Shown in pieces: positions 1 through 64,000 of a stretch of 64,000 nt of DNA (position 1 is the first letter of the stretch; each line of letters starts with the position of its first letter). The translations under genes were made by a program, and so were the position numbers. This DNA is from Candidatus Zhuqueibacterota bacterium. Lineage in GTDB: Bacteria > Zhuqueibacterota > Zhuqueibacteria > Thermofontimicrobiales > Thermofontimicrobiaceae. A model generated the notes under the pieces. That model saw only the letters and a list, made by a program, of their open reading frames with translations. It ran no database searches and was not told the DNA's origin. Location of the stretch: NCBI GenBank assembly GCA_049322915.1, contig JBMOPW010000011.1:70642-134641 (forward strand), in the 5' to 3' direction.

Positions 1-70
1 AGACAGCGCCAATGAGAAGAGCAGAGAGAAGCGCGCGCTGCATAAAGGTATATTGCAATAATTCGAACAT
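1..70 (-). CDS. Metal ABC transporter permease (ZnuB/MntB-like), N-terminal fragment running off the window
   Basis: Not in the ORF track. ATG at 70 translates MFELLQYTFMQRALLSALLIGAV, a typical ABC-3 permease start (FMQRAL), directly downstream of the ATPase gene. Confidence 0.8.
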   Translation of the reverse strand, partial: MFELLQYTFMQRALLSALLIGAV

Positions 71-103
71 GAGAACTCCAATCCCGATTCAGGAAGAACG
101 TGG

Positions 104-901
104 TTATTCGTTTCTGTCCGGCCTTTTTACCACCAGATGGGGGACTTCGCCGTGCTGGAAGAACATGGTATCGCGGCCATACATCTGGTGCATTGATTCT
201 TCGCAGAGCACCTGTTTCGGCAGTCCGTGACAGATGAGTTTCTGGTTGAGACAGGCCACCGAATCGACGTACTCTGAAACAACGCTCACATCGTGCGTGA
301 CCATCACCAGAGTGAGGTGCAGCTCGTTATGGATTGAGTGGAGCAATTCGTAAAATCCCTCCGAAGCTGAAACGTCCATCGCCGCTGTTGGTTCATCCAG
401 AAACAGCAATTTCGGTTCCAACGCGAGCGCCCGGGCCACGAGCACGCGCTGCCTCTGCCCGCCGGAAAGCTGGCCGATCTGCCGCTTGGCCAGGTTTGTA
501 ATGGCCACGCGCTCCATCGCTTTCTCCACGGCCTCGCGATCGATTCTTGACGGCCGGCGACCGATGCCAATTTTGCCATAGCGCCCCATCATAATCGCAT
601 CGCTGACTCGGATCGGAAATTTGAAATCGATGTTGGTATGTTGTGACACATATCCAATATGTTCTCTGAGATGGTTCAGCTCTTTCGGCTTTTTCCCAAA
701 GACTGTCACCCGACCGGAAAGCGGCTCAATCAATCCGATCATTGTCTTCAGCAGGGTTGTCTTGCCAGAGCCGTTGGGCCCCAGAATTCCCCAGAACTGA
801 CCGGATTTGATCTGCAGTGAAATATCTTCCAATACAATTTTGTCCTGGTAGGCGACGGACACGCGCTCCAGATCGATCACAATGTTATCTGCTGGTTCCA
901 T
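104..901 (-). CDS. Zn/Mn ABC transporter ATP-binding protein (ZnuC-like)
   Basis: Walker A GPNGSGKT, signature LSGGQRQR, Walker B FLDEP, H-loop VTHD. Confidence 0.93.
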   Translation of the reverse strand: MEPADNIVIDLERVSVAYQDKIVLEDISLQIKSGQFWGILGPNGSGKTTLLKTMIGLIEPLSGRVTVFGKKPKELNHLREHIGYVSQHTNIDFKFPIRVSDAIMMGRYGKIGIGRRPSRIDREAVEKAMERVAITNLAKRQIGQLSGGQRQRVLVARALALEPKLLFLDEPTAAMDVSASEGFYELLHSIHNELHLTLVMVTHDVSVVSEYVDSVACLNQKLICHGLPKQVLCEESMHQMYGRDTMFFQHGEVPHLVVKRPDRNE

Positions 902-911
902 GATTTTTCCT

Positions 912-1859
912 TCATTTCAACGCCAGCGCCATCTGCTGGACATTATAGCGCATCAATGGAATGTATGAATTGAGGTGTTTTTCAGAACCCAATGGGTCCA
1001 GGAAAATGACCCTGGCGCTGGTCTCCTTGGCAATGGCTTCCGCTATTTTTGGCGAAGACTGCGGCTCTGCGAACACGGCGTTCGCACGAATATCCCGGAT
1101 TATTTTGATCAACTCGATTAACTCCTGTGGGGATGGCTCCCGCCCGGGCGTCTTTTGAATTACTGCGGCCTGGTCCAATCCATACCGCTGCGCGAAATAA
1201 ATCCATGCCGGATGAAAACAGACAAAACGCCGATGCTGCCAGGTCTGGACATCGGTGAGGATCTCTTCGTGCACCTGATTGAGCTGGTCGATGAAGGCTT
1301 TGGCGTTTTGCTCGTAGTCCGCGCTGTGCCCCGGGTCGATTTCCTGCAACGCAGCTTTGATGTGGCTGACCTGAACAATGACATTGATCGGATCGAGCCA
1401 GATATGCGGGTTGCCGGAAGCGTGGGAGTGAGATTCCTCAGCCTCATCGCCCGAATGCGCTGATTCCTCTGCATCGATGATGGGTATTCCGACTGACGTA
1501 TCGACAACCTTCAGCTTGCTGTCCCCCATGCTTTGTATCAATTTATCCGCCCAAAATTCCATGCCGACACCGTTGAGTACCAGCAACTGCGCCTTTGCTA
1601 CTTTTCGTAGCTGAGATGGTGTTAGTTCATAGGTGTGAGGACTTGCCCCTGGCGGCACAAGATTAAAAACCTCCACATGATCGCCGCCAACCTGCTTCAC
1701 AAAATCCGTCAGCGGTAGAATGCTGGTAGCCACCAGAATTTTGGATTGCTTCATCTCTGTTGATTTTGAACAAGTTAGCAAACTGCCAAAAAGAATGAGC
1801 GCTACGATGAAAGCGTGCTTTGCCCCGAAACGTCCGATTCTCATAAATTTTCTCTCCAA
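912..1859 (-). CDS. Zn/Mn ABC transporter substrate-binding lipoprotein (ZnuA/AdcA-like)
   Basis: SPHTYE, His/Glu-rich loop (SAHSGDEAEESHSHA), NPHIWLDP, FHPAW, AEPQ, LDPLG motifs; lipobox-like LLTC. Start codon uncertain. Confidence 0.92.
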   Translation of the reverse strand: MERKFMRIGRFGAKHAFIVALILFGSLLTCSKSTEMKQSKILVATSILPLTDFVKQVGGDHVEVFNLVPPGASPHTYELTPSQLRKVAKAQLLVLNGVGMEFWADKLIQSMGDSKLKVVDTSVGIPIIDAEESAHSGDEAEESHSHASGNPHIWLDPINVIVQVSHIKAALQEIDPGHSADYEQNAKAFIDQLNQVHEEILTDVQTWQHRRFVCFHPAWIYFAQRYGLDQAAVIQKTPGREPSPQELIELIKIIRDIRANAVFAEPQSSPKIAEAIAKETSARVIFLDPLGSEKHLNSYIPLMRYNVQQMALALK

Positions 1860-2045
1860 AAATAGTCACCATGTTTTGATGCTAACTCGAAATTCTGAAA
1901 TGAGCGTCCCAATTCTCGAACAGTCTTTTTTGATTTATGGAACACGCTGTCGCTGGCAGATCACCCGCGCGGCATGAAGACTTTCACTCTCCATCCCTCA
2001 AAAAACCAGTCGTCAGAGAATCCAGTACAGTACTCCATCTGAATT

Positions 2046-2086
2046 CAAACGTAATATATTATACGATTCAGGGTTCCCATTTTTAA
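2046..2086 (-). promoter_or_regulatory. Putative sigma70 promoter with overlapping Zur/Fur-like imperfect palindrome upstream of the metal ABC operon
   Basis: Minus strand TTAAAA-N17-TATAAT (-10 at 2058-2063) embedded in AATCGTATAATATATTACGTTT. Confidence 0.35.
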
Positions 2087-2165
2087 TGACACGCACATTC
2101 TGTTGCGATGCTTTTGATCGCCGTAAGGCAGGTGGCGAACTTCAAACCGGCTTTCCGCATCATCA

Positions 2166-3104
2166 TTAAAAATTGTAGACAAACGACACCCACGGCACAG
2201 GGAAGCCCTCCTCTAGAATTGAGGCGGTGATGATGAAACCGGCATCTACAGCCAGACGTTCGCCAAAGAAGCGAAGAGCCAGAGTGAATGGCTGCTCATC
2301 AACGTTGACCGCGCCGCCAAGAATGAACCAGTTTTCAGTCAGGAACGCGATGGAATTGGAGAGACGAATATTGCCGCCGACCATGAGAATCGGTGTATCC
2401 GACCAATGCACAGATCCCTCATCTGTATCCGCAAACCCGAAGCCGAGGCCGGTCGTGATGCTTTTATCGATTGTACCAAACGTGGCTACACCGTAAGCAA
2501 TGCCCATGGCAAACTCGCCGCCGAAGCTGATGTAAAGCGCTCCAACCGACATGGCCAGGCGATCCGAAGTCCGAATCCCGAGCTTTGGAGAGATGAATTT
2601 CAGTTGATCGCCGAATCCCGCTCCGGGGATTACGGAAAAGCCAGCCATCATAGTGAAATTGTTCGTGAAGCCATAGGAGACGCCCGGGAAAAAGATGTAA
2701 TAATCCGAAACGTAACCGTCTCCTTTATTGAGTGGTCGGCCCGTCGGACCGAAAATCAATCGCGAATAATTGGGATCGGATCGTGTGTATTTTTCTTCGG
2801 CAGAACCGATTTTAACGAACCGTTGGGAGGCGATTTTTTCGACCGGAACTCGCACTTCCAGGCCAGCAGCTGTCTCGACGACTATCGAAGCAGCATCGTA
2901 TTTCAGCACTTTGCCTTTGATCTGCGTTCCGTCTAACAGCTTGATCATAATCAATGAATCCTGAGCCGCCTGATACGAGCTGTCAATCGCTGAAGCAACG
3001 CCACTGCTCATCGCTTTGTTCTGGCGATCAACGGCCTGAACAGCGATGGTCTGTAAACTCATCCATGCGACGATAATGGATGTAAAAATCAAACGATTCC
3101 TCAT
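2166..3104 (-). CDS. Hypothetical secreted protein, possible outer-membrane beta-barrel C-terminal domain
   Basis: Signal peptide; 'IKLLDGTQIKGKVL' small beta domain; Gly/aromatic amphipathic strands ending in terminal Phe (VSFVYNF); RBS GGAGG. Confidence 0.7.
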   Translation of the reverse strand: MRNRLIFTSIIVAWMSLQTIAVQAVDRQNKAMSSGVASAIDSSYQAAQDSLIMIKLLDGTQIKGKVLKYDAASIVVETAAGLEVRVPVEKIASQRFVKIGSAEEKYTRSDPNYSRLIFGPTGRPLNKGDGYVSDYYIFFPGVSYGFTNNFTMMAGFSVIPGAGFGDQLKFISPKLGIRTSDRLAMSVGALYISFGGEFAMGIAYGVATFGTIDKSITTGLGFGFADTDEGSVHWSDTPILMVGGNIRLSNSIAFLTENWFILGGAVNVDEQPFTLALRFFGERLAVDAGFIITASILEEGFPVPWVSFVYNF

Positions 3105-3211
3105 GGCAGTTCCTCCTTCATTTAGCCTTTATTTCTATTTGTTGATCCCCACGAGCTGTGAATGATTGTGTCCCATTTGCCGCACAATTTAAAATAACGA
3201 AATTCGACAGG

Positions 3212-3745
3212 CTACCGTGATGTCAGCGCTTCCCTTATGTTAATCGTGAAAGTCTCATACAGGAAAATAGGAATTGTCACCAGATAAGCCGTCCAGAGGA
3301 GATAAATAAAAAGGCCAATGATAGCCGTAGCAATAGTCTCTGCAGTGCCGCTAAAAATTGATGCTGATAAATCATGAAGAAAAACATGTAGCCAAATAAT
3401 GGCCGGACGTGCAATGATCGAGATGGTGATTGCCGCTAAAACGCTTCTCAGAACGGTCCTTTTGTTGTTCCGGATGCCGGCATTCCAGCCAATTAAAAAA
3501 CTAATAAATCCCACGAGGACTGCAAAAAGCACAATAATCAATGATACTGTCCCAAACGCATTTATCTTTATATAACTCTCAGGCGGCACATCAACGAAGT
3601 ATTTTGACCAGTCGCTATCAGAGCCATTGTTTTTTAAAATGCTCTTATTAGTCTCAGGCTCGTACTGTGACAGGACTGTCGAAGTTGAAAGAAGCGCGAC
3701 CAGCATGAATAAGAGAAAAATGGTTTTTTTTCTTTTAGTGAACAT
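3212..3745 (-). CDS. Hypothetical membrane protein
   Basis: Start at ATG 3745 after GGGAG; signal-like N-terminus and about three further hydrophobic helices. Confidence 0.7.
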   Translation of the reverse strand: MFTKRKKTIFLLFMLVALLSTSTVLSQYEPETNKSILKNNGSDSDWSKYFVDVPPESYIKINAFGTVSLIIVLFAVLVGFISFLIGWNAGIRNNKRTVLRSVLAAITISIIARPAIIWLHVFLHDLSASIFSGTAETIATAIIGLFIYLLWTAYLVTIPIFLYETFTINIREALTSR

Positions 3746-3797
3746 TTTTTTCTCCCACAAAAAGACTAATAAATACAATAAATGTTAAAAATTTTAC

Positions 3798-3826
3798 TTG
3801 TATCTTGGATTAAAACTTTGTACATT
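3798..3826 (+). promoter_or_regulatory. Putative sigma70 promoter
   Basis: TTGTAT-N17-TACATT upstream of ATG 3868. Confidence 0.45.
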
Positions 3827-3867
3827 CGCCTCTTTAAATTTTGAAACTGACAAAGAAAGCGCAAACG

Positions 3868-4227
3868 ATGAACTCAAGCAAGAATATTTCAGTCACAGAC
3901 AACGATATCGTTCTGGTTTATATTGAACAACGTCCCACATTTTTCGCCCGAATCGAAGCGATTGCCCCGGACATCAACCGGGGATGGTGGCGCGTGAAGC
4001 TGCTCATTCTTCAGATTCCGCTCATCGTCACGACGTGGATTCTGGATAACGAACAAATACACGGCGCTGAATTTACAATGGGCGGAACACCGATGCGGCT
4101 TGAAAAAGTCGTTGCGCCGCCGGATACCCTTCTCGCTCCAAAGCCAAAAGACACATCATTCGAAGAAGATGCCCAGAAAAATCAACGCGCGCGCATCGTC
4201 TCCCTGAATTCACCAGCCAAAAAGTGA
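3868..4227 (+). CDS. Hypothetical small beta-rich protein
   Basis: Clean ORF between divergent and convergent neighbours, with an upstream promoter; motif FARIE...D...GWW.V.L..L..P....TWIL. Confidence 0.75.
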   Translation: MNSSKNISVTDNDIVLVYIEQRPTFFARIEAIAPDINRGWWRVKLLILQIPLIVTTWILDNEQIHGAEFTMGGTPMRLEKVVAPPDTLLAPKPKDTSFEEDAQKNQRARIVSLNSPAKK

Positions 4228-4232
4228 ACACA

Positions 4233-4838
4233 TCATACTCGGATACCATGCTGCTGCAATTCATGGATGAGCTGCTCGCTTTCCCGGAAATGCACTGTCG
4301 CCATTCCGATTTTATTCGCTGCTTCGACATTTTCGAGTAAGTCATCCACAAACAGGCATTGCTCCGCTGGTATCTTCAAGTCTGCTGCCACATAATTGAA
4401 TATTTCCAAATCAGGCTTTTTCAATTTGATGAGGTATGAAAGATATTTTTTTTCGATACGGCGAATTTCCGGTATGACCTCTTCGCAGTGCTGATAATGC
4501 CAGGGATCCACATTGGAAAGCAATGCCACAGGCATGTTTTGTGCGACCAGCGCCGCGAGAACCGCGATGGTATCGCGTTTGGGCTGGCCGAGCATGGTCA
4601 GCCACATAGCCCGAAGCGTTTCCAACTCCACCTGCTGACTGAATCGCTGACATGTCAGCCGATGAAATTCCTCCTCATCAATTTTGCCGACCATGAAATC
4701 AGCATGGGCTCGGTTATCGTTATTGCCCAGTATCTCCGGCACCGAAACATGAAATTCATCCGCGAATCGGTTCAAACAGCGGTCCACATCCACATCGATC
4801 AAGACGCGACCCAGGTCGAAAATGACAATTTTAATCAT
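4233..4838 (-). CDS. HAD family phosphatase (YihX-like)
   Basis: Motif I FDLGRVL, LLSN, KKPD..IF, FVDD...NVEAA...GM. Confidence 0.9.
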   Translation of the reverse strand: MIKIVIFDLGRVLIDVDVDRCLNRFADEFHVSVPEILGNNDNRAHADFMVGKIDEEEFHRLTCQRFSQQVELETLRAMWLTMLGQPKRDTIAVLAALVAQNMPVALLSNVDPWHYQHCEEVIPEIRRIEKKYLSYLIKLKKPDLEIFNYVAADLKIPAEQCLFVDDLLENVEAANKIGMATVHFRESEQLIHELQQHGIRV

Positions 4839-5102
4839 CCTCAAGCTTTCTCCGATATGATTCCAAAAACGTTTTGATTGCCATGTTGCACTAACTTAAC
4901 ATGAGTTTACGTAACTTTCAGATTAAAATCAAGAACTATTTGTCGCCAGCCCGTCTCCCACACTGGCATTGAACCGTAACCAACAAACCACTGGAATGTG
5001 AGGATGAAAAACAGGCGAGTCGGCTGACAGGACGATGATCAATCCTGAGAACAGCGATAAGCAGAGGCGTTGCGGTGCATGTCCGTTGCAATCAATGTTG
5101 AA

Positions 5103-6008
5103 TCAGCGGTGGTTTGATGGGCTGGCTGGTTGCACGGTTTCCCCTGCCCTGTCGAAAATTTTCTTCAAAAGGGATATGCTGGAATTGAGATAATTCATAA
5201 AATTCTCCGGATCCCTGACTTTGTGGGGCTCAATTTCCAGATTGAAAATGCCATCATACCCGCGCGCCATGAGCAGGTGGATATTTTGTTGAATCGGCAA
5301 ATGACCCTGACCCAGCGGTAAATGGGTGATTTGATCCTTGCTGTCGTGGACATGGCAATGGACGACCCGATCAAGAAATTCCTGCGGCGGAAATTTGCTT
5401 TGCAGATTTCGCTCGTACATGGAGAAGGCATGGCCAAAATCCCAGCAAATTCCCCACTTTCTGCTATCCAGTCCAGTAAGCAAATCCAGTATTTCGTGGT
5501 AACTATCGCCGACATGAATCTTCTCATTATCCGGCCGATTGCGCAGTATCTCCAGCGCCAGCGTCACTGCATCATCTGCCAGATGCGCTGTGAGCGTCTT
5601 CAGATAGTCCAGCGTCTGGTCAAATACCTCGTTGCGGGGGATTTCAATCCCGTAAAGCGGATGAATGACCCACAGCGGCGTGATGAAAAATTTTTCGTGA
5701 AGCTGCCGGGAAATATCCGAGATATTCTGTATCTGCCAGGGCACGTCGGCTGGAAACCGAATTCTGCCGGCAGCATGAATCGTGACATGAAAATCACGTT
5801 TCAGCACTTTCTCGATGGCGCGAAAAAGCGCGGAGATATCGACACGTTCGGTCAGTTTTAGTTCAATGCTCGTCAGGCCAAATTCCTTCAAGCGATCCAG
5901 CGACTGATCCATATCAGGAAACGCTCGCTCCCAGTTGGCTGGATGATTCGGATGCGGCTGATGCAACAGTGTTGACCAGAATAGCGAAAATCCGATTTTC
6001 ACATGCAT
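5103..6008 (-). CDS. Sugar-phosphate isomerase/epimerase-like TIM barrel (AP endonuclease 2 fold)
   Basis: Metal-ligand pattern LEI...WDFGH...HCHVHD...HLPLGQG...NLEI. Confidence 0.82.
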   Translation of the reverse strand: MHVKIGFSLFWSTLLHQPHPNHPANWERAFPDMDQSLDRLKEFGLTSIELKLTERVDISALFRAIEKVLKRDFHVTIHAAGRIRFPADVPWQIQNISDISRQLHEKFFITPLWVIHPLYGIEIPRNEVFDQTLDYLKTLTAHLADDAVTLALEILRNRPDNEKIHVGDSYHEILDLLTGLDSRKWGICWDFGHAFSMYERNLQSKFPPQEFLDRVVHCHVHDSKDQITHLPLGQGHLPIQQNIHLLMARGYDGIFNLEIEPHKVRDPENFMNYLNSSISLLKKIFDRAGETVQPASPSNHR

Positions 6009-6143
6009 CTCCCTGGAATATTAACTCACACAATCATTTGATTGACGGCTCGTACGGAAAAGGAAATCCCCTCCGGTCGATTTGCCCCGGGCAATCCATC
6101 CGAAATCCGATGGCTGCGGGGCGCCATCGTCGGAAGCAGTCGG

Positions 6144-8924
6144 TCACTCTTCGAACCACACTTCCAGCGTGGCGATTTTATTTTTACCGGCAGATACAGT
6201 GACAGAATTGCCATGCACCTCGGCTTCTGCCAGATGTTTCTCGTTCAGATTCACCCACTGCGCCTTGCGGAGGGTCTTCCAAAAACCAATGGCGCCCTTC
6301 ACTGTGTCCTCTGATGGGTTGAAGAGTCGCACGATCAATCCATTCCCGCGCGCTGATTTTTTAACGGCTGACAGGATCAATTCATTCGGCTGAATGCGGA
6401 TAAAACCGAGCGTCGCAGGCAGACTGCCCCGGCTACGTCCGCTTTGATTGAGCCGAAGTTTGAGATTGAAATTATTGGCGAATTGGTAAACGCCGCCTTT
6501 GTTCCAATCGCCTTCAAATGGATAAATAGCATATTCAAACGTGAACGGCCGCAGGCACTGGCACATCACCTGGGTCTCGTCGGTGCTCACATCTTCCGGA
6601 TTCGCCCCGATAATCGGGAAGCGGTACGTTCGCAGCAGCGTCAGACCGATGGTCCGCGCTTCGTCCTCGTGTACGGCATATTCAGGCAGGCCAATATTGA
6701 AAATCGCCAATCCCGATGCGCCATCGCCCACGCCGCAGAACATGTATTGCGGATAATACGGCAGCATGGGTTCCTTGAAATGAGACGTATCCGGCAGGCG
6801 AATATCGCGCTCCGTCACATCGAAATGGGTTTCGGAGAACGATTTTTCCGCGTGGGCATACCCGGACGGAAACATGGCGCGCAGCTTGTGGTCGCGAACG
6901 CGATTGTCCAGTTCAGTTTTAATTTCAAGGCTGCGAGCGCCTTTTTTCAATGTGATGACTGACGTTATTTCATAGGGCACCTTTTCCGGATTGCGGCGAC
7001 TGCGGTCAGCCAGCGCGTCTTTGGGCAGGCTCATTGTCACTTTCACGCGATACTGAACCATGATCGGCCCGTCCATAATTTTGCTGATTTCTGCCGGAGC
7101 GCCGATGCTGCTGAAAATTTCTTCCTGAGCCGTTGGCCGCTGTGTCGCATGATCGCCGACCTCGGAGCGGTCTTCAAAATAATGCAGTCCGTTGTACTCG
7201 CGCCCGGATTCCTTGTGCGTCAAATGAATCCGGCCGTCCGGCAAAATTTCAGCGCGGAGAAACTCATTCTCCAGCACATTCACTTTTGGAGAAAGCGAGC
7301 CGAAATTCACCTTTTGCCCACTCTGCGGTTTCACCACAAATGTCCTGTAACCCAATCCCGGAATCCGCTGCAACTCAATGGCGCAATGGAATCGCCGCGC
7401 GCGGTACGGGATGGGAAATTCATACGGATTCTTTACGATGGGACCAAACGGATAGTTGCTGAAAAACTGCACCGGCAGTTCAACGCCCTGTTCATCCTCG
7501 ACCGTGAACCAGCGCGCGTTAGCCTCCTCCGGCAGATCGATGAAGGCCGTGGTCACCTCGCTTCGCTCGAATTGGGCCGGATTGAAGGCGATCAGGCACA
7601 CGGCATCCTCGGGCAGGTTGCTGTTATCGATATTTTTAATGATATGCCCCATGGACTTGCGGGTTATGTTGTCGGCCAGATGGCGTATCTGTCGGTTGCG
7701 GTACTCCACATCTTCATGGACGAGATCCACACTGCAACCGGCAATGCTGTCGTGCGATTGATTGGCCAGATGATATTTCCAGGCCAGGTTCATCATGCCG
7801 CGCGGAAATTCCAACCCTAAAATTTCAGCGATCCCGGCCCAGGTATCCGCATTCTTTTGCAGCTTGATTTCGCACTGACGATTCTGCTGTTTCAAATACA
7901 TGCGGGCGCAGAGCATTCCCGGAAAAAGATTCTGCCACAGGCCGTCTACCATGGTGTAGCGGAATTCGCCCTTCATAATTTTCAAATCCCTGGCATTGGC
8001 CTTCACGGCCTGAACATAATCGTGAAACGAGCTGTGGATGTAGGTATCCCCGCTGTTCAGCGCGTTGGCGTGATGGATTAATTCCGGCGTTCGGGGATAA
8101 GGATTGACCTGATCCATACCGTCGAGGTAGAGCAACTGGTCACACGTGGCGTCTTTCACCGCGTGCCCTTTTATCTCCTCCAGCGCCTTGGGGAGATTGT
8201 CCAGATGCAATTGATCGAGATGGCCCTGGTCCAGCAGCCAGTAGTCAAAGCCGTACAATTCCTCATCGCAGGGATGGAACGGCAACTGGCCTTCGCTCCA
8301 GTGATAATCCCACTCGAACGGCCACTTATTCAGCGCCACCGGACGATACACGTGCACGTACCAGTTGGCGCGGCCGTAGGGATTCACCGAGCGCATGCCC
8401 ATAATCCGACTGCCGTCCGGCGCTTCCCAGATGAACTCGTGCATGGTGATTCGATTGTTATTTCCGCGATAGAAAAACATGTGATCCAGGCCAAAGCCGA
8501 GATAAATTTGCGGCATCTGCGAGGACTGTCCGAAGGAGAAAGGGCTGTAGCCGCTCCATTTCTGTCCCTTCCATTCTTCGGTGATGACCATACCCAAAAG
8601 CAAATTGCGCACAATGGATTCGCCGCTGATCTCCGGCGTGTCCGGCAGCGAGTACCAGGGCCCGATATGAATTCGACCCTGCTCTACAAATTTTCTCAGG
8701 ATCGGCTCGTTCTCCGGCTTGATCGCCAGATAATCATTCAGCGGCATGGTCTGGGAATCCAGTAAAAAGTATTTATAATCCGGATTGGTCTCCAGGATCT
8801 GGATCAATGAATCGAACATATCGATCAGCAGCATCCGAAATTCCTGGAACGGATAACGCCACTCCCGATCCCAGTGCGTGTGCGACACGACATGTATGTT
8901 GTACTTCTTCTCATGATCTGACAT
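6144..8924 (-). CDS. Glycoside hydrolase family 38 (alpha-mannosidase/MngB-like), cytoplasmic, atypical active site
   Basis: SHTHWDREW, LDSQT, IGPWY..PD..EISGESIVRNL, HDSIAGCSVD.VH, TLLR motifs; no signal peptide; PDxFG appears as PFSFG. Confidence 0.88.
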   Translation of the reverse strand: MSDHEKKYNIHVVSHTHWDREWRYPFQEFRMLLIDMFDSLIQILETNPDYKYFLLDSQTMPLNDYLAIKPENEPILRKFVEQGRIHIGPWYSLPDTPEISGESIVRNLLLGMVITEEWKGQKWSGYSPFSFGQSSQMPQIYLGFGLDHMFFYRGNNNRITMHEFIWEAPDGSRIMGMRSVNPYGRANWYVHVYRPVALNKWPFEWDYHWSEGQLPFHPCDEELYGFDYWLLDQGHLDQLHLDNLPKALEEIKGHAVKDATCDQLLYLDGMDQVNPYPRTPELIHHANALNSGDTYIHSSFHDYVQAVKANARDLKIMKGEFRYTMVDGLWQNLFPGMLCARMYLKQQNRQCEIKLQKNADTWAGIAEILGLEFPRGMMNLAWKYHLANQSHDSIAGCSVDLVHEDVEYRNRQIRHLADNITRKSMGHIIKNIDNSNLPEDAVCLIAFNPAQFERSEVTTAFIDLPEEANARWFTVEDEQGVELPVQFFSNYPFGPIVKNPYEFPIPYRARRFHCAIELQRIPGLGYRTFVVKPQSGQKVNFGSLSPKVNVLENEFLRAEILPDGRIHLTHKESGREYNGLHYFEDRSEVGDHATQRPTAQEEIFSSIGAPAEISKIMDGPIMVQYRVKVTMSLPKDALADRSRRNPEKVPYEITSVITLKKGARSLEIKTELDNRVRDHKLRAMFPSGYAHAEKSFSETHFDVTERDIRLPDTSHFKEPMLPYYPQYMFCGVGDGASGLAIFNIGLPEYAVHEDEARTIGLTLLRTYRFPIIGANPEDVSTDETQVMCQCLRPFTFEYAIYPFEGDWNKGGVYQFANNFNLKLRLNQSGRSRGSLPATLGFIRIQPNELILSAVKKSARGNGLIVRLFNPSEDTVKGAIGFWKTLRKAQWVNLNEKHLAEAEVHGNSVTVSAGKNKIATLEVWFEE

Positions 8925-9065
8925 GCGTTTCTCCTTGTCTCAGCGAAATATTTGATAACTCTTCTTTCAATTGTTCTGTTCAAAGCTCTATGCTTCATGC
9001 TGAAAAATCCCCGGTGTTCCGTGCGAAGGGCAGCGTTGCCATGCCGAAATAGCCGCTGCGTCGAT

Positions 9066-11318
9066 TCATTCCAACAGGATCATTTTTCGAACCTGCTGAA
9101 ATCCGAATGCGTCGAGGCGAATGAAATACAATCCCGACGCCATCTTCTCCCCTGCGTCATTCAACCCATCCCACGCTGCTTCATGATACCCGGCAGAGAC
9201 GCGGTCATTGACCACCGTCCGAATTTTCTGGCCGGCAACGTTATAGATCGTCACATTGACGACGCCGGAATTGGGGGCATAAAATTTTAGCCGGGTACTC
9301 GCGTTGAACGGATTGGGATAATTCTGTTCCAATAAAAATGTTTCAGGAAGCTCGATCGAACCTTCATTTTGTCGGGATTCCACAGCATCGATCACATAAA
9401 AGAAACTCAAAATTCGTTGCATCACATCGATTTGCGCGGAGGCCGGTTCGATCAATTCGAATGGGAAAGTGAAATAAACCAGCTTTGCGTTTTCGGATGA
9501 ACCGCCCTGATAATCCGACACAATTCCCAGGGAATTCAAATACGCCGTGTCCATCAGCGCTGAAGTTGCCGGCAAAATTGGTACCACCGAATCAACAGAA
9601 TCAGCCGGATAGATTTGCGGATTCAGCGAAAATTCCATGCCAACGAACAGGCTATTGGGGAAGCCAACCACCTCTTCCGGCAGCGGTATTTTTGCAGAAT
9701 AATTAGCCCTGCCAATTTCATTCAGGAATAGATTATCTTCTTCGGTTGTGCTGTAGCAATCGCTGTCCATGTCGAGATCCCAGGCGACGTTGGTTCCGCT
9801 GATGAACAGCCGGCCATTCTGGTCAGAAAAGGCGCGCACCAGGCGTTGTTCGATTGGAGAAAACGTCTCATCCTTCTCGCCCTCATCGCCCAGGAACCAG
9901 ATGACAACGAAATAGTCGCTCAACGAAATAGTGCTGTCCGCCACGGCGTCATTGCTGCAGCAGTCGAACGAATAGCCGTTTTCGGAAATGGCGTGACCGT
10001 AGGCAAACGCGAACGAATGGCTGGGCTGATTCCAGGCGCCATTGTCATTGGCGCGATCGAAGCCATCCACAACGAGGATTTTGTAACTCGGATCCGACAT
10101 CTTCACGCCGTACACATCCGAACCGGGGCTCACATTGGGAATGGGCGCGTCATTGACCGCCTCCAGCTTAAAGTAGATGTCATTGGCAACTGAAGTCGCA
10201 AACGTGGCGGTCGTGCTGTCCGGCGGAAGTTTATTTTCATCGTAGCGCAATTTCCAGTTGGCGTTATCGTACGAATAATACAGCCGATACCCCAGTAGAT
10301 CGTCTTCGGGGTTCCGATACCAGGCAATCTGAAATCCCTGCCCCATCTGCCGGATATATTTCAACACCGGCGTCTGTGGTGCGAGAAAATCATCCCGCAC
10401 AACTTCCACCGGTATGTAGGTTGTGTCCGCGTTCTGGCGCGTATCTTCGGTGAAAATCATAATTGTGTACGGCCCGGCAGCGTATTGGGATGTGTCCCAG
10501 TACCCGTTCGCGCTGACAGCGTTCGTCACGGTGTAGGTGTGGCTGGACGTGGTCGAGTATTTTTTGAAGAAGACATTGTGTACATAGCGATTGTCCGGCT
10601 TACTCCCGAACCGAAATCGAACGCCGAGATTGGGCGGTGTATAGACAATGCTGTCGCCATCCGCCGAAAGAATTTTATAGCCGAGCATGTACGTGCCGTT
10701 GTTCAACCGTGAGGCATCCGAGCCCGGAGGGCCATTCTGCTCTTCGACTTTCACGACGATATCAACCTTGCCGGTCACTTTGCCGGCAGTGAATTCCTGC
10801 TCGGTTCCATCAGCGAAAAATTTAACAAAACGAATGACCGGCTGCCATGGATCCTCGTACGGCGTAAATCCGCCGCCGGCCCGGATCGCATTGATTTCCT
10901 GACCATAATTCCCGTCTATGAAATGAATATGTCCCTGACCCGAACGAATGGTGCCCAGAACCGTCACTTCCGCCACAACAGCATCGCCAATATCCAGACT
11001 CGGATTGGGCACAATATGCAGGTAGCAATAGCGTCCCACGCGAACGTAGGAGTCGGTTCCGGTGGGATAAATATCCGTCACCGTGCCGTTGGCAATGGCG
11101 AACACCGGGCTGCCATCCGCTTTGGGAACATCCACGCCATTGTGAAAATGGTCGGAAGTGCCGGTATCGCGAAATTCACAAAAGGTACCCGTGATGTCCT
11201 GAGACTGATGTTTTGGCTCCACCGGCCAGGGATACTGTGCGTGAGCCGCATCGGTTCCGGCGCAGAGAAACCACCAGGACATGAGAATGAGGATTTTCGT
11301 TTTCAATGTATTAGTCAC
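9066..11318 (-). CDS. Secreted M23 metallopeptidase with FN3-like domain and C-terminal FlgD-Ig/T9SS-like sorting domain
   Basis: HNGVD (HxxxD) and HIH (HxH) M23 motifs; QNYPNPFN...WDG C-terminus; likely GTG start at 11318 after GGGAG. Confidence 0.82.
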   Translation of the reverse strand: MTNTLKTKILILMSWWFLCAGTDAAHAQYPWPVEPKHQSQDITGTFCEFRDTGTSDHFHNGVDVPKADGSPVFAIANGTVTDIYPTGTDSYVRVGRYCYLHIVPNPSLDIGDAVVAEVTVLGTIRSGQGHIHFIDGNYGQEINAIRAGGGFTPYEDPWQPVIRFVKFFADGTEQEFTAGKVTGKVDIVVKVEEQNGPPGSDASRLNNGTYMLGYKILSADGDSIVYTPPNLGVRFRFGSKPDNRYVHNVFFKKYSTTSSHTYTVTNAVSANGYWDTSQYAAGPYTIMIFTEDTRQNADTTYIPVEVVRDDFLAPQTPVLKYIRQMGQGFQIAWYRNPEDDLLGYRLYYSYDNANWKLRYDENKLPPDSTTATFATSVANDIYFKLEAVNDAPIPNVSPGSDVYGVKMSDPSYKILVVDGFDRANDNGAWNQPSHSFAFAYGHAISENGYSFDCCSNDAVADSTISLSDYFVVIWFLGDEGEKDETFSPIEQRLVRAFSDQNGRLFISGTNVAWDLDMDSDCYSTTEEDNLFLNEIGRANYSAKIPLPEEVVGFPNSLFVGMEFSLNPQIYPADSVDSVVPILPATSALMDTAYLNSLGIVSDYQGGSSENAKLVYFTFPFELIEPASAQIDVMQRILSFFYVIDAVESRQNEGSIELPETFLLEQNYPNPFNASTRLKFYAPNSGVVNVTIYNVAGQKIRTVVNDRVSAGYHEAAWDGLNDAGEKMASGLYFIRLDAFGFQQVRKMILLE

Positions 11319-12549
11319 GGTTCTCCCGGAAAATTTTATAATTCGAAACAAAGCCCACTGCCAGTTGAGACTGCTCAACATGAACGGTGGGAGTTAATAG
11401 GATATCCGACCCCAGATCAATCATCCAATCGGAAGCGCCGGTCGCGGTGAATTTTTGTACCCTGATCTGTCCGAACTCAAAACGATTATTCTGAAAAACC
11501 GACGTGGCCACCAGCCCAATCACGCCGCCATCGGAATGACCCGTCGTCAGTCGTGCGAAGATACCGGATTCAGATTGAGGCAGTGTGTACATTTTCTGCA
11601 CCATTCCTTTCGGCACATCGACCGAATACAGGCTCTTTTTGTCCGCTAAAAATAAAGTGGTCTCATCCATTGAAAAAGCTGAAGTTCGATAATTACCGGG
11701 TATCTCCATCACGGAATTTCCATCGCTGTCATACACAGTGGTCGCTGCAATCAGGACGTCCTGTTCGGTCAGCGAGTGATGGGCCAACAGCAAATACTGC
11801 CCGCCGGGCGAGACGGTGAACCGTGTGAATGTCGGACAATCCACGGCCTTGCGCCATAATTCTTCGCCATCCAGATTGAAACAGAAAAGCCAGGGTTCGC
11901 CGGATATCAGCCGCAACGTGCCCGGCTCACGCGTCATGGGACGTTTCTGCGCTGCGATGTAAAATCTGCCGCGATCCTCGGCAAGAGCACAGTCGATGGG
12001 TTTTTCATAGTCGAAAATCTCTTCATCGAAAAGCTCGATGTGTGCCGCGAGCTGGCCGGCTTCATCGTACAACTCCGCTGAACCGCGAGCGCCATCCGTT
12101 AATAGCGCACGGCCGGTGCTGAAAGTATACATCGACCAGAGCGGTTCATCGTACGGCTTTTTTTTCTCGAAGCTGTACAGCAGCCTGCCATCCCCGGAAT
12201 GCATGCGATATCGGAAAATTTTATCCTCCGGCGCCAGCGTATTTTCGCCGATCAGTTCCGCACTGCCAATGCAACTCCGATTGGGCGCAATGCTCACAAC
12301 AGAATGGGGCAAATATGGGACATCATTCCGCTCGCGCCCGTTTTCATCGAGGAACCGCAGACTCTCAGTTTCTATTTTCATAAAGGGAAATAGCTGAAGA
12401 TTGGAGCCCAGCCGCCATTGCCAGTCGATCGCTGTGCCCGGACTCTGCCGCGCCATCAGCAACTGCGGCGTCCTTTTCTCTCCGGCTGGCAGAAAAGTAC
12501 TTACTGCCAAAGCGAGGAACACTGTTAAAATGACCACATTTTTTTTCAT
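11311..12549 (-). CDS. Hypothetical secreted beta-rich (propeller-like) protein
   Basis: Start MKKNVVILTVFLALA (signal peptide) at 12549; repeated 'YDxxG/FxxDGxxLW' strands; 3' end overlaps the M23 gene start. Confidence 0.72.
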   Translation of the reverse strand: MKKNVVILTVFLALAVSTFLPAGEKRTPQLLMARQSPGTAIDWQWRLGSNLQLFPFMKIETESLRFLDENGRERNDVPYLPHSVVSIAPNRSCIGSAELIGENTLAPEDKIFRYRMHSGDGRLLYSFEKKKPYDEPLWSMYTFSTGRALLTDGARGSAELYDEAGQLAAHIELFDEEIFDYEKPIDCALAEDRGRFYIAAQKRPMTREPGTLRLISGEPWLFCFNLDGEELWRKAVDCPTFTRFTVSPGGQYLLLAHHSLTEQDVLIAATTVYDSDGNSVMEIPGNYRTSAFSMDETTLFLADKKSLYSVDVPKGMVQKMYTLPQSESGIFARLTTGHSDGGVIGLVATSVFQNNRFEFGQIRVQKFTATGASDWMIDLGSDILLTPTVHVEQSQLAVGFVSNYKIFRENRD

Positions 12550-12809
12550 ATCCGATCCTATCTCTCGTAACCTGGCTGACGCAAACCCCACTGATGGTGA
12601 ATCGGGATAGACATGTCCAGCCCGTAACATCAATGATTGCATGCGTGTGGAACGCCATGCTCCTGACATCAGCCAAGGTGCTTAATCATAATGTTGAACA
12701 GCAGTTAAATTTTTGGAATAAACTCAACTTCAATATAATTTAGAAAAAATATAGAGAAATGCAAGCAGATTATTCCGGCAATAAAAGGCCATGCCAGATG
12801 AATATCGAT

Positions 12810-12899
12810 TGTACAATTGTTATACACGATGTTTCAGGATGAAACATGAACGACCGTAATTGAACGATTCAAAATGCATCCATGTGCAATAAAAGTACA
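12810..12899. promoter_or_regulatory. Three TGT-N11-ACA palindromes (putative enhancer-binding-protein sites)
   Basis: 12810-12826 TGTACAATTGTTATACA; 12830-12846 within perfect inverted repeat ATGTTTCA-GGA-TGAAACAT; 12883-12899 within CATGT-N11-ACATG. Confidence 0.55.
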
Positions 12900-12920
12900 T
12901 GAGAAATTATGCCTGTTACA

Positions 12921-12938
12921 CTGGCATTATATTTGTCA
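12921..12938 (+). promoter_or_regulatory. Putative sigma54 (-24/-12) promoter
   Basis: CTGGCATTATATTTGTCA: TGGCA and TTG correctly spaced (GG-N10-GT); -12 C replaced by T; about 60 nt upstream of ATG 12998. Confidence 0.5.
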
Positions 12939-12997
12939 CACTTATTTATTTTATGTTTCACAGAATCGACACTGATGATTTAACATAGTAGGGGAAT

Positions 12998-13972
12998 ATG
13001 TTAATAAATACCTTTCTAAACGACCGCTCTCACTTCATACTCATGAAACGAAGCCCAAAAACCAGCAGCGCCGACATCAATAGCACCTATGCGCTCACGC
13101 TGAAAAAAACAATAATCCTGAGCTTGACCTTCATCCTTATTTTCCTGCAACTTTTTCCCCGCCATGCATCGAAACGAGAAGTAAGTATGGAATTAAATAT
13201 TCCCCTCGAGGTCATTGATATGCCGGCAATTGAACCGGAATCGCCCCTTCCAACACCGCCTCCGGTGGCACAGGACGTGATAACGCCATTCATCCCCGTG
13301 GTCAAGGAAGAACAAGAAGACCCGCGCAGCATTCGTGAAAATCTGGAAACAGTCACCCTGGATATGAATCCGGTTACGGATTCCAACCTGTTGAATAACT
13401 CCCAACTAGGCGATATCTCCATGGCCGGTTTCTCTACTTCATACAATCGAAACCAGGGCCGGGTTACTCTCGATATTTCTACAGATAGAAAAACGATAAC
13501 AAGCACGACCCGGAGCAACATCGATTTCAACGTTTCCGCCGGTGCAACGAGACAAAAATTCGCCGAAGAATCCATCAAACTCGATGAACCGGTTCCCGTG
13601 ACCAGGGAGACTCATGTTGAGACACCCGCACAAACGCCAACGACGAACAACGAATTAATCAGTCTCAACGAGAACCAGTTTTTATTGAAAGAATCGGAAT
13701 CGACCATCGGAACGAATGAATACCGGCTCTGGAACAAAATCAATGGCGTCTTTGATCGACTGGATAAAAACCGTTTTGGCGCATTGCCCGATAAAGTTCG
13801 AAGGACAGCATCAGGACTCAGTGTTACCTTTTATTATGGGGATGGAATGCAGCATGATATTTTCTGGTCCAAAGGCGGCAAAGTGATGATCCGCGTGACA
13901 GGTCAGCGTCCGCGCAGTCTCGCCGATGAACTGGGAAAGGCGTTCGATGCTTTATTTCGATTGACTTTATAA
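12998..13972 (+). CDS. Hypothetical membrane-anchored protein with TonB/TolA-like architecture (operon gene 1)
   Basis: One TM helix (TIILSLTFILIFLQLF), Pro-rich segment (PAIEPESPLPTPPPV), Thr/Ser/Asn-rich linker, about 100-aa C-terminal alpha/beta domain; alternative start 13043. Confidence 0.75.
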   Translation: MLINTFLNDRSHFILMKRSPKTSSADINSTYALTLKKTIILSLTFILIFLQLFPRHASKREVSMELNIPLEVIDMPAIEPESPLPTPPPVAQDVITPFIPVVKEEQEDPRSIRENLETVTLDMNPVTDSNLLNNSQLGDISMAGFSTSYNRNQGRVTLDISTDRKTITSTTRSNIDFNVSAGATRQKFAEESIKLDEPVPVTRETHVETPAQTPTTNNELISLNENQFLLKESESTIGTNEYRLWNKINGVFDRLDKNRFGALPDKVRRTASGLSVTFYYGDGMQHDIFWSKGGKVMIRVTGQRPRSLADELGKAFDALFRLTL

Positions 13973-13980
13973 GCGTTACC

Positions 13981-14688
13981 ATGAAAAAATTCATTTTCTA
14001 TTTCGCACTCATCCTTTCATTCGGCTACTCAGCGCCTGGAGCCGCGCAACAGGTTCGGGCGCTTTTCGAGCAGCTTGCCAGAACCGATGTGACTCAGGAT
14101 GTCTACACGCGGTTGAACTTGTGCAAAAAGATCATCGAGATTTGTGAAAACGCGCCGGAACCGGAGTGCTGGTTTTCCAACCTCATGCGCGACGTGTATC
14201 GGTTCAAAGGCAATACCGAGTTCGAAATTTATAAAAAGGAATTGGTGTTCACGCGTTTGACCGACGCTATCAATTCCCTGACCACAAGCTATCATTTTTA
14301 TAAAGATCCTGAAGTTGAATTTCAATTGGGCTATCTCAAAGCGGTGAGCGGGTTGCTGGAAAAAGGTCCCCGGAATTTGAACGGACTGGTCCTCTGCTGG
14401 GAAGCGATTCTGGACATCTATGCCCGGGATAACTGGACCATTTCGCCTCCGCTCATCTCGAAGACAAAACAATTCATCGAGGTAGCCCAGAGGTATGCCA
14501 CGCCTGTGACGAATAACAATTACAGCGGCGCATTTGCGCGGTATATCATCGTGTTAGCATGTGATCTCATGGAGAAGGGAAATCTGAGTCACGCAAATCA
14601 CACTTATTTTCGCGACACCCGGCTGAAGTTTTCCAGCCAGGAAGGCGCACAATGGCAGGAATGGAGAGATACTTCCTCGTCAAAGTAA
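13981..14688 (+). CDS. Hypothetical secreted helical protein (operon gene 2; paralogue of gene 3 N-terminus)
   Basis: Signal peptide ending GAA/Q; aligns by eye with 14770-16203. Confidence 0.85.
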   Translation: MKKFIFYFALILSFGYSAPGAAQQVRALFEQLARTDVTQDVYTRLNLCKKIIEICENAPEPECWFSNLMRDVYRFKGNTEFEIYKKELVFTRLTDAINSLTTSYHFYKDPEVEFQLGYLKAVSGLLEKGPRNLNGLVLCWEAILDIYARDNWTISPPLISKTKQFIEVAQRYATPVTNNNYSGAFARYIIVLACDLMEKGNLSHANHTYFRDTRLKFSSQEGAQWQEWRDTSSSK

Positions 14689-14769
14689 GTTTTTCATTAC
14701 CTGATAGAATCCAATCCTCGTTAATTAAAATTACCCCATATTTCAATATATCAAGTGGAGACATATTCG

Positions 14770-16203
14770 ATGAAGAAGTATGTTGTTTCGACTTTTATGT
14801 TGCTGATGTTGCTGAGCGGCACTCAGGCATTTTCTCAAAACGTCCGCACGCTGTACGACAAAGTCCGCGAGGCCTATCAGGAAGGCAACTATGCGACTGT
14901 GGTCAATTTGTGCAAACAAATCATTGAACGATGCGAGCAGGATTACCCGGACGCAGAATGCCGTTACACGGATGTGATGAAAAATGTCTATCGGTACAAG
15001 GGATTTTCCGAATTCAAAATTTACAATCAAGAACAGAACATGGATCAATTGGAAGAGGGCATTAACTCGCTCATAAAAAGTTATGAATTGTACGGCGATC
15101 CGGAAATCTCATTCAACTACGGGTACATGCAATCCATGCGGGCGATTCGGCTGGAAAATGGGCGCAACCTGACCGGGCTGGTCAATGCCTGGCGCGGCAT
15201 TTTGGGCCTCTATGCCCGCGATGAATGGGTCGTTTCCGACGACTTACTGAACAAGCTAAAAATATTCATCCAGCAGGCAGTGGAAATCTCCATCACCCCG
15301 GCGGACAGCGCGCTGACGACAGGGCGATTCACTTCGTTCATGATTCGCCTCGCCTGTGACCTGGCACAGAAGCGTTCCCTGTCACCGCAGGATAGTCTGT
15401 TTGTCAACATTTACAACCGGCGCGCCATTGACGACGAGTTCAATTTGCGCGGCAACGAATGGCGGGCGCGTGGATTTGAAGCGGAGGAATTGTTCAAGAA
15501 TACTCCCAATGATTCCACCTATCGCATTTGTCGTGGCTATCTTGAATTAGCGCTTCGGTTTGCCAAAAGCACCCGGCGAAAGGCGGAGATGCTCAAAGAA
15601 TTGACCAAGGTGGCTCTTTACATGGAAAAATACGGGAAGAATTCCCAGCGCGAAACCGAGCTTCAATACGCCAGAGAAAAAGCCAGTCAGGCGTATACGA
15701 TTCTTCAGGAACACGGCGCAGATATTTCCAAAGACCTGGAGAATGAAATTAAAAAAGTGTATGGCAACTCCATCTTCAGGCTGGTGGATTACTATTTCAG
15801 CATGGCCACGGCCAAAGACCGCATGAACTCATTTTTACGCGCCAGAAGAATTGGCGAGGAGTTACTTGTTTCGGACAACCAGGGCGGGCTCGTCCAGAAA
15901 TTCAAATGGGAAGGATACGAAGACCTGTATCTGAAACTGTCCGATGTGGGTTACGAGTTGGGCGATGAGCAATTCGCCGTGGACATGGTGGATAAAGCCT
16001 GGAAAGCCATTCTAGAAATTAACCATATCGATGTTCAGCAAATTTACCGATCGGTCCCGTCGCAGACTGCCAAAGAACTGCTGCAGTTCGCCCAGGTTTA
16101 TCAGCAGATTGCGGAGCGCTTCGGGCTGCAATCAGTATTGCACTGGCTGCGACCCATTATTAAAACACTCACGTCCCAATCCTATTTAACCAGTAAAAAT
16201 TAA
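14770..16203 (+). CDS. Hypothetical secreted TPR-like helical protein (operon gene 3)
   Basis: GGAG RBS, ATG 14770, signal peptide ending AFS/Q; TPR-like 'AYQEGNYATVVNLC' and further helical repeats. Confidence 0.85.
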   Translation: MKKYVVSTFMLLMLLSGTQAFSQNVRTLYDKVREAYQEGNYATVVNLCKQIIERCEQDYPDAECRYTDVMKNVYRYKGFSEFKIYNQEQNMDQLEEGINSLIKSYELYGDPEISFNYGYMQSMRAIRLENGRNLTGLVNAWRGILGLYARDEWVVSDDLLNKLKIFIQQAVEISITPADSALTTGRFTSFMIRLACDLAQKRSLSPQDSLFVNIYNRRAIDDEFNLRGNEWRARGFEAEELFKNTPNDSTYRICRGYLELALRFAKSTRRKAEMLKELTKVALYMEKYGKNSQRETELQYAREKASQAYTILQEHGADISKDLENEIKKVYGNSIFRLVDYYFSMATAKDRMNSFLRARRIGEELLVSDNQGGLVQKFKWEGYEDLYLKLSDVGYELGDEQFAVDMVDKAWKAILEINHIDVQQIYRSVPSQTAKELLQFAQVYQQIAERFGLQSVLHWLRPIIKTLTSQSYLTSKN

Positions 16204-16215
16204 ACTGAGGAAGCA

Positions 16216-16764
16216 ATGAGACCATCGATTTTGACGCTGCTATTTTTCGTCGCTCTGTCTCTGACAACACCGCTGTTTGGCCAGTCCGTCATCGAGACTA
16301 AATTTGAACAGCAGATGGTGGAGTATGAAAATGATGTGGTTCGCTGCTATAATGAATTGCAAAAATTCCTTTATGAAAATGAAATGAACCTCTCCGAGAT
16401 GGTCGCCTTTGAAGAGCTGCTATCGATTTATGTCAATCGAATTCTCGAAATATACGAGACCATGGAACGCGTGGCTGGCTCCACTCTGGAGACCTATCGC
16501 GGCGTGGCAGCGCGGGCGCTCATTTTCAGGTCGCTCACCTATCTGGAACGCTCCCGGACCGCGCCTGAGAATTTTGAAAAGGCATTGAAAGATTATAAAC
16601 TGGCGCTGCAGCTTTATCAGAAAGAGACCACGAATCCCATCATGAATAAACGATTACCCTATGAAATCTGGATCGGCCGCAAGATGTACACCCGTCTGGC
16701 CGACCTGCTCGATGATAAAAATAAAGATTTTAATTTACTGAATTCTTTGGATGAAGCGAAATAA
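16216..16764 (+). CDS. Hypothetical secreted helical protein (operon gene 4; paralogue of gene 5 N-terminus)
   Basis: GAGG RBS; signal peptide ending LFG/Q; aligns by eye with 16777-18042. Confidence 0.85.
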   Translation: MRPSILTLLFFVALSLTTPLFGQSVIETKFEQQMVEYENDVVRCYNELQKFLYENEMNLSEMVAFEELLSIYVNRILEIYETMERVAGSTLETYRGVAARALIFRSLTYLERSRTAPENFEKALKDYKLALQLYQKETTNPIMNKRLPYEIWIGRKMYTRLADLLDDKNKDFNLLNSLDEAK

Positions 16765-16776
16765 GATAGGCGCGAT

Positions 16777-18042
16777 ATGAAAAATTGGTTGCAGGGAATT
16801 TTGCTACTGTTCATTCTTTTCGGAGGTCGCTATTGTCAGGCGCAACGCCTCGATCAGATTTTGATCCCCAAAATGGAAAGCTATGAACTGGACATTCAAA
16901 ACACGTATCGGGAATATCAAAAAATTTATTACGAACAGAAATCCAGTCTGGCGGAGTTGCGCGCGTTCGAAGACATCATTTCCGTGTACGTTTCCCAGAT
17001 TCTGGAAATACATGAGACGCTGACCCTGTCCGGATTCAGCAATCTCGAATCGCCGCGCGACATCGCCGCGAGGGCGCTCATTTACCGCGCGCTGATCTTT
17101 CTGGAAAAAGCGCCGCTGAACGTTCACTATTATGAGCAGGCCTGTTACGATTATTACAAAGCGCTCGCCATGTTTGAAGGCGCCAGCGATAAAGTGCCGG
17201 CGCTGTTCAAGCCTTCCCCCAATCCGGTAAAAGTGGGGAACAAGGAGTACACCCGGCTGATCGATGTCATCGATAATAATAGCAGTGAACTGTACGCGTT
17301 TGGCAAGGTGGAATTGAATCTTCAGAATTTTAAAATTACCACGAATCTCAACATCGATGATCTTGAATTCTTTCGCGTGGAGTCCCCAATCGATAAAAAG
17401 AAGTATACCTATCTCCAGGCCGAAAAATTGATCAAGGAAGCGTTTCGAAATGAATTGAGTCAGAGCGGCAGTGGCAATATTTTTCTGGCTCTGCCGGAAG
17501 GATCGTACATCATCCGTTCCAAAAGCAGAAATAGTTCTTCGCGGTATACATACCTGTCGGCAATTTATGTCCGCGCGAATCAGCAGCACAATTACATTGT
17601 GGAACCGCTCATGGACTGGTTCATCGCTTATGAAAATCCAACGACCAGCAAGCCCCAATTCATCCGTCCCAATGCGCAGCATGAATCGCCGGGCCAGGGG
17701 AATGGATACGATAAGCGGGATAAGCCCCGCACTGGCAAACGCGATAAAGATGCCCGGCTGGAATCCATCGAATACCTATCAGGCATTGTCGATTCTTCTC
17801 TGGCGAAAGTGGATGTCAGCCAGATTTTCAATCTGCGCGATGCCTGGATTCGCAGCAAATTCGCCTCGACAGTGGCCGAGGTCATGCTGAATCACATCGA
17901 GTCCCTGACATATTATAACTGCTGGAGCGACTGGATGCTAGCCTGGATCATCTCCCAGGATGTCACGCAGAAATTCAGCCCGGAGACTGAAGTGCCCACC
18001 GAATTGATTAAAATGGTCTACATGACCCTAGGTAAAATATGA
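16777..18042 (+). CDS. Hypothetical secreted protein: helical N-domain, beta-rich middle domain, helical C-domain (operon gene 5)
   Basis: Signal peptide ending CQA/Q; 'LALPEGSYIIRS' Ig/prealbumin-like strand motif. Confidence 0.85.
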   Translation: MKNWLQGILLLFILFGGRYCQAQRLDQILIPKMESYELDIQNTYREYQKIYYEQKSSLAELRAFEDIISVYVSQILEIHETLTLSGFSNLESPRDIAARALIYRALIFLEKAPLNVHYYEQACYDYYKALAMFEGASDKVPALFKPSPNPVKVGNKEYTRLIDVIDNNSSELYAFGKVELNLQNFKITTNLNIDDLEFFRVESPIDKKKYTYLQAEKLIKEAFRNELSQSGSGNIFLALPEGSYIIRSKSRNSSSRYTYLSAIYVRANQQHNYIVEPLMDWFIAYENPTTSKPQFIRPNAQHESPGQGNGYDKRDKPRTGKRDKDARLESIEYLSGIVDSSLAKVDVSQIFNLRDAWIRSKFASTVAEVMLNHIESLTYYNCWSDWMLAWIISQDVTQKFSPETEVPTELIKMVYMTLGKI

Positions 18043-19025
18043 GGATTACTATGACCCTGATGAAGAAATGTATGCTCCTATATTTGACTGGCCTGACCCT
18101 GTCGCTGGCGACTGAGTCGACGGCGCAGTCGACCAGCTATTCCGACTGCTGGAAATCCCAGCAATACACCACGTTGCTGGATACCATGCGCAGCGTGATG
18201 AAAACCAGCATCGAGCCCGAATATCAACAGCACGATTTCATTCAGACGTTTGGCTGCGCTTATGAAGAGGATGACATTCAGCAGAACTCCACTCGTGCGG
18301 TGTACCGCGCTATCATTCAATCCATTCGCAACCGTAAGTTGAGTCTGCGCGATGATCTGGAACGAGTGCTGCTTTCCAAACCACCCCGGCCGGATAATCT
18401 GGCGCGCGAATATTCGATTTATGTCAATATCCCGGCAGAGCCGGAACCCAAAGCGGCGCGCTATGAAATTAAGATATTGAACCTCGAAGCCGTGCCAACA
18501 GTTGAGTCTGAAAAAGCGGTCTGGACACGAATCGTGACGCGCTATGCCTACAAAGAGGATTTCAACATTGCGCCGGCCGCGGACATTACCGCTTCCGAAT
18601 TCGTCAATGTCATGGAAATGTCACAGGAGTTGTTGCAGCTCTCCGAGAAAAAGAAGTTCAACAGACTGAAAAAGTTGTTTTCGTTCGATAATGTCGCCCT
18701 GGCCTATCCCAAGACCATCACAGAGTTGGTATTTGGCGACTCTTTCTATCTGTTCGATGAGACCAAACCGGAAGTGCAATATCAGGGGGTTTTTCTGGGC
18801 AAGGGACTGTTCATTTGCGAGACGCAAAGCGATCAAATAATCGTCAGCAAATTTGGTGAAGAGCGCCTCTATTCGCTGCGGGTGGACATCAACTCGTTCC
18901 GCCGAACGAACAATATTTTTGCTGAATTGAATTACGAGGCGCCGGAGAGTATTTTGCAGTGCCTTTACCTGAAGTACAGTCAGGATAAACCGAGACAATT
19001 GCCGGCGCTGATGGGATTCAAATGA
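18039..19025 (+). CDS. Hypothetical secreted protein (operon gene 6)
   Basis: ATGA overlap with previous stop (alternative start 18051 after GAGGA); signal peptide ending STA/Q. Confidence 0.8.
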   Translation: MRITMTLMKKCMLLYLTGLTLSLATESTAQSTSYSDCWKSQQYTTLLDTMRSVMKTSIEPEYQQHDFIQTFGCAYEEDDIQQNSTRAVYRAIIQSIRNRKLSLRDDLERVLLSKPPRPDNLAREYSIYVNIPAEPEPKAARYEIKILNLEAVPTVESEKAVWTRIVTRYAYKEDFNIAPAADITASEFVNVMEMSQELLQLSEKKKFNRLKKLFSFDNVALAYPKTITELVFGDSFYLFDETKPEVQYQGVFLGKGLFICETQSDQIIVSKFGEERLYSLRVDINSFRRTNNIFAELNYEAPESILQCLYLKYSQDKPRQLPALMGFK

Positions 19026-19147
19026 GCGTCAGGCAGGTTGGGCATGTGGAAATTGCCGGAAAAAGCCGCTACCGCCGTCCATGCAGGAATGAAGCTGCGC
19101 AGACCAACGCGCGAAATGCACCTGTGGGCGGCGATGCAAACGACTGT

Positions 19148-19945
19148 TCAGATTCGTCCTTGAACCAGTCCGGGCCGGGAATCCATGAAAAATTTGATGG
19201 CCTCTTCAATTTTGTTGTAGTCAACCGTCGTATTTTTGCAGGGGCCTTCCGGGCGCTGATTGGGGATACCGATCACGGGAATGTGCTGGACATCGCGAAT
19301 GCCGGACAGCAAATCCCGCTCGCACGCCACGCCAATAACCGCCAGTGGTTTCTCCTCCGCGATGATCTTCCGCGCCAGTTCGCCGCCGGGCACCGTGTAA
19401 ATCAGGCACTGGTATTTCCTGGCCAGCGCGACAATCTCTTTCTGCAATGGCCGGCGCAGACAGCGCGGGAGCAGGATGACAATCCGGCTTCGATTTATCT
19501 TCCAGCGGCCGGTTTGAATGAGCGAGTTGCTGACTTTGATGAACGAATGTCCCATTCGATCGTAGGAAACGCCAAACTTCCTGCCCAGCGCAAGAATGAG
19601 CGGCGTGAGAAACGTGATCGAAAAAGTCTTGTTGCGCAGCCGGACCATCCAATTTCGGTGTGTCACAATCGAGATGACCGTTAGCAGAAAAATTAAAAAA
19701 AGCAGGCCGATGAAGGCATAAATTACTATCTGCAGGATATGGGCAAACCCGGCGTGAAGTTGTACCATGCGTGGTTTGATCAAAAACCAGACCAGAAACA
19801 CTCCTAGTGCGACAAACATCAGAGTTAACACAGCGAAGCCGAGGAACATCCTCTTCCCGGTCTCCACGTTGATTCCCGACACGGAGAGATCGCCGTCCCA
19901 CTCTTCCCATTCATCGCCCAATTTTCTATCGTTGATCGCGTTCAA
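19148..19945 (-). CDS. DUF116 domain-containing membrane protein
   Basis: Two TM helices, then LLPRCL...VPGG.LARK...IGVACERDL.SG...N.RP.GPC.NT.VD pattern. Confidence 0.82.
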   Translation of the reverse strand: MNAINDRKLGDEWEEWDGDLSVSGINVETGKRMFLGFAVLTLMFVALGVFLVWFLIKPRMVQLHAGFAHILQIVIYAFIGLLFLIFLLTVISIVTHRNWMVRLRNKTFSITFLTPLILALGRKFGVSYDRMGHSFIKVSNSLIQTGRWKINRSRIVILLPRCLRRPLQKEIVALARKYQCLIYTVPGGELARKIIAEEKPLAVIGVACERDLLSGIRDVQHIPVIGIPNQRPEGPCKNTTVDYNKIEEAIKFFMDSRPGLVQGRI

Positions 19946-20081
19946 TTTTTCACTTCCTGAAAATTATCATTCATCCCGGGAGGGATGCTTTACGGTTCTT
20001 TTTTAAATAGTGCGCGGGCGCTGAACCGGAACCGGCAATGCAAACCGCACGTTTCGAGGTTCAATTGCCCTCCTTATTAAC

Positions 20082-20110
20082 AAAAACAGGATACCAAATA
20101 GCATCCTGTC
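20082..20110 (-). terminator. Intrinsic terminator after the nifU-like gene
   Basis: Minus strand GACAGGATGC-TATTTG-GTATCCTGTT followed by a T-run. Confidence 0.65.
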
Positions 20111-20142
20111 TCATTGTACTTCCATAATTTTCGGTGAGGCTG

Positions 20143-20361
20143 TTACACAGCCACCACTTCTTTGACCTCAGGGATGTCTTCTTTGATGATTCGTTCAATC
20201 CCCATCTTCAGGGTCATCTGCGAAAAAGGACAGCCGCCGCAAGCCCCGGTCAGCCGAACTTTGACAACGCCATCCTGCACGCTGACTAATTCAACATCGC
20301 CGCCATCGGCCTGTAACGAGGGGCGCACTTTTTCCAATGTTTTTTTCACCTGTTCCAGCAT
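20143..20361 (-). CDS. NifU/NfuA-like Fe-S cluster carrier domain protein
   Basis: VRPSLQADGGDVELV...GACGGCP...TLKMGIE. Confidence 0.93.
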   Translation of the reverse strand: MLEQVKKTLEKVRPSLQADGGDVELVSVQDGVVKVRLTGACGGCPFSQMTLKMGIERIIKEDIPEVKEVVAV

Positions 20362-20528
20362 ATCAATATTCCTTATTTAAGTTGTAAATTGATTTTCGAA
20401 TTATGTCTTCACCGGGTCGGTTCAGATGCTGCTGGCTATGCCTTCTACAAAGCGGCGAGCACCATCTCCGGGCAACTGTCCGACTTTATATTGTCGTAGT
20501 GTTAATTATAGATTTTTATTAGAGGTTC

Positions 20529-20557
20529 AATATAAATTTATTTAGGGAGAATGTCAA
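20529..20557 (-). promoter_or_regulatory. Sigma70-type promoter for the nifU-like gene
   Basis: TTGACA-N17-TATATT on the minus strand. Confidence 0.65.
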
Positions 20558-20757
20558 GCGAAATTTTAAGAAACAGGAACATCGTGAAGTGCAGACAGAT
20601 GGTGGAATCGGGCGACTGGGTAGGCGAAGCGTGGTCAGGGAATCCGGCCCCACCGGGAAATCGTCCACTGCGACGTGAACCGGGCGACTGGCAGACTCCG
20701 GACTATCGAATTTCAATCACTCCCCGGCGCGAGTCCGCCGCTGCTTTGTTTTCGCTG

Positions 20758-22125
20758 TCACTGAATACCATACTTTTCCATTTTGGACAACAGCGTGCTG
20801 CGATGCACGCCCAGCTTCCGGGATGCCTCGCTTTTGTTTTTGCGGCACTGCCCCAGCACGGTCTCGATCAATTGCTTTTCCACTGTGTCCATCACCTCAG
20901 GCAGCGACCTGTCGTCCAGCATTTTCAGCGGCGTTTCCAGCCGGGAATTGCTGACCAGGTAGGACAATGAATCCGCTCCGATAAATCCGCCTTTGCACAG
21001 CACAACGCCCCGCTCGATCACATTTTCCAGCTCGCGCACATTGCCCGGCCAGGTGTAATGGATCAAAATTTCCAAGGCTTCTTTGGTGATGCCCTGAACG
21101 TTTTTCCCGGTCTGAATTTTGTACTTATTCAAAAAGAAATCGGCCAACAATGGAATATCATCCACGCGCTCCCGCAGTGGGGGAATCACGAGGGGGATGA
21201 CATTCAAACGATAATACAGATCCTGACGGAATTCATTGTTTTCAATGGCTTGCTCCAGATCCCTGTTGGTCGCTGCAATGACCCGTACATCCATTTTGAG
21301 CGTCTTTTCACCGCCAACGCGCTCGAACTCCCCTTCCTGCAACGCGCGCAGCAGCTTCACCTGGAGCTTCGGCGATATATCTCCGATTTCATCCAAAAAA
21401 AGTGTCCCGTTATTGGCTAGTTCAAAGCGACCTTCTTTGCATTTAATCGCGCCGGTGAAAGCACCTTTTTCGTGGCCGAACAGTTCGCTCTCCAAAAGAC
21501 TTTCCGCCAGCACTGCGCAATTGACGCTGATCATCGGCTGGGCTTTGCGCGTGCTGTTGTAATGGATGGCGCGGGCGATCAGTTCTTTGCCGGTGCCGCT
21601 CTCTCCGCGAATGAGGACTGTGGAATGGGTGCCGGCCACTTCGCGGATGATGTCGAACACGTCCTGCATTCTTCGGTTGTTGCCAATGATATGATCAAAA
21701 TTATAATCATGGCTGAGCTGATTTTGCAGGTAGCGGTTCTGGTCTTTCAGCACCTTCACGGTGTGCAGCCGCTCAACCATCAGCATCACCTCTTCCATCG
21801 CCATGGGTTTGATGATGTAATCGTACGCGCCTTTTTTTAACGCATCAACAGCCGTTTCAATCGAACCATGCCCGGTGAAAACAATGACTTCGGTCTCAGG
21901 CGAATTCTCCTTGATTCGTGTCAGCAGCTCGATGCCATCCAATTTCGGCATTTTCAAATCGGTGAGAATGATGTGATAATTTTCACGGTGCAGCTTCTTC
22001 AGCGCCATCTCCCCATTGGTTGCCGTCGATACTGAGAAACCCCTTTTCGAAATAATTCCTTCCAACAACGTCACGATTTCCGGCTCATCGTCCACGACTA
22101 GTATTTTCGTTTGATTACGGCTCAA
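20758..22125 (-). CDS. Sigma54-dependent response regulator (NtrC/ZraR-like: REC, AAA+, Fis HTH)
   Basis: VVDDE..LTDLKMP receiver; GESGTGKEL; intact GAFTGA; FLDEIG; WPGNVRELEN; C-terminal HTH. Likely TTG start at 22125 after AAGGGA (ORF track starts at 22215). Confidence 0.93.
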   Translation of the reverse strand: MSRNQTKILVVDDEPEIVTLLEGIISKRGFSVSTATNGEMALKKLHRENYHIILTDLKMPKLDGIELLTRIKENSPETEVIVFTGHGSIETAVDALKKGAYDYIIKPMAMEEVMLMVERLHTVKVLKDQNRYLQNQLSHDYNFDHIIGNNRRMQDVFDIIREVAGTHSTVLIRGESGTGKELIARAIHYNSTRKAQPMISVNCAVLAESLLESELFGHEKGAFTGAIKCKEGRFELANNGTLFLDEIGDISPKLQVKLLRALQEGEFERVGGEKTLKMDVRVIAATNRDLEQAIENNEFRQDLYYRLNVIPLVIPPLRERVDDIPLLADFFLNKYKIQTGKNVQGITKEALEILIHYTWPGNVRELENVIERGVVLCKGGFIGADSLSYLVSNSRLETPLKMLDDRSLPEVMDTVEKQLIETVLGQCRKNKSEASRKLGVHRSTLLSKMEKYGIQ

Positions 22126-22181
22126 TTGACATATCCCTTCATGCGTTACACTATCCTCAACCTCTTCGCCGGCGTGCAGCC

Positions 22182-22368
22182 CCTTGCTCCGCTGGCGATG
22201 CCTCTTCAGCCCCATGTCGTCAGTTCAAGATATTACCATTTTCCATTGAACGATCACCCTGATTTTTCGGGGTGGAATTAGAAAAAATAATATTTTGGAA
22301 ACCGTTTTAACGGTTTCCCACATTAACTACCTTGCTCCCTTAAACTGAAGGCTATGCTCTTCAGCCCC
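22182..22368. repeat. Imperfect intergenic direct repeat flanking a 22-bp palindrome
   Basis: CCTTGCTCC...GC(G/T)ATG(C)CTCTTCAGCCCC at 22182-22213 and 22330-22368; GGAAACCGTT-TT-AACGGTTTCC at 22297-22318. Confidence 0.6.
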
Positions 22369-22406
22369 CTTCTTCAAATCAACCCGAGTCCCTTCCTGAC
22401 TGCTGG

Positions 22407-24257
22407 TCAGTGCGCGCCATTCCTGTAAATCGGAAGATAAATCGTGAACACCGTTCCCACACCTTCCTTGCTTTCCACCTGCACATCGCCTCCTTCTTTC
22501 TTTAAAATCGTATGCGATACATACATGCCCAGTCCGGTGCCCTGTCCCACTTCGCGCGTGGTGAAAAATGGCGAGAAAATGTGCGGCAGATTTTTCTTGG
22601 CAATACCGCAGCCGTTATCCTCAATTTTCACCACCACATTTTCATCCGCTTTCACCAGGGTTGATATTTTCAACTCTCCCCCGTCGGACATGGCCTGTTG
22701 CGCATTGAAAATAATGCTCATCAGCACCTGCTTCAGCGAATCCAGGTTGAAGAAAACATCAGGCAAATCCTTACTGTAGTCCGGTTTGTATTCGATGTTT
22801 CGGGCGCGAAGCTCTTTTTGAATGAGCGATACGGTCTTGTCGATCAATTCGTTGATCCGAATCGGTTCGCACTCAACGCGGGAGCGCCGGGAAAATTCCA
22901 GCAGATTATTGATGATCGTGGATGCGCGGTGAATATTTTTCGAGATCATCTCCAGTTTATCGGCGATGTCAAAATCCTCGTCCTCGATTGATTCTGCAAT
23001 GGAGTAACGCGCCGCCTCGATGATGTTCAAAGGATTCCTGATTTCGTGGGCAATGCCCGAAGAGAGCATGCCGATGGTGGCGAGCTTCTCGGACTGTATC
23101 AGCGTCTGTTGCAACCGCCGCTCCGCGCTTACATCCTGCATGATCATAACCACCTGCTTGGATTGCGTCTCGAAATTTGAAAATGGGTGGCTGCGGATCA
23201 GGTAATTCTCCTGATCCGTGGCGCGCTCCATCATTTCCATTTTTTTCGATTCGAACGTCAACAGCGCGGGACAGCCGGGGCACGGTTCGCTGGTATGAAA
23301 AAAATAGCTGTAGCACCGCTGACCGATCATCGCTTTGAAAGTCGAATGATGCAGTTCCGCTGCTTTTCGGTTAGCCAGGATGATGTTGAAATCCTGGTCA
23401 ATGACATAAATAATATCCAGAATGCTATCGAACAAAAGGCTGAGCCGTTTTTTGCTCTCCAGGATGGCGTCTTCCAGGCGTTTCTTTTCGGTCACGTCGC
23501 GCACAACTTTCTGGATGACTTTGAACGAACCATAATCCACCAGACTCACGCTCACGTCGATGGGCACCCGTTCGCCCTGGCGCGTCAAAATAGCCAGATC
23601 ATCGAAACTACCGTGACCCTGCTTTTTTGTCTGCGCATTGATCTGCTTGAGCCGGGCCAGGTACTCGACCGGATGAATCTGGCGGACGAACATGCCAATT
23701 AACTCCTCGCGACTATAACCGGTCAATTGAGAGGCGCGGCGATTGACGTCCAATATTTTCCCGCTGGTCGGATGTTCAATGAAGATGGCGTCATTGGCGC
23801 TTTCAATGAGATTCTGATATTTGCGCTCCGTCTGAAACAGCCGTTGTTCCAGTTCAAACTTATCAATCGCCTGCTGAATGACGCGCGGCAGCACATGCAT
23901 GTAGCCTTTGTCTTTGATGAGATAATCATACGCGCCCTGCTTCATTGCTTTGACCGCGATTTTTTCATCCCCTTTTCCGGTGACCAGCACCACAGGAATC
24001 TCCTGCCGCAGTTTTTTCACCTCGCTCAAAATCTCCAGCCCGGACATCATCGGCAGGTCGTAATCGAGAATGACCACATTCACCGGCCGTTCGCTTCTGA
24101 GAATTTCCAGGCATTCCGGCCCGGACTGGGCAACGATCACGTCGAATTTGACCTCTTGCTTTTTGAGAATGATTTCCATCAACTGAGCGTGATCCACATT
24201 ATCCTCGACAAGCAGCACATGAATGGGTTCAGAACGAGTCATTTTTTGTTCCGGCAT
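22407..24257 (-). CDS. Hybrid histidine kinase REC-PAS-PAS-HisKA-HATPase (NtrB-like transmitter)
   Basis: LVEDN..ILDYDLP receiver; two PAS domains; QSEKLATIG..SGIAHEIRNPL; DNGCGI; PFFTT; GTGLGM. Confidence 0.92.
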   Translation of the reverse strand: MPEQKMTRSEPIHVLLVEDNVDHAQLMEIILKKQEVKFDVIVAQSGPECLEILRSERPVNVVILDYDLPMMSGLEILSEVKKLRQEIPVVLVTGKGDEKIAVKAMKQGAYDYLIKDKGYMHVLPRVIQQAIDKFELEQRLFQTERKYQNLIESANDAIFIEHPTSGKILDVNRRASQLTGYSREELIGMFVRQIHPVEYLARLKQINAQTKKQGHGSFDDLAILTRQGERVPIDVSVSLVDYGSFKVIQKVVRDVTEKKRLEDAILESKKRLSLLFDSILDIIYVIDQDFNIILANRKAAELHHSTFKAMIGQRCYSYFFHTSEPCPGCPALLTFESKKMEMMERATDQENYLIRSHPFSNFETQSKQVVMIMQDVSAERRLQQTLIQSEKLATIGMLSSGIAHEIRNPLNIIEAARYSIAESIEDEDFDIADKLEMISKNIHRASTIINNLLEFSRRSRVECEPIRINELIDKTVSLIQKELRARNIEYKPDYSKDLPDVFFNLDSLKQVLMSIIFNAQQAMSDGGELKISTLVKADENVVVKIEDNGCGIAKKNLPHIFSPFFTTREVGQGTGLGMYVSHTILKKEGGDVQVESKEGVGTVFTIYLPIYRNGAH

Positions 24258-24494
24258 GAAACTTCCTCGCAGGTCGGTTTATGAAAGAATGAATTGATCG
24301 CCGCAGATCACCCTCGAAATCCACCGCGCCAGGCGCGCCGCCGAAGCATGGCACCCCGGCAGATGCGAATGCGGACAGTCGCAATTGCGGTATCCGTTCG
24401 CTCATGGGTGAGGCGTCATTGGCGTTGAGGCGGCAGTCCCCGCGGCGATTGGGTCAGCGGCGGGTCGCCCAATTCCGGCGTGGTTGGGCCTTGC

Positions 24495-25328
24495 TCAGTA
24501 GATGATGTCCCCATCGTCAAAATCCGAATCCGATTCAGTTGCAGCGTTTCGCGGTAACGTGAAGAAGAACGTGCTGCCCTTGCCGCGGGCAGATTCCACC
24601 CATATTTCGCCGCCATGTTTTTCAATGATGCGTTTGGTAATGATAAGCCCCAGCCCGGTTCCCCGCGCGCCCTTTTTATTTTCCAGCCGACCGAATAATT
24701 GAAAGATTTTACTCTGGTCGGCCAGGGCAATGCCCACGCCATTATCCTCCACATAAAATTTGTGAAAAATCTCTCCGTCAATATACCCGACTTCCACAAC
24801 CGGCGCGTCGGTATTTTTGGAATATTTAATGGCATTGCTCAGTAAATTGGTCAGCACCCGAAGCATGAAACTGCGGTGGCAAAAGATGTGCGGTAAATTT
24901 TTGGAGATCGCTATTTTCACCTGGCTGGTTCGAATCTGAAAACTCAGTTCGTCCATGGCCTCGCGCAGCAGATCGGCAAAATCCACCCGTTCGCATTCTT
25001 CGAGATCCACGTGGATGCGGGTGTAATCGAGCAGGCGTTCCACGAGTTGTTCCATTTGATCCAGATTGTTGACGATGCGTTCGAGGTATTCCTGTATCTC
25101 CTTGTCCAGGTCTTTGATATGATAAACCTGCAGCAGTTCAGAATAGCCGCGCATGGAGACGATGGGCGTTTTCAGTTCGTGCGACACCGTGTACAGATAC
25201 TGGTGCAGTTCCTCATTTTTCTCCTTCAGCAGCGCCTCCCTGGATTTCAGCTTGCGCCGCAATTCCAGGTTCTCGCGCTTTAGCGTGTCTACATCCACTC
25301 TTATCTCTGTTGTGTCCATTGCTGTCAA
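24495..25328 (-). CDS. Histidine kinase without sensor domain (coiled coil-HisKA-HATPase)
   Basis: VSHELKTP, NLLSNAIKY, DNGVGI, GTGLGL; only about 45 aa precede the H-box. Confidence 0.9.
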   Translation of the reverse strand: MTAMDTTEIRVDVDTLKRENLELRRKLKSREALLKEKNEELHQYLYTVSHELKTPIVSMRGYSELLQVYHIKDLDKEIQEYLERIVNNLDQMEQLVERLLDYTRIHVDLEECERVDFADLLREAMDELSFQIRTSQVKIAISKNLPHIFCHRSFMLRVLTNLLSNAIKYSKNTDAPVVEVGYIDGEIFHKFYVEDNGVGIALADQSKIFQLFGRLENKKGARGTGLGLIITKRIIEKHGGEIWVESARGKGSTFFFTLPRNAATESDSDFDDGDIIY

Positions 25329-25417
25329 TCCCCTCGTTGGAAAAAACTATGGAATATCAGTCGGCATGCAATCCGGCATTCAGGCAACCGGCTGGCTCAA
25401 CCTGTGTTTGAGCGCTG

Positions 25418-28400
25418 TTACAATGACTCCCTGGGAAAGCTCAGATAAAATGTGCTGCCATTGCCCGGCTGCGACTCGACCCAGACTTTGCCATTGTGGT
25501 GTTCGACTATCTTTTTGACAATCGCCAGGCCAATGCCGGAGCCCTCTTCATCCGAGGCCGCTTCCTGATTGGCGCGCTGAAAAAGCATGAAAATTTTTTC
25601 ATGGAATTGCTTGTGAATGCCAATCCCATTATCCCTCACAAAGAACAAATGGGATGATTTCTCCCCGCGATAGCCAATGCGGATTTGCGGCGATGGATTG
25701 TTCTCGCCGATATATTTGATGGCATTGCTGACCAGGTTCAAAAAGGCTTGCACCATGCGCGCCTTGTCGCAGAGCAGCTTCGGCATGGCTTTATCAACCA
25801 TGAGCTTGATCTTTTTTTCCTTCAATGAAAAGAGCAGCTCGTTCACGGCCAGCGTCACCACGTCGTACATGGGCGCTTCTTCGAACGGATTGACCACACG
25901 CCCGACGCGCGAAAGCTCCAATAAATCGGTGATCATCCGCTCCATCTTGTTGGCGTTCTGTTGAATCCGCTCCAGGTATTTGTAACTATCGATGGCCAGA
26001 TCGTGGCGCATTTCATTGAGCAGAATGGAACTGAATCCCTGAATGGACACGATGGGCGTTTTCAAATCGTGAGAAACAGTGTAGACAAAATTTTCAAGTT
26101 CCGAGTTTATTTTCTGCAACTCGGCGGAGGTTGCCATCGCCGCCTCGTAGTTCCGGGCGTTATGCATGGCCGAGGCCGCCTGGCTGGAAAAATACAGAAT
26201 TCGACTCAGTTCATCTGTGGAAACCTGGCGCGATTCATACCAATAGATCGATACCAGTCCCAGCACGTCAGCGTTCAATTTCAATGCGAAACCAAAATAG
26301 GACTGAAAGTTCAGCGGCAGAACCGTCGATTTAATCCGGGACGAGCTGTCAGCATCGACCGGCTGGTGCAACGAATGATAGTCCGCGCCTTTGAAAATAT
26401 GGGGCAGAATCTGGTTATCTTCAAATTTCAGGAATTTCTGGATTTCCATGATCGACTGATTCGCCATGAGGTCCGCAAGCGGTTTGTTCTCCTTCATCAA
26501 CCGCAGCGTCACCAGGTCCGCGCCCAGCAGCGATGCTGTCCCGTGGACCACTGTTTTCGAATTGTTCGCCACGTTGAGGTCGCTGAAGACCGGCGACTCG
26601 AAATCTGGCGCGACGATTGGTTCCCGGTCAGGCCGACCGTTCTCCAGGCTCCAGCGCGCATTTTCCATGATCGCGGAACCGTACTGGGCCATTTTGTTGA
26701 AGGTCCTGGCATGTTTTTCCGAGTAGCAATTCGCTTCCAGTTTGCCAATGACGATTGTTCCCAGGTATCTGTTCTGCGCCATCAGCACGTAGGAAAGCCG
26801 CGACAAAATTTTACCTTCAATGAGCTCGTTCTGATCGTCTTTCTGCTCCAACTGTTCCCGCAGGCTCATCCGACTGATGTCCAGCCAGCATAAATCCGAG
26901 CCTTCCAGCCGCACCAATTCCTGATGGGGCAGCAGTTTACGGCAGGCATCCGAAATCACGGTGAACGTCTGCATGTTCTCCGCCGGCGAATCGAACAGAG
27001 TCACCTGAGCGTAATCAAACGGAGTCACTTTGCTCATGGCCAGCAGCAGCCCTTTGATGATGCCGGTCAGATCGCTGTCGAATTTGATCAGTTCGCTCAA
27101 ATCGGCCAGGGCGCTGAGGAGCAGGCGATCGTGATTGGCGGCCATGCTCTGTTGGCTCTTTTCGATGAGGAACGAGAAAAACGATCCCAGGCCGGTGAAA
27201 TAGCCGCGCTCGCTATCGCTGAAATGCTGACGTCGTTCATAGAAAAGCGTCATGGCGCCAATCGGCGCATCGTCCACCTGAATGGGCACAGAGACCAGCG
27301 CTGCATAGCCCAATCCCTGGGCAATGGGCAGCCAACTGGAGAATTCGGGTTCCTTCCAGATGTCGTTGATGATGAGCGCTTCGTTTTTTTGCAACACCTG
27401 CCGCAACGGCGGTTGATCCAGCCCGATCTGCCACGGTTTCAACTTCGTGAAATTGAAATTGTCCGGAAATCGTTTGATCCGAACCGGATCAAGTTCGCCG
27501 GTCTTCTCATTGACAAGCTGGATGGCAATGTACCGGGCGCCCATTTTTGACCCGTACTCATCGGCAATAAAATCGAGCAGCCGATCGAACTGGCTGGCCG
27601 TCGCAACCGCCAGGCCGCGCTGAATGAATTCCAGGGAGAACTCTCCCCGATCCGGATGCGGCGCCGGCGGGTAATTTCCAGCCATTGCTTCTTCATAAAA
27701 AGCAAAGACGAAATTTTCGTCCGGAATGCCGGCGAATCGGAACTTGACTGGCAGGGCCACCCCATCTTTTCTGAGCAGCGTCAGCGGCACAAAATCGGCG
27801 ATAGTCCCCTCTTGCGCATCGTTTTGCAACTTGCCTGAAATGATTTCGGTATGCTCCGGATGAAGCTGCGAGAGCCTCATGCCGCTCAAATCCGCAGCCT
27901 CAAAGCCGGTCATCTTCTGAAACGCCGGGTTGGAGAGATAAATCAAATCATAATCGCGACGCACCAGCGCAATGGCTTCGCTGCTGTGCTCGATCAATTG
28001 GCTGAATTTCTTCTTCCATTGAACCATGTCTGCTTTGTTCAATCGCAACTGGTCGATCAGATCGGATCGCTCCAGCGCCAGTCCCAGCAGCATGGCCACC
28101 TGATGAATGGCGACGGCGTCGAACTGCTTGAAAAATTCATTCTTGTAGCTGCTCAGATTGATGACAGCCAGTACTTTGTTTTTATTGACAACCGGGACGG
28201 AGAGGTCGGATCGCACGCCATTGGCCAGGAATTTCAAATCGCCGGGCGTCAACTGGCCGCGACCGGACAGGTCATTTCGAAGAATTGGTTGATGGGTGCG
28301 CAGCACTTCGGTGACTGATGTTTCACTGTAAGGAATAATCACGTCCTCGCCATGATCGGACGGAGATGGACTGAGCGCGTGATTGATGTAGAAATAACGC

Positions 28401-28570
28401 GCTTTTTCATTGTTGAAAAGGATGCAGATATAATCGCACTTCAACGATTCCAGCAGTTGTTCCGTCGTGTGTCTGAAAATATCGATGATGTTATCGGTCG
28501 ACTGGATGGTCTCGATGATGCTGCCCAATACCTGGTTGAATTCAGTATTTTTTAAGCTTAGCTCACCCAC
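25418..28570 (-). CDS. Soluble multi-GAF/PAS sensor histidine kinase
   Basis: Several GAF-like segments and one PAS; VSHDLKTP, NLVSNAIKY, DNGIGI, GSGIGL; no TM helix evident. Confidence 0.9.
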   Translation of the reverse strand: MGELSLKNTEFNQVLGSIIETIQSTDNIIDIFRHTTEQLLESLKCDYICILFNNEKARYFYINHALSPSPSDHGEDVIIPYSETSVTEVLRTHQPILRNDLSGRGQLTPGDLKFLANGVRSDLSVPVVNKNKVLAVINLSSYKNEFFKQFDAVAIHQVAMLLGLALERSDLIDQLRLNKADMVQWKKKFSQLIEHSSEAIALVRRDYDLIYLSNPAFQKMTGFEAADLSGMRLSQLHPEHTEIISGKLQNDAQEGTIADFVPLTLLRKDGVALPVKFRFAGIPDENFVFAFYEEAMAGNYPPAPHPDRGEFSLEFIQRGLAVATASQFDRLLDFIADEYGSKMGARYIAIQLVNEKTGELDPVRIKRFPDNFNFTKLKPWQIGLDQPPLRQVLQKNEALIINDIWKEPEFSSWLPIAQGLGYAALVSVPIQVDDAPIGAMTLFYERRQHFSDSERGYFTGLGSFFSFLIEKSQQSMAANHDRLLLSALADLSELIKFDSDLTGIIKGLLLAMSKVTPFDYAQVTLFDSPAENMQTFTVISDACRKLLPHQELVRLEGSDLCWLDISRMSLREQLEQKDDQNELIEGKILSRLSYVLMAQNRYLGTIVIGKLEANCYSEKHARTFNKMAQYGSAIMENARWSLENGRPDREPIVAPDFESPVFSDLNVANNSKTVVHGTASLLGADLVTLRLMKENKPLADLMANQSIMEIQKFLKFEDNQILPHIFKGADYHSLHQPVDADSSSRIKSTVLPLNFQSYFGFALKLNADVLGLVSIYWYESRQVSTDELSRILYFSSQAASAMHNARNYEAAMATSAELQKINSELENFVYTVSHDLKTPIVSIQGFSSILLNEMRHDLAIDSYKYLERIQQNANKMERMITDLLELSRVGRVVNPFEEAPMYDVVTLAVNELLFSLKEKKIKLMVDKAMPKLLCDKARMVQAFLNLVSNAIKYIGENNPSPQIRIGYRGEKSSHLFFVRDNGIGIHKQFHEKIFMLFQRANQEAASDEEGSGIGLAIVKKIVEHHNGKVWVESQPGNGSTFYLSFPRESL

Positions 28571-31509
28571 GTGATTGTGCCTTGTTTTGTGCTTCCTGTT
28601 CGATTAATTGGCGCAGGTACGGTTCCTTGTGCAGCTTGAAATTAATCGTCGTCCCTCTCCCCAATTCCGAATCGATCCAGACCTCGCCATAATGTTTTTC
28701 GACGATGCGCTTCACCAGGGCCAGCCCAATGCCGGTGCCTTCAATATCCTTGATACCCTGAAGCCGTTGAAACAGTTGGAATACCTTATCGTGATATTTT
28801 TTTTCAATGCCCATCCCATTATCCCGCACCTGGAAAACCAGGCAATCATCGTAATCCTTGTAGCCTAATGCGATCGTCGGTTCCGGGTTCTGTCCCATGT
28901 ATTTGATGGCATTGTCCACCAGGTTGAGAAAAATATTTTTCACGCCCTGCTCCTCGGCGAAAATTTTCGGCCACTGGGAAGGGATATCCAGCCGAATATT
29001 TTTCTGCTGAATGCCGAACGCCAGTTTTTCCAATACAAAATTGATCACAGCGCTCAAATCGACCTGCTCGAAATTTGTCTCGCCCCGATCCACTCGCGAA
29101 TAGTCCAGCAAGTCCTGAATCATATCTTCCATGTACTCGATATTTTTTTGAATGCGATCGAGAAAGTGCTTTCCATCGCCGTCAAATTTATCCCGATAAT
29201 CGCTCAACAGCAGCGAGACAAAGCCCATCAGTGAAACCAGCGGAGTCTTCAGATTATGGGAAATCAGATAAATCAGATTTTCCAGTTCATCGCTTTTCTT
29301 CCGCATCTCGGCTTCGATCTTTTTGGGCTGAGAAATATCCTTGCCAATGCCCAACGTGCCGATGATTTGGTTCTTCTCATTGACGAGTGAAGAGAACGAC
29401 CATGCGATGGGGATGATGCGCTCTTCTTTTGTCAGGACATCGCATTCAAAATTGTGGACCGATTGCGAACTCATCAGATCCTGTTTCAATCCGGCGAACA
29501 GGGTGCGGCCATTTTTCACGAAGTGATCGAAGAAAGGCCGATGCATCACTTCGTCGGACGAGTAGTGCGTGAGTCGGGTGGCGCTATCGCTGAAAAAAGT
29601 GATGTGCCCGTTCTCGTCCGTGGTGACAATAGCGTCTGCTGAACTGCGAACAATGCTTTCGAGCTTGTTTTTCGTGCAATTCATGGTCGCGTAAAGGCTG
29701 GCATTTTTAATGGCGATGGCTGCCTGCTGCGCCAGCATGGCGAGCAATTCCAGTTCATGATCGCTGAAAAAATGGATTCGGTCGAGAAAGACGGAGAGGA
29801 TGGCAATGGTTCGGTTGTCATTCACAATCGGCAATAGAATCAACGACCGCAATCCGAGTTGTTCAATATCATTTTTACTCTTGAAAAACGTGATATTGTT
29901 GTAATCGATATTGTCAATGACCAGGGGTTTCTGATTCAGGATCATCCGCTGAATCTGCGGGCTGAACTGATCCAGGAATACCCGCGCGTTCGTACAGTCC
30001 GCCCGCTCGCCGGCTAAAAACCGAATGGTGCATATCTTCGCGTTCATCATGTGCTGGGCCGATTCCACGACCTGTTTCAGGACAACGTCCAGATCTAACG
30101 AGCTGCTGATGGATTCATTGACCTGGGCCAACAACGACATATTGGTGAGCGAATGCTGACTCTTCTGCAACATGCGCGTTTTCAACAGGCCGACGGCAAT
30201 GTCATCGACAATGCCGGAGAATAGGTTCATGTGGTAGCTGGTGACAGCATTTTCCGCTTCGGAAAACAGCAGGATAGTGCCGACCAGTTGCTGGTCCGCC
30301 GTCAGCTTCATGAATATCTGAGATTTCACCTTCTTCTCAAAGGACAATCCCAATGCCTTGCTCAGATTGGTGATGGCCTCGCGATCCTGGCTGATGGGAT
30401 CGAGCGTCTTCAGCAATTCCGCATAGGACTGAAACACAGGCCCATTGGCTTTCGTCTGAATGATCTCCGGCAAATCGACCGAGACGCGGATATCCAGCTT
30501 GTTCTCTTCCTCATCGCAGAGCACGACGCAGGCGAAATCATACCCAAAGACCTGGCTCATTTTATTGAACAGCACCTGAATGGCCTGATCCGTGTTCAAT
30601 TTCGAATTGATCGCAGCGACAATTTCGCTCATCAACTCTAATTGTTCGCCGGATTCCTGGACCTGACCATGCGCCGTTCTGTAGTCAGTTACGTCATGCA
30701 GGTTAACGCACAGAGAGCCATTATCGTGCATTGGCTGAAACTGGACTTCGACGACTCGTTCCTCTTCGTTGCTACGCCTGAACGACGCAATCAGAGGACT
30801 GCTATCAAATGACTTGTAGTTCCGATAGCGAGTCACAACAGCCTTGCGCTGGTTACTGACGAACAAATCTTCGAACGACGCTGTCGTGATAAAAGCCGAA
30901 CGACTTCGCCCGTATAACTTTTCAAACGCTTTGTTGGCCTGAACGATCCTGCCATCCGTCTTGATCAGCGCGGTTGGCGTCAACGAATGCTCGAAAATAT
31001 CCTTGAAAATGATGTTCGATTCAGCGTGACCGGAGTTCAATCGCACGTGCTGGACCTGTTCGCACGCTGCATCGATCAGCGCATTAAAATCTATCTTTTC
31101 AAACTGCTGTTTTTGAAAAACCAAATCCCTGCCAGCGCTGCCAATTAATAGGTAGCCATTTCCCAACAACGCATGGTCGAAGCGCGCGATTAAACTTGTC
31201 CGAATTTGTGTTTCCTCCTGATTATCCAGGATGGATTCGATGAATTGAACGTCCGTGTTGCTCTGCCGGCGGATGAGAATGAACACTTCTTCATTGATGA
31301 TTCGAAAGCCGGCGCACAATGCATCAGGAAAATGCTTTTCCGGGAGCCACCCTCCCTGGCCACTGGCGACAGTAATAGCGACATTCAAATCCAGAGAGTT
31401 GGGGCGATTGACTGCCAGAACAGCCAGGTTAAAATTCAGTGTCCTTTCAAGCTCGTTTTTCAGATAGTTTAACACATTTTGAAGCTCAATACACGGTGCG
31501 GTATCCATG
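28563..31509 (-). CDS. Soluble PAS/GAF sensor histidine kinase
   Basis: PAS-GAF-GAF-PAS, then ISHNLKTP, NLVDNAIKY, DNGMGI, GTGIGL; likely ATG 31509 after GGGGAG; 8-nt overlap with the next gene. Confidence 0.9.
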
Positions 31510-32289
31510 GATGATATTATTTCTCCCCTGTTATTGTTGAAGTGCGTGTAGATATGAAAACAGTTCGGCAAGATATTCTAGTGCGAAGAACGATCTAACA
31601 GGTAAACATTCTATGAAACCAACTTTACGATTTAAAAATAAATGATTCATTTTTCAAAATCAAGAAAAAAAGTGATATTGCTTTATTTTAATATTCGTAA
31701 AAATATATGAAATTCAGGTTTGAAGGACATGAGATGCCCATATTTCCTGCAACTTATTAGGTTTTCCTGATAATAATGTTTTCATTTTTCAGCTTGAAAA
31801 ATCTATTTAAAAATTTTTGCATTAAAATTTCACATTGGAAATTTTTATTACTCTATTTTTAAATCACTTATATATGTTAAAAATTATTTACAGTTTGTTT
31901 TTTAAACTAATTAGACTGGTATTACATACAGGAAATTCATTTTGATTATCACGATTTAACGTTTCTAATATGAAGAAACCGGCGTTTGAAAGAAAGGTGA
32001 GTTAGAGGTGCTTCATCAATAACAAAAATGTGACAGAAATGGATCACCGCATCTGGAGGATGAGTACGCGGTTGAGATGAGAACGCTGCGTTGGAATCGA
32101 GGATATAGATTACAAAGCCGAATGCAGCAATCAATGAGAAAAGTATACAATGAAAAGAGGAACCGGATAGAAATTTGGAAAAGGAAAACTTCAGTCCCAA
32201 ACGGGTTGGAACAGATGTCCCTTTCAAGAGTCAGCGGAATTGCAGGATTGTTTATCCCCGGCATGGAGACGAACCGGCGGCTTTCCGGA

Positions 32290-33303
32290 TCAAGATGTTT
32301 TGGGTATGGCCGCAGATTCCACGAGTTGCTTCGTCTTCTCCAAAACCATTGGAATGGTCTCAGCCAAATTCTTTCGGACAAGTGCGCCGGCTGCAAAATT
32401 ATGTCCGCCGCCGCCGAGCATTTCAGCGACATTGCCAATCACAATTTTGCCTTTGGATCGGAGGCTCACTTTCACTTTGTCGCCGCTGAGTTCCGTGAAC
32501 ATCAGGCTGACTTCCACGCCGATGATGGTTCTGGGAATTTCGGGAAAGCCCTCGGTGTCCCAGTGGGACGCGTTATGTTTGTTGAACATCGCCTGCGTCA
32601 GTGTGAACCAGACTAACTGGCCATCGCATTCGTAATGCAAATTGCTCAGCGCTTCGCCCATGAGCGCCATTTTCGTCCGGGAATTTTGCTCGTACACCAG
32701 GTTGTAAAGTTCTCTCCCGTTGACTCCGGCCTTGATGAGTTCCGAGGCCATATCGTGGGTTGTTTCGGTGGTGTTGGAAAACCGGAACGAGCCGGTATCG
32801 GTCAGGATGCAGGTATACAGCGCCCGCGCGGATTCGCCTGCAATGGGATAGTTGATCTGAGTGAGAAACTCATAGACAAGCTCGCCAGTTGAAGAAGCCG
32901 CTTCATAGATAATATCAATGTCCGCAAACTTCCGGTTGATATGATGATGATCGATGCAGATTTTAGGAACCGGGGACTGCTGGATAATTTCTCCAATTTT
33001 GCGCAGCCGTTCCCAATCACTGATGTCGAGTATGATATAAATATCGGCAGACGAAATCAGGTCAGCATGCTGCGCTTCGTCGTAGACAATGATCTCCTTT
33101 TTCGGGTCGAGAAACTCATAGTTGTACGGCGTCGGCGAATTATTGATGATATAGACCTGCTTTCCGAGGTGCTCCAGGTACTTTGCCATGGTTATTTCAG
33201 ACCCAAGCGCATCGCCATCAGGATTTACATGCGTCGTCAGAACAAACGTGTGATTTTGGTCGATAAGTTCTCTGAGAATTGTAATTTCTTTTTGAGAAAT
33301 CAT
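32290..33303 (-). CDS. nrnA: DHH/DHHA1 phosphoesterase (bifunctional oligoribonuclease/PAP phosphatase)
   Basis: HVNPDGDALGS, IDHH, DTGSFRFSNT, SLRS, GGGGH..AAG. Confidence 0.9.
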   Translation of the reverse strand: MISQKEITILRELIDQNHTFVLTTHVNPDGDALGSEITMAKYLEHLGKQVYIINNSPTPYNYEFLDPKKEIIVYDEAQHADLISSADIYIILDISDWERLRKIGEIIQQSPVPKICIDHHHINRKFADIDIIYEAASSTGELVYEFLTQINYPIAGESARALYTCILTDTGSFRFSNTTETTHDMASELIKAGVNGRELYNLVYEQNSRTKMALMGEALSNLHYECDGQLVWFTLTQAMFNKHNASHWDTEGFPEIPRTIIGVEVSLMFTELSGDKVKVSLRSKGKIVIGNVAEMLGGGGHNFAAGALVRKNLAETIPMVLEKTKQLVESAAIPKTS

Positions 33304-33304
33304 A

Positions 33305-35428
33305 TCACTCCTTAATCATTGAACGGTTAAAACCAATATTGTGATTAGTGTCAGTTGCTTTCACAACAACGGAAAATGCGCCATCGGCCGGTGCAGCAAT
33401 TTTAAAATCGAAATATTCAGTTTTCGAATCGCAAATAAAATCAACGGGATAAACGAGCTGCCACTGTTCGACGTTCGTCGAGAATGCCACTTCCTTAATG
33501 GCGCTGTAAGTGTCAGATACCTGGAAACTAATCTGAAGGCTATCCCTGGTCGCTTGTTTCACCAGCAGCTTTCCGATGGAAGGACCTGAATTGTCATTCA
33601 TGAACCAGTCGCTTATCATTTCATCCGTTTTGTACAGGTTCACAGGATTCTCCTTTTCATCGCTGGCAATGATTTTGATCCGAAACTCGCCATCTGGCAG
33701 CAGGCGACTGTCCCACTCATGCCACTTCTGGGATACGGATTTTTTAAGCATCCGCCAGTGCTGATCCCCTTTAAGCTGGAAGAAGAGATGAAAGAGCAAT
33801 TCATCGTCATTGCCATCATCCGCCATCCAGCGCACCGCACGCCTGCCATCGGAAACCGGTTTGGATTTCGATTTGGACAAGGGCGCTGCCAGCGTCATCG
33901 CCTTCGCGCCAGGGAGCGCCTCTTTTTCGGAATCGTCGCTCTCATCGCCGGGACTGGTCAGCGCGATCTCGGAAATCTCAGGCGGTAAATTCTCCTGTAA
34001 ATACGTCACCTCAATATCAGAAAGCACCAGCCGGATTGAATTTTGCTCGCTCACCAGTTCCATTTTCCATTGTAAAAATCGCGCGGCCGGGCTGGTTATT
34101 TCTGCCGCCTCGTTCCGGATCGACGCCGCTGACCACGCACTCCAGGTATCATTGGGTTTTTCGGTATTGCCGGAACGGGTGTGAAATGTCACCCGATAGC
34201 CGGATTTCACCTCGCTCTGCCAGCGAAGCGAGCCCCAGTGCGCCGTGACTTTTGCATCGAAAACAGGAGAGACGAACGCGCCCTTCGTCGCCATCCGAGG
34301 GAGAATGCGGTAGACCTTGCCCAGATTGGATGTCACTGCCCACACGCCGGCAGGCGTTGACTGGAAATCCGAAATCTGAGCGCCTTCCAATTGAATCAGC
34401 AGGGTTCGCTCTTCGTCCCCGGAGATTCGGTAAATTCGTCCTTTATCGCTCGTGCCAACGAGCAGAGACTGGTCTGGTTGCAGCACTATCGATTGCACCA
34501 GATCCGTGTCTTTCTGCCAGATATCCTTGATTGAACCATCCGGCGAGATTTTGATGATGCCACTCATTTTGATGCTGCGAGGCATTTCCGGCCGCATCGT
34601 GTCCTCGACGTCGGTCATTTCTTTATCGCGACTGACCATCGGCTGCGGCTGCGCCTCGCGAGTGACGAGCGGCATGGGCACGCCGTCTCTGCCCAGACCT
34701 GCGGCATAGATGGCGCCATCGGTCGCCACGGCCACGTGATGAATTTCCTGAAATTCGGAATCGTACAATACAAACGCCTCGCCGGTTTTCTCGATGCGAT
34801 AAATATAGCCATCGCTAAAAGAGCCAGCCAGCAGGCGCCCTCTGTTATCCCAGGCCAGGCATCGGAAATGCACTTCGTTGCTCCGGTAAAACACCGATGG
34901 CTTTCCAGCCGGCGAAATTTTATAAATCAGGCCGCTATCCCCGGTCGCCGCATAGCAAGTATTGTCGACATCGAACACCATATCCCAGATATATTTCGCA
35001 CCCAACGATGCGTATAGCTCCGGCTGATTCGCCCGGATACGATAAATCGCTGCCCCGGGAGAGACCGCCGCGTATGGCACGTTGTTCTTATCCACAGCCA
35101 GCGAATACACTTCATTCTCATCCCAGCGGGCAATGACATCCAATTTGCCTTCGGCATTGATCCGGTAAATTTTAGCGCCGTCCCCGGTGGCGAGAAATAG
35201 ATTTCCAGTCCTGTCCGCAGTCACATCCCACACAAAAGGCCGCTCGATATTGGCAATCAATTCGAACTCCGGCGCCAGCGTCAAATCGCCCTGCCAGGTG
35301 ATGGAAATTCCTTCAGGACTCCCCTCAGCCAAATCTTTCTGCTTCTGGTACATTTTCACCTGCGGTTCAGAAGCTGAACCGAAACCGGTCAACATTAAAA
35401 TTACGATCCCCACAACTGCGTTTCGCAT
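33305..35428 (-). CDS. Hypothetical secreted beta-propeller protein with C-terminal FN3/Ig-like domains
   Basis: Signal peptide; repeated 'W/Y..D..G.LY.ATG..G.IYRI...G' blades; 'WDSRLLPDGEFRIKIIASD' strand motif. Confidence 0.8.
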   Translation of the reverse strand: MRNAVVGIVILMLTGFGSASEPQVKMYQKQKDLAEGSPEGISITWQGDLTLAPEFELIANIERPFVWDVTADRTGNLFLATGDGAKIYRINAEGKLDVIARWDENEVYSLAVDKNNVPYAAVSPGAAIYRIRANQPELYASLGAKYIWDMVFDVDNTCYAATGDSGLIYKISPAGKPSVFYRSNEVHFRCLAWDNRGRLLAGSFSDGYIYRIEKTGEAFVLYDSEFQEIHHVAVATDGAIYAAGLGRDGVPMPLVTREAQPQPMVSRDKEMTDVEDTMRPEMPRSIKMSGIIKISPDGSIKDIWQKDTDLVQSIVLQPDQSLLVGTSDKGRIYRISGDEERTLLIQLEGAQISDFQSTPAGVWAVTSNLGKVYRILPRMATKGAFVSPVFDAKVTAHWGSLRWQSEVKSGYRVTFHTRSGNTEKPNDTWSAWSAASIRNEAAEITSPAARFLQWKMELVSEQNSIRLVLSDIEVTYLQENLPPEISEIALTSPGDESDDSEKEALPGAKAMTLAAPLSKSKSKPVSDGRRAVRWMADDGNDDELLFHLFFQLKGDQHWRMLKKSVSQKWHEWDSRLLPDGEFRIKIIASDEKENPVNLYKTDEMISDWFMNDNSGPSIGKLLVKQATRDSLQISFQVSDTYSAIKEVAFSTNVEQWQLVYPVDFICDSKTEYFDFKIAAPADGAFSVVVKATDTNHNIGFNRSMIKE

Positions 35429-35442
35429 CCGATACTCCTTGC

Positions 35443-37287
35443 TTAATTTTTTGGCTGGTCCGCCACGCGGAGGACAAAATCGTTGCCACCCTGTATGTCA
35501 TAATTCATGGGAATGATCCACTCTCGCACCACTTTTTCAGTCACGGCGTCGAACGAATCCTGATTTCGCGAATTCATCATCAGCGTTTGGACGGACGGCG
35601 GCAGCGAAGGAAACTCCTTGCCGTGGAGCATCGCGCCGGTCGCTGACTCTTTGATTTGAATGAAGACAGCGTTATTTTTCTTGCGTCGATTGAGCAGCGA
35701 GACAATTTCAGCAAGGCTTTTCGGCATGTAGCGATAGATGCCGGCCATCTGTTCGCGTTGCGTTATTTCATCTTTTCCGCCCACGACAATCCTCAGCCGT
35801 TGGGATGAGATATTGCCCGGGATTTGAATCGTTTTTTTCAATTCGAACATTTCTCCCTGGTAGGGCCGAATGGCGACGAAGATGGTCAACGGATCGCCCG
35901 GGGCGACTTCCTGTCGGTCAAAATAGACCTTTTCTATCCGGGCTGAATTTCTTCCCGGCTGAATATTGAAAGTCAGATCAATTTTTTTGATTTGCGCCGG
36001 TTCAAACTGGTTCATCAGCACCGCGCTGAGCGACATGACAATTTCATACGCAGCCTCGGAGACGTCTGTCCCTGATCCATCGTAAAATCCTTTGCCGGCG
36101 CCGGCGAACAGATTCTCTAAAATGACATCGTCACAATTGTCATTGTCAATGCTGCCCTGCAACCGGATCGAATAATCGCCGAAGCCCAATCGCGACGTTT
36201 CCAGGGAATTGATGATTGTCATCCACAAAAAAACCGGCAGCATGCTGTAGCTCGACCGGTCATTTGCCAGATTGAAATGAAACTGCCTTTCTTTGCTCAC
36301 CGACGAAATCACCTTCATCTGAACCGGGATGAGCGGCGCGCGTTCACCCACAATGCCCAGAATCCCGGAGGAGCGGTCCTGCCGAATGGCGCCAATGATA
36401 TCCGTTGCCACGGCGTATTTATTCGAGGCCATTAAACTGGATAACGTCGTGATCACTCTGGCATTGGCCATGGGAAGACTTACTGCGCCGCTGTTGAACA
36501 TGGGATGCCCAAAGGCGAGCACCCTGTTCCCGTCGCAGTAGGTCACCGTGCCCACAGCGCTGATATCAAAATCACCGCTGATAAGGGACGCAGCCACTGC
36601 CGATCCGGGTAGCAGCCCATCTGCGCCGGTAGCCTGGTCGCTTTCCATTTTGCCACCGGTCATGAAATGAACATCGGACAATCCTGAACAGGATTTAAAC
36701 CGCTCGATACCGTCAGGGGAAAAACCGGAGAGGAAAATCGAGGTTTCAATCGGCATTATCGATTGTTGATCAGTTGCCGGCCCGGGCTTCAATAAGCCGG
36801 CGAAATCAAAATCATCGTCGCCGCGGGAATGGATAAAATTTACAATCTCCTCCGCGTAGGGATGGGGCACTGCTGCCAGTTCCGCCTGGCGTATCTCCTC
36901 TTTGCTGTAAATATCCAACATCTGTTCGATGGGAGTCACCCCGGCAATGGGGTCTTTCATGAATTGCCCGACCCGGTAAGCCAGCGCGCCGACCAGTTTA
37001 TCATTGATATAAACAGGGCTGCCGCTCATTCCACTGACCACGCCGGTATGGGTGACTTTTTCACCGATCAGCCGAACCAATATCACGGCTCGCTGGGGAA
37101 AATAATTCCGGACAATGTCCAGAACCTCCAGATCAAATTGCTCTATTTTATTATTTTCAAAGATTGTCAAGCCCAAGCCCTTCATTCCGGGCTTAACGTC
37201 TTTCAACGGCATGAAATTATCAGCGCCGTGGAGAAGGGAGATGCAGCCTATCAACAACGAAGCGATTAAGTGTCTCATGGTGTCCAT
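35443..37287 (-). CDS. SpoIVB peptidase S55 domain-containing secreted protein
   Basis: VKPGMKG.G.T.F, GVVSGMSGSPVY (catalytic Ser motif), GTVTY, LAFGHPM. Confidence 0.88.
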   Translation of the reverse strand: MDTMRHLIASLLIGCISLLHGADNFMPLKDVKPGMKGLGLTIFENNKIEQFDLEVLDIVRNYFPQRAVILVRLIGEKVTHTGVVSGMSGSPVYINDKLVGALAYRVGQFMKDPIAGVTPIEQMLDIYSKEEIRQAELAAVPHPYAEEIVNFIHSRGDDDFDFAGLLKPGPATDQQSIMPIETSIFLSGFSPDGIERFKSCSGLSDVHFMTGGKMESDQATGADGLLPGSAVAASLISGDFDISAVGTVTYCDGNRVLAFGHPMFNSGAVSLPMANARVITTLSSLMASNKYAVATDIIGAIRQDRSSGILGIVGERAPLIPVQMKVISSVSKERQFHFNLANDRSSYSMLPVFLWMTIINSLETSRLGFGDYSIRLQGSIDNDNCDDVILENLFAGAGKGFYDGSGTDVSEAAYEIVMSLSAVLMNQFEPAQIKKIDLTFNIQPGRNSARIEKVYFDRQEVAPGDPLTIFVAIRPYQGEMFELKKTIQIPGNISSQRLRIVVGGKDEITQREQMAGIYRYMPKSLAEIVSLLNRRKKNNAVFIQIKESATGAMLHGKEFPSLPPSVQTLMMNSRNQDSFDAVTEKVVREWIIPMNYDIQGGNDFVLRVADQPKN

Positions 37288-37664
37288 CTATCGATTGTTC
37301 AAAACTCCAGTCCAACGACATCCAAAAGATGCCAGTAATCCAGATATCGTACCGCAGAAGAAAATCTGTAACCATTTTCAAAAACCATGGGGAGAATTCA
37401 GCCTGGTCGATGTGAATCAGAATCGGTTTTCTTCAATCAGGTATCCCGCCTCATTTCGGCGCATCCTTCATTCGACATTGTTCAATGCAAATGGCCACCC
37501 TGCCGATTTTTGGGCTCAATGTGCCAGTCCATACGATGCGCGTATCGGATGCCAGAAACTACCCTTGCAAAAATGAGTTCCTGTTTTTTTCCAACTGACG
37601 ATTGCATTTCGCAATCATCGTCATTTCCTGCTCGATTGCAATTTTTACAAGGGTAGGCGCCTGA

Positions 37665-37859
37665 CTATTCGGACAAAATTGCTCCCGGTACGCCGCACAC
37701 CGTCTTGCACAGATAATTTTCTGAGTAACCAACACATAAGCAGCATCTGTTCGTGTTGATGGTGTACACTTCGCCGTCTTCTGAAATGGCCTCGACCGGA
37801 CAGACAGCAAGGCATGCACCGCAGCCAAGGCATTCTGCTGTGATTCTCAAGGTGGTCAT
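37665..37859 (-). CDS. 2[4Fe-4S] ferredoxin (YfhL-like)
   Basis: CxxCxxCxxxCP and CxxC-x8-CxxxC; ATG 37859 after GGAGG. Confidence 0.85.
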   Translation of the reverse strand: MTTLRITAECLGCGACLAVCPVEAISEDGEVYTINTNRCCLCVGYSENYLCKTVCGVPGAILSE

Positions 37860-37935
37860 TTCTATCCTCCAATCCATGGAAATGATATCGCGCGCAGAAG
37901 TCTGGCAGGGTGATTTTTAAAAATTTTGAACAATC

Positions 37936-37964
37936 AATATAGCAATAATGTGCTAATATGTCAA
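37936..37964 (-). promoter_or_regulatory. Sigma70-type promoter for the ferredoxin gene
   Basis: TTGACA-N17-TATATT on the minus strand. Confidence 0.65.
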
Positions 37965-37994
37965 GGAAATTTATTGCGAACAGGTGACAATTAC

Positions 37995-39920
37995 TTATTG
38001 CTGCTCGCGCGTATAATTCAACATACCTCCGGCTAAAATAATGGCGATAGCGCGAGCTGACAGATCGTAGCGCGCTTTGATTTCAGTACTCCTGGTAAGA
38101 TTTTCAACAACCAGAGGTTGTTTCTTTTTCAGAGACTGAATCACGTTGCGGATTCGCAGCCGATCGTTCTGTTGGAATGATTCATAGTCCGCGGCATTGT
38201 CAAAAGTCAGCGGCAGGATGCCGAAATTCACCAGGTTCGCCTTGTGAATTCTGGCGAACGACTTTGTCAGCACCCATTTGATGCCAAGATACATGGGAGC
38301 GAGCGCAGCATGTTCGCGGCTGGATCCCTGTCCGTAGTTTTCGCCGCCGATGATGAAGCCACCCTGCTTTTCCAGCGCGCGTTCCGGGAATGTCTCGTCG
38401 ACGACTTCGAAGACGTGTTTGGCGATTTCAGGAATGTTGGATCGGAGCGGCAGAATTTTCGCGCCGGCCGGCATGATATGGTCGGTGGTAATATTGTCTC
38501 CCACTTTCAGGAGCAACTCGCCTTCGAGCGTGTCCGGCATGGCCGTATTGATAGGCAATGGTTTGATATTGGGTCCGCGGATGATTTCCACCTTTTCGGG
38601 CTGGGATGAAGGCTCCAGAACCATTCGGTCATCAATCAAATATTTTTCGGGCAATTCAACGCGCAGCGCCTCGCCCAGTTCCCGCGGGTCTGTGAAAACG
38701 CCCTTCAGCGCCGCGGCCACGCAGACTTCCGGACTGGCCAGATACACATTGGCGTTCTTTGTCCCGCTGCGACCTAAAAAATTCCGGTTGAACGACCGAA
38801 CCGATATCGCGCTACTCGATGGCGCCTGTCCCATGCCGATGCACGGGCCGCAGGTCGATTCCAGAATGCGCGCGCCGGCGCTGATGATATCGGCCAATGC
38901 CCCGTTGCGGGCAATCATTTCCAGCACCTGTCGCGATCCGGGAGAAATCACCAAACTCACTTCCGGGTGAATCTGCTTACCGCGCAGCGCATTGGCAACG
39001 ATCATCATATCCGCAAACGAAGAATTGGTGCAGGAGCCAATGGCCACCTGATGCACTTTCTTTCCGGCCACTTCGCTCACTTTGCAGACATTGTCCGGAC
39101 TATGTGGTTGAGCGATCATGGGTTCCAGTTTCGACAAATCAATTTCGATCACTTCATCATAGCTTGCGTTTGCATCCGGCTTCAGTTCGGTCCACACGTT
39201 TTCGCGCCCCTGGCTTTTCAAAAATTCGCGGGTATTTTCATCGCTCGGGAAGATGGATGTGGTCGCGCCCAGTTCCGCGCCCATGTTGGTGATGGTCGCC
39301 CGCTGCGGCACTGACAGGCAGCCCACGCCTTCGCCGCCATATTCCACAATCTTACCAACGCCGCCTTTCACCGACATGATGCGCAGGACTTCCAGAATGA
39401 TGTCCTTGGCCGACACCCACGGCCGCAGCCTGCCTTTGAGCCGCACCAACACGACTTTGGGTGTAGTCAGGTAAAACGGGCCGCCCCCCATGGCCACGGC
39501 GACATCCAATCCGCCGGCGCCAATAGCAATCATGCCGATACCGCCGCCGGTCGGCGTATGGCTGTCCGAGCCCAGCAATGTCTTGCCGGGAATTCCGAAC
39601 CGTTCCAGGTGCACCTGGTGACAAATGCCATTTCCCGGGCGGGAAAATTTAATGCCATATTTCGCTGCAATGGATTGAAGAAAAAGATGGTCATCGGCAT
39701 TTTCGAAACCGGTTTGCAGGGTATTGTGATCCACGTAGCTGACGGAGAGCTCCGTCTTCACGCGCGGAATGCCCAGAGCCTCGAACTGCAAATAGGCCAT
39801 TGTGCCGGTTGCATCCTGCGTGAGCGTCTGATCGATTATTATTGCAATTTCGCTGGCAGCTTTCAACTCACCGCTGACCAAATGAGATTCCAGAATTTTG
39901 TACACCAGGTTTTTAGCCAT
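37995..39920 (-). CDS. acnA: Aconitate hydratase (short single-chain type)
   Basis: DHN, GICHQVHLE, GSDSHT, GSCTNSS, CGPCIGMG, TTDHI.PAG, NYGQGSSREHAA. Confidence 0.9.
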   Translation of the reverse strand: MAKNLVYKILESHLVSGELKAASEIAIIIDQTLTQDATGTMAYLQFEALGIPRVKTELSVSYVDHNTLQTGFENADDHLFLQSIAAKYGIKFSRPGNGICHQVHLERFGIPGKTLLGSDSHTPTGGGIGMIAIGAGGLDVAVAMGGGPFYLTTPKVVLVRLKGRLRPWVSAKDIILEVLRIMSVKGGVGKIVEYGGEGVGCLSVPQRATITNMGAELGATTSIFPSDENTREFLKSQGRENVWTELKPDANASYDEVIEIDLSKLEPMIAQPHSPDNVCKVSEVAGKKVHQVAIGSCTNSSFADMMIVANALRGKQIHPEVSLVISPGSRQVLEMIARNGALADIISAGARILESTCGPCIGMGQAPSSSAISVRSFNRNFLGRSGTKNANVYLASPEVCVAAALKGVFTDPRELGEALRVELPEKYLIDDRMVLEPSSQPEKVEIIRGPNIKPLPINTAMPDTLEGELLLKVGDNITTDHIMPAGAKILPLRSNIPEIAKHVFEVVDETFPERALEKQGGFIIGGENYGQGSSREHAALAPMYLGIKWVLTKSFARIHKANLVNFGILPLTFDNAADYESFQQNDRLRIRNVIQSLKKKQPLVVENLTRSTEIKARYDLSARAIAIILAGGMLNYTREQQ

Positions 39921-40263
39921 ACACAAATCTCCTCTGTTTTTCTATGATTCATCAAAACGCATCCTGTTATAATATCACCTATAATTCTAATAATGAATTT
40001 GGTAAGCGCCAATCTTCAAATACCAAATGGCAACTGAATTCCACTATTCAAAGAGACACATTCGAAGCTCAAGAGCAACATGATTTTATGTACTAAATGA
40101 ACGGCAGTTTGAAAATTGAAATTTTGTTCTTGTTATTTATTTGAGATTTAGAAATTGTTTTTTGGAATTTACAAAATTTCAATTTAAAAATTCAGGTATC
40201 AATTCAGATTGCAACTCGACGGAGAGTTGCCCGGAGATGCCCCTGAAAATTGACTCCCATGCA

Positions 40264-40644
40264 TCAAAGCCAGAACGCATTTTCGATATGGTTTATCTGC
40301 CAGTCGCCTTTTTCCCAGTTCAATGCGATGACATCGAACCGGCAATCGCGATCGCTGATCTCTTTTTCGAACAAATAACCTCTGGCAATTGTCCCTATCT
40401 GGCGCTGCTTGCTTCTCGGCACCCAGCCGACAGGATCGCCGAAGTCGCCAAATTTTTTGGTCTTCACTTCTACAAAAACGAGCATGCCGTCCCTCTCCGC
40501 GATGATATCGATTTCTCCCCGGCCAAACCGATAATTCATCTCCACAATCGCATATCCTTTTTCAATCAGATAGTTGCGCGCAATCTCCTCCCCCTGTTTA
40601 CCAATCGGTATGTTCGTTTTATCAGCTTTCGATTCACTGGACAT
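40264..40644 (-). CDS. yraN: YraN family putative endonuclease (UPF0102)
   Basis: G..GEE.A..YL...GY....NYR...GEIDII......VFVEVKT, RFDVI, HIENAF; overlaps the rnhB end. Confidence 0.92.
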   Translation of the reverse strand: MSSESKADKTNIPIGKQGEEIARNYLIEKGYAIVEMNYRFGRGEIDIIAERDGMLVFVEVKTKKFGDFGDPVGWVPRSKQRQIGTIARGYLFEKEISDRDCRFDVIALNWEKGDWQINHIENAFWL

Positions 40645-41284
40645 CGCTCAATTCCCTCACATGAAAAGTGGTTCGATGGATGGGACTCAGGCCATGGGTG
40701 CGGATGGCCTGAATATGTTTTTTCGTCGGGTACCCTTTATGATGGATGAATCCGTATTGGGGGAATTGCCGGTCATATTCCTGCATCATTCGGTCCCGAG
40801 TGACTTTGGCGATGATGGAAGCGGCTGCAATGGAAAAGCATTTCTGATCGCCTTTGATAATGGCGGTTTGGGGGATCGTCATGTCGGGGATGGCGAAACC
40901 ATCGACCAGCACGTGCTGCACCGGCAGCCGGGCATTCTGCAGGGCGCGTCTCATCGCCAGGTAAGTGGCCTGAAGAATATTCATGCAGTCGATTTCTTTC
41001 TCGTCGCAGACGCCAATTCCCACTGCGCGAGCCGCAATGGAGATGTGGTCGAACAGAGCTTCCCGACGCCGCGCCGATAGTTTCTTCGAATCATTGACAC
41101 CGGGAATTTGAATATCAGAATAAAAAATCACAGCCGCTGCAACCACAGGGCCGGCCAAAGGGCCACGTCCGGCCTCGTCGACCCCTGCAATGAACTCGCT
41201 GCCATGACTCCACAGATCACGCTCAAATGACAGCATCGATTGCATCCGAACGACCTCGGCATGCGTTTGTTTCAGGCGGCTCAT
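40634..41284 (-). CDS. rnhB: Ribonuclease HII
   Basis: AGVDEAGRGPLAGPVVAAA, DSKKLS, IAAASIIAKVTRD, HKGYPT, HRTTF. Confidence 0.96.
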   Translation of the reverse strand: MSRLKQTHAEVVRMQSMLSFERDLWSHGSEFIAGVDEAGRGPLAGPVVAAAVIFYSDIQIPGVNDSKKLSARRREALFDHISIAARAVGIGVCDEKEIDCMNILQATYLAMRRALQNARLPVQHVLVDGFAIPDMTIPQTAIIKGDQKCFSIAAASIIAKVTRDRMMQEYDRQFPQYGFIHHKGYPTKKHIQAIRTHGLSPIHRTTFHVRELSDVQ

Positions 41285-41645
41285 GAATGAAATGTACTCT
41301 ATCGTGTGAGATTAATGGATTCCTTCCGGTCAAAAAAGACCAGCGAATTGAATCTCGACCGCATCCAACGTAGACTATGTTTGAAGATGAAAAAACGATG
41401 TGAGAAATCTGGAACGAAAGAACTTTAGTGAAGCTGAATTGAAATTTAAAAATATTTTCTTTAAAAGCAACATTTTTTTGAAGCACCCCGGGTCTGGAAT
41501 CCGACGCGCCCCATACCTGGCACTCCCTGTACTGAATTTGAACGTCCTGACCCAGAGAAAAATTTCCCGTGAAAATAACATTATTCCCTTTTTATTTAAT
41601 TCGATATAATAATCATTCATTTTTCCATGCATCAAAGAATAATTC

Positions 41646-41674
41646 TTGACATTATTAGAATTTTTAATTACATT
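41646..41674 (+). promoter_or_regulatory. Sigma70-type promoter for the Lrp/AsnC gene
   Basis: TTGACA-N17-TACATT. Confidence 0.6.
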
Positions 41675-41708
41675 CATTAGGCCAGAAAGAAAAAAAGGTG
41701 GTGTACCG

Positions 41709-42173
41709 ATGATCAAATTTGACACGATCGACAAAAAAATTTTGAATATTCTGCAGGAGAATGGGCGAATCACCAACGCCAATCTCGCTGCCGAAGTTGG
41801 TCTTTCTCCCCCACCCATGCTGGAACGGGTCAAAAAACTTGAAAAAAGCGGTGTCATCAGTAAGTACGTTGCCCTGCTCGATCCTCAAAAAATTGACAAA
41901 GCGACCATCGTCTTTGTCTCGCTCACGCTGGCGCGGCATCGACTTACTTCGTTCGATCAGGTGAATCAGGAGCTCAAAAATATCCCTGAGGTGCTGGAGT
42001 GCTACCATATTTCCGGCGACGAGGATTACCTGCTCAAAGTCGCAGTGAAAGATATTCAGGAATATGAACAATTTCTCCTGAAACGACTGGCCCAGATCCC
42101 ATCGATCAGCCGCATAAAAAGTACTGTCGTACTTTCAACCAAGAAATACGAGACAAAAATTAATATCGATTGA
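41709..42173 (+). CDS. Lrp/AsnC family transcriptional regulator
   Basis: D.IDKKIL..LQENGRITNA.LA..VGLS......RVKKLE..GVI; ECYHISGDEDYLLKV. Confidence 0.94.
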   Translation: MIKFDTIDKKILNILQENGRITNANLAAEVGLSPPPMLERVKKLEKSGVISKYVALLDPQKIDKATIVFVSLTLARHRLTSFDQVNQELKNIPEVLECYHISGDEDYLLKVAVKDIQEYEQFLLKRLAQIPSISRIKSTVVLSTKKYETKINID

Positions 42174-42176
42174 CAG

Positions 42177-42204
42177 TCAAGCCCTGACCCGGTTCAGGGC
42201 TTGA
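42177..42204. terminator. Hairpin just after the Lrp/AsnC gene
   Basis: TCAAGCCCTGA-N6-TCAGGGCTTGA perfect 11-bp inverted repeat; no U-tract on the + strand. Confidence 0.45.
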
Positions 42205-42632
42205 TGAAATAAAAAGTTCTTGACTTTTTAAAAAAATTCATTAGTTTATGGTAGGAAAAAATAATTCTTTTCCACCATCTGACCCTTCATGAAATCTGAA
42301 TTCGATCTATGGTCGAACTTTCGCTGCCAATTACTCAGATCAATTTTTCCGACACGAATCCTTGTCGCTTTCCAATTTGTATTGATAATGGCTTTCACAA
42401 CTCGTGCGCACTATTTGGTGCACTTAGCTCCATTGTTCTTTTTTCATAATGGGAGTTATACCGTATCACCCGCAGCTATCCGAAATTGAATTCGGGTTGG
42501 CAATTCCATTTTGGGCTGGTCTGGAATGGATCGGCCGTAGAAACATTGTTGCAAGCTTTTTGGAGAGGGTATTTGTACGAATTCATTTTTCTAACTAAAT
42601 AACTCTAACTTTAAAGATCCAAGGAGGCAGTG

Positions 42633-43937
42633 ATGGCAACATTAAAGGAAAAACTTTTTGAAAAAATTGAAGCCTGGCGTCCAAGAACTTCGCGGTTATT
42701 AAAAGAGTTTGGAGAAGTAAAATTAGGAGATGTTACAATTGGCCAGGCAATTGGCGGTATGAGGAGTGTGAAATGTTTAACCACTGATATTTCATATTTA
42801 GACCCGCTCGAAGGAATTCGCTTCCGCGGATATACCATCCCGGAAACATTGGCCGCCCTGCCCAAAGTTCCGGGAGGCGAGATGCCATACGTGGAAGGAT
42901 TTTTCCATATGCTGTTAACCGGAGATATTCCTAATGATAAAGAAGTGGCTGAGATTGTCGCTGAATTCAATAAGCGAATGGCGGTCCCCAAGTATGTGCT
43001 CGACGTGCTGCGCGCGATGCCAGCCGATAGCCATCCCATGGCAATGATTTCCGCTGCGGTAGTGAGCATGCAGCGCGAATCTGTGTTCGTCAAAAAATAT
43101 AATGCCGGCCTCAATAAAATGGATTATTGGGATCCGACCTATGAGGACGCCCTCAACCTGTTAGCGAAACTCCCGCTGATTGCCGCTTATATTTATCGAA
43201 TTAAATACAAAGGCGGAAAGCTCATCGAGCCGGATCCAAAACTTGATTTCGGCGGCAACTTCGCCCACATGATGGGAATCAAAAAACCGTATGACGACGT
43301 GGCCCGGTTATACTTCATTCTCCACAGCGATCATGAAAGCGGCAACGTCAGCGCGCATACCGGCCATCTGGTCGCCAGCGCTCTGTCGGATATGTATTAT
43401 TCCATCAGCGCCATGCTCGATGGTCTGGCCGGCCCACTCCATGGATTGGCCAACCAGGAAGTGTTGAGCTGGATTCAGGGCGTGATGGATAAAATGGGCG
43501 GTAAAATTCCCACCGAAGAAGAGATGACACAATTTGTGTGGGACACTCTCAATTCCGGCCAGGTCATTCCGGGATTCGGTCACGCTGTGCTCCGAAAAAC
43601 AGATCCACGATACACGGCTCAGCGCGAATATTGTCTGAAGCATCTGCCCAATGACACGATTTTCAAATATGTCGATGTGCTGTATAAAGTCGTTCCGCCA
43701 ATACTAGAGAAACAGGGCAAAGTCAAAAATCCATGGCCCAATGTGGACGCTCAATCCGGCGTCATTCAATGGTTTTACGGACTGACGGAATATGATTTCT
43801 ACACCGTGCTGTTCGGTGTGGGCCGCGCCCTGGGCGTGTGCGCCAATATCGTTTGGGACCGCGCACTGGGTTATCCTATCGAACGACCCAAATCCCTCAC
43901 CACAGCCATGCTTGAAAATATCGCAGGTATTAAATAA
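42633..43937 (+). CDS. gltA: Citrate (Si)-synthase, eukaryote-like type
   Basis: GGMR, LDP.EGIRFRG, HSDHESGNVSAHT.HLV.SALSD, GLAGPLHGLANQEV, PGFGHAVLRKTDPRY, NPWPNVDA, ERPKS. Confidence 0.95.
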   Translation: MATLKEKLFEKIEAWRPRTSRLLKEFGEVKLGDVTIGQAIGGMRSVKCLTTDISYLDPLEGIRFRGYTIPETLAALPKVPGGEMPYVEGFFHMLLTGDIPNDKEVAEIVAEFNKRMAVPKYVLDVLRAMPADSHPMAMISAAVVSMQRESVFVKKYNAGLNKMDYWDPTYEDALNLLAKLPLIAAYIYRIKYKGGKLIEPDPKLDFGGNFAHMMGIKKPYDDVARLYFILHSDHESGNVSAHTGHLVASALSDMYYSISAMLDGLAGPLHGLANQEVLSWIQGVMDKMGGKIPTEEEMTQFVWDTLNSGQVIPGFGHAVLRKTDPRYTAQREYCLKHLPNDTIFKYVDVLYKVVPPILEKQGKVKNPWPNVDAQSGVIQWFYGLTEYDFYTVLFGVGRALGVCANIVWDRALGYPIERPKSLTTAMLENIAGIK

Positions 43938-43959
43938 TCACATCACAGTTTCAATTGTC

Positions 43960-43992
43960 AAAAAGGGACGTTACACAACGTCCCTTTTTTTT
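43960..43992 (+). terminator. Intrinsic terminator after citrate synthase
   Basis: AAAAAGGGACGTT-ACAC-AACGTCCCTTTTT with extended T-run. Confidence 0.85.
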
Positions 43993-44245
43993 ATGCTATT
44001 GGCGCCTCAGCCGGCAGGATTCAATGGACAGTCGCCTGAAGTGATGCCGGTGTGGGTGATATTTGAACGCTGAAACGCGCAGACACACACGGCAGAAAAT
44101 TTTCGCGCGCAGCCCGGACAGCCGGATCCTTTGGAAATATCTATTGCAATTTTAAGAAAAGTTTCTTACCTTTTCCCTCTTTTAAAATCCTAACCGGACG
44201 TCAACAGCCGTTCACTCCCATCGTACAAAACACAGGGAATCTGCC

Positions 44246-45232
44246 ATGGATATTTTAGACTCCTTCAGAAAAAAAGCCGCTCAATCGCCGCGAACCATTG
44301 TTTTCCCAGAATCAGACGACGACCGCATTCTGAAAGCTGTTGCTGAAATTCAATCAGCCAACATTGCTCACCCGATCCTGATCGGAGAATCGGATAAAAT
44401 TTTCGAATCAGCCGCGCGACTGGATCTCGATCTGGCGAACATCCCGGTCATCTGTCCGGCGACCTCAGAGAAATTTAACGAGTACGTGATCGCGTATTGT
44501 AAAAATCGGGAGAACGTCACCGAAAAAATGGCGCAGAAACTACTGCGCAAACCGCTTTTGTACGGGGCCATGATGGTAGCGCAGCGCGACGCGGACAGCA
44601 TTGTGTGCGGCGTCGCCCATGCAACCAGTTCCGTCATTCAGTCGGCCGCAGTGACCATTGGATTTGCCAGCGGCATCACCAATCCCTCATCGCTGTTCAT
44701 CATGGTCATCCCTGAATTCAGAAATGAGAAGAATAAAATTCTGGTGTTCGCCGATTCTGCCGTAACGATCAAACCGACGCCCGAACAATTGGCTGAGATC
44801 GCCGTTCTCTCCGGCAGGAATGCTAAAAAATTGGTGGGCATTGACCCGAAAATCGCGCTGCTGTCTTTTTCAACCAAAGGCAGCGCCAGTCATGCGGAAA
44901 CGGAGAAAGTGATTACAGCGACTGGTCTCGCCCGGCAATTGGCGCCCGAGCTCACAATCGATGGGGAGCTGCAGGCGGATGCCGCCCTCATCCCGGAAGT
45001 GGCTCAGAAAAAGGTCAAACAGAGCAATGTGGCCGGCCAGGCAAACGTCCTCATTTTTCCGGATTTAAACTCCGGCAATATCGCTTACAAGTTAGTCCAA
45101 TACCTGGGCCGCGCTCAGGCCATCGGCCCGTTTTTACAGGGATTCGCGCGGCCGGTCAGCGACCTGTCCCGCGGCGCCAGCGTCACCGACATCGTGAATG
45201 TCGCGGCTGTGACGGTCGTACAAGCGCAGTAG
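44246..45232 (+). CDS. pta: Phosphate acetyltransferase (class I)
   Basis: IVFPES.D.RIL.A, FADSAV...PT.EQLAEIA, ALLSFSTKGSA, DGELQADAAL, IFPDLNSGNIAYKLVQ, DLSRGAS. Confidence 0.93.
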   Translation: MDILDSFRKKAAQSPRTIVFPESDDDRILKAVAEIQSANIAHPILIGESDKIFESAARLDLDLANIPVICPATSEKFNEYVIAYCKNRENVTEKMAQKLLRKPLLYGAMMVAQRDADSIVCGVAHATSSVIQSAAVTIGFASGITNPSSLFIMVIPEFRNEKNKILVFADSAVTIKPTPEQLAEIAVLSGRNAKKLVGIDPKIALLSFSTKGSASHAETEKVITATGLARQLAPELTIDGELQADAALIPEVAQKKVKQSNVAGQANVLIFPDLNSGNIAYKLVQYLGRAQAIGPFLQGFARPVSDLSRGASVTDIVNVAAVTVVQAQ

Positions 45233-45454
45233 CGGACGGTCAGTCAACGTCGGTAATCAACGCGGGCTGTTGTTCCGGCCATTCCCCGTCAGAGGGCGCT
45301 GCTGCTATTCTGGGCCGCACCGGGAAGTGTGGGAATTAACTGCACATGAACGCCGGGCGCGTGACTATCGCTGCAATATACTCGCAAGTCAATCTCTTTT
45401 GAATTCGCATACATCTTCTGGAACCGTAACACCATCGAAATGGAGGATCATCCC

Positions 45455-46207
45455 ATGTTAGTTGTCATCAAAAAAAATTACGACGAAATGAGCACAGAAG
45501 GCGCGAAGCAGGTCGCAGAAATGATTCGAAGAAAACCGAACTGCGTGCTCGGCTTCGCCACGGGCAGCACCCCACTTGGCGTGTACAAGGAATTGATTCG
45601 AATGTACAAGGAAGAAGGTCTGGATTTTTCAAAAGTGACCACATTCAATCTGGATGAATACGTGGGACTGCCGCCCGAACATGATCAGAGCTATCATTAT
45701 TTCATGTGGGAGAATTTATTCAAACATATCAATGTCGATCCGCGCTATGTGCATATTCCCCAGGGAATGACGAACGATGTCAATGGATTTTGTGACTGGT
45801 ACGAAGAGCGGATCAATGCATTCGGCGGAATTGATTTGCAGATTCTGGGCATCGGCGCCAACGGACACATCGCATTCAATGAACCCGGTTCGTCGCTGGG
45901 TTCGCGCACCCGAATTAAAACGCTCGACAAATTGACCAAAAGAGACAACGCCCGATTTTTCGTGAACCAGGAAGAAGTGCCGAAATACGCCATCACCATG
46001 GGCGTCGGTACGATCATGGACGCCAAAAGTCTGTTGCTGCTCGCCAGCGGTCCGAGCAAAGCCGACGCAATCAAAGCGACTGTCGAGGGACCCATCACGG
46101 CATTGTATCCGGCGACCATCGTGCAAATGCATCGCAAAGCGACCATCATTTGTGACGAAGATTCAGCCGCAACACTTTCGCGCGAGTACTCAGGCTATTT
46201 GTCTTAA
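45455..46207 (+). CDS. nagB: Glucosamine-6-phosphate deaminase
   Basis: ATGSTP, FNLDEYVG, GGIDLQILGIG.NGHIAFNEPG, AITMGVGTI; ATG 45455 after GGAGG. Confidence 0.95.
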   Translation: MLVVIKKNYDEMSTEGAKQVAEMIRRKPNCVLGFATGSTPLGVYKELIRMYKEEGLDFSKVTTFNLDEYVGLPPEHDQSYHYFMWENLFKHINVDPRYVHIPQGMTNDVNGFCDWYEERINAFGGIDLQILGIGANGHIAFNEPGSSLGSRTRIKTLDKLTKRDNARFFVNQEEVPKYAITMGVGTIMDAKSLLLLASGPSKADAIKATVEGPITALYPATIVQMHRKATIICDEDSAATLSREYSGYLS

Positions 46208-46482
46208 TGTTTTTTCAAAACAGGCCGAAGTGTATTACCTGAACAGGATTGAGTGCTGGTAGTCATGCAGGCCGACCGAAGCGCGCCGTAATTGCCCGGC
46301 CAATGCAGACATCCCCTGCATGCGGATATAGGCAGCACCACATGATTTGCTTTAGGCAAAACTGGAACACGCGTCAAAACACGGCTCCGGTTCCGGAGTT
46401 GGCGAGTTGTCATTTTCAACTGAATAGGCGGTATGGGGTAGCACCTCATCGGTATTTCGAACTTTAATGAATGGAGTCAGCT

Positions 46483-47745
46483 ATGAATTTCGTCTTGTAT
46501 GAAGACAGCAAATACGAGAACCTGGTCCCAATAGTGTTTTTGCGGCCAGTGTACGAACTGAAATGCGGACACACACTGTTGCGGGAAAAAATTGAACGGA
46601 TGGTTGGCAGAACATGCGATTTGTTTTTCATGCGCGATTATTTAGCCCCGGTGTTCAGCAAGAAATTTGGCGTTGATAAAGTCAATCAAATACAGGCGCT
46701 GAAAGGCGATGATGCCTTGCTTGTCAACGGACGGTTGTTGGCGATTGAGACGAGTCTGAATGTGGATGGCCCGGAAGAGATCGCTTTTTCCGGCGAACAA
46801 ATTGTCTTTGCCCGACTGAAAAAAGCCACCATTGCCGCGCTCGCGTTCAATACCCCGGAAGAATTATTGAATCAGGTTGCAGACTTGCTGCCGAAGCGAC
46901 AGATTGAAGCGACCATGATCAATTTCCCATGGAATCTGGTTCAGAACAATAGCCGCGCCATTGTCAACGATTTCGACCATCTGCCGCAAAAGGGCATTCA
47001 CGGAAACCTGTCCCCACAGGCGGCCATTATCGGGAATAAAGATTTGATCTACATGGCGCCTGGCTCGGTAGTCCATCCCTTTGCTGTGCTCGACGCCAGC
47101 CGCGGGCCGATCCTTTTCGACAAGAACGTTGTCATCCATCCGTACACGCACATCGAGGGGCCGAACAGCATCGGTGAAAAAAGCCAGGCCTTTGGCGGCA
47201 ATATTCGGGAGGGCTGTTCCATCGGTCCGGTGTGTCGCGTTCACGGCGAAATTGAAGAGAGCATCATTCATGGCTACTCCAATAAACACCACGATGGATT
47301 TTTAGGGCACGCCTATGTCGGGGAGTGGGTCAATCTCGGCGCCTTTACAACCAACAGCGACCTGAAGAACGATTATACCACAGTGCAGTTGTATCTCAAC
47401 GGAGAGCTGGTGGACTCCGGCGATATGAAAGTGGGTTCGTTCATTGGCGACCATACCAAGACCAGCATTGGCACCCTGCTGTCGACCGGCTCCATGGTGG
47501 GCATTATGAGCAATATCATCCACGCCGGAGAACTGACCAAAAAGTATGTGCCTTCGTTCACATGGTTTTTGAACAATCGCGCGACAAAGGGATTCGGTTT
47601 CCATCACATGATTTCCACAGCCGCCCGCGCCATGGAACGCCGCGGCGTCACACTGACAGCGGAGGACGAAAAGATGCTGGAAACTGTCTTTGAAATGACC
47701 CAGGCGGATCGAAAATATTGGATCAAAAAAGGATTCCAATCCTGA
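46483..47745 (+). CDS. GlmU-like sugar nucleotidyltransferase/acyltransferase (alternative bacterial type, left-handed beta-helix)
   Basis: L.P..F.RPV.ELKCG..LLREK N-terminus; GEIEESIIHGYSNK.HDGFLGHAYVGEWVNLGA.T.NSDLKN; hexapeptide repeats. Confidence 0.82.
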   Translation: MNFVLYEDSKYENLVPIVFLRPVYELKCGHTLLREKIERMVGRTCDLFFMRDYLAPVFSKKFGVDKVNQIQALKGDDALLVNGRLLAIETSLNVDGPEEIAFSGEQIVFARLKKATIAALAFNTPEELLNQVADLLPKRQIEATMINFPWNLVQNNSRAIVNDFDHLPQKGIHGNLSPQAAIIGNKDLIYMAPGSVVHPFAVLDASRGPILFDKNVVIHPYTHIEGPNSIGEKSQAFGGNIREGCSIGPVCRVHGEIEESIIHGYSNKHHDGFLGHAYVGEWVNLGAFTTNSDLKNDYTTVQLYLNGELVDSGDMKVGSFIGDHTKTSIGTLLSTGSMVGIMSNIIHAGELTKKYVPSFTWFLNNRATKGFGFHHMISTAARAMERRGVTLTAEDEKMLETVFEMTQADRKYWIKKGFQS

Positions 47746-47811
47746 TTGGCCTGGTACTGCAGCAATAATTATGATTAAATAAAAGCAAGTCACATGACCC
47801 TGGAGGGAAAA

Positions 47812-48057
47812 ATGTCCGTTGAACAACGAGTTAAAGAAGTCATTGCTCGGCAGTTAAAAGTGAAGATGGAAGACATCCACGACAATTCGGATTTTGTGCA
47901 GGACCTGGGCGCCGATTCCATGAGCAGCATCGAATTGGTTGCCGCGTTCGAAGCAGAGTTCGATATTGACATGGATGAAGACGCAGCGCTCAGCGTGAAG
48001 TCTGTGGGCAAAGCTGTCGAATTCATTCAGCACGAAGTGGACAAATTAGCATCCTGA
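47812..48057 (+). CDS. acpP: Acyl carrier protein
   Basis: FVQDLGADSMSSIELVAAFE.EFDI; acidic, 81 aa; ATG 47812 after GGAGG. Confidence 0.88.
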   Translation: MSVEQRVKEVIARQLKVKMEDIHDNSDFVQDLGADSMSSIELVAAFEAEFDIDMDEDAALSVKSVGKAVEFIQHEVDKLAS

Positions 48058-48077
48058 TTCAAACAGAAAAATCCTAT

Positions 48078-48126
48078 GGAGCGATGGGAAAGCGATTCCG
48101 GCTTTTCATCGCTCCCACGTTTTTTT
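48078..48126 (+). terminator. Intrinsic terminator between convergent ACP and SMR-like genes
   Basis: GGAGCGATG...CATCGCTCC stem followed shortly by a T-run. Confidence 0.6.
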
Positions 48127-48138
48127 AGCCGGCGCTGA

Positions 48139-48498
48139 TTAAAAATCTCCGGAAATTAAAATTGCTCCCACGGAAATCAGCCCAACTCCAACCCAATGTT
48201 CCAGCGAAACATACTCATTCAAAATCAGCGACGCCAATTCGACCACCACGACATTCATGACTCCTCCAAACAGCACGGCCGTATGGCCCAATTCGCCGCT
48301 CCGATTCCGAATCAGCAGCAGCGCCAGAAAGTAGACAGCGATGCCCGGGAGAAGCCAAATCAGATCCGAGGCCAATAACGACCCAACTCCGGCGGACTGT
48401 GCGGCATTCATTCCCAACTTCAGGAAAAATTGTGTCATGACAATCAGAATCAGCAGTGCTGTCGCCTGACGCGAATTTTGTAATAGCGAAATGCGCAT
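48139..48498 (-). CDS. Small 4-TM EamA/SMR-like protein (ArnE/ArnF-like subunit)
   Basis: Q.FLK.G, LILNEYVSL..WVGVGLI..G..LI pattern; four hydrophobic helices. Confidence 0.72.
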   Translation of the reverse strand: MRISLLQNSRQATALLILIVMTQFFLKLGMNAAQSAGVGSLLASDLIWLLPGIAVYFLALLLIRNRSGELGHTAVLFGGVMNVVVVELASLILNEYVSLEHWVGVGLISVGAILISGDF

Positions 48499-48500
48499 GA

Positions 48501-48866
48501 TTAAATCACCATAAAGAATAAACCAGCCACAATGCAGACGATCCCCATAAATTCGACAAATGAGAAATTCAGTTTGATCCGGTACACGCTATAAATTGAA
48601 ATCACAATGTAGCCCAATCCTGACAAGGGGAAGGCATAGGATAACTCGAATCGGGAGAGCACGCCTATCCAGCAGACCAGCGCCAGCGCATGAAACATCC
48701 AACTCAGTATCCGGTACCGAATGGGCAAAAATAGCAGTCGGATGCGGCGCGGCATTCCTTCCCGCCAGACATCCAGACAATAGAGGCGGTGCGCCGTCAA
48801 TGAAAAAACGATGGACAGGATCAGCAAGGCGTACGCCATCCACGCATTAAGTGATAATGGAATCAT
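48501..48866 (-). CDS. Small 4-TM EamA/SMR-like protein (ArnE/ArnF-like subunit)
   Basis: W..VLSRFELSYAFPL.GLGYI motif; four hydrophobic helices. Confidence 0.75.
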   Translation of the reverse strand: MIPLSLNAWMAYALLILSIVFSLTAHRLYCLDVWREGMPRRIRLLFLPIRYRILSWMFHALALVCWIGVLSRFELSYAFPLSGLGYIVISIYSVYRIKLNFSFVEFMGIVCIVAGLFFMVI

Positions 48867-49203
48867 AGATACTCAGCACCTCATTCTTTGTCAGATTCCC
48901 GGGGTCCACATCGAGAAGCCCCATTTCAGTGATGAGAAATTGATAGCCGCTCTTCTTCCAGAAATGCATAAATCGCTTCCCGTCTTTTATCTTTTTCAAC
49001 AGGGTCTTCTCCATATCCAGCCGCTGCTGGTAGGTATTGCAAGTCGAGATTTGTTCCTGCCAGCGATAACAATCATCCATGATGTTGTGATACACATTGC
49101 ATTCCAGAATTTCATCGATGGACAATTTTCTGCACTGGCTGCACTTTTCCAACTGGCCGCTTTTCATCGTCTTCGACTTCGTTTGAATCATAAATAAATC
49201 CAT
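48847..49203 (-). CDS. Hypothetical Cys-rich cytoplasmic protein
   Basis: ORF fills the gap in a co-directional cluster; GGAG upstream; CxxC plus three further Cys. Confidence 0.65.
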   Translation of the reverse strand: MDLFMIQTKSKTMKSGQLEKCSQCRKLSIDEILECNVYHNIMDDCYRWQEQISTCNTYQQRLDMEKTLLKKIKDGKRFMHFWKKSGYQFLITEMGLLDVDPGNLTKNEVLSIYDSIIT

Positions 49204-49239
49204 ATTTCATCTTTCTCCTGCATACTCATGCGCAGGTGT

Positions 49240-49611
49240 TCACTTCGGAACCGCTTCGGATATGGCCGCCACCTGGAGCTGCTCCATGATATCATGTTCC
49301 GTCGCCAGTATCTCCGCCAGCTTCTCCAGCCTGATCATGTCAAAAATTAATTTTGTATCGGTGTTGGCCTCGCAGATTTTCAGCCAGATTCCCCGCGTCG
49401 AAACCTGTTTGATGAACGACACCAGCACGCTAATGGCTGAGCTATCGATAAATTCCAGGTTGCCGCAGTTCAAAATCAAACCCGTGAGATTCTTCGCCGC
49501 AACCTGATTGAGAGAATCCCTGAACTGCCTTGAATTCTGGAAGGATAGCTTCATCTTCCTGTCAAAGGACATCCGATAAATTCCGGGTTTCAATTCGCTC
49601 ACAGAAATCAT
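49240..49611 (-). CDS. STAS domain anti-sigma-factor antagonist
   Basis: ILNCGNLEFIDSSAISVLV motif. Confidence 0.88.
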   Translation of the reverse strand: MISVSELKPGIYRMSFDRKMKLSFQNSRQFRDSLNQVAAKNLTGLILNCGNLEFIDSSAISVLVSFIKQVSTRGIWLKICEANTDTKLIFDMIRLEKLAEILATEHDIMEQLQVAAISEAVPK

Positions 49612-49799
49612 GTTGTTGCTCCTCGGCTCTTTTCTATCGACGCCAAAACACCCGCGCTTCTGTCTCAGTGAATCGAGCTATTCTGTTCCCCGGCTGCGCT
49701 GTTGCGGATGATGCTTTGCCCCGGGACCTCAGCGGCAGGCGATCCTATTTTGAATGTGGGCCGGGAATCAACGCGCTGAACCATCCCTGCGCCGCTGCT

Positions 49800-50201
49800 T
49801 CAATTGCTGTTCGCTTCAAACAGGCGCCCGAGTATCTGCAATATCTCTTCGTCGTCGAATGGCTTTGTCATGTAGCGATCTGCGCCGACTGACATGGCCC
49901 GCTCCTTGTCAATTTTCTGGCCTTTGGCTGTGAGCATCACCACATAGATGTCCTTCAATGCGGGATCTGCCTTCACTTCCGCGCAGACTTCGTAGCCATT
50001 CTTTCGGGGCATCATCACATCCAGCAGGACAATTTTAGGTTTCTCCCGTCTCAGCAGGGCTAATGCTTCTTCCCCATTGCAGGCAGTGACGACAACGTAT
50101 CCTTCCAGTTCGAGGATGAACGTCGCCGTTTCCCGGATATTGGGTTCATCATCGACAATCGCCACGATATTATTCAAACCTGTCACACCATTCTCCGTCA
50201 T
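49800..50201 (-). CDS. Single-domain response regulator
   Basis: IVDDE, LLDVMMP, MLTA, MTKPF. Confidence 0.92.
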   Translation of the reverse strand: MTENGVTGLNNIVAIVDDEPNIRETATFILELEGYVVVTACNGEEALALLRREKPKIVLLDVMMPRKNGYEVCAEVKADPALKDIYVVMLTAKGQKIDKERAMSVGADRYMTKPFDDEEILQILGRLFEANSN

Positions 50202-51811
50202 TCGTGTTTCACAACCAGAATCGTCATATCGTCTTTCTGATCGATTCCACCAGAATATGCGTACACGGCCTCATAGATTTTGTCAATCAATTGCCGCGCC
50301 GAAAACGAGGCGCTGCGTTTCACCACGTCGATGAGCCGATCCGTGCCGAACATTACTCCCTGATCATTGATGCTTTCGATGAATCCATCGGTGTACATCA
50401 CCAGCACATCGCCGCGCTGCATGTCAGTGGACTTGACGCAATACTCGGTATCCTCAATAAATCCGGCCGGCGTGCCCTCTGTGTCCAGCAAATCGACAGC
50501 CCCGTTGGCGCCGTGAAAAAGGATGGGCGGGTTATGGCCGCTGTTCACATACTCCAGCATTCCGGTGCTGAAAATGTACCGGGCATAAAACAGCGTCACA
50601 AAAATGCCGCTCGTCCCGGCGTCGCTGCAAATATAGTCATTCACCCGATGCGCCACTTCGGGCAGTGTCATGTGATCCGTCAAAATGCTTCGAAGGATGC
50701 TGCGCACATTGCTCATGTACAGCGCTGAGGACATACCGTGGCCGGCCACATCCGCCAGGATAAAATGGATGTTGGATTCCAGTTTGATGAAATCGTAGTA
50801 ATCGCCGCCGATAGCATTGGCGGAAACGCAGCGGCCGGCAATATCCAGATCATCCACCTGCGGTACCTGCTTTGGCAAAAGGCCTTTTTGAATGGAAGAT
50901 GCGAACTCCATCTCCTGGCGCATCTTTTCATTCTCCCTGACCGTGGCGATCATCTGGACATTCTCCAGCACCAGCGAAATCTGGCTGGCTAAGGAACTGA
51001 GCATTTTGAGATCATCCGAGCTGAAATACAAGCTATTCTTTTTACAGCATACCTTGATAGTCCCCAACGTTTTTTCCGGCGTCTTCAGCGCGCAGTAAAT
51101 CAACGGCTCGAACTCGCGCCGCAGGCTGTTGAAATCGATGTGCTCATTTTCCAGCTCGGTTTTCAACTCCGCCGGCAAATTCTCCATATCATCCAGTAAA
51201 ATATCCTCCGAAGTCCTGATGACGTAAAGCGAAATCAATAAATCGACCTGCTCAAACAACGGTGAAACTTCATCGATCACCTGTCCGTTGCAGGCCCTCA
51301 CCAGCGGCTTGTTTCTCTCATTAAGAAAAATCAGCCGCACCCTGGAGACATTAAATAGTTTGGTTACTTTCTCGGTGATTATCCGGCACAGTTGGTTCAC
51401 ATCCAGCGAATAGTTTATTTCGGAGAAGAAATTGTAGAGGAAGTTCATCTCCTTCCAGAATTGGGCGGTGGTTTTGACCAGGTCCTGTTTGTTGAATTCG
51501 GCGTTGAGAACTTCCTCCAACTGCTGCTGAAGAAACTCCATCGCCAGCAAGGCCTTTTCATTTTCCACCACAGTATCTGTCTCAACGAGGCGGAGCATCT
51601 CCTCGCCGTTGATGCGAATGGGCAGGAATCGCTGAAATGCCTTCCCGGAGCCGCAATCCCCGATAATGACGCGATCATCCACACTCGAAAGCAGCGCAAC
51701 ACTGAGTCCGGTGAACTTTTGAAAATTGTCTATCCTTCGGGCAATCTGTTTTTTTATGAGAATGCGTTCGATATTCATGACACGTGCTCCGAATGCGAAA
51801 CTTCCCGGCAT
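50198..51811 (-). CDS. GAF + SpoIIE/RsbU-type PP2C phosphatase
   Basis: IQKGLLP, GGDYYDF, ADVAGHG, NSGHNPP, YTDG..E, DDMT; start may be 51778. Confidence 0.92.
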   Translation of the reverse strand: MPGSFAFGARVMNIERILIKKQIARRIDNFQKFTGLSVALLSSVDDRVIIGDCGSGKAFQRFLPIRINGEEMLRLVETDTVVENEKALLAMEFLQQQLEEVLNAEFNKQDLVKTTAQFWKEMNFLYNFFSEINYSLDVNQLCRIITEKVTKLFNVSRVRLIFLNERNKPLVRACNGQVIDEVSPLFEQVDLLISLYVIRTSEDILLDDMENLPAELKTELENEHIDFNSLRREFEPLIYCALKTPEKTLGTIKVCCKKNSLYFSSDDLKMLSSLASQISLVLENVQMIATVRENEKMRQEMEFASSIQKGLLPKQVPQVDDLDIAGRCVSANAIGGDYYDFIKLESNIHFILADVAGHGMSSALYMSNVRSILRSILTDHMTLPEVAHRVNDYICSDAGTSGIFVTLFYARYIFSTGMLEYVNSGHNPPILFHGANGAVDLLDTEGTPAGFIEDTEYCVKSTDMQRGDVLVMYTDGFIESINDQGVMFGTDRLIDVVKRSASFSARQLIDKIYEAVYAYSGGIDQKDDMTILVVKHE

Positions 51812-51860
51812 GTAAAACTGAGCCTGACGTCTGCCCTGCCGGGGTTCAGAGTACTGTTTT

Positions 51861-52238
51861 TCATTGGGCGGTGACTGTCAATTCGTCGATGATTTTTATC
51901 AGCCTGTCCTCTTTCATGGGTTTGGTAATATGCACGGTAGCGCCTGCCTGAAGGCTTCGCTCCCGCTCACTGGAAACGGACAGCGCAATGACCGGGATTT
52001 CCCGCGTCTCCGGGTTTTGCTTCAGTTGTTCCAGAATTTCATACCCGCTTTTATCCGGGATCATCATATCCAGCAGAATGATATCCGGCTTGTGTTCCAG
52101 CACGCGGCGCATGGTGTTAGCCCCCTGCGTTTCGCCGATGACCTGATAGGGTTTGCCCAATAGCAACAGTCGAATCAGGTCGATAAAATTTTTATCATCA
52201 TCGATGTGCAAAATCTTTTTCATGATGTTCTGCTCCAT
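51861..52238 (-). CDS. Single-domain response regulator
   Basis: HIDDD, LLDMMIP..SGY, IPVIALS, ITKP. Confidence 0.9.
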   Translation of the reverse strand: MEQNIMKKILHIDDDKNFIDLIRLLLLGKPYQVIGETQGANTMRRVLEHKPDIILLDMMIPDKSGYEILEQLKQNPETREIPVIALSVSSERERSLQAGATVHITKPMKEDRLIKIIDELTVTAQ

Positions 52239-52253
52239 TAGCCGCCCAATCCA

Positions 52254-53180
52254 TCAATTTTCGGACATATCTTTTATCAGATCGAGAATACGATTCGTTT
52301 CATCAACGACAATCTGGGAAAACTTGTCGACCGCCTCGGGTTTTTTGCGATTGAATTTCTGAATGATCCGCGCTGACGTGAGAATGGAATTCAATGGCGT
52401 ACGGATTTTGAGAGACACAGAGCCTTTTCCTTCTGTGTCCAGCGCGGCAACATCGCTCAAGGTCAAATTCTGCAATTGACTTTTTTCGGGCAGGTGGAGC
52501 GAAACGTCGCTGACCGCTTCGGCCGCCGGCAGCGCGTTCATCAGCAGCAGCACGTACAACTCGATTTCCGATGAGCGAATTGGTTGGATAGTAACTTGAA
52601 ACGATACGCCGGCAGCCGATTGAATATCCACGACCGACTTTTCCATACCGCGCATCCGGCTTTCGAAGTCCTCCCGATCCACCGTTGGAAAGGTATCGTC
52701 GAACAGTTGACGCCAGTCTTTGCCGATACAATCACCGTGTCCGGCGCTCAGTTTCTCATTCTGGTAGACAATGGTGAGTTGTTCATCCAGAATTGCCAGT
52801 TCTTCCTCCAGCGTATTGAACAGGCTTTTGCGGATCATTTTTTCGATCTTGAGTTCCTGCCGGACAAAATCCAGCTCGCGCTCCAGCACCTGATTGTATT
52901 CAATGGTTTCACGGAACTGACGCTCCAGCATATCATTCACTGACATCAATTTCTCGTTTGCCTGTTTCAGATAAAAATTCACCGCCACGGTTGTCTGTTC
53001 ATTCGGGACCAGTCCCTCGTCACGTTTGCGCGAATTGTTGTTCTGTTCATTCGATTCCACAATAGCCACCATATTTTCAGTTCCGAAAGTCAATTCATTT
53101 TTCAGGTCGGCAAAGTCCTCCCGGACTTTCTCACACCATGACAACATACTGTCCGTTGCTTTGTTGCTGTATCCGCTCAC
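52254..53180 (-). CDS. Coiled-coil + PAS + degenerate HisKA (no His, no HATPase)
   Basis: PAS-like 'LFNTLEEELAILDEQLTIVYQN'; H-box-like SLKIRTPLNSI; protein ends after the second DHp helix. Confidence 0.78.
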   Translation of the reverse strand: MSGYSNKATDSMLSWCEKVREDFADLKNELTFGTENMVAIVESNEQNNNSRKRDEGLVPNEQTTVAVNFYLKQANEKLMSVNDMLERQFRETIEYNQVLERELDFVRQELKIEKMIRKSLFNTLEEELAILDEQLTIVYQNEKLSAGHGDCIGKDWRQLFDDTFPTVDREDFESRMRGMEKSVVDIQSAAGVSFQVTIQPIRSSEIELYVLLLMNALPAAEAVSDVSLHLPEKSQLQNLTLSDVAALDTEGKGSVSLKIRTPLNSILTSARIIQKFNRKKPEAVDKFSQIVVDETNRILDLIKDMSEN

Positions 53181-53197
53181 CTTTTTACCCTTCGTAT

Positions 53198-53539
53198 TCA
53201 GTTCATAAAACTGGAAATACCCATCCGCTCCGTTGTTGCAATATCAAAAATGCGATTGAGCTGCGTCGTGAAAAAAGCGCTCTGAACATCCGGCGTCAAT
53301 TCGCACAGTTTCAATTCCCCGTGCAGTTGAAGCGTTCGTTTCGCCAGAGAGACAATGGAGCCCAGTCCCGAGCTGTCGATATAGCTGACATTCTTCAAAT
53401 TCACCAGTATTTTCAGATAGCCCTGATCCAGGTATTTATTCAATTCGGTCTTGAATACATTTGAATTTTGAATATCAAGCTCTTCCGCTTCCGGAATAAT
53501 AATCAGCACATCGTCTTCAAATTTTTGCAACAATTTCAT
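53198..53539 (-). CDS. STAS domain anti-sigma-factor antagonist (RsbV/SpoIIAA-like)
   Basis: VNLKNVSYIDSSGLGSIV...G.LKL; likely ATG 53539 after AAGGA (ORF track starts at 53575). Confidence 0.9.
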   Translation of the reverse strand: MKLLQKFEDDVLIIIPEAEELDIQNSNVFKTELNKYLDQGYLKILVNLKNVSYIDSSGLGSIVSLAKRTLQLHGELKLCELTPDVQSAFFTTQLNRIFDIATTERMGISSFMN

Positions 53540-53888
53540 GCCCGAATCCTTCGCAGTTAAACCCTTCTCAATCAATATCGGCTGTGTTCATGCAAACTTT
53601 ATTCGCAAGCTCCGACGGCCTGAAAGTAACCTTTTGAAAATCAATCGGTTTCCCCACCAGCGACAGATGTAACATGTCCAGTGTCCGAAATCAGCCAGCC
53701 GAAAAATGCTGCCTGTTTTGCTGAGAGAAAACACCCGGCTGATTGGCAATGAAATGTTCGAGTGAAGAAAAGTGAGGCGGCAACACAGGAAAAGGCATGC
53801 AGTTCCCGAAGGCGCGTCCGTAGCGAGAAATTGGTCGCAAGCGAACGATGAAGCGAAACAGTGGGTTGATAGCGCAGGGCCGGCAGGC

Positions 53889-54878
53889 TCACACGTGCAA
53901 TTCGATCACATCTTTGTCCTGCAGGATATAATCTTTGTTGATGCGTTGTCCTTCAAAAACCTGAGCGCCCCACACCCGCGCAAATTTGAGGTGCTGAGCA
54001 AAGTCTTTGTGCACCGCGTTGGCAAAATCCATTAGCGTGCTTCCCTGCCGAAACGTGAACGGTCGGTTCATTTCGGCGTCATGCCCAGGGCGCTTGGAAT
54101 AGACGCGAATGATTTGCAGCGATTTCACTATTCCCGTTCGGATGCTCTCCAAAGTCGCTGGCCTCGTCGCCGATGCCGGGAGAATCCTGTACTGATCTCG
54201 ATACAGGTCATCAAAGATCTGAAAATTCTCCCCGGCCCGGAGCGCATCGATTTTATTGAGAACGACCAGCGAATTCAGATAGCTCCAGTAGGGATCAATG
54301 GTTTCGGTTGGGGACGGCGCTGTCGACTGGATTTTATATTCGTGCAGAATGCGGAGGGTCAGTTCAAATTGGTCGAGGATGTCATCGCGGCCCGCGTCCA
54401 TCACAAGGAGCATCATATCGGCGACGCGAATGATGGAGGGCGCCCAATGCTCCAGATATTCCTCTGAAAGGGGCGGCAGATCGATGAGCTGAATCTGGAT
54501 GTCCTCGAAGGGCATCATGGCCGGGTGAAACATGCGCGTGGTGAAGGGATAGTCCGCGACTTCAAGCTGCGTGGCTGTCAACGCTGAAATGAGCTGACTT
54601 TTTCCCACATTGGGAGGGCCGACCACAGCCACCTGGCCAGCGCCCTCTCGTTCCACGCTATAACTGAAGCGATGCCCGCCTTTTGACTTCTTGATTTCGA
54701 CTTCATCTTTGAGCCGGGCGATCTTCCGCTTGATATCCGCCTGAAGCTTTTCCGTCCCTTTATGTTTGGGGATGTGCGCCAGCATATCTTTCAACGCCTT
54801 CATCCTTTCGCGATCATCTTTGGCGTTTTTATACTTCTCTTCGGCTGCTAAATATTGGGCTGTCAAATTAGCGGGCAT
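53889..54878 (-). CDS. DRG-like (OBG superfamily) GTPase with C-terminal TGS domain
   Basis: MPANL...IPKHKGTEKL; G1 GPPNVGKS; G2 YPFTT; G3 DLPP; G4 NKID; TGS 'VHKDF....KFARVWG....GQR....Y.L.D.DVIELH'. Confidence 0.88.
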   Translation of the reverse strand: MPANLTAQYLAAEEKYKNAKDDRERMKALKDMLAHIPKHKGTEKLQADIKRKIARLKDEVEIKKSKGGHRFSYSVEREGAGQVAVVGPPNVGKSQLISALTATQLEVADYPFTTRMFHPAMMPFEDIQIQLIDLPPLSEEYLEHWAPSIIRVADMMLLVMDAGRDDILDQFELTLRILHEYKIQSTAPSPTETIDPYWSYLNSLVVLNKIDALRAGENFQIFDDLYRDQYRILPASATRPATLESIRTGIVKSLQIIRVYSKRPGHDAEMNRPFTFRQGSTLMDFANAVHKDFAQHLKFARVWGAQVFEGQRINKDYILQDKDVIELHV

Positions 54879-54893
54879 CGTATTTCCTCCGTT

Positions 54894-57452
54894 TTACCTG
54901 ACCAGCAACATCTTTCTCACATCGACAAATGAGCCGGCCGCGATCCGATAAAAATAGACGCCGGAGGGAACTGTCTGATGTTGAGAGTCACGGCCATCCC
55001 AATGCCAGGCATAATGTCCTGCGCGCAATTCGCGATTGAAGAGCGTAATCACTTCTCTGCCCCGAACATCAAAAATGACGAGGGAAACAGGCGTTGTTTC
55101 ATCCATATCCAGCCCAAAACTGAGCCGGGTGTTTTGGTTGAATGGATTGGGATAATTCTGCTGCAAGTAGCACTTCTCCGGCATCGCCGGTTCCGTTGCC
55201 AGTAATTTCACCTCTGCCAGGTCCTGCTGCAGGGACACATCGTCGATGTACCATTCCAGTTGCTCCTGCCCCGGGTCGTGCACCGACTGGGCGCGCAGCC
55301 GAATCAGAATCGCCGGTTTGCCCGGACCGCAGAATTGGGACAATGGAAAATAGAACTCCGTCCACGGATTGGCAACGCCCACCAGCGGCTGGCCCACCGG
55401 CCGCCACGTGCGTCCACTGTCCGCACTGACATCCACGTAGCCGACCAGCAGATCCGCGTCCAGCGAAAACCGCGACCAGATATGCAGGGAGGCAACGGAC
55501 AGGTTTTGCAGATTCACCGGACGGGCAGTGACAAAGCAACGGGCAGCATTGGCGCCGAAATCCTGCGGCAGAGCAAACTTCAACGACCGATCGCCGGAGT
55601 GCGCCAGTTCGGAATTGAAATACCAGCCTTCGCCAGCCAGCCAATCCTGTTCGCCATTTTCAAAACTTTCCAGACCCATCGGAATGGTGAACATATCGGT
55701 TTCAACGCGATTCCTTTTCGCGGCGACGTCATGAGCCGAAAAATAATAGGCCAGCGTATCGCCGGGATTGCCGGCCACGCGCAGTGCGCCGGTGAAATTT
55801 CCCGAAGCGACATCCGGGTGCATTTTCAGACTGTCCGCCATTCCGTCCTTCAAAAGGTAATGCACGTACACCGAGTTGGTGTCGACGCCGATATTGTCGC
55901 TGACGGACAGGCTCAACGACAGGCTGTCGATGGGATAGAATGAAGTGACCAACGCCGGTTCGTAGACGATGGTCGGTTCGATATTGTCCGCGCCGGTGAT
56001 GAAAGAGTATGTTTGAATCGGCGCCCAGCGCGGCAATTTTTCAACGTACATCGCCTCATTTCGGGCGAGAAGGTAGTAATAAATTTTCCGGTTACTCTGC
56101 GCCGGAATGGCCGCTTCAAATGTGGTGTCGCTGACGGGCGAAAGAGCCTCGATGTAATAAGGATCGAACCATCGGGAAGCGCTCCAGAACAGGAGCAGGG
56201 AATCGGCCACCAGCGGCGCCGGCGATGTAATCGTCGCTGTCACGACAATGGGGTTGGTTATGTCCTCTGTGTCCTTCAACGGCGTGTGGACGATGACCGG
56301 ATTCGACTTCCAATCCATGGTCGGCGCCGGAAGGAATGTCGGGTACGGATCCGAAGCAAGTCGAGCCATGAGCGAATTGTCCAGCGCCCCGGCCGAGAAA
56401 ATCGCGCTGCCCTGGGTTTGCACCAGTCGACAGATGCCAATCTGCTGAACAACGCCATCGTCGGTGTCCACATAGCCGCTGGCATCGATGCCGGCGTACA
56501 CATGCCGTCCCCAGGTGCTGCGCGCGTGATTATTCACCCAGCTCTGGTACGTGGACATATTATCGGTATAGGTCATGGGCGCGATGAAATCGATTTTGCC
56601 CTTGCTCAGCCAGTCGCGCGGATCCTGTAAACGCTCGTTATAGCCGTCGTAATAGCTGCCCCACACAGCGGCGGAGACTTTCACCCACGGCTTACGGGAC
56701 ATGGTTCCCTCGTAGACGCGATAGACAAAATTGCTCACCTGATTGCGCCGCCACTGCGCCCACTGATAGGGACTGGCGTACGGACTGCTCAACCCTGTCT
56801 CCTGTTTGAATCGCGCCACACTGGTGGAATCGTAGGAATAGGCTGTGCTGGGATAGCGAATATAATCCATGTGCAGCCCATCAATGTCATAATTTTCCAG
56901 CACATCCATGAACACATGGAAGACATGGTCGGTGAATGCGGGAATTCCCGGGCTGCCGGTGGCGTAGCCCGCGGCGCCGGGATCCATGGGAACGCCGGAC
57001 GAGTTGACCATAATCCATTCCGGATGGGTGTTGTAAATATGCATGGGCGACCTGGGCGCAGATGAACCAGACCAGACAGGAAATGTGTTCAGATAGGCGT
57101 GCAATTCCAGACCATTGCGATGCGCTTCATCGATAGCCACTTCCAGCGGATCGAAACCGGGATCGCTGCCGCCCAGGAGTTCCGACCACGGTTCGAATTG
57201 GGATTGGTACAGGGCGTCGGCCTGTCCCCGAACCTGAAACAGCACGATATTGAGATGCGCATCGCGGGTGTCCCGAATGAGAGCCCGAATTTGATCTTCG
57301 GTTCCATACTCCCAGCGCGTCACCCAGAGCGCCCGGCCTTCCGATTCAGTTTGAGGCCATATTTCAGGCGAAATGAAAAATAGTACTATCGCTAAAATCG
57401 CGGATAACCGGTTCATCTGTGCGGATCGTTTTCCAGTCACGATATTCTCCAT
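54894..57452 (-). CDS. Secreted glycosyl hydrolase-like family 10 (DUF187/DigH-like) protein with FlgD-Ig/T9SS-like C-terminal domain
   Basis: RALWVTRW, FQVRG.ADALY.S..EPWS, FDPL...IDEAH..GLELHA, YDIDGLHMDYIRYP, QD...W...G.IDF..PM.Y; QNYPNPFN; start may be 57416. Confidence 0.88.
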   Translation of the reverse strand: MENIVTGKRSAQMNRLSAILAIVLFFISPEIWPQTESEGRALWVTRWEYGTEDQIRALIRDTRDAHLNIVLFQVRGQADALYQSQFEPWSELLGGSDPGFDPLEVAIDEAHRNGLELHAYLNTFPVWSGSSAPRSPMHIYNTHPEWIMVNSSGVPMDPGAAGYATGSPGIPAFTDHVFHVFMDVLENYDIDGLHMDYIRYPSTAYSYDSTSVARFKQETGLSSPYASPYQWAQWRRNQVSNFVYRVYEGTMSRKPWVKVSAAVWGSYYDGYNERLQDPRDWLSKGKIDFIAPMTYTDNMSTYQSWVNNHARSTWGRHVYAGIDASGYVDTDDGVVQQIGICRLVQTQGSAIFSAGALDNSLMARLASDPYPTFLPAPTMDWKSNPVIVHTPLKDTEDITNPIVVTATITSPAPLVADSLLLFWSASRWFDPYYIEALSPVSDTTFEAAIPAQSNRKIYYYLLARNEAMYVEKLPRWAPIQTYSFITGADNIEPTIVYEPALVTSFYPIDSLSLSLSVSDNIGVDTNSVYVHYLLKDGMADSLKMHPDVASGNFTGALRVAGNPGDTLAYYFSAHDVAAKRNRVETDMFTIPMGLESFENGEQDWLAGEGWYFNSELAHSGDRSLKFALPQDFGANAARCFVTARPVNLQNLSVASLHIWSRFSLDADLLVGYVDVSADSGRTWRPVGQPLVGVANPWTEFYFPLSQFCGPGKPAILIRLRAQSVHDPGQEQLEWYIDDVSLQQDLAEVKLLATEPAMPEKCYLQQNYPNPFNQNTRLSFGLDMDETTPVSLVIFDVRGREVITLFNRELRAGHYAWHWDGRDSQHQTVPSGVYFYRIAAGSFVDVRKMLLVR

Positions 57453-57523
57453 CCAATGTGTTCCCTTGAGCCAATTGATTTCCTGTTTCCTGAGCCAGTC
57501 ATATGCAGAATGATCAGGAAAAA

Positions 57524-57552
57524 AATATAATTATTATTTGGTAGAATGTCAA
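57524..57552 (-). promoter_or_regulatory. Sigma70-type promoter for the GHL10-DRG unit
   Basis: TTGACA-N17-TATATT on the minus strand. Confidence 0.65.
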
Positions 57553-57869
57553 GTGAGGAAAATTATTTCTTGGGCGCGCGCATGATAACAATGGCACATC
57601 TTACTATAAATGGCATTTTCCCCGGAACAACCAGCCATGAATCCGTATGACTATCAGGCCCCGCCGCTGCAATGGAATCGTGGAGAGATGCCGTGACAGG
57701 TTATTGGTATTGCTTCTTTTACCGACGTCTGAATCGACTGCAAACGATGCGATCCCCGGGTTGAACCATGCATAAAAAAAATCTTGATTTTGAAAACAAA
57801 AACATGTATTTTGCTTTCCATGAGCAGCTAACTTCTGTTAAATTTGCCCCATACCAATGTGAGGGAGTT

Positions 57870-58436
57870 ATGAACCAGGAACAACAGTTTAAAAATCATT
57901 ACATCAGAATGAGTCGGATGTATGTCAAAAACTACGTCCATCGGCTGAGGAAGCCGGACTCTCTTTCCATTCTTCCTGAGTTGAATATCTATAAAAATAT
58001 GAGAATACTCGATGTGGGTTGCCGGGATGGAAAATTGATTTCTACCCTGGCCTCGTTTTTAGAGAGTTCAGAATTTCACGGCCTCGATCTGGCTCAGGGC
58101 CAAATTCAAAAAAACCAGAGACGGAATAAACTGAAAAACCTTCAATTCCATTGCGCCCCGGCCGAGGAACTTCCGTTCGAAAACAACTATTTCGACATCA
58201 TCACCTGCACCAACGCGCTCCATCATTTCCCGCAGCGGGTGCGGGCGCTGGACCAGATGTACCGCGTGCTCAAACCGGGCGGCGAACTCTACATTCTTCA
58301 GGGGGTTCGCGATAAACAGTGGAAAGAGCGGTTCGAAAAAATATTACGGCAGTCCAAATTTATTATGCCGGAGAAAAAATATCTTCCCAAAACTGCATTG
58401 TTCTCTAAAAGTTTTTTTATTCATTATGTGAAGTGA
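57870..58436 (+). CDS. Class I SAM-dependent methyltransferase
   Basis: ILDVGCRDG, GLDL, AEELPFENNYFDII, ALHHF, RVLKPGG; ATG 57870 after GAGGGAG. Confidence 0.85.
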   Translation: MNQEQQFKNHYIRMSRMYVKNYVHRLRKPDSLSILPELNIYKNMRILDVGCRDGKLISTLASFLESSEFHGLDLAQGQIQKNQRRNKLKNLQFHCAPAEELPFENNYFDIITCTNALHHFPQRVRALDQMYRVLKPGGELYILQGVRDKQWKERFEKILRQSKFIMPEKKYLPKTALFSKSFFIHYVK

Positions 58437-58465
58437 TCGGTTCAGAACGATTTCATGGAGCACGA

Positions 58466-58813
58466 ATGATTCATTTATTAACCACTCCAGCCACATCAAA
58501 TCAGATTCAAGAAATGTTGGAAGTGTACGTCAATATGATAAAAATCGTTGTGGATATTCGTCGCAACGTTCTTGCTGGAGGTGGAATAATGAATGCTGAT
58601 TGTGAGAACCTTCTTCTCAGCAAAGGTAGCGAACAAAATGACCTTTGGGGTGCTAACTGGTATCCTGATAAAAATCATATCGTATTCGAAGCCCTGATAA
58701 ACATCCGTCCGCGTCTTGGCAATTTTGATATCATAATTCAGGATGATACAATTCGGCAAGAAGTATTTGAAATCTCAAAATCATTATTGGGAGGTTCTTC
58801 CATTGATCGATAA
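58466..58813 (+). CDS. DUF5674-like protein
   Basis: IK.VVDI....LAGGG...ADCE..LL..GS.Q..LWGANWYP......F..LINIRP pattern recognised from memory. Confidence 0.72.
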   Translation: MIHLLTTPATSNQIQEMLEVYVNMIKIVVDIRRNVLAGGGIMNADCENLLLSKGSEQNDLWGANWYPDKNHIVFEALINIRPRLGNFDIIIQDDTIRQEVFEISKSLLGGSSIDR

Positions 58814-59162
58814 AGAAACGTTAAAACAACGATTTTTAAGCGATCCGGTGCCCATTCGATTGGGCAATCTCGCGTCCACTTTGGGCAGAATTTCATCTAC
58901 TGCCCGAACATCCGGTTCCGTTAAAGCTGTCGCTGATTTATTGGATGAAGCCAAACATCTCATCGAATGGACTGCTGCTGAGACAGAGGCGCACACTGCC
59001 GCCGAACTGGTTCAAATTCAGCGACTGATTGTAATCTGGCAGTCAATCTGGGAGGATGCCGGGGATGACCGGCCTCATCGGACATTGCTGGCGACCCTGG
59101 CGAAAGACTGGTCCGAAAAAACACTGGACTATTCCGGCCTATTAAACCTGAATTATTCATAA
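58803..59162 (+). CDS. Hypothetical all-helical protein coupled to the DUF5674-like gene
   Basis: TTG 58803 after GGAGG, overlapping the upstream stop; 'RFL.DP.PIRLG.LA..L.RI.S...L.E.K..IEWTA' helical pattern. Confidence 0.72.
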   Translation: MIDKETLKQRFLSDPVPIRLGNLASTLGRISSTARTSGSVKAVADLLDEAKHLIEWTAAETEAHTAAELVQIQRLIVIWQSIWEDAGDDRPHRTLLATLAKDWSEKTLDYSGLLNLNYS

Positions 59163-59382
59163 CATTAGATAAAACTGTCGTTACGTTTTTTTCTTTCTAA
59201 TTGTTCAGTGGATATACAAAATTAAACTCAGTTTTATCTGCTTAATTGAAAATTATGTACCATTCAGGTTATCCCGCTTCCTTCAGAAAAACAATGAATA
59301 ATGCGGGTAAAGTAATTCTGATGCTTCAAATTTTCGACGCGTTTTTTATCTTGCAGAATACAGTGCAAACCCAAAGGCTAAT

Positions 59383-62300
59383 ATGAAAAAATTTCTAATC
59401 TTTATATCGATCCTGATTTCAATTCTCGATGTACAAATCAACATGTACGCCCAGCAACATCGCAGCGTGCTGGTTGTTTTCGAAACCACCGATTACGCTG
59501 CTTTATCAAAAATCCCTGAACTCCGCGTTTACTTCCATGACGAAGATTTCATTTTCGGAGAAGTGAATGATTCGGATATGGCCTCTTTGAAATCGTCCCG
59601 TGTGAAATTCAATATCATCGACGAAAACGGCTGGTCCGGCGATTATTTTCTCGTGCAGGAAAAAAAAATCGGAAATCGTATCGACGATCTGTCCGTTGGT
59701 AAAAGACTGTATCGGCGCCAGGACAAGGCCATCGTTAAAATCGATTTGTCCGAAGAAGCCGATTTAATCCATGCCGGGTTTCAGTTAGTTAAACTCACTT
59801 CGGTTGATAAACCACTGCCTGCCCCATCCGTTCCCGGCTTCGAATTTCCGGTAGACTTTGACCCGGTCATTCAGAAATACCTCGACCAGGTGTCCCAGGA
59901 TTCGATGCGCGCTTCCATTCAACGCTTGCAGGATTTTGTCACCCGCTACACCTATTCCGATTCAATTCTCCCGGCCGGGCAATGGATTTTCGATCAGTAC
60001 AAAAAATATGGCTACACCGATGTCAAATTCGATTCATTCTTTTATCACAACGAATACCACCGAAACGTGGTCGCCACCAAACCGGGACTCATTTACCCGG
60101 ACAGCGTGATCATGATTGGCGGGCACTACGACTCCATTATTCGCGGTGGAAGCGGCAATCCTTTCGACACTGCGCCTGGCGCTGAAGACAATGGCTCCGG
60201 CACTGTGTCCGCGCTCGAATCCGCCCGGATTTTAGCCGGGCACGATTTTGAAGCCACATTGAAATTTGTCGCCTGGGATGCCGAGGAAGTCGGACTGGTC
60301 GGCGCGTCAGCCTATGCCGATGAAGCGGCTGCCAAAAATGAACCGATCAGCATTTTCATCAATTTTGACATGATCGGATATCAGCATCCAGCCGATCCGC
60401 TGCGGGATTTTATCATTTACACCAATGAGCCGTCCCGTCCCTTTGCACAACTGTTAGCGGATATGGCCACGACGTACACGACCCTGTTGGCGATCATTCC
60501 CGGCAACAGCGGCGGGAGCGATCATGTGCCGTTCCAGCAGAATGGCTACCGCGCCATTTTCGGGTTCGAAGGCCAATACGATTTCAGCCACAATCCGAAT
60601 TATCACATGCCAACAGACCTGGTTCAGAACATGGATTTTGACTTTTATCAGGAGACTGTTCAGTCGGGTCTGGCGACTATCATTTACCTGGCCGGACCGG
60701 CAGAGGACCTGGACCTGGGACCCTATGTGAAACAGGACGATTTTGCAGTAGACGATGATGCGGCCGGAGCGAGCCGGGGCAATGGCAACGGATTCATCGA
60801 CGCTGGCGAAACCATTGAACTATTACTGACAGTGAAAAATTATGGCGACAGCACGGCGAACGGCGTCACTGTCCAGGTTGCCACCGCTGATCCACTGGTT
60901 GAAATTTTGAACAATTCCCAGACCTTTGGAAGCATTGAATCCCAGGGGACTTCGACCAGCGCCGACGGCTTCCTCCTTCAAATCGACGAAACCACTGAAT
61001 CGGGTCATTCCATCCGGTTGGATCTGGCAATCTCCGATTCGAAAGGCAATCACTGGAGCGATCGGATTAAGCTGGCAGTGACCATGCCCGATTTCATCAT
61101 TGCCCAGCAGACAGCCAGCCAGGTGCAGGGAAATGGCGATGACAAAATCGATCCGGGCGAAACCTTCAACCTGATGATCGATCTGGAAAATACCGGGCTG
61201 CGGGCGGGTCGCGATATTATCTCAATTCTGCGCTGCGAGGCGCCCACCGTCACCATTCTGGACAGCACGGCTGCCTTTTCGAACATCGCCACCGGCAGCC
61301 TGGGTTCCAACGCCGAGGATGCGTTGACCCTCAGTTTTTCAGAAAATACAGGGACAACCATTCTTCCTTTCATGCTGCTGGTAACAGAAGGCAGTGGCTA
61401 TTTTCAGAAATCCATTCAGTTCAACCTGGCTGTGGGACAGGGTAAAATTCTTCTCGTCGAAGATGATGGCGCCACAAATCTGGCGGGCTATTACAAAAAT
61501 ATTCTCGAGTCCCTGGGCATCCCATTCCGGCATTGGGAGACCGGTTCCGGGCCGATACCAGCGGACACGTTGGAGAAATTCAGCCGCGTGGTCTGGTACA
61601 CTGGACGCGAATTCTCGAACAGCCTGTACCGCTATGGCACCGGCGCATTGCAGCACTACCTGAATCAGGGCGGCCGCTTATTTTTGAACGGATCATTGCT
61701 GGCTTTCTCTCTGCGGGACAGTTCGTTTCTTTCAGATTACCTGTTTGCAAAGTACGTCAGTTTCAATACCGGACTGCATCATCTGGTGCCCCACGGCGCC
61801 ACAGAAATTCTTGGCGCAACCCACTTCTGGCTCTCCCGGGAAGGCGACAATAGTCAATCGCTGAAAGGTGAAATCGATCCGCTGCCGCCGGCCCAGCCGC
61901 TTCTGTTTTACGACACAGCCGGCATCGAAGGGTCGGGAAATATCCTCTCCAGCGGAACCGGCGCGTTGGCCGTGGACGGCAATCACTATCGGGCTGTGCT
62001 CTTCGCCTTCGGCTGGGAAGGTATCGCCAATGAGGACGTGCGGCAGTCTGTATTCATCAACGTGATGAACTGGCTCCAGGGCGATTTTGCCTCGGCGCCG
62101 TGGGAGAATGAAAATCCAGCGTCGCTTCCGGATAATTTCGATCTGAAGCAGAACTATCCCAATCCGTTCAACCCGGCCACGACCATCACATTCGATGTGC
62201 CGAGCGCCGGCAACATGAGCCTGAAAATTTTCAACCTGTTGGGCCAGGAAATTAAGACGCTTGTCGACGCTAAAATGCAGGCAGGTCGCCACACCATTTC

Positions 62301-62409
62301 CTGGGATGGAACCGATGCCCGGGGCAGAAACGTGAGCTGTGGCGTGTATCTCTATCAATTGCAGGCGGAGAATTATCAGAAAACGAGGAAGATGGTTTTG
62401 TTGTTTTGA
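59383..62409 (+). CDS. Secreted M28 aminopeptidase with Ig-like repeats and FlgD-Ig/T9SS-like C-terminal domain
   Basis: GGHYDS, GAEDNGSG, AEEVGLVG, NFDMIG, SDHVPF, YHMPTD; QNYPNPFNP...WDG. Confidence 0.9.
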   Translation: MKKFLIFISILISILDVQINMYAQQHRSVLVVFETTDYAALSKIPELRVYFHDEDFIFGEVNDSDMASLKSSRVKFNIIDENGWSGDYFLVQEKKIGNRIDDLSVGKRLYRRQDKAIVKIDLSEEADLIHAGFQLVKLTSVDKPLPAPSVPGFEFPVDFDPVIQKYLDQVSQDSMRASIQRLQDFVTRYTYSDSILPAGQWIFDQYKKYGYTDVKFDSFFYHNEYHRNVVATKPGLIYPDSVIMIGGHYDSIIRGGSGNPFDTAPGAEDNGSGTVSALESARILAGHDFEATLKFVAWDAEEVGLVGASAYADEAAAKNEPISIFINFDMIGYQHPADPLRDFIIYTNEPSRPFAQLLADMATTYTTLLAIIPGNSGGSDHVPFQQNGYRAIFGFEGQYDFSHNPNYHMPTDLVQNMDFDFYQETVQSGLATIIYLAGPAEDLDLGPYVKQDDFAVDDDAAGASRGNGNGFIDAGETIELLLTVKNYGDSTANGVTVQVATADPLVEILNNSQTFGSIESQGTSTSADGFLLQIDETTESGHSIRLDLAISDSKGNHWSDRIKLAVTMPDFIIAQQTASQVQGNGDDKIDPGETFNLMIDLENTGLRAGRDIISILRCEAPTVTILDSTAAFSNIATGSLGSNAEDALTLSFSENTGTTILPFMLLVTEGSGYFQKSIQFNLAVGQGKILLVEDDGATNLAGYYKNILESLGIPFRHWETGSGPIPADTLEKFSRVVWYTGREFSNSLYRYGTGALQHYLNQGGRLFLNGSLLAFSLRDSSFLSDYLFAKYVSFNTGLHHLVPHGATEILGATHFWLSREGDNSQSLKGEIDPLPPAQPLLFYDTAGIEGSGNILSSGTGALAVDGNHYRAVLFAFGWEGIANEDVRQSVFINVMNWLQGDFASAPWENENPASLPDNFDLKQNYPNPFNPATTITFDVPSAGNMSLKIFNLLGQEIKTLVDAKMQAGRHTISWDGTDARGRNVSCGVYLYQLQAENYQKTRKMVLLF

Positions 62410-62581
62410 ATCGAATTTCGTCACCCGCGGTATGATTCGATTTCATCGAAAGGTGACGGAACACCAGCCTTTCGATTTTCCGTGTGCATGATCATCAAAG
62501 ACCGACTGAAACGTGCTGACAGCACCTCTCGATTGGATGGCGCATGCATGGTTCAGACACTCTGAATTTCGAGGAATAGAA

Positions 62582-63700
62582 ATGAAAAGCAAACCCATCA
62601 TTTTTCCGGTGCATTTTTCTGCAACCTATAAATTCGATAAATCCGATGACATGATCGATGTCGTCCAGAATCACACCAAATATCTCTATTCCCGCTGGGA
62701 CAATCCATCTGTGTTTGAAGCGGAAAAAACCCTCGCCGCCATGGAAGGCTACGAGCATGCAGTGGCGTTCGGTTCCGGCATGGCGGCCATCACCACATCC
62801 GTGCTTTCGTTCATGAAACCGAACAGCCGCGTCGTGTCTCTGCGCGAAATTTACGGCGGCACGTTTCAGTTTCTATTCACCTATTTGCCGCGATTGGGCA
62901 TGGAAACAGTGGATGTAAGCATCGATACGCCGGAGCGGTTTTACGAGGAAATCGAAAAAGGGCTGACCATTCTCTACCTGGAAACGCCCACCAATCCCCT
63001 GCTGCGCATTATCGATATCAAGCCGCTGGCTGAAGCCGCGCACAGGCAGGGCGCCATTGTGATGCTGGATTCCACCTTTGCCTCCCCGGTCAATCAGCAT
63101 CCCATCGATTTTGGCGTGGATGTTGTTTTCCACAGCGCCACCAAATATCTTGGCGGGCATCACGACATCACCGGCGGTTTCGCCTGCTGCAACCAAGAAA
63201 TCTACGACCGAATCTGGGATTACCGCAAAGTGTACGGCGGCGTGATGGATCCCATGACCGCGTTTTTAGCCAATCGCGGCATGCAAACACTGGAGCTGCG
63301 CGTGCTTCGGCAAAATGAAAATGCCATGAAATTAGCCCAATTCCTCACCGACCATGATAAAATTAAAAAGGTCTACTACCCGGGACTGGCATTTCACCCG
63401 GACCATGAAACAGCCAAACGCCAGATGAAAGGCTTCGGCGGCATGCTCAGCTTCGAAGTTGATTCTGATTTTGACGGCACGAAAAAATTTATGGACAGCC
63501 TCAAGACCATTAAATTAGCGACCAGCCTCGGCGGGGTCACCAGTCTTGCCAACCAGCCGATCACCAACACCCACGCTGCCCTGAGCCCGGAAGAACGCGC
63601 CAAAGTGGGACTCAGCGAAAGCCTGGTGCGGCTGTCCGTGGGAATTGAAGATCCGAAAATATTGATGGAAGATATAAAGCAAGCTTTATTATTTGTTTAA
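62582..63700 (+). CDS. PLP-dependent trans-sulfuration enzyme (cystathionine gamma-lyase/synthase or methionine gamma-lyase family)
   Basis: YSR..NP, SGMAAIT, ETPTNP, DSTFASP, HSATKYLGGH.D, SLGGV.SL, RLSVGIE. Confidence 0.92.
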   Translation: MKSKPIIFPVHFSATYKFDKSDDMIDVVQNHTKYLYSRWDNPSVFEAEKTLAAMEGYEHAVAFGSGMAAITTSVLSFMKPNSRVVSLREIYGGTFQFLFTYLPRLGMETVDVSIDTPERFYEEIEKGLTILYLETPTNPLLRIIDIKPLAEAAHRQGAIVMLDSTFASPVNQHPIDFGVDVVFHSATKYLGGHHDITGGFACCNQEIYDRIWDYRKVYGGVMDPMTAFLANRGMQTLELRVLRQNENAMKLAQFLTDHDKIKKVYYPGLAFHPDHETAKRQMKGFGGMLSFEVDSDFDGTKKFMDSLKTIKLATSLGGVTSLANQPITNTHAALSPEERAKVGLSESLVRLSVGIEDPKILMEDIKQALLFV

Positions 63701-63740
63701 TTCTTTAGATAACTCAAAACTTTAAAAAGATGAGGCATCA

Positions 63741-64000
63741 ATGAAAAAACTCTTCATCCTGTTTTTCTTTTTACCTTCTCTTCTATTCGCTCAAATCCAA
63801 CTGCCTTTAGCCCAACAGACTCCCCCGGTCGGCACCTCGCACAGCGAGATGATGGACTTCGTCAAACAGCTTCAGCAGCAGCCTGAGGTGTTCGACATCG
63901 AATACCCGGGCGCGTCGAACCTGGGACGGGAGATTCCTGTTTTGTTCTATCCCCCCAAAAAATTGTGGAAGAACGAAAATCCCACTGTGATGGTCTTTGC
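63741..64000 (+). CDS. Secreted protein, probably M14 zinc carboxypeptidase (partial, runs off the window)
   Basis: Not in the ORF track. MKKLFILFFFLPSLLFA/Q...TSHSEMMDFVKQL...GASNLGREIP...PTVMVF resembles an M14 N-terminus; the Zn motif would lie beyond the window. Confidence 0.6.
   Translation, partial: MKKLFILFFFLPSLLFAQIQLPLAQQTPPVGTSHSEMMDFVKQLQQQPEVFDIEYPGASNLGREIPVLFYPPKKLWKNENPTVMVF

Follow-up and report, generated by a model that had tools for sequence, protein, structure and literature searches.

What do six adjacent genes for exported proteins do when not one of them belongs to a described family? The question is raised by a cluster, G1 to G6 (Table 1), in a 64,000-nucleotide window (the whole stretch of DNA that was analysed) from a Candidatus Zhuqueibacterota bacterium, which an original prediction had read as an operon of unknown envelope proteins forming a periplasmic complex tethered to, and perhaps energised through, the inner membrane. 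In the ORF listing of the window, all six ORFs are co-directional on the + strand, and the recomputed spacing is exactly the one first reported (gaps of 8, 81, 12 and 12 nt and a 4-nt overlap), with both neighbours on the opposite strand as had been noted. Searches of Pfam, NCBIfam, PADLOC and PDB sequences returned zero matches for any of the six, and no confident match to an already characterised system came from them; taken with the synteny below, the description as a conserved unit of exported proteins without a described family stands. At the N-terminus of each of G2 to G6 a short basic segment is followed by a hydrophobic one and then by an A/G-x-A/Q-type end, consistent with the signal peptides, putatively cleavable, that had been called; the N-termini of the two modelled proteins, G3 and G6, are lone helices followed by low-confidence residues. 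Neither Por_Secre_tail nor FlgD_ig matches any of the six, so that the FlgD-Ig sorting tail is indeed absent from G2 to G6; the neighbour at 9066-11381 has both. The two short-plus-long paralogue pairs were likewise recovered, each at 39% identity: G2 against the N-half of G3 (205 residues, E 7e-50) and G4 against the N-part of G5 (140 residues, E 6e-31).

Table 1. Features of the G1 to G6 cluster and its flanks (nucleotide positions in the window unless given as residues)
Feature	Position	Strand	Description
Flanking gene	11311-12669	-	no family
Sigma-54-type -24/-12 promoter-like motif	12922..12936	+	TGGCATTATATTTGT; read from sequence
G1	12998-13972	+	324 aa
G1 cytoplasmic tail	first ~35 residues	+	from alignment, composition
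G1 TM helix	residues ~36-56	+	from alignment, composition
G1 Pro/acidic spacer	residues 57-110	+	from composition
G1 polar low-complexity linker	residues 111-230	+	from alignment, composition
G1 C-terminal alpha/beta domain	13688..13969	+	residues 231-324; predicted docking module for G3
G2	13981-14688	+	235 aa
G3	14755/14770-16203	+	482 aa from GTG, 477 aa from ATG
G4	16216-16764	+	182 aa
G5	16777-18042	+	421 aa
G6	18039-19025	+	328 aa
G6 N-domain	18207..18566	+	residues ~57-176; two-layer alpha/beta module
G6 C-domain	18594..18926	+	residues ~186-296; predicted NlpC/P60-like (papain-like) fold
Flanking gene, DUF116	19148-19945	-	E 1.4e-32

That the six genes are real follows from the conservation of their orthologues, in the same order, in other genomes. 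In each of the 34 related loci (26 complete and 8 cut by contig ends) the core genes G1, G3, G4, G5 and G6 stand together as a single syntenic block, and the two gene orders that occur are distinguished solely by the position of G6. The cassette is present in 39 of the 167 genomes of the phylum (KSB1/Zhuqueibacterota) and seems restricted to some uncultured KSB1 families. G6 gives a single match in 38 of the 39 positive genomes; in the remaining one (G142) a gene split between separate contigs is matched twice, once in each piece. The genes flanking the cassette are not conserved from clade to clade, and the cassette itself moves as a self-contained block.

Upstream of G1, within an AT-rich 328-nt intergenic region, lies a sigma-54-type promoter-like motif, TGGCATTATATTTGT, which starts 76 nt before the G1 ATG. 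It is the sole conserved island in 7 of 7 aligned regions upstream of G1. A relaxed sigma-54 pattern matches there in 16 of 30 loci, where 0.035 matches would be expected per 410 nt, and has no match in the remaining 14; the corresponding count upstream of G6 is 1 of 31 loci. The GG-to-G spacing is canonical, and the -12 element, which reads TTGT or TTGA, departs from the TTGC consensus. The genome carries rpoN, and a sigma-54-dependent response regulator is encoded at 20758-22215; functions at the cell exterior are often under sigma-54 control.

G1 is predicted to be a bitopic inner-membrane tether. Its one strong hydrophobic stretch (residues ~31-57, Kyte-Doolittle 19-residue mean 1.97) is followed by a spacer of 20% Pro and 20% Asp+Glu, in agreement with the membrane anchor and Pro-rich spacer first described, and the cytoplasmic tail, in which most sequences have a Thr, is conserved as well. 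The C-terminal domain, in whose alignment W245, R254, G261, W290, G294, G302 and E311 are invariant, is exclusive to G1 orthologues (54 of 54 matches), and in every locus spanning both genes G1 lies directly upstream of G3, or of the truncated copy G2 where that is present. Complex prediction docks this domain on the C-terminal half of G3 with an ipSAE of 0.75 (three runs gave 0.75, 0.71 and 0.75, and the highest of 3 controls 0.00), a partner pLDDT of 81-85 and at least 78% of contacts common to the runs. The same ipSAE mark is reached by 116 of 157 solved complexes and by 2 of 215 mismatched pairs, a comparison that is rough because our own alignments were used here. The predicted interface occupies residues 287-471 of G3 and includes residues that are invariant or nearly so on both sides (Y242, N246, D253, R254, K257 and R259 of G1; R337, F343, S344, W380, G382 and E396 of G3). 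Conservation is slightly higher at the G1 interface than in the rest of G1 (0.67 versus 0.60, p 0.09) and not higher at the G3 interface than in the rest of G3 (0.72 versus 0.76, permutation p 0.84). As the sole pair predicted, G1-G3 fits the proposal of a complex tethered to the inner membrane.

No protein of the cassette is better conserved than the partner in this predicted contact, G3, whose identity across the class is 58-92%. Its model is all helical (pLDDT 91.2, pTM 0.81), with structural matches to generic TPR proteins (SPY Z 17.9, LGN Z 15.2, OGT Z 14.5, BamD Z 12.3); G3 is predicted to be an exported TPR-like superhelix, in keeping with the helical/TPR character suggested for the periplasmic components. 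By alignment, G2 is an exported, clade-specific truncated duplicate of the N-terminal half of G3, found in 7 of the 34 related loci, exclusively among close relatives, and it lacks the G3 region predicted to contact G1. G4, present in every locus spanning its position, appears to be an exported helical protein of ~160 residues, paralogous to the N-domain of G5, and has only sub-threshold TPR matches in Pfam. G5, for which family searches found no family and the Atlas model is poor (pLDDT 0.50), is probably exported. Its G4-like N-domain is probably helical, its middle and its Trp-rich C-terminal region are conserved, and the low-complexity linker before the latter is variable; in the alignment W383, W386 and W390 are invariant and columns ~355-400 variable.

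The last protein, G6, gives a two-domain model (pLDDT 90.0, pTM 0.83), and its alignment holds 55 invariant columns in 32 sequences, including C37, C73, C308, S186, QTFGCAYE and KFGEE. A lipobox-like L-x-x-C occurs in 5 of the 32 aligned proteins (L015, L028, L034, L045 and L047) and also in the relatives P0098 and P0099; some G6 orthologues are predicted to be lipoproteins. The N-domain carries the invariant motifs QTFGCAYE and NxxxAVxRAIxQSxxNR. Its best structural match, at Z 8.3 (rmsd 2.8, 84 aligned), is the 352-residue chain 8z5n_5 from the LPHT ring of the Vibrio flagellum, and over 84 residues such a Z lies within the range the tool gives for unrelated best matches; the others (Lpp20 Z 5.9, RcsF Z 4.7, IgaA periplasmic domain Z 4.5) are middling at best. 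In the C-domain, where FGD, GKG and KFGEE are invariant, residues 190-293 match more than 20 NlpC/P60 or CHAP chains at Z 4.5-7.6, middling values given the tool's own note that a best Z of 7-8 is common, and Foldseek local matches have probabilities of 0.92-1.00. Pfam NLPC_P60 matches none of the 32 G6 orthologues, and when hhalign compared G6 with two NlpC/P60 domains encoded by the genome itself, the probability was 5.6%. In the hhalign alignment the catalytic His falls on Y248 and the third triad position on C262, both non-conserved. We predict from the model an NlpC/P60-like fold without the Cys-His catalytic dyad. The claim that no gene of the cluster has a recognisable catalytic motif holds insofar as the catalytic positions are lost, and needs amending in that G6 has this peptidase-like fold.

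Four described systems offer parallels. In the NlpI-MepS(-Prc) system of E. coli, an NlpC/P60 endopeptidase is bound by a TPR lipoprotein that acts as its adaptor (entries 8xud and 8xup are titled as such an adaptor-bound protein). It likewise combines a periplasmic TPR protein with an NlpC/P60-fold protein, and the structures that the G6 C-domain matches best include MepS (8xud_I, Z 7.4, 114 aligned; 8xup_J, Foldseek probability 1.00). However, Pfam and PDB-sequence searches found no homology to that system, the cassette is without a Prc-like protease, G6 is without the catalytic residues, and G3, unlike NlpI, has a plain signal peptide and a predicted tether through a separate membrane protein. 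RipD of Mycobacterium tuberculosis resembles G6 in having an NlpC/P60-like fold with the catalytic residues gone; its triad is described as replaced and its domain as non-catalytic but still peptidoglycan-binding, and it is proposed to bind peptidoglycan and to recruit other proteins (PMC12067865). In contrast to the cassette, RipD belongs to an envelope of the Gram-positive type and is a single protein, which carries a C-terminal pentapeptide repeat and has neither TPR nor membrane-tether partners. G6 has an additional alpha/beta domain at its N-terminus, and its peptidoglycan binding is putative, by analogy. RipD is not among the G6 structural matches listed, which proves nothing either way. 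In Tol-Pal, TolA, bitopic in the inner membrane, carries a small C-terminal domain on a long periplasmic linker, CpoB (YbgF) is a periplasmic TPR protein and Pal is a wall-binding outer-membrane lipoprotein, and by analogy G1, G3 and G6 may be set beside them respectively. But the cassette has no TolQ/TolR-type motor, TolB propeller or OmpA-like domain, no locus has an ExbB/MotA-family gene near it, and the G1 linker is Pro-rich and disordered rather than a long helix. The Vibrio flagellar H/T-ring (FlgT, FlgP, MotX, MotY) resembles the cassette in uniting a repeat protein (the MotX repeat is a TPR-like Sel1 repeat), small alpha/beta lipoprotein-like modules and a wall binder, and the FlgT crystal structure 3w1e is among the G6 Foldseek matches (E 0.029). 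Ring composition is taken here from a preprint (bioRxiv 10.64898/2025.12.04.692373). There are no flagellar genes near the cassette and no sequence likeness, and the tool does not state which protein is behind chain 5 of the LPHT-ring match.

What the cassette does can be read in several ways. The energised part of the original prediction, a TonB/TolA-like machine in which a motor of the ExbBD, TolQR or MotAB type would act on the periplasmic proteins by proton-motive force transduced through G1, now appears very improbable. G1 has the general TonB/TolA layout of N-terminal TM helix, Pro-rich spacer and small C-terminal alpha/beta domain, and the genome's 9 MotA/ExbB genes could in principle work in trans; however, none of the 9 is on the window's contig, several adjoin genuine TonB genes, and tblastn with the 9 MotA/ExbB and 5 TonB_C segments found none across the window and 43 related loci, a total of 627 kb. 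Nor is there likeness in G1 itself: TonB_C and TolA are absent from its Pfam matches at E<=1, its C-terminal profile gives an hhalign probability of 0.15% against 5 of the genome's 7 TonB_C domains, an Atlas structure search with the C-terminal part (a poor model) has no TonB or TolA cluster among the 10 matches listed, and the TM helix is without a conserved His in the alignment, the residue that defines a TonB/TolA helix. Unlikely, too, is that G6 is an active enzyme with a non-canonical site, that the TPR proteins are its adaptors and that the cassette processes the wall or a lipoprotein. The unusually strong conservation of G6 would also fit a new active site, which might use invariant Cys73 in QTFGCAYE or Ser186, the N-terminal cap residue, in the model, of the helix that holds the Cys in NlpC/P60 enzymes; the fold is peptidase-like, and pairs of the NlpI-MepS type are a precedent. 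Against this, C73 lies in an N-domain strand outside the papain-like domain and is kept in only 1 of 5 distant full-length relatives (P0099), the corresponding counts being 3 of 5 for C37, 4 of 5 for C308 and 3 of 5 for S186 (P0098, P0099 and P0089, the last offset by one column at an alignment gap). The residues invariant across all relatives (N, A, FGD, G, K-x-G-x-E, R) are structural or charged, and the canonical His and third triad positions are those that fall on non-conserved residues.

Doubtful to a similar degree is an envelope sensor, in which the periplasmic assembly would signal the condition of the wall or outer membrane, by way of the helix and cytoplasmic tail of G1, to a Ser/Thr kinase-FHA-PP2C module. 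In 10-11 of 34 loci, divergently oriented genes upstream of G6 encode a PEGA-domain Ser/Thr kinase, an FHA+FG-GAP protein and a PP2C phosphatase, but these loci belong to one family-level clade; the same module in this genome, preceded by a similar sigma-54-type motif, is on another contig (C26) than the cassette (C11), and in G025 the FHA gene and cassette are also on different contigs. The FHA protein is found in 39 of 39 cassette-positive genomes, yet 30 further genomes have it without the cassette (69 versus 39 of 167), and this nesting may therefore reflect phylogeny alone. The conserved, Thr-bearing tail of G1 would suit a sensor, as would the weak likeness of the G6 N-domain to RcsF and IgaA, whose Z scores are at noise level by the tool's note. 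It is distinctly improbable that the cassette serves to assemble or export a surface polymer or organelle, as a platform comparable to the TPR-plus-lipoprotein parts of exopolysaccharide, pilus and flagellar-ring systems. A TPR superhelix with a (lipo)protein whose N-domain best matches the LPHT-ring chain and Lpp20 points that way, as does the frequent sigma-54 control of cell-exterior functions, but the Z of the former match lies in the tool's range for unrelated best matches, the cassette moves as a self-contained block, and glycosyltransferase, secretin, pilin, flagellar and transporter genes are not conserved beside it in the 34 loci.

The reading that we put forward, tentatively and at somewhat less than an even chance, is a periplasmic scaffold under sigma-54 control that is not energised, has a tether in the inner membrane and extends to the cell wall by means of a pseudo-endopeptidase, a function that we infer. 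The cassette would be transcribed from the sigma-54-type promoter just upstream of G1; one helix of G1 would sit in the inner membrane, its long Pro-rich disordered linker would extend into the periplasm, and its small C-terminal domain would dock onto the C-terminal TPRs of secreted G3. Together with exported, helical G4 and G5, and with the truncated copy G2 added in this clade, G3 would make up a non-enzymatic scaffold working without a motor of its own. At the far end of the assembly would stand exported G6, in some lineages a lipoprotein, in which a ring-protein/lipoprotein-like alpha/beta module appears joined to an NlpC/P60 domain without catalytic residues; by analogy, this domain may bind peptidoglycan stem peptides without cutting them, or may hold a partner hydrolase. 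With a domain that binds rather than cuts, the complex would link the inner membrane with the cell wall or with the outer membrane, or would position and regulate wall remodelling.

The six co-directional genes of the original prediction are present as open reading frames on the + strand of the window at 12998-19025, with gaps of 8, 81, 12 and 12 nt followed by a 4-nt overlap, and they are flanked on both sides by genes of the opposite strand. The description of the products also held. G1, said to be membrane-anchored with a proline-rich spacer, has one hydrophobic helix followed by a stretch of 20% Pro and 20% acidic residues; the starts of G2 through G6 read as signal peptides; and all six lack the Por_Secre_tail/FlgD_ig sorting tail that is found on the neighbor at 9066-11381. 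Both postulated paralogue pairs were recovered, G2/G3 at 39% identity (E 7e-50) and G4/G5 at 39% identity (E 6e-31). When the profiles of the two pairs were compared, the alignment was confined to the signal peptides; by sequence, the pairs are unrelated to each other. As for the surroundings, the 452-aa ORF divergent from G1 has no match in Pfam or PADLOC; some 40 residues in, its N-terminal part has a hydrophobic segment. The 3′ end of this ORF and the longest-ORF start (11381) of the M23/T9SS-tail gene (9066-11381) share 71 nt, and the true start of that gene is therefore probably further downstream. On the other side, 20758-31571 (- strand) is a dense run of signaling genes, with a sigma-54 response regulator, a hybrid PAS histidine kinase, a small histidine kinase and two GAF/PAS histidine kinases of about 1000 aa.

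Coordinates of the six cassette genes and their immediate neighbors in the window
Feature	Position	Strand	Remark
452-aa ORF, no family	11311-12669	-	upstream neighbor of G1
G1	12998-13972	+	ORF
G2	13981-14688	+	ORF
G3	14770-16203 (alternative GTG start 14755)	+	ORF
G4	16216-16764	+	ORF
G5	16777-18042	+	ORF
G6	18039-19025	+	ORF
DUF116 gene	19148-19945	-	downstream neighbor of G6

Gene order is conserved in relatives. Among 34 related loci (30 and 4, from two sets), G1, G3, G4, G5 and G6 form one block in 26, the other 8 being cut by contig ends, and in none of the 34 is a core gene missing from within a block. Two orders occur, G6-G1-G3-G4-G5 in 21 loci and G1-(G2)-G3-G4-G5-G6 in the window and 11 others. 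G2 is restricted to the window and 7 close relatives and is therefore taken as a young duplicate of the N-terminal half of G3; apart from this clade-specific copy, the core set is single-copy, and it is strictly syntenic, with no conservation of flanking genes across clades. Three loci show irregularities. About 1.3 kb separates G3 from G4 in one relative (L045:11410-12689), likely an insertion, the spacing elsewhere being 0-90 nt; in a MAG contig (L039:3370-4715), G5 is split into two overlapping ORFs of 290 and 173 aa, by either a frameshift or an assembly error; and a metagenome contig of 6261 nt (L060) holds a cassette fragment encoding a protein 83% identical to G4, in DNA of 36% G+C as against about 47-50% in the window region.

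The cassette is confined to part of the phylum. G3 was detected in 15 of 41 genomes sampled from the class (58-92% identity), and in a large protein collection it appears in 83 clusters, all hypothetical proteins from MAGs labeled KSB1, “Calditrichaeota” or plain “bacterium.” A profile of G6 gives a match in 39 of the phylum’s 167 genomes. Each has a single match apart from G142, whose two correspond to pieces of one gene split between contigs, and all matches fall within six families (17/21, 10/10, 6/13, 2/5, 2/2 and 1/1 genomes). Sequencing runs that hold this DNA are labeled as biofilm and cave metagenomes, with no RNA run among those listed. Against 1.84 billion representatives, the same profile finds only 22 clusters, 5 of which are distant full-length relatives (P0087, P0089, P0090, P0098 and P0099), singletons on contigs of 1.3-56.9 kb (10.4 kb for P0098, 56.9 kb for P0099). 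A metagenome scan with P0099 as query gave no match, and one with an alignment of the distant relatives gave 4 loci, all ordinary KSB1-type cassettes. For the C-terminal domain of G1, all 54 hits are G1 orthologues, 53 of them of 309-341 aa and one of 217 aa.

The view of the six as unknown proteins was upheld by Pfam and NCBIfam searches, in which nothing scored above cut-off. Pfam found nothing consistent in 31 G5 and 32 G6 orthologues; its TPR models do not match G2, G3 or G5, and for G4 they stay below threshold (SHNi-TPR scores 18.7 bits, cut-off 21, and TPR_1 15, cut-off 27.8). PADLOC, run on G1 through G6 and the upstream ORF, gave one 13-bit hit, taken as chance. Profile searches of PDB sequences returned no hits for G1, G3 and G6, and for G5 6 hits to LuxR/SmcR at E 0.47-0.60, likewise taken as chance. 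In the Atlas, a protein cluster collection with its own structure models, the best feature score for G5 was 0.82, under the bar of 0.9, with PEGA clusters at 0.76 only. A PEGA-like beta-sandwich in the middle of G5 was considered and dropped because hhalign against the PEGA domains of 10 neighboring kinases gave a probability of 0.2%.

Folds were assigned from structure models for G3 and G6, and none for G4 or G5. The G3 model is an all-helical superhelix of 24 helical segments (pLDDT 91.2, pTM 0.81), and its structural matches are SPY TPR (Z 17.9), LGN (15.2), OGT (14.5) and BamD (12.3); Foldseek gave 62 hits at E≤0.001, TPR proteins first, at E about 1e-5 and TM about 0.27. On its model, then, G3 reads as a generic TPR scaffold without a specific relative. 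G6 is modeled as a two-domain protein (pLDDT 90.0, pTM 0.83). The first domain, residues ~57-176, is a two-layer alpha/beta module that aligns best with a 352-residue chain from the LPHT ring of the Vibrio flagellum (84 aligned residues), then with Lpp20 and RcsF, at Z values of 8.3, 5.9 and 4.7 that the aligner itself rates as common for unrelated folds. The ring components named in the preprint (bioRxiv 10.64898/2025.12.04.692373) are FlgH, FlgI, FlgT, FlgP, MotX and MotY. The second domain, residues ~190-293, aligns at Z 4.5-7.6 with over 20 chains of NlpC/P60 or CHAP type, among them 7v6s_A (7.6), MepS (7.4), NlpC1 (6.9) and CwlO (6.4). This reading needed a second structural aligner because Foldseek gave no hit to G6 at E≤0.001; its local probabilities for the domain are 0.92-1.00. 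We regard the modeled papain-like NlpC/P60 fold as a consistent family signal of moderate strength. At the sequence level, the NLPC_P60 model (PF00877) is absent from 32 of 32 G6 orthologues at E≤1, and hhalign against two of the genome’s own NlpC/P60 domains gave a probability of 5.6% (E 0.0069) over 49 columns around GD...YLG.

The catalytic Cys-His-(His/Glu/Asn) triad of NlpC/P60 enzymes is not present in G6. Where the His should stand, the alignment has Y248, a position taken by Y, I, V or F in orthologues; the third residue falls on C262, which is variable; and the helix N-cap expected to carry the Cys holds S186, as read from the model. S186 is invariant in KSB1 and kept in 3 of the 5 distant relatives; invariant even in the latter are FGD, the Gly of a GKG stretch (Y-L-G-K-G within KSB1), K-x-G-x-E and an Arg. 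The window’s G6 has no lipobox Cys, its signal peptide ending ...LATESTAQS; an L-x-x-C lipobox-like sequence occurs in 5 of 32 aligned orthologues and also in the distant P0098 and P0099.

From its start, G1 has a conserved cytoplasmic tail, one helix and the Pro/acidic spacer; a polar low-complexity stretch of about 120 residues then leads to the C-terminal domain, which is conserved and about 95 residues long. The tail (residues 1-35, window 12998-13102) carries F-x-L-x-K and then, in most of 31 sequences, a Thr; conservation extends upstream of Met16, the start in the Atlas record, and the longer start at 12998 is therefore likelier. Because the G1 gene directly precedes G3 (or G2) in every locus, the C-terminal domain was paired with G3 (residues 22-477) for complex prediction. 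A contact of the kind expected among the products was predicted for this pair: three runs gave ipSAE of 0.75, 0.71 and 0.75, whereas the best of 3 controls stood at 0.00, with a partner pLDDT of 81-85 and at least 78% of contacts common to the runs. In calibration, 116 of 157 solved complexes reached this mark, as did 2 of 215 mismatched pairs; these counts are only roughly valid here because our own alignments were used. The predicted interface involves residues 287-471 of G3, in the half of G3 that G2 lacks, and the first and C-terminal helices of the G1 domain, and it includes several invariant charged residues. It is not significantly more conserved than the rest of either protein (p 0.84 for G3, 0.09 for G1); hence, conservation lends no independent support to the model. 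The prediction itself supports binding of G1 to G3.

The consensus of sigma-54 promoters is TGGCAC-N5-TTGC. Upstream of G1, at 12922-12936, lies a -24/-12-type motif, TGGCATTATATTTGT, and the form TGGCA(C/T)-N4-ATTTG(T/A) is the sole conserved island in this AT-rich region, within which TGGCA and ATTTG do not vary across 7 of 7 aligned loci. The distance from GG to G matches sigma-54 promoters; where the consensus has TTGC, the -12 element here is TTGT or TTGA. Of 30 loci, 16 have a relaxed form of the motif upstream of G1 (0.035 expected per 410 nt), a count that takes in loci with G6 upstream, where the motif lies in the G6-G1 spacer; upstream of G6 it occurs in 1 of 31. From this distribution, G1-G3-G4-G5 looks like a putative sigma-54 unit, on which G6 appears to ride in the window’s clade while having its own promoter elsewhere. 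The genome encodes rpoN (E 5.2e-59), and 1.7 kb downstream of the cassette the opposite strand carries a sigma-54-activator response regulator (20758-22215) together with its kinase. A consensus sigma-70 scan gave 18 promoter-like sites against 9.2±3.9 expected, and a terminator scan gave 5 sites against 7.0±2.8, none of them after G6; neither count is informative. Across the organism’s own genome, the sigma-54-type pattern occurs 102 times, with about 36 roughly expected at equal base frequencies (examples at C7:107532, C14:641292, C7:398629, C2:98836 and C27:24477). Such sites precede genes for proteins whose N-termini resemble DnaK, ClpB and Lon, for two small heat-shock-like proteins and for several response regulators, all of these names resting on the first residues alone. 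It would be unusual for sigma-54 to drive a chaperone regulon.

Our leading reading, which we hold tentatively and at somewhat less than even confidence, is that the cassette encodes a sigma-54-controlled, motor-less periplasmic scaffold. G1 would tether the TPR platform of G3 to the inner membrane, with G4, G5 and G2 as additional platform parts, and G6 would form the end facing the wall or outer membrane, its dead NlpC/P60 domain serving as a binding module. Each element has a precedent. In Tol-Pal with CpoB, a membrane stalk is joined with a TPR protein and with a lipoprotein that binds the wall. The pairing of TPR with NlpC/P60 is seen where the TPR adaptor NlpI holds the enzyme MepS, according to structure entry titles. 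For a dead NlpC/P60 domain as binding module, the precedent is RipD, reported as a non-catalytic NlpC/P60 protein that binds peptidoglycan (PMC12067865).

The original prediction went further, in proposing that the complex is perhaps energized through the inner membrane by a TonB/TolA-like transducer. This part found no support: G1 has the general TonB/TolA layout, with a hydrophobic stretch at residues ~31-57 and 20% Pro over residues 57-110, but such a layout is not TonB-specific, and the specific features are lacking. Pfam finds neither TonB_C (PF03544) in G1, at E≤1, nor TolA, and a profile of 30 G1 C-terminal sequences against 5 of the genome’s own TonB_C domains gave an hhalign probability of 0.15%; the same TonB_C model detects 7 genuine TonB_C genes elsewhere in the genome. 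The transmembrane helix of TonB and TolA carries a conserved His (SHLS-type motif), and none is present in the membrane helix of G1 in the 31-sequence alignment (consensus LIxSLxxxIxxFR). In the Atlas, the best feature score for the C-terminal part of G1 is 0.83, and its poor model there (pLDDT 0.42) resembles, at TM 0.45-0.61, entries of PepSY or DUF3568 type, with no TolA entry among them; like the scores for G5, these are leads only. Nor did the expected co-occurrence with ExbBD/MotAB-like genes emerge, since tblastn with 9 MotA/ExbB and 5 TonB_C segments gave no hit in the window or in 43 related loci (627 kb). The genome’s 9 MotA_ExbB matches are all on other contigs, several of them and of the 7 TonB_C genes being paired with each other; a motor acting in trans is conceivable, though nothing points to one. 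A TonB/Tol-like machine is thus very improbable.

The other alternatives keep the envelope location and change the function. G6 could be an active enzyme with a new site, which seems unlikely, or the cassette could be an assembly platform for a surface structure, which we consider quite improbable. A third alternative makes the cassette an envelope sensor linked to a Ser/Thr kinase-FHA-PP2C module. In one clade, the genes that diverge from G6 on its upstream side encode a PEGA-domain Ser/Thr kinase, an FHA+FG-GAP protein and a PP2C phosphatase (L031:2478-7492; 9-10 other loci have the equivalent, making 10-11 of 34), and the range of the cassette is nested within that of the FHA protein, 39 of 167 genomes within 69 of 167, the latter count including two genomes (G158 and G162) flagged unpublished. 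Relatedness alone, however, could explain both adjacency and nesting, and we give the sensor a similarly low probability to the active enzyme. In the organism’s own genome, the trio is on another contig (C26:10808-17738), with TGGCATAGTATTTGC 89 nt before the kinase ORF and a similar motif before the kinase in 3 of 10 relatives. A joint reading, to our minds also rather unlikely in its entirety, would make the cassette an undescribed trans-envelope device specific to part of KSB1, a sigma-54-induced tether or sensor in which a disordered G1 stalk holds a TPR platform of G3, G4 and G5, G6 as a pseudo-endopeptidase reads the state of the peptidoglycan, and G1, through its conserved cytoplasmic tail, passes the signal on to the kinase-FHA-PP2C module found beside the cassette in one clade, the five core proteins founding new families.

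We rate the cassette as a putative envelope TPR scaffold with a hydrolase-like partner. To our knowledge, KSB1 has no cultured member, so that genomes are the sole source on the biology of its envelope. The abstract of a PeerJ paper likewise calls the group uncultured. The folds are familiar; the families and their combination are undescribed, and literature searches by phylum, ring proteins and non-catalytic NlpC/P60, the cassette itself being nameless, met no description of these families. Six unknown genes have thus become a testable model, with a stalk docking on a TPR platform, a likely wall-facing pseudo-peptidase and sigma-54 control. Even if the model is not confirmed, five new protein families would be available for structural study. 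If it is, the cassette would represent a motor-less way to link the inner membrane with the cell wall and a further example of an inactivated hydrolase put to new use in binding.
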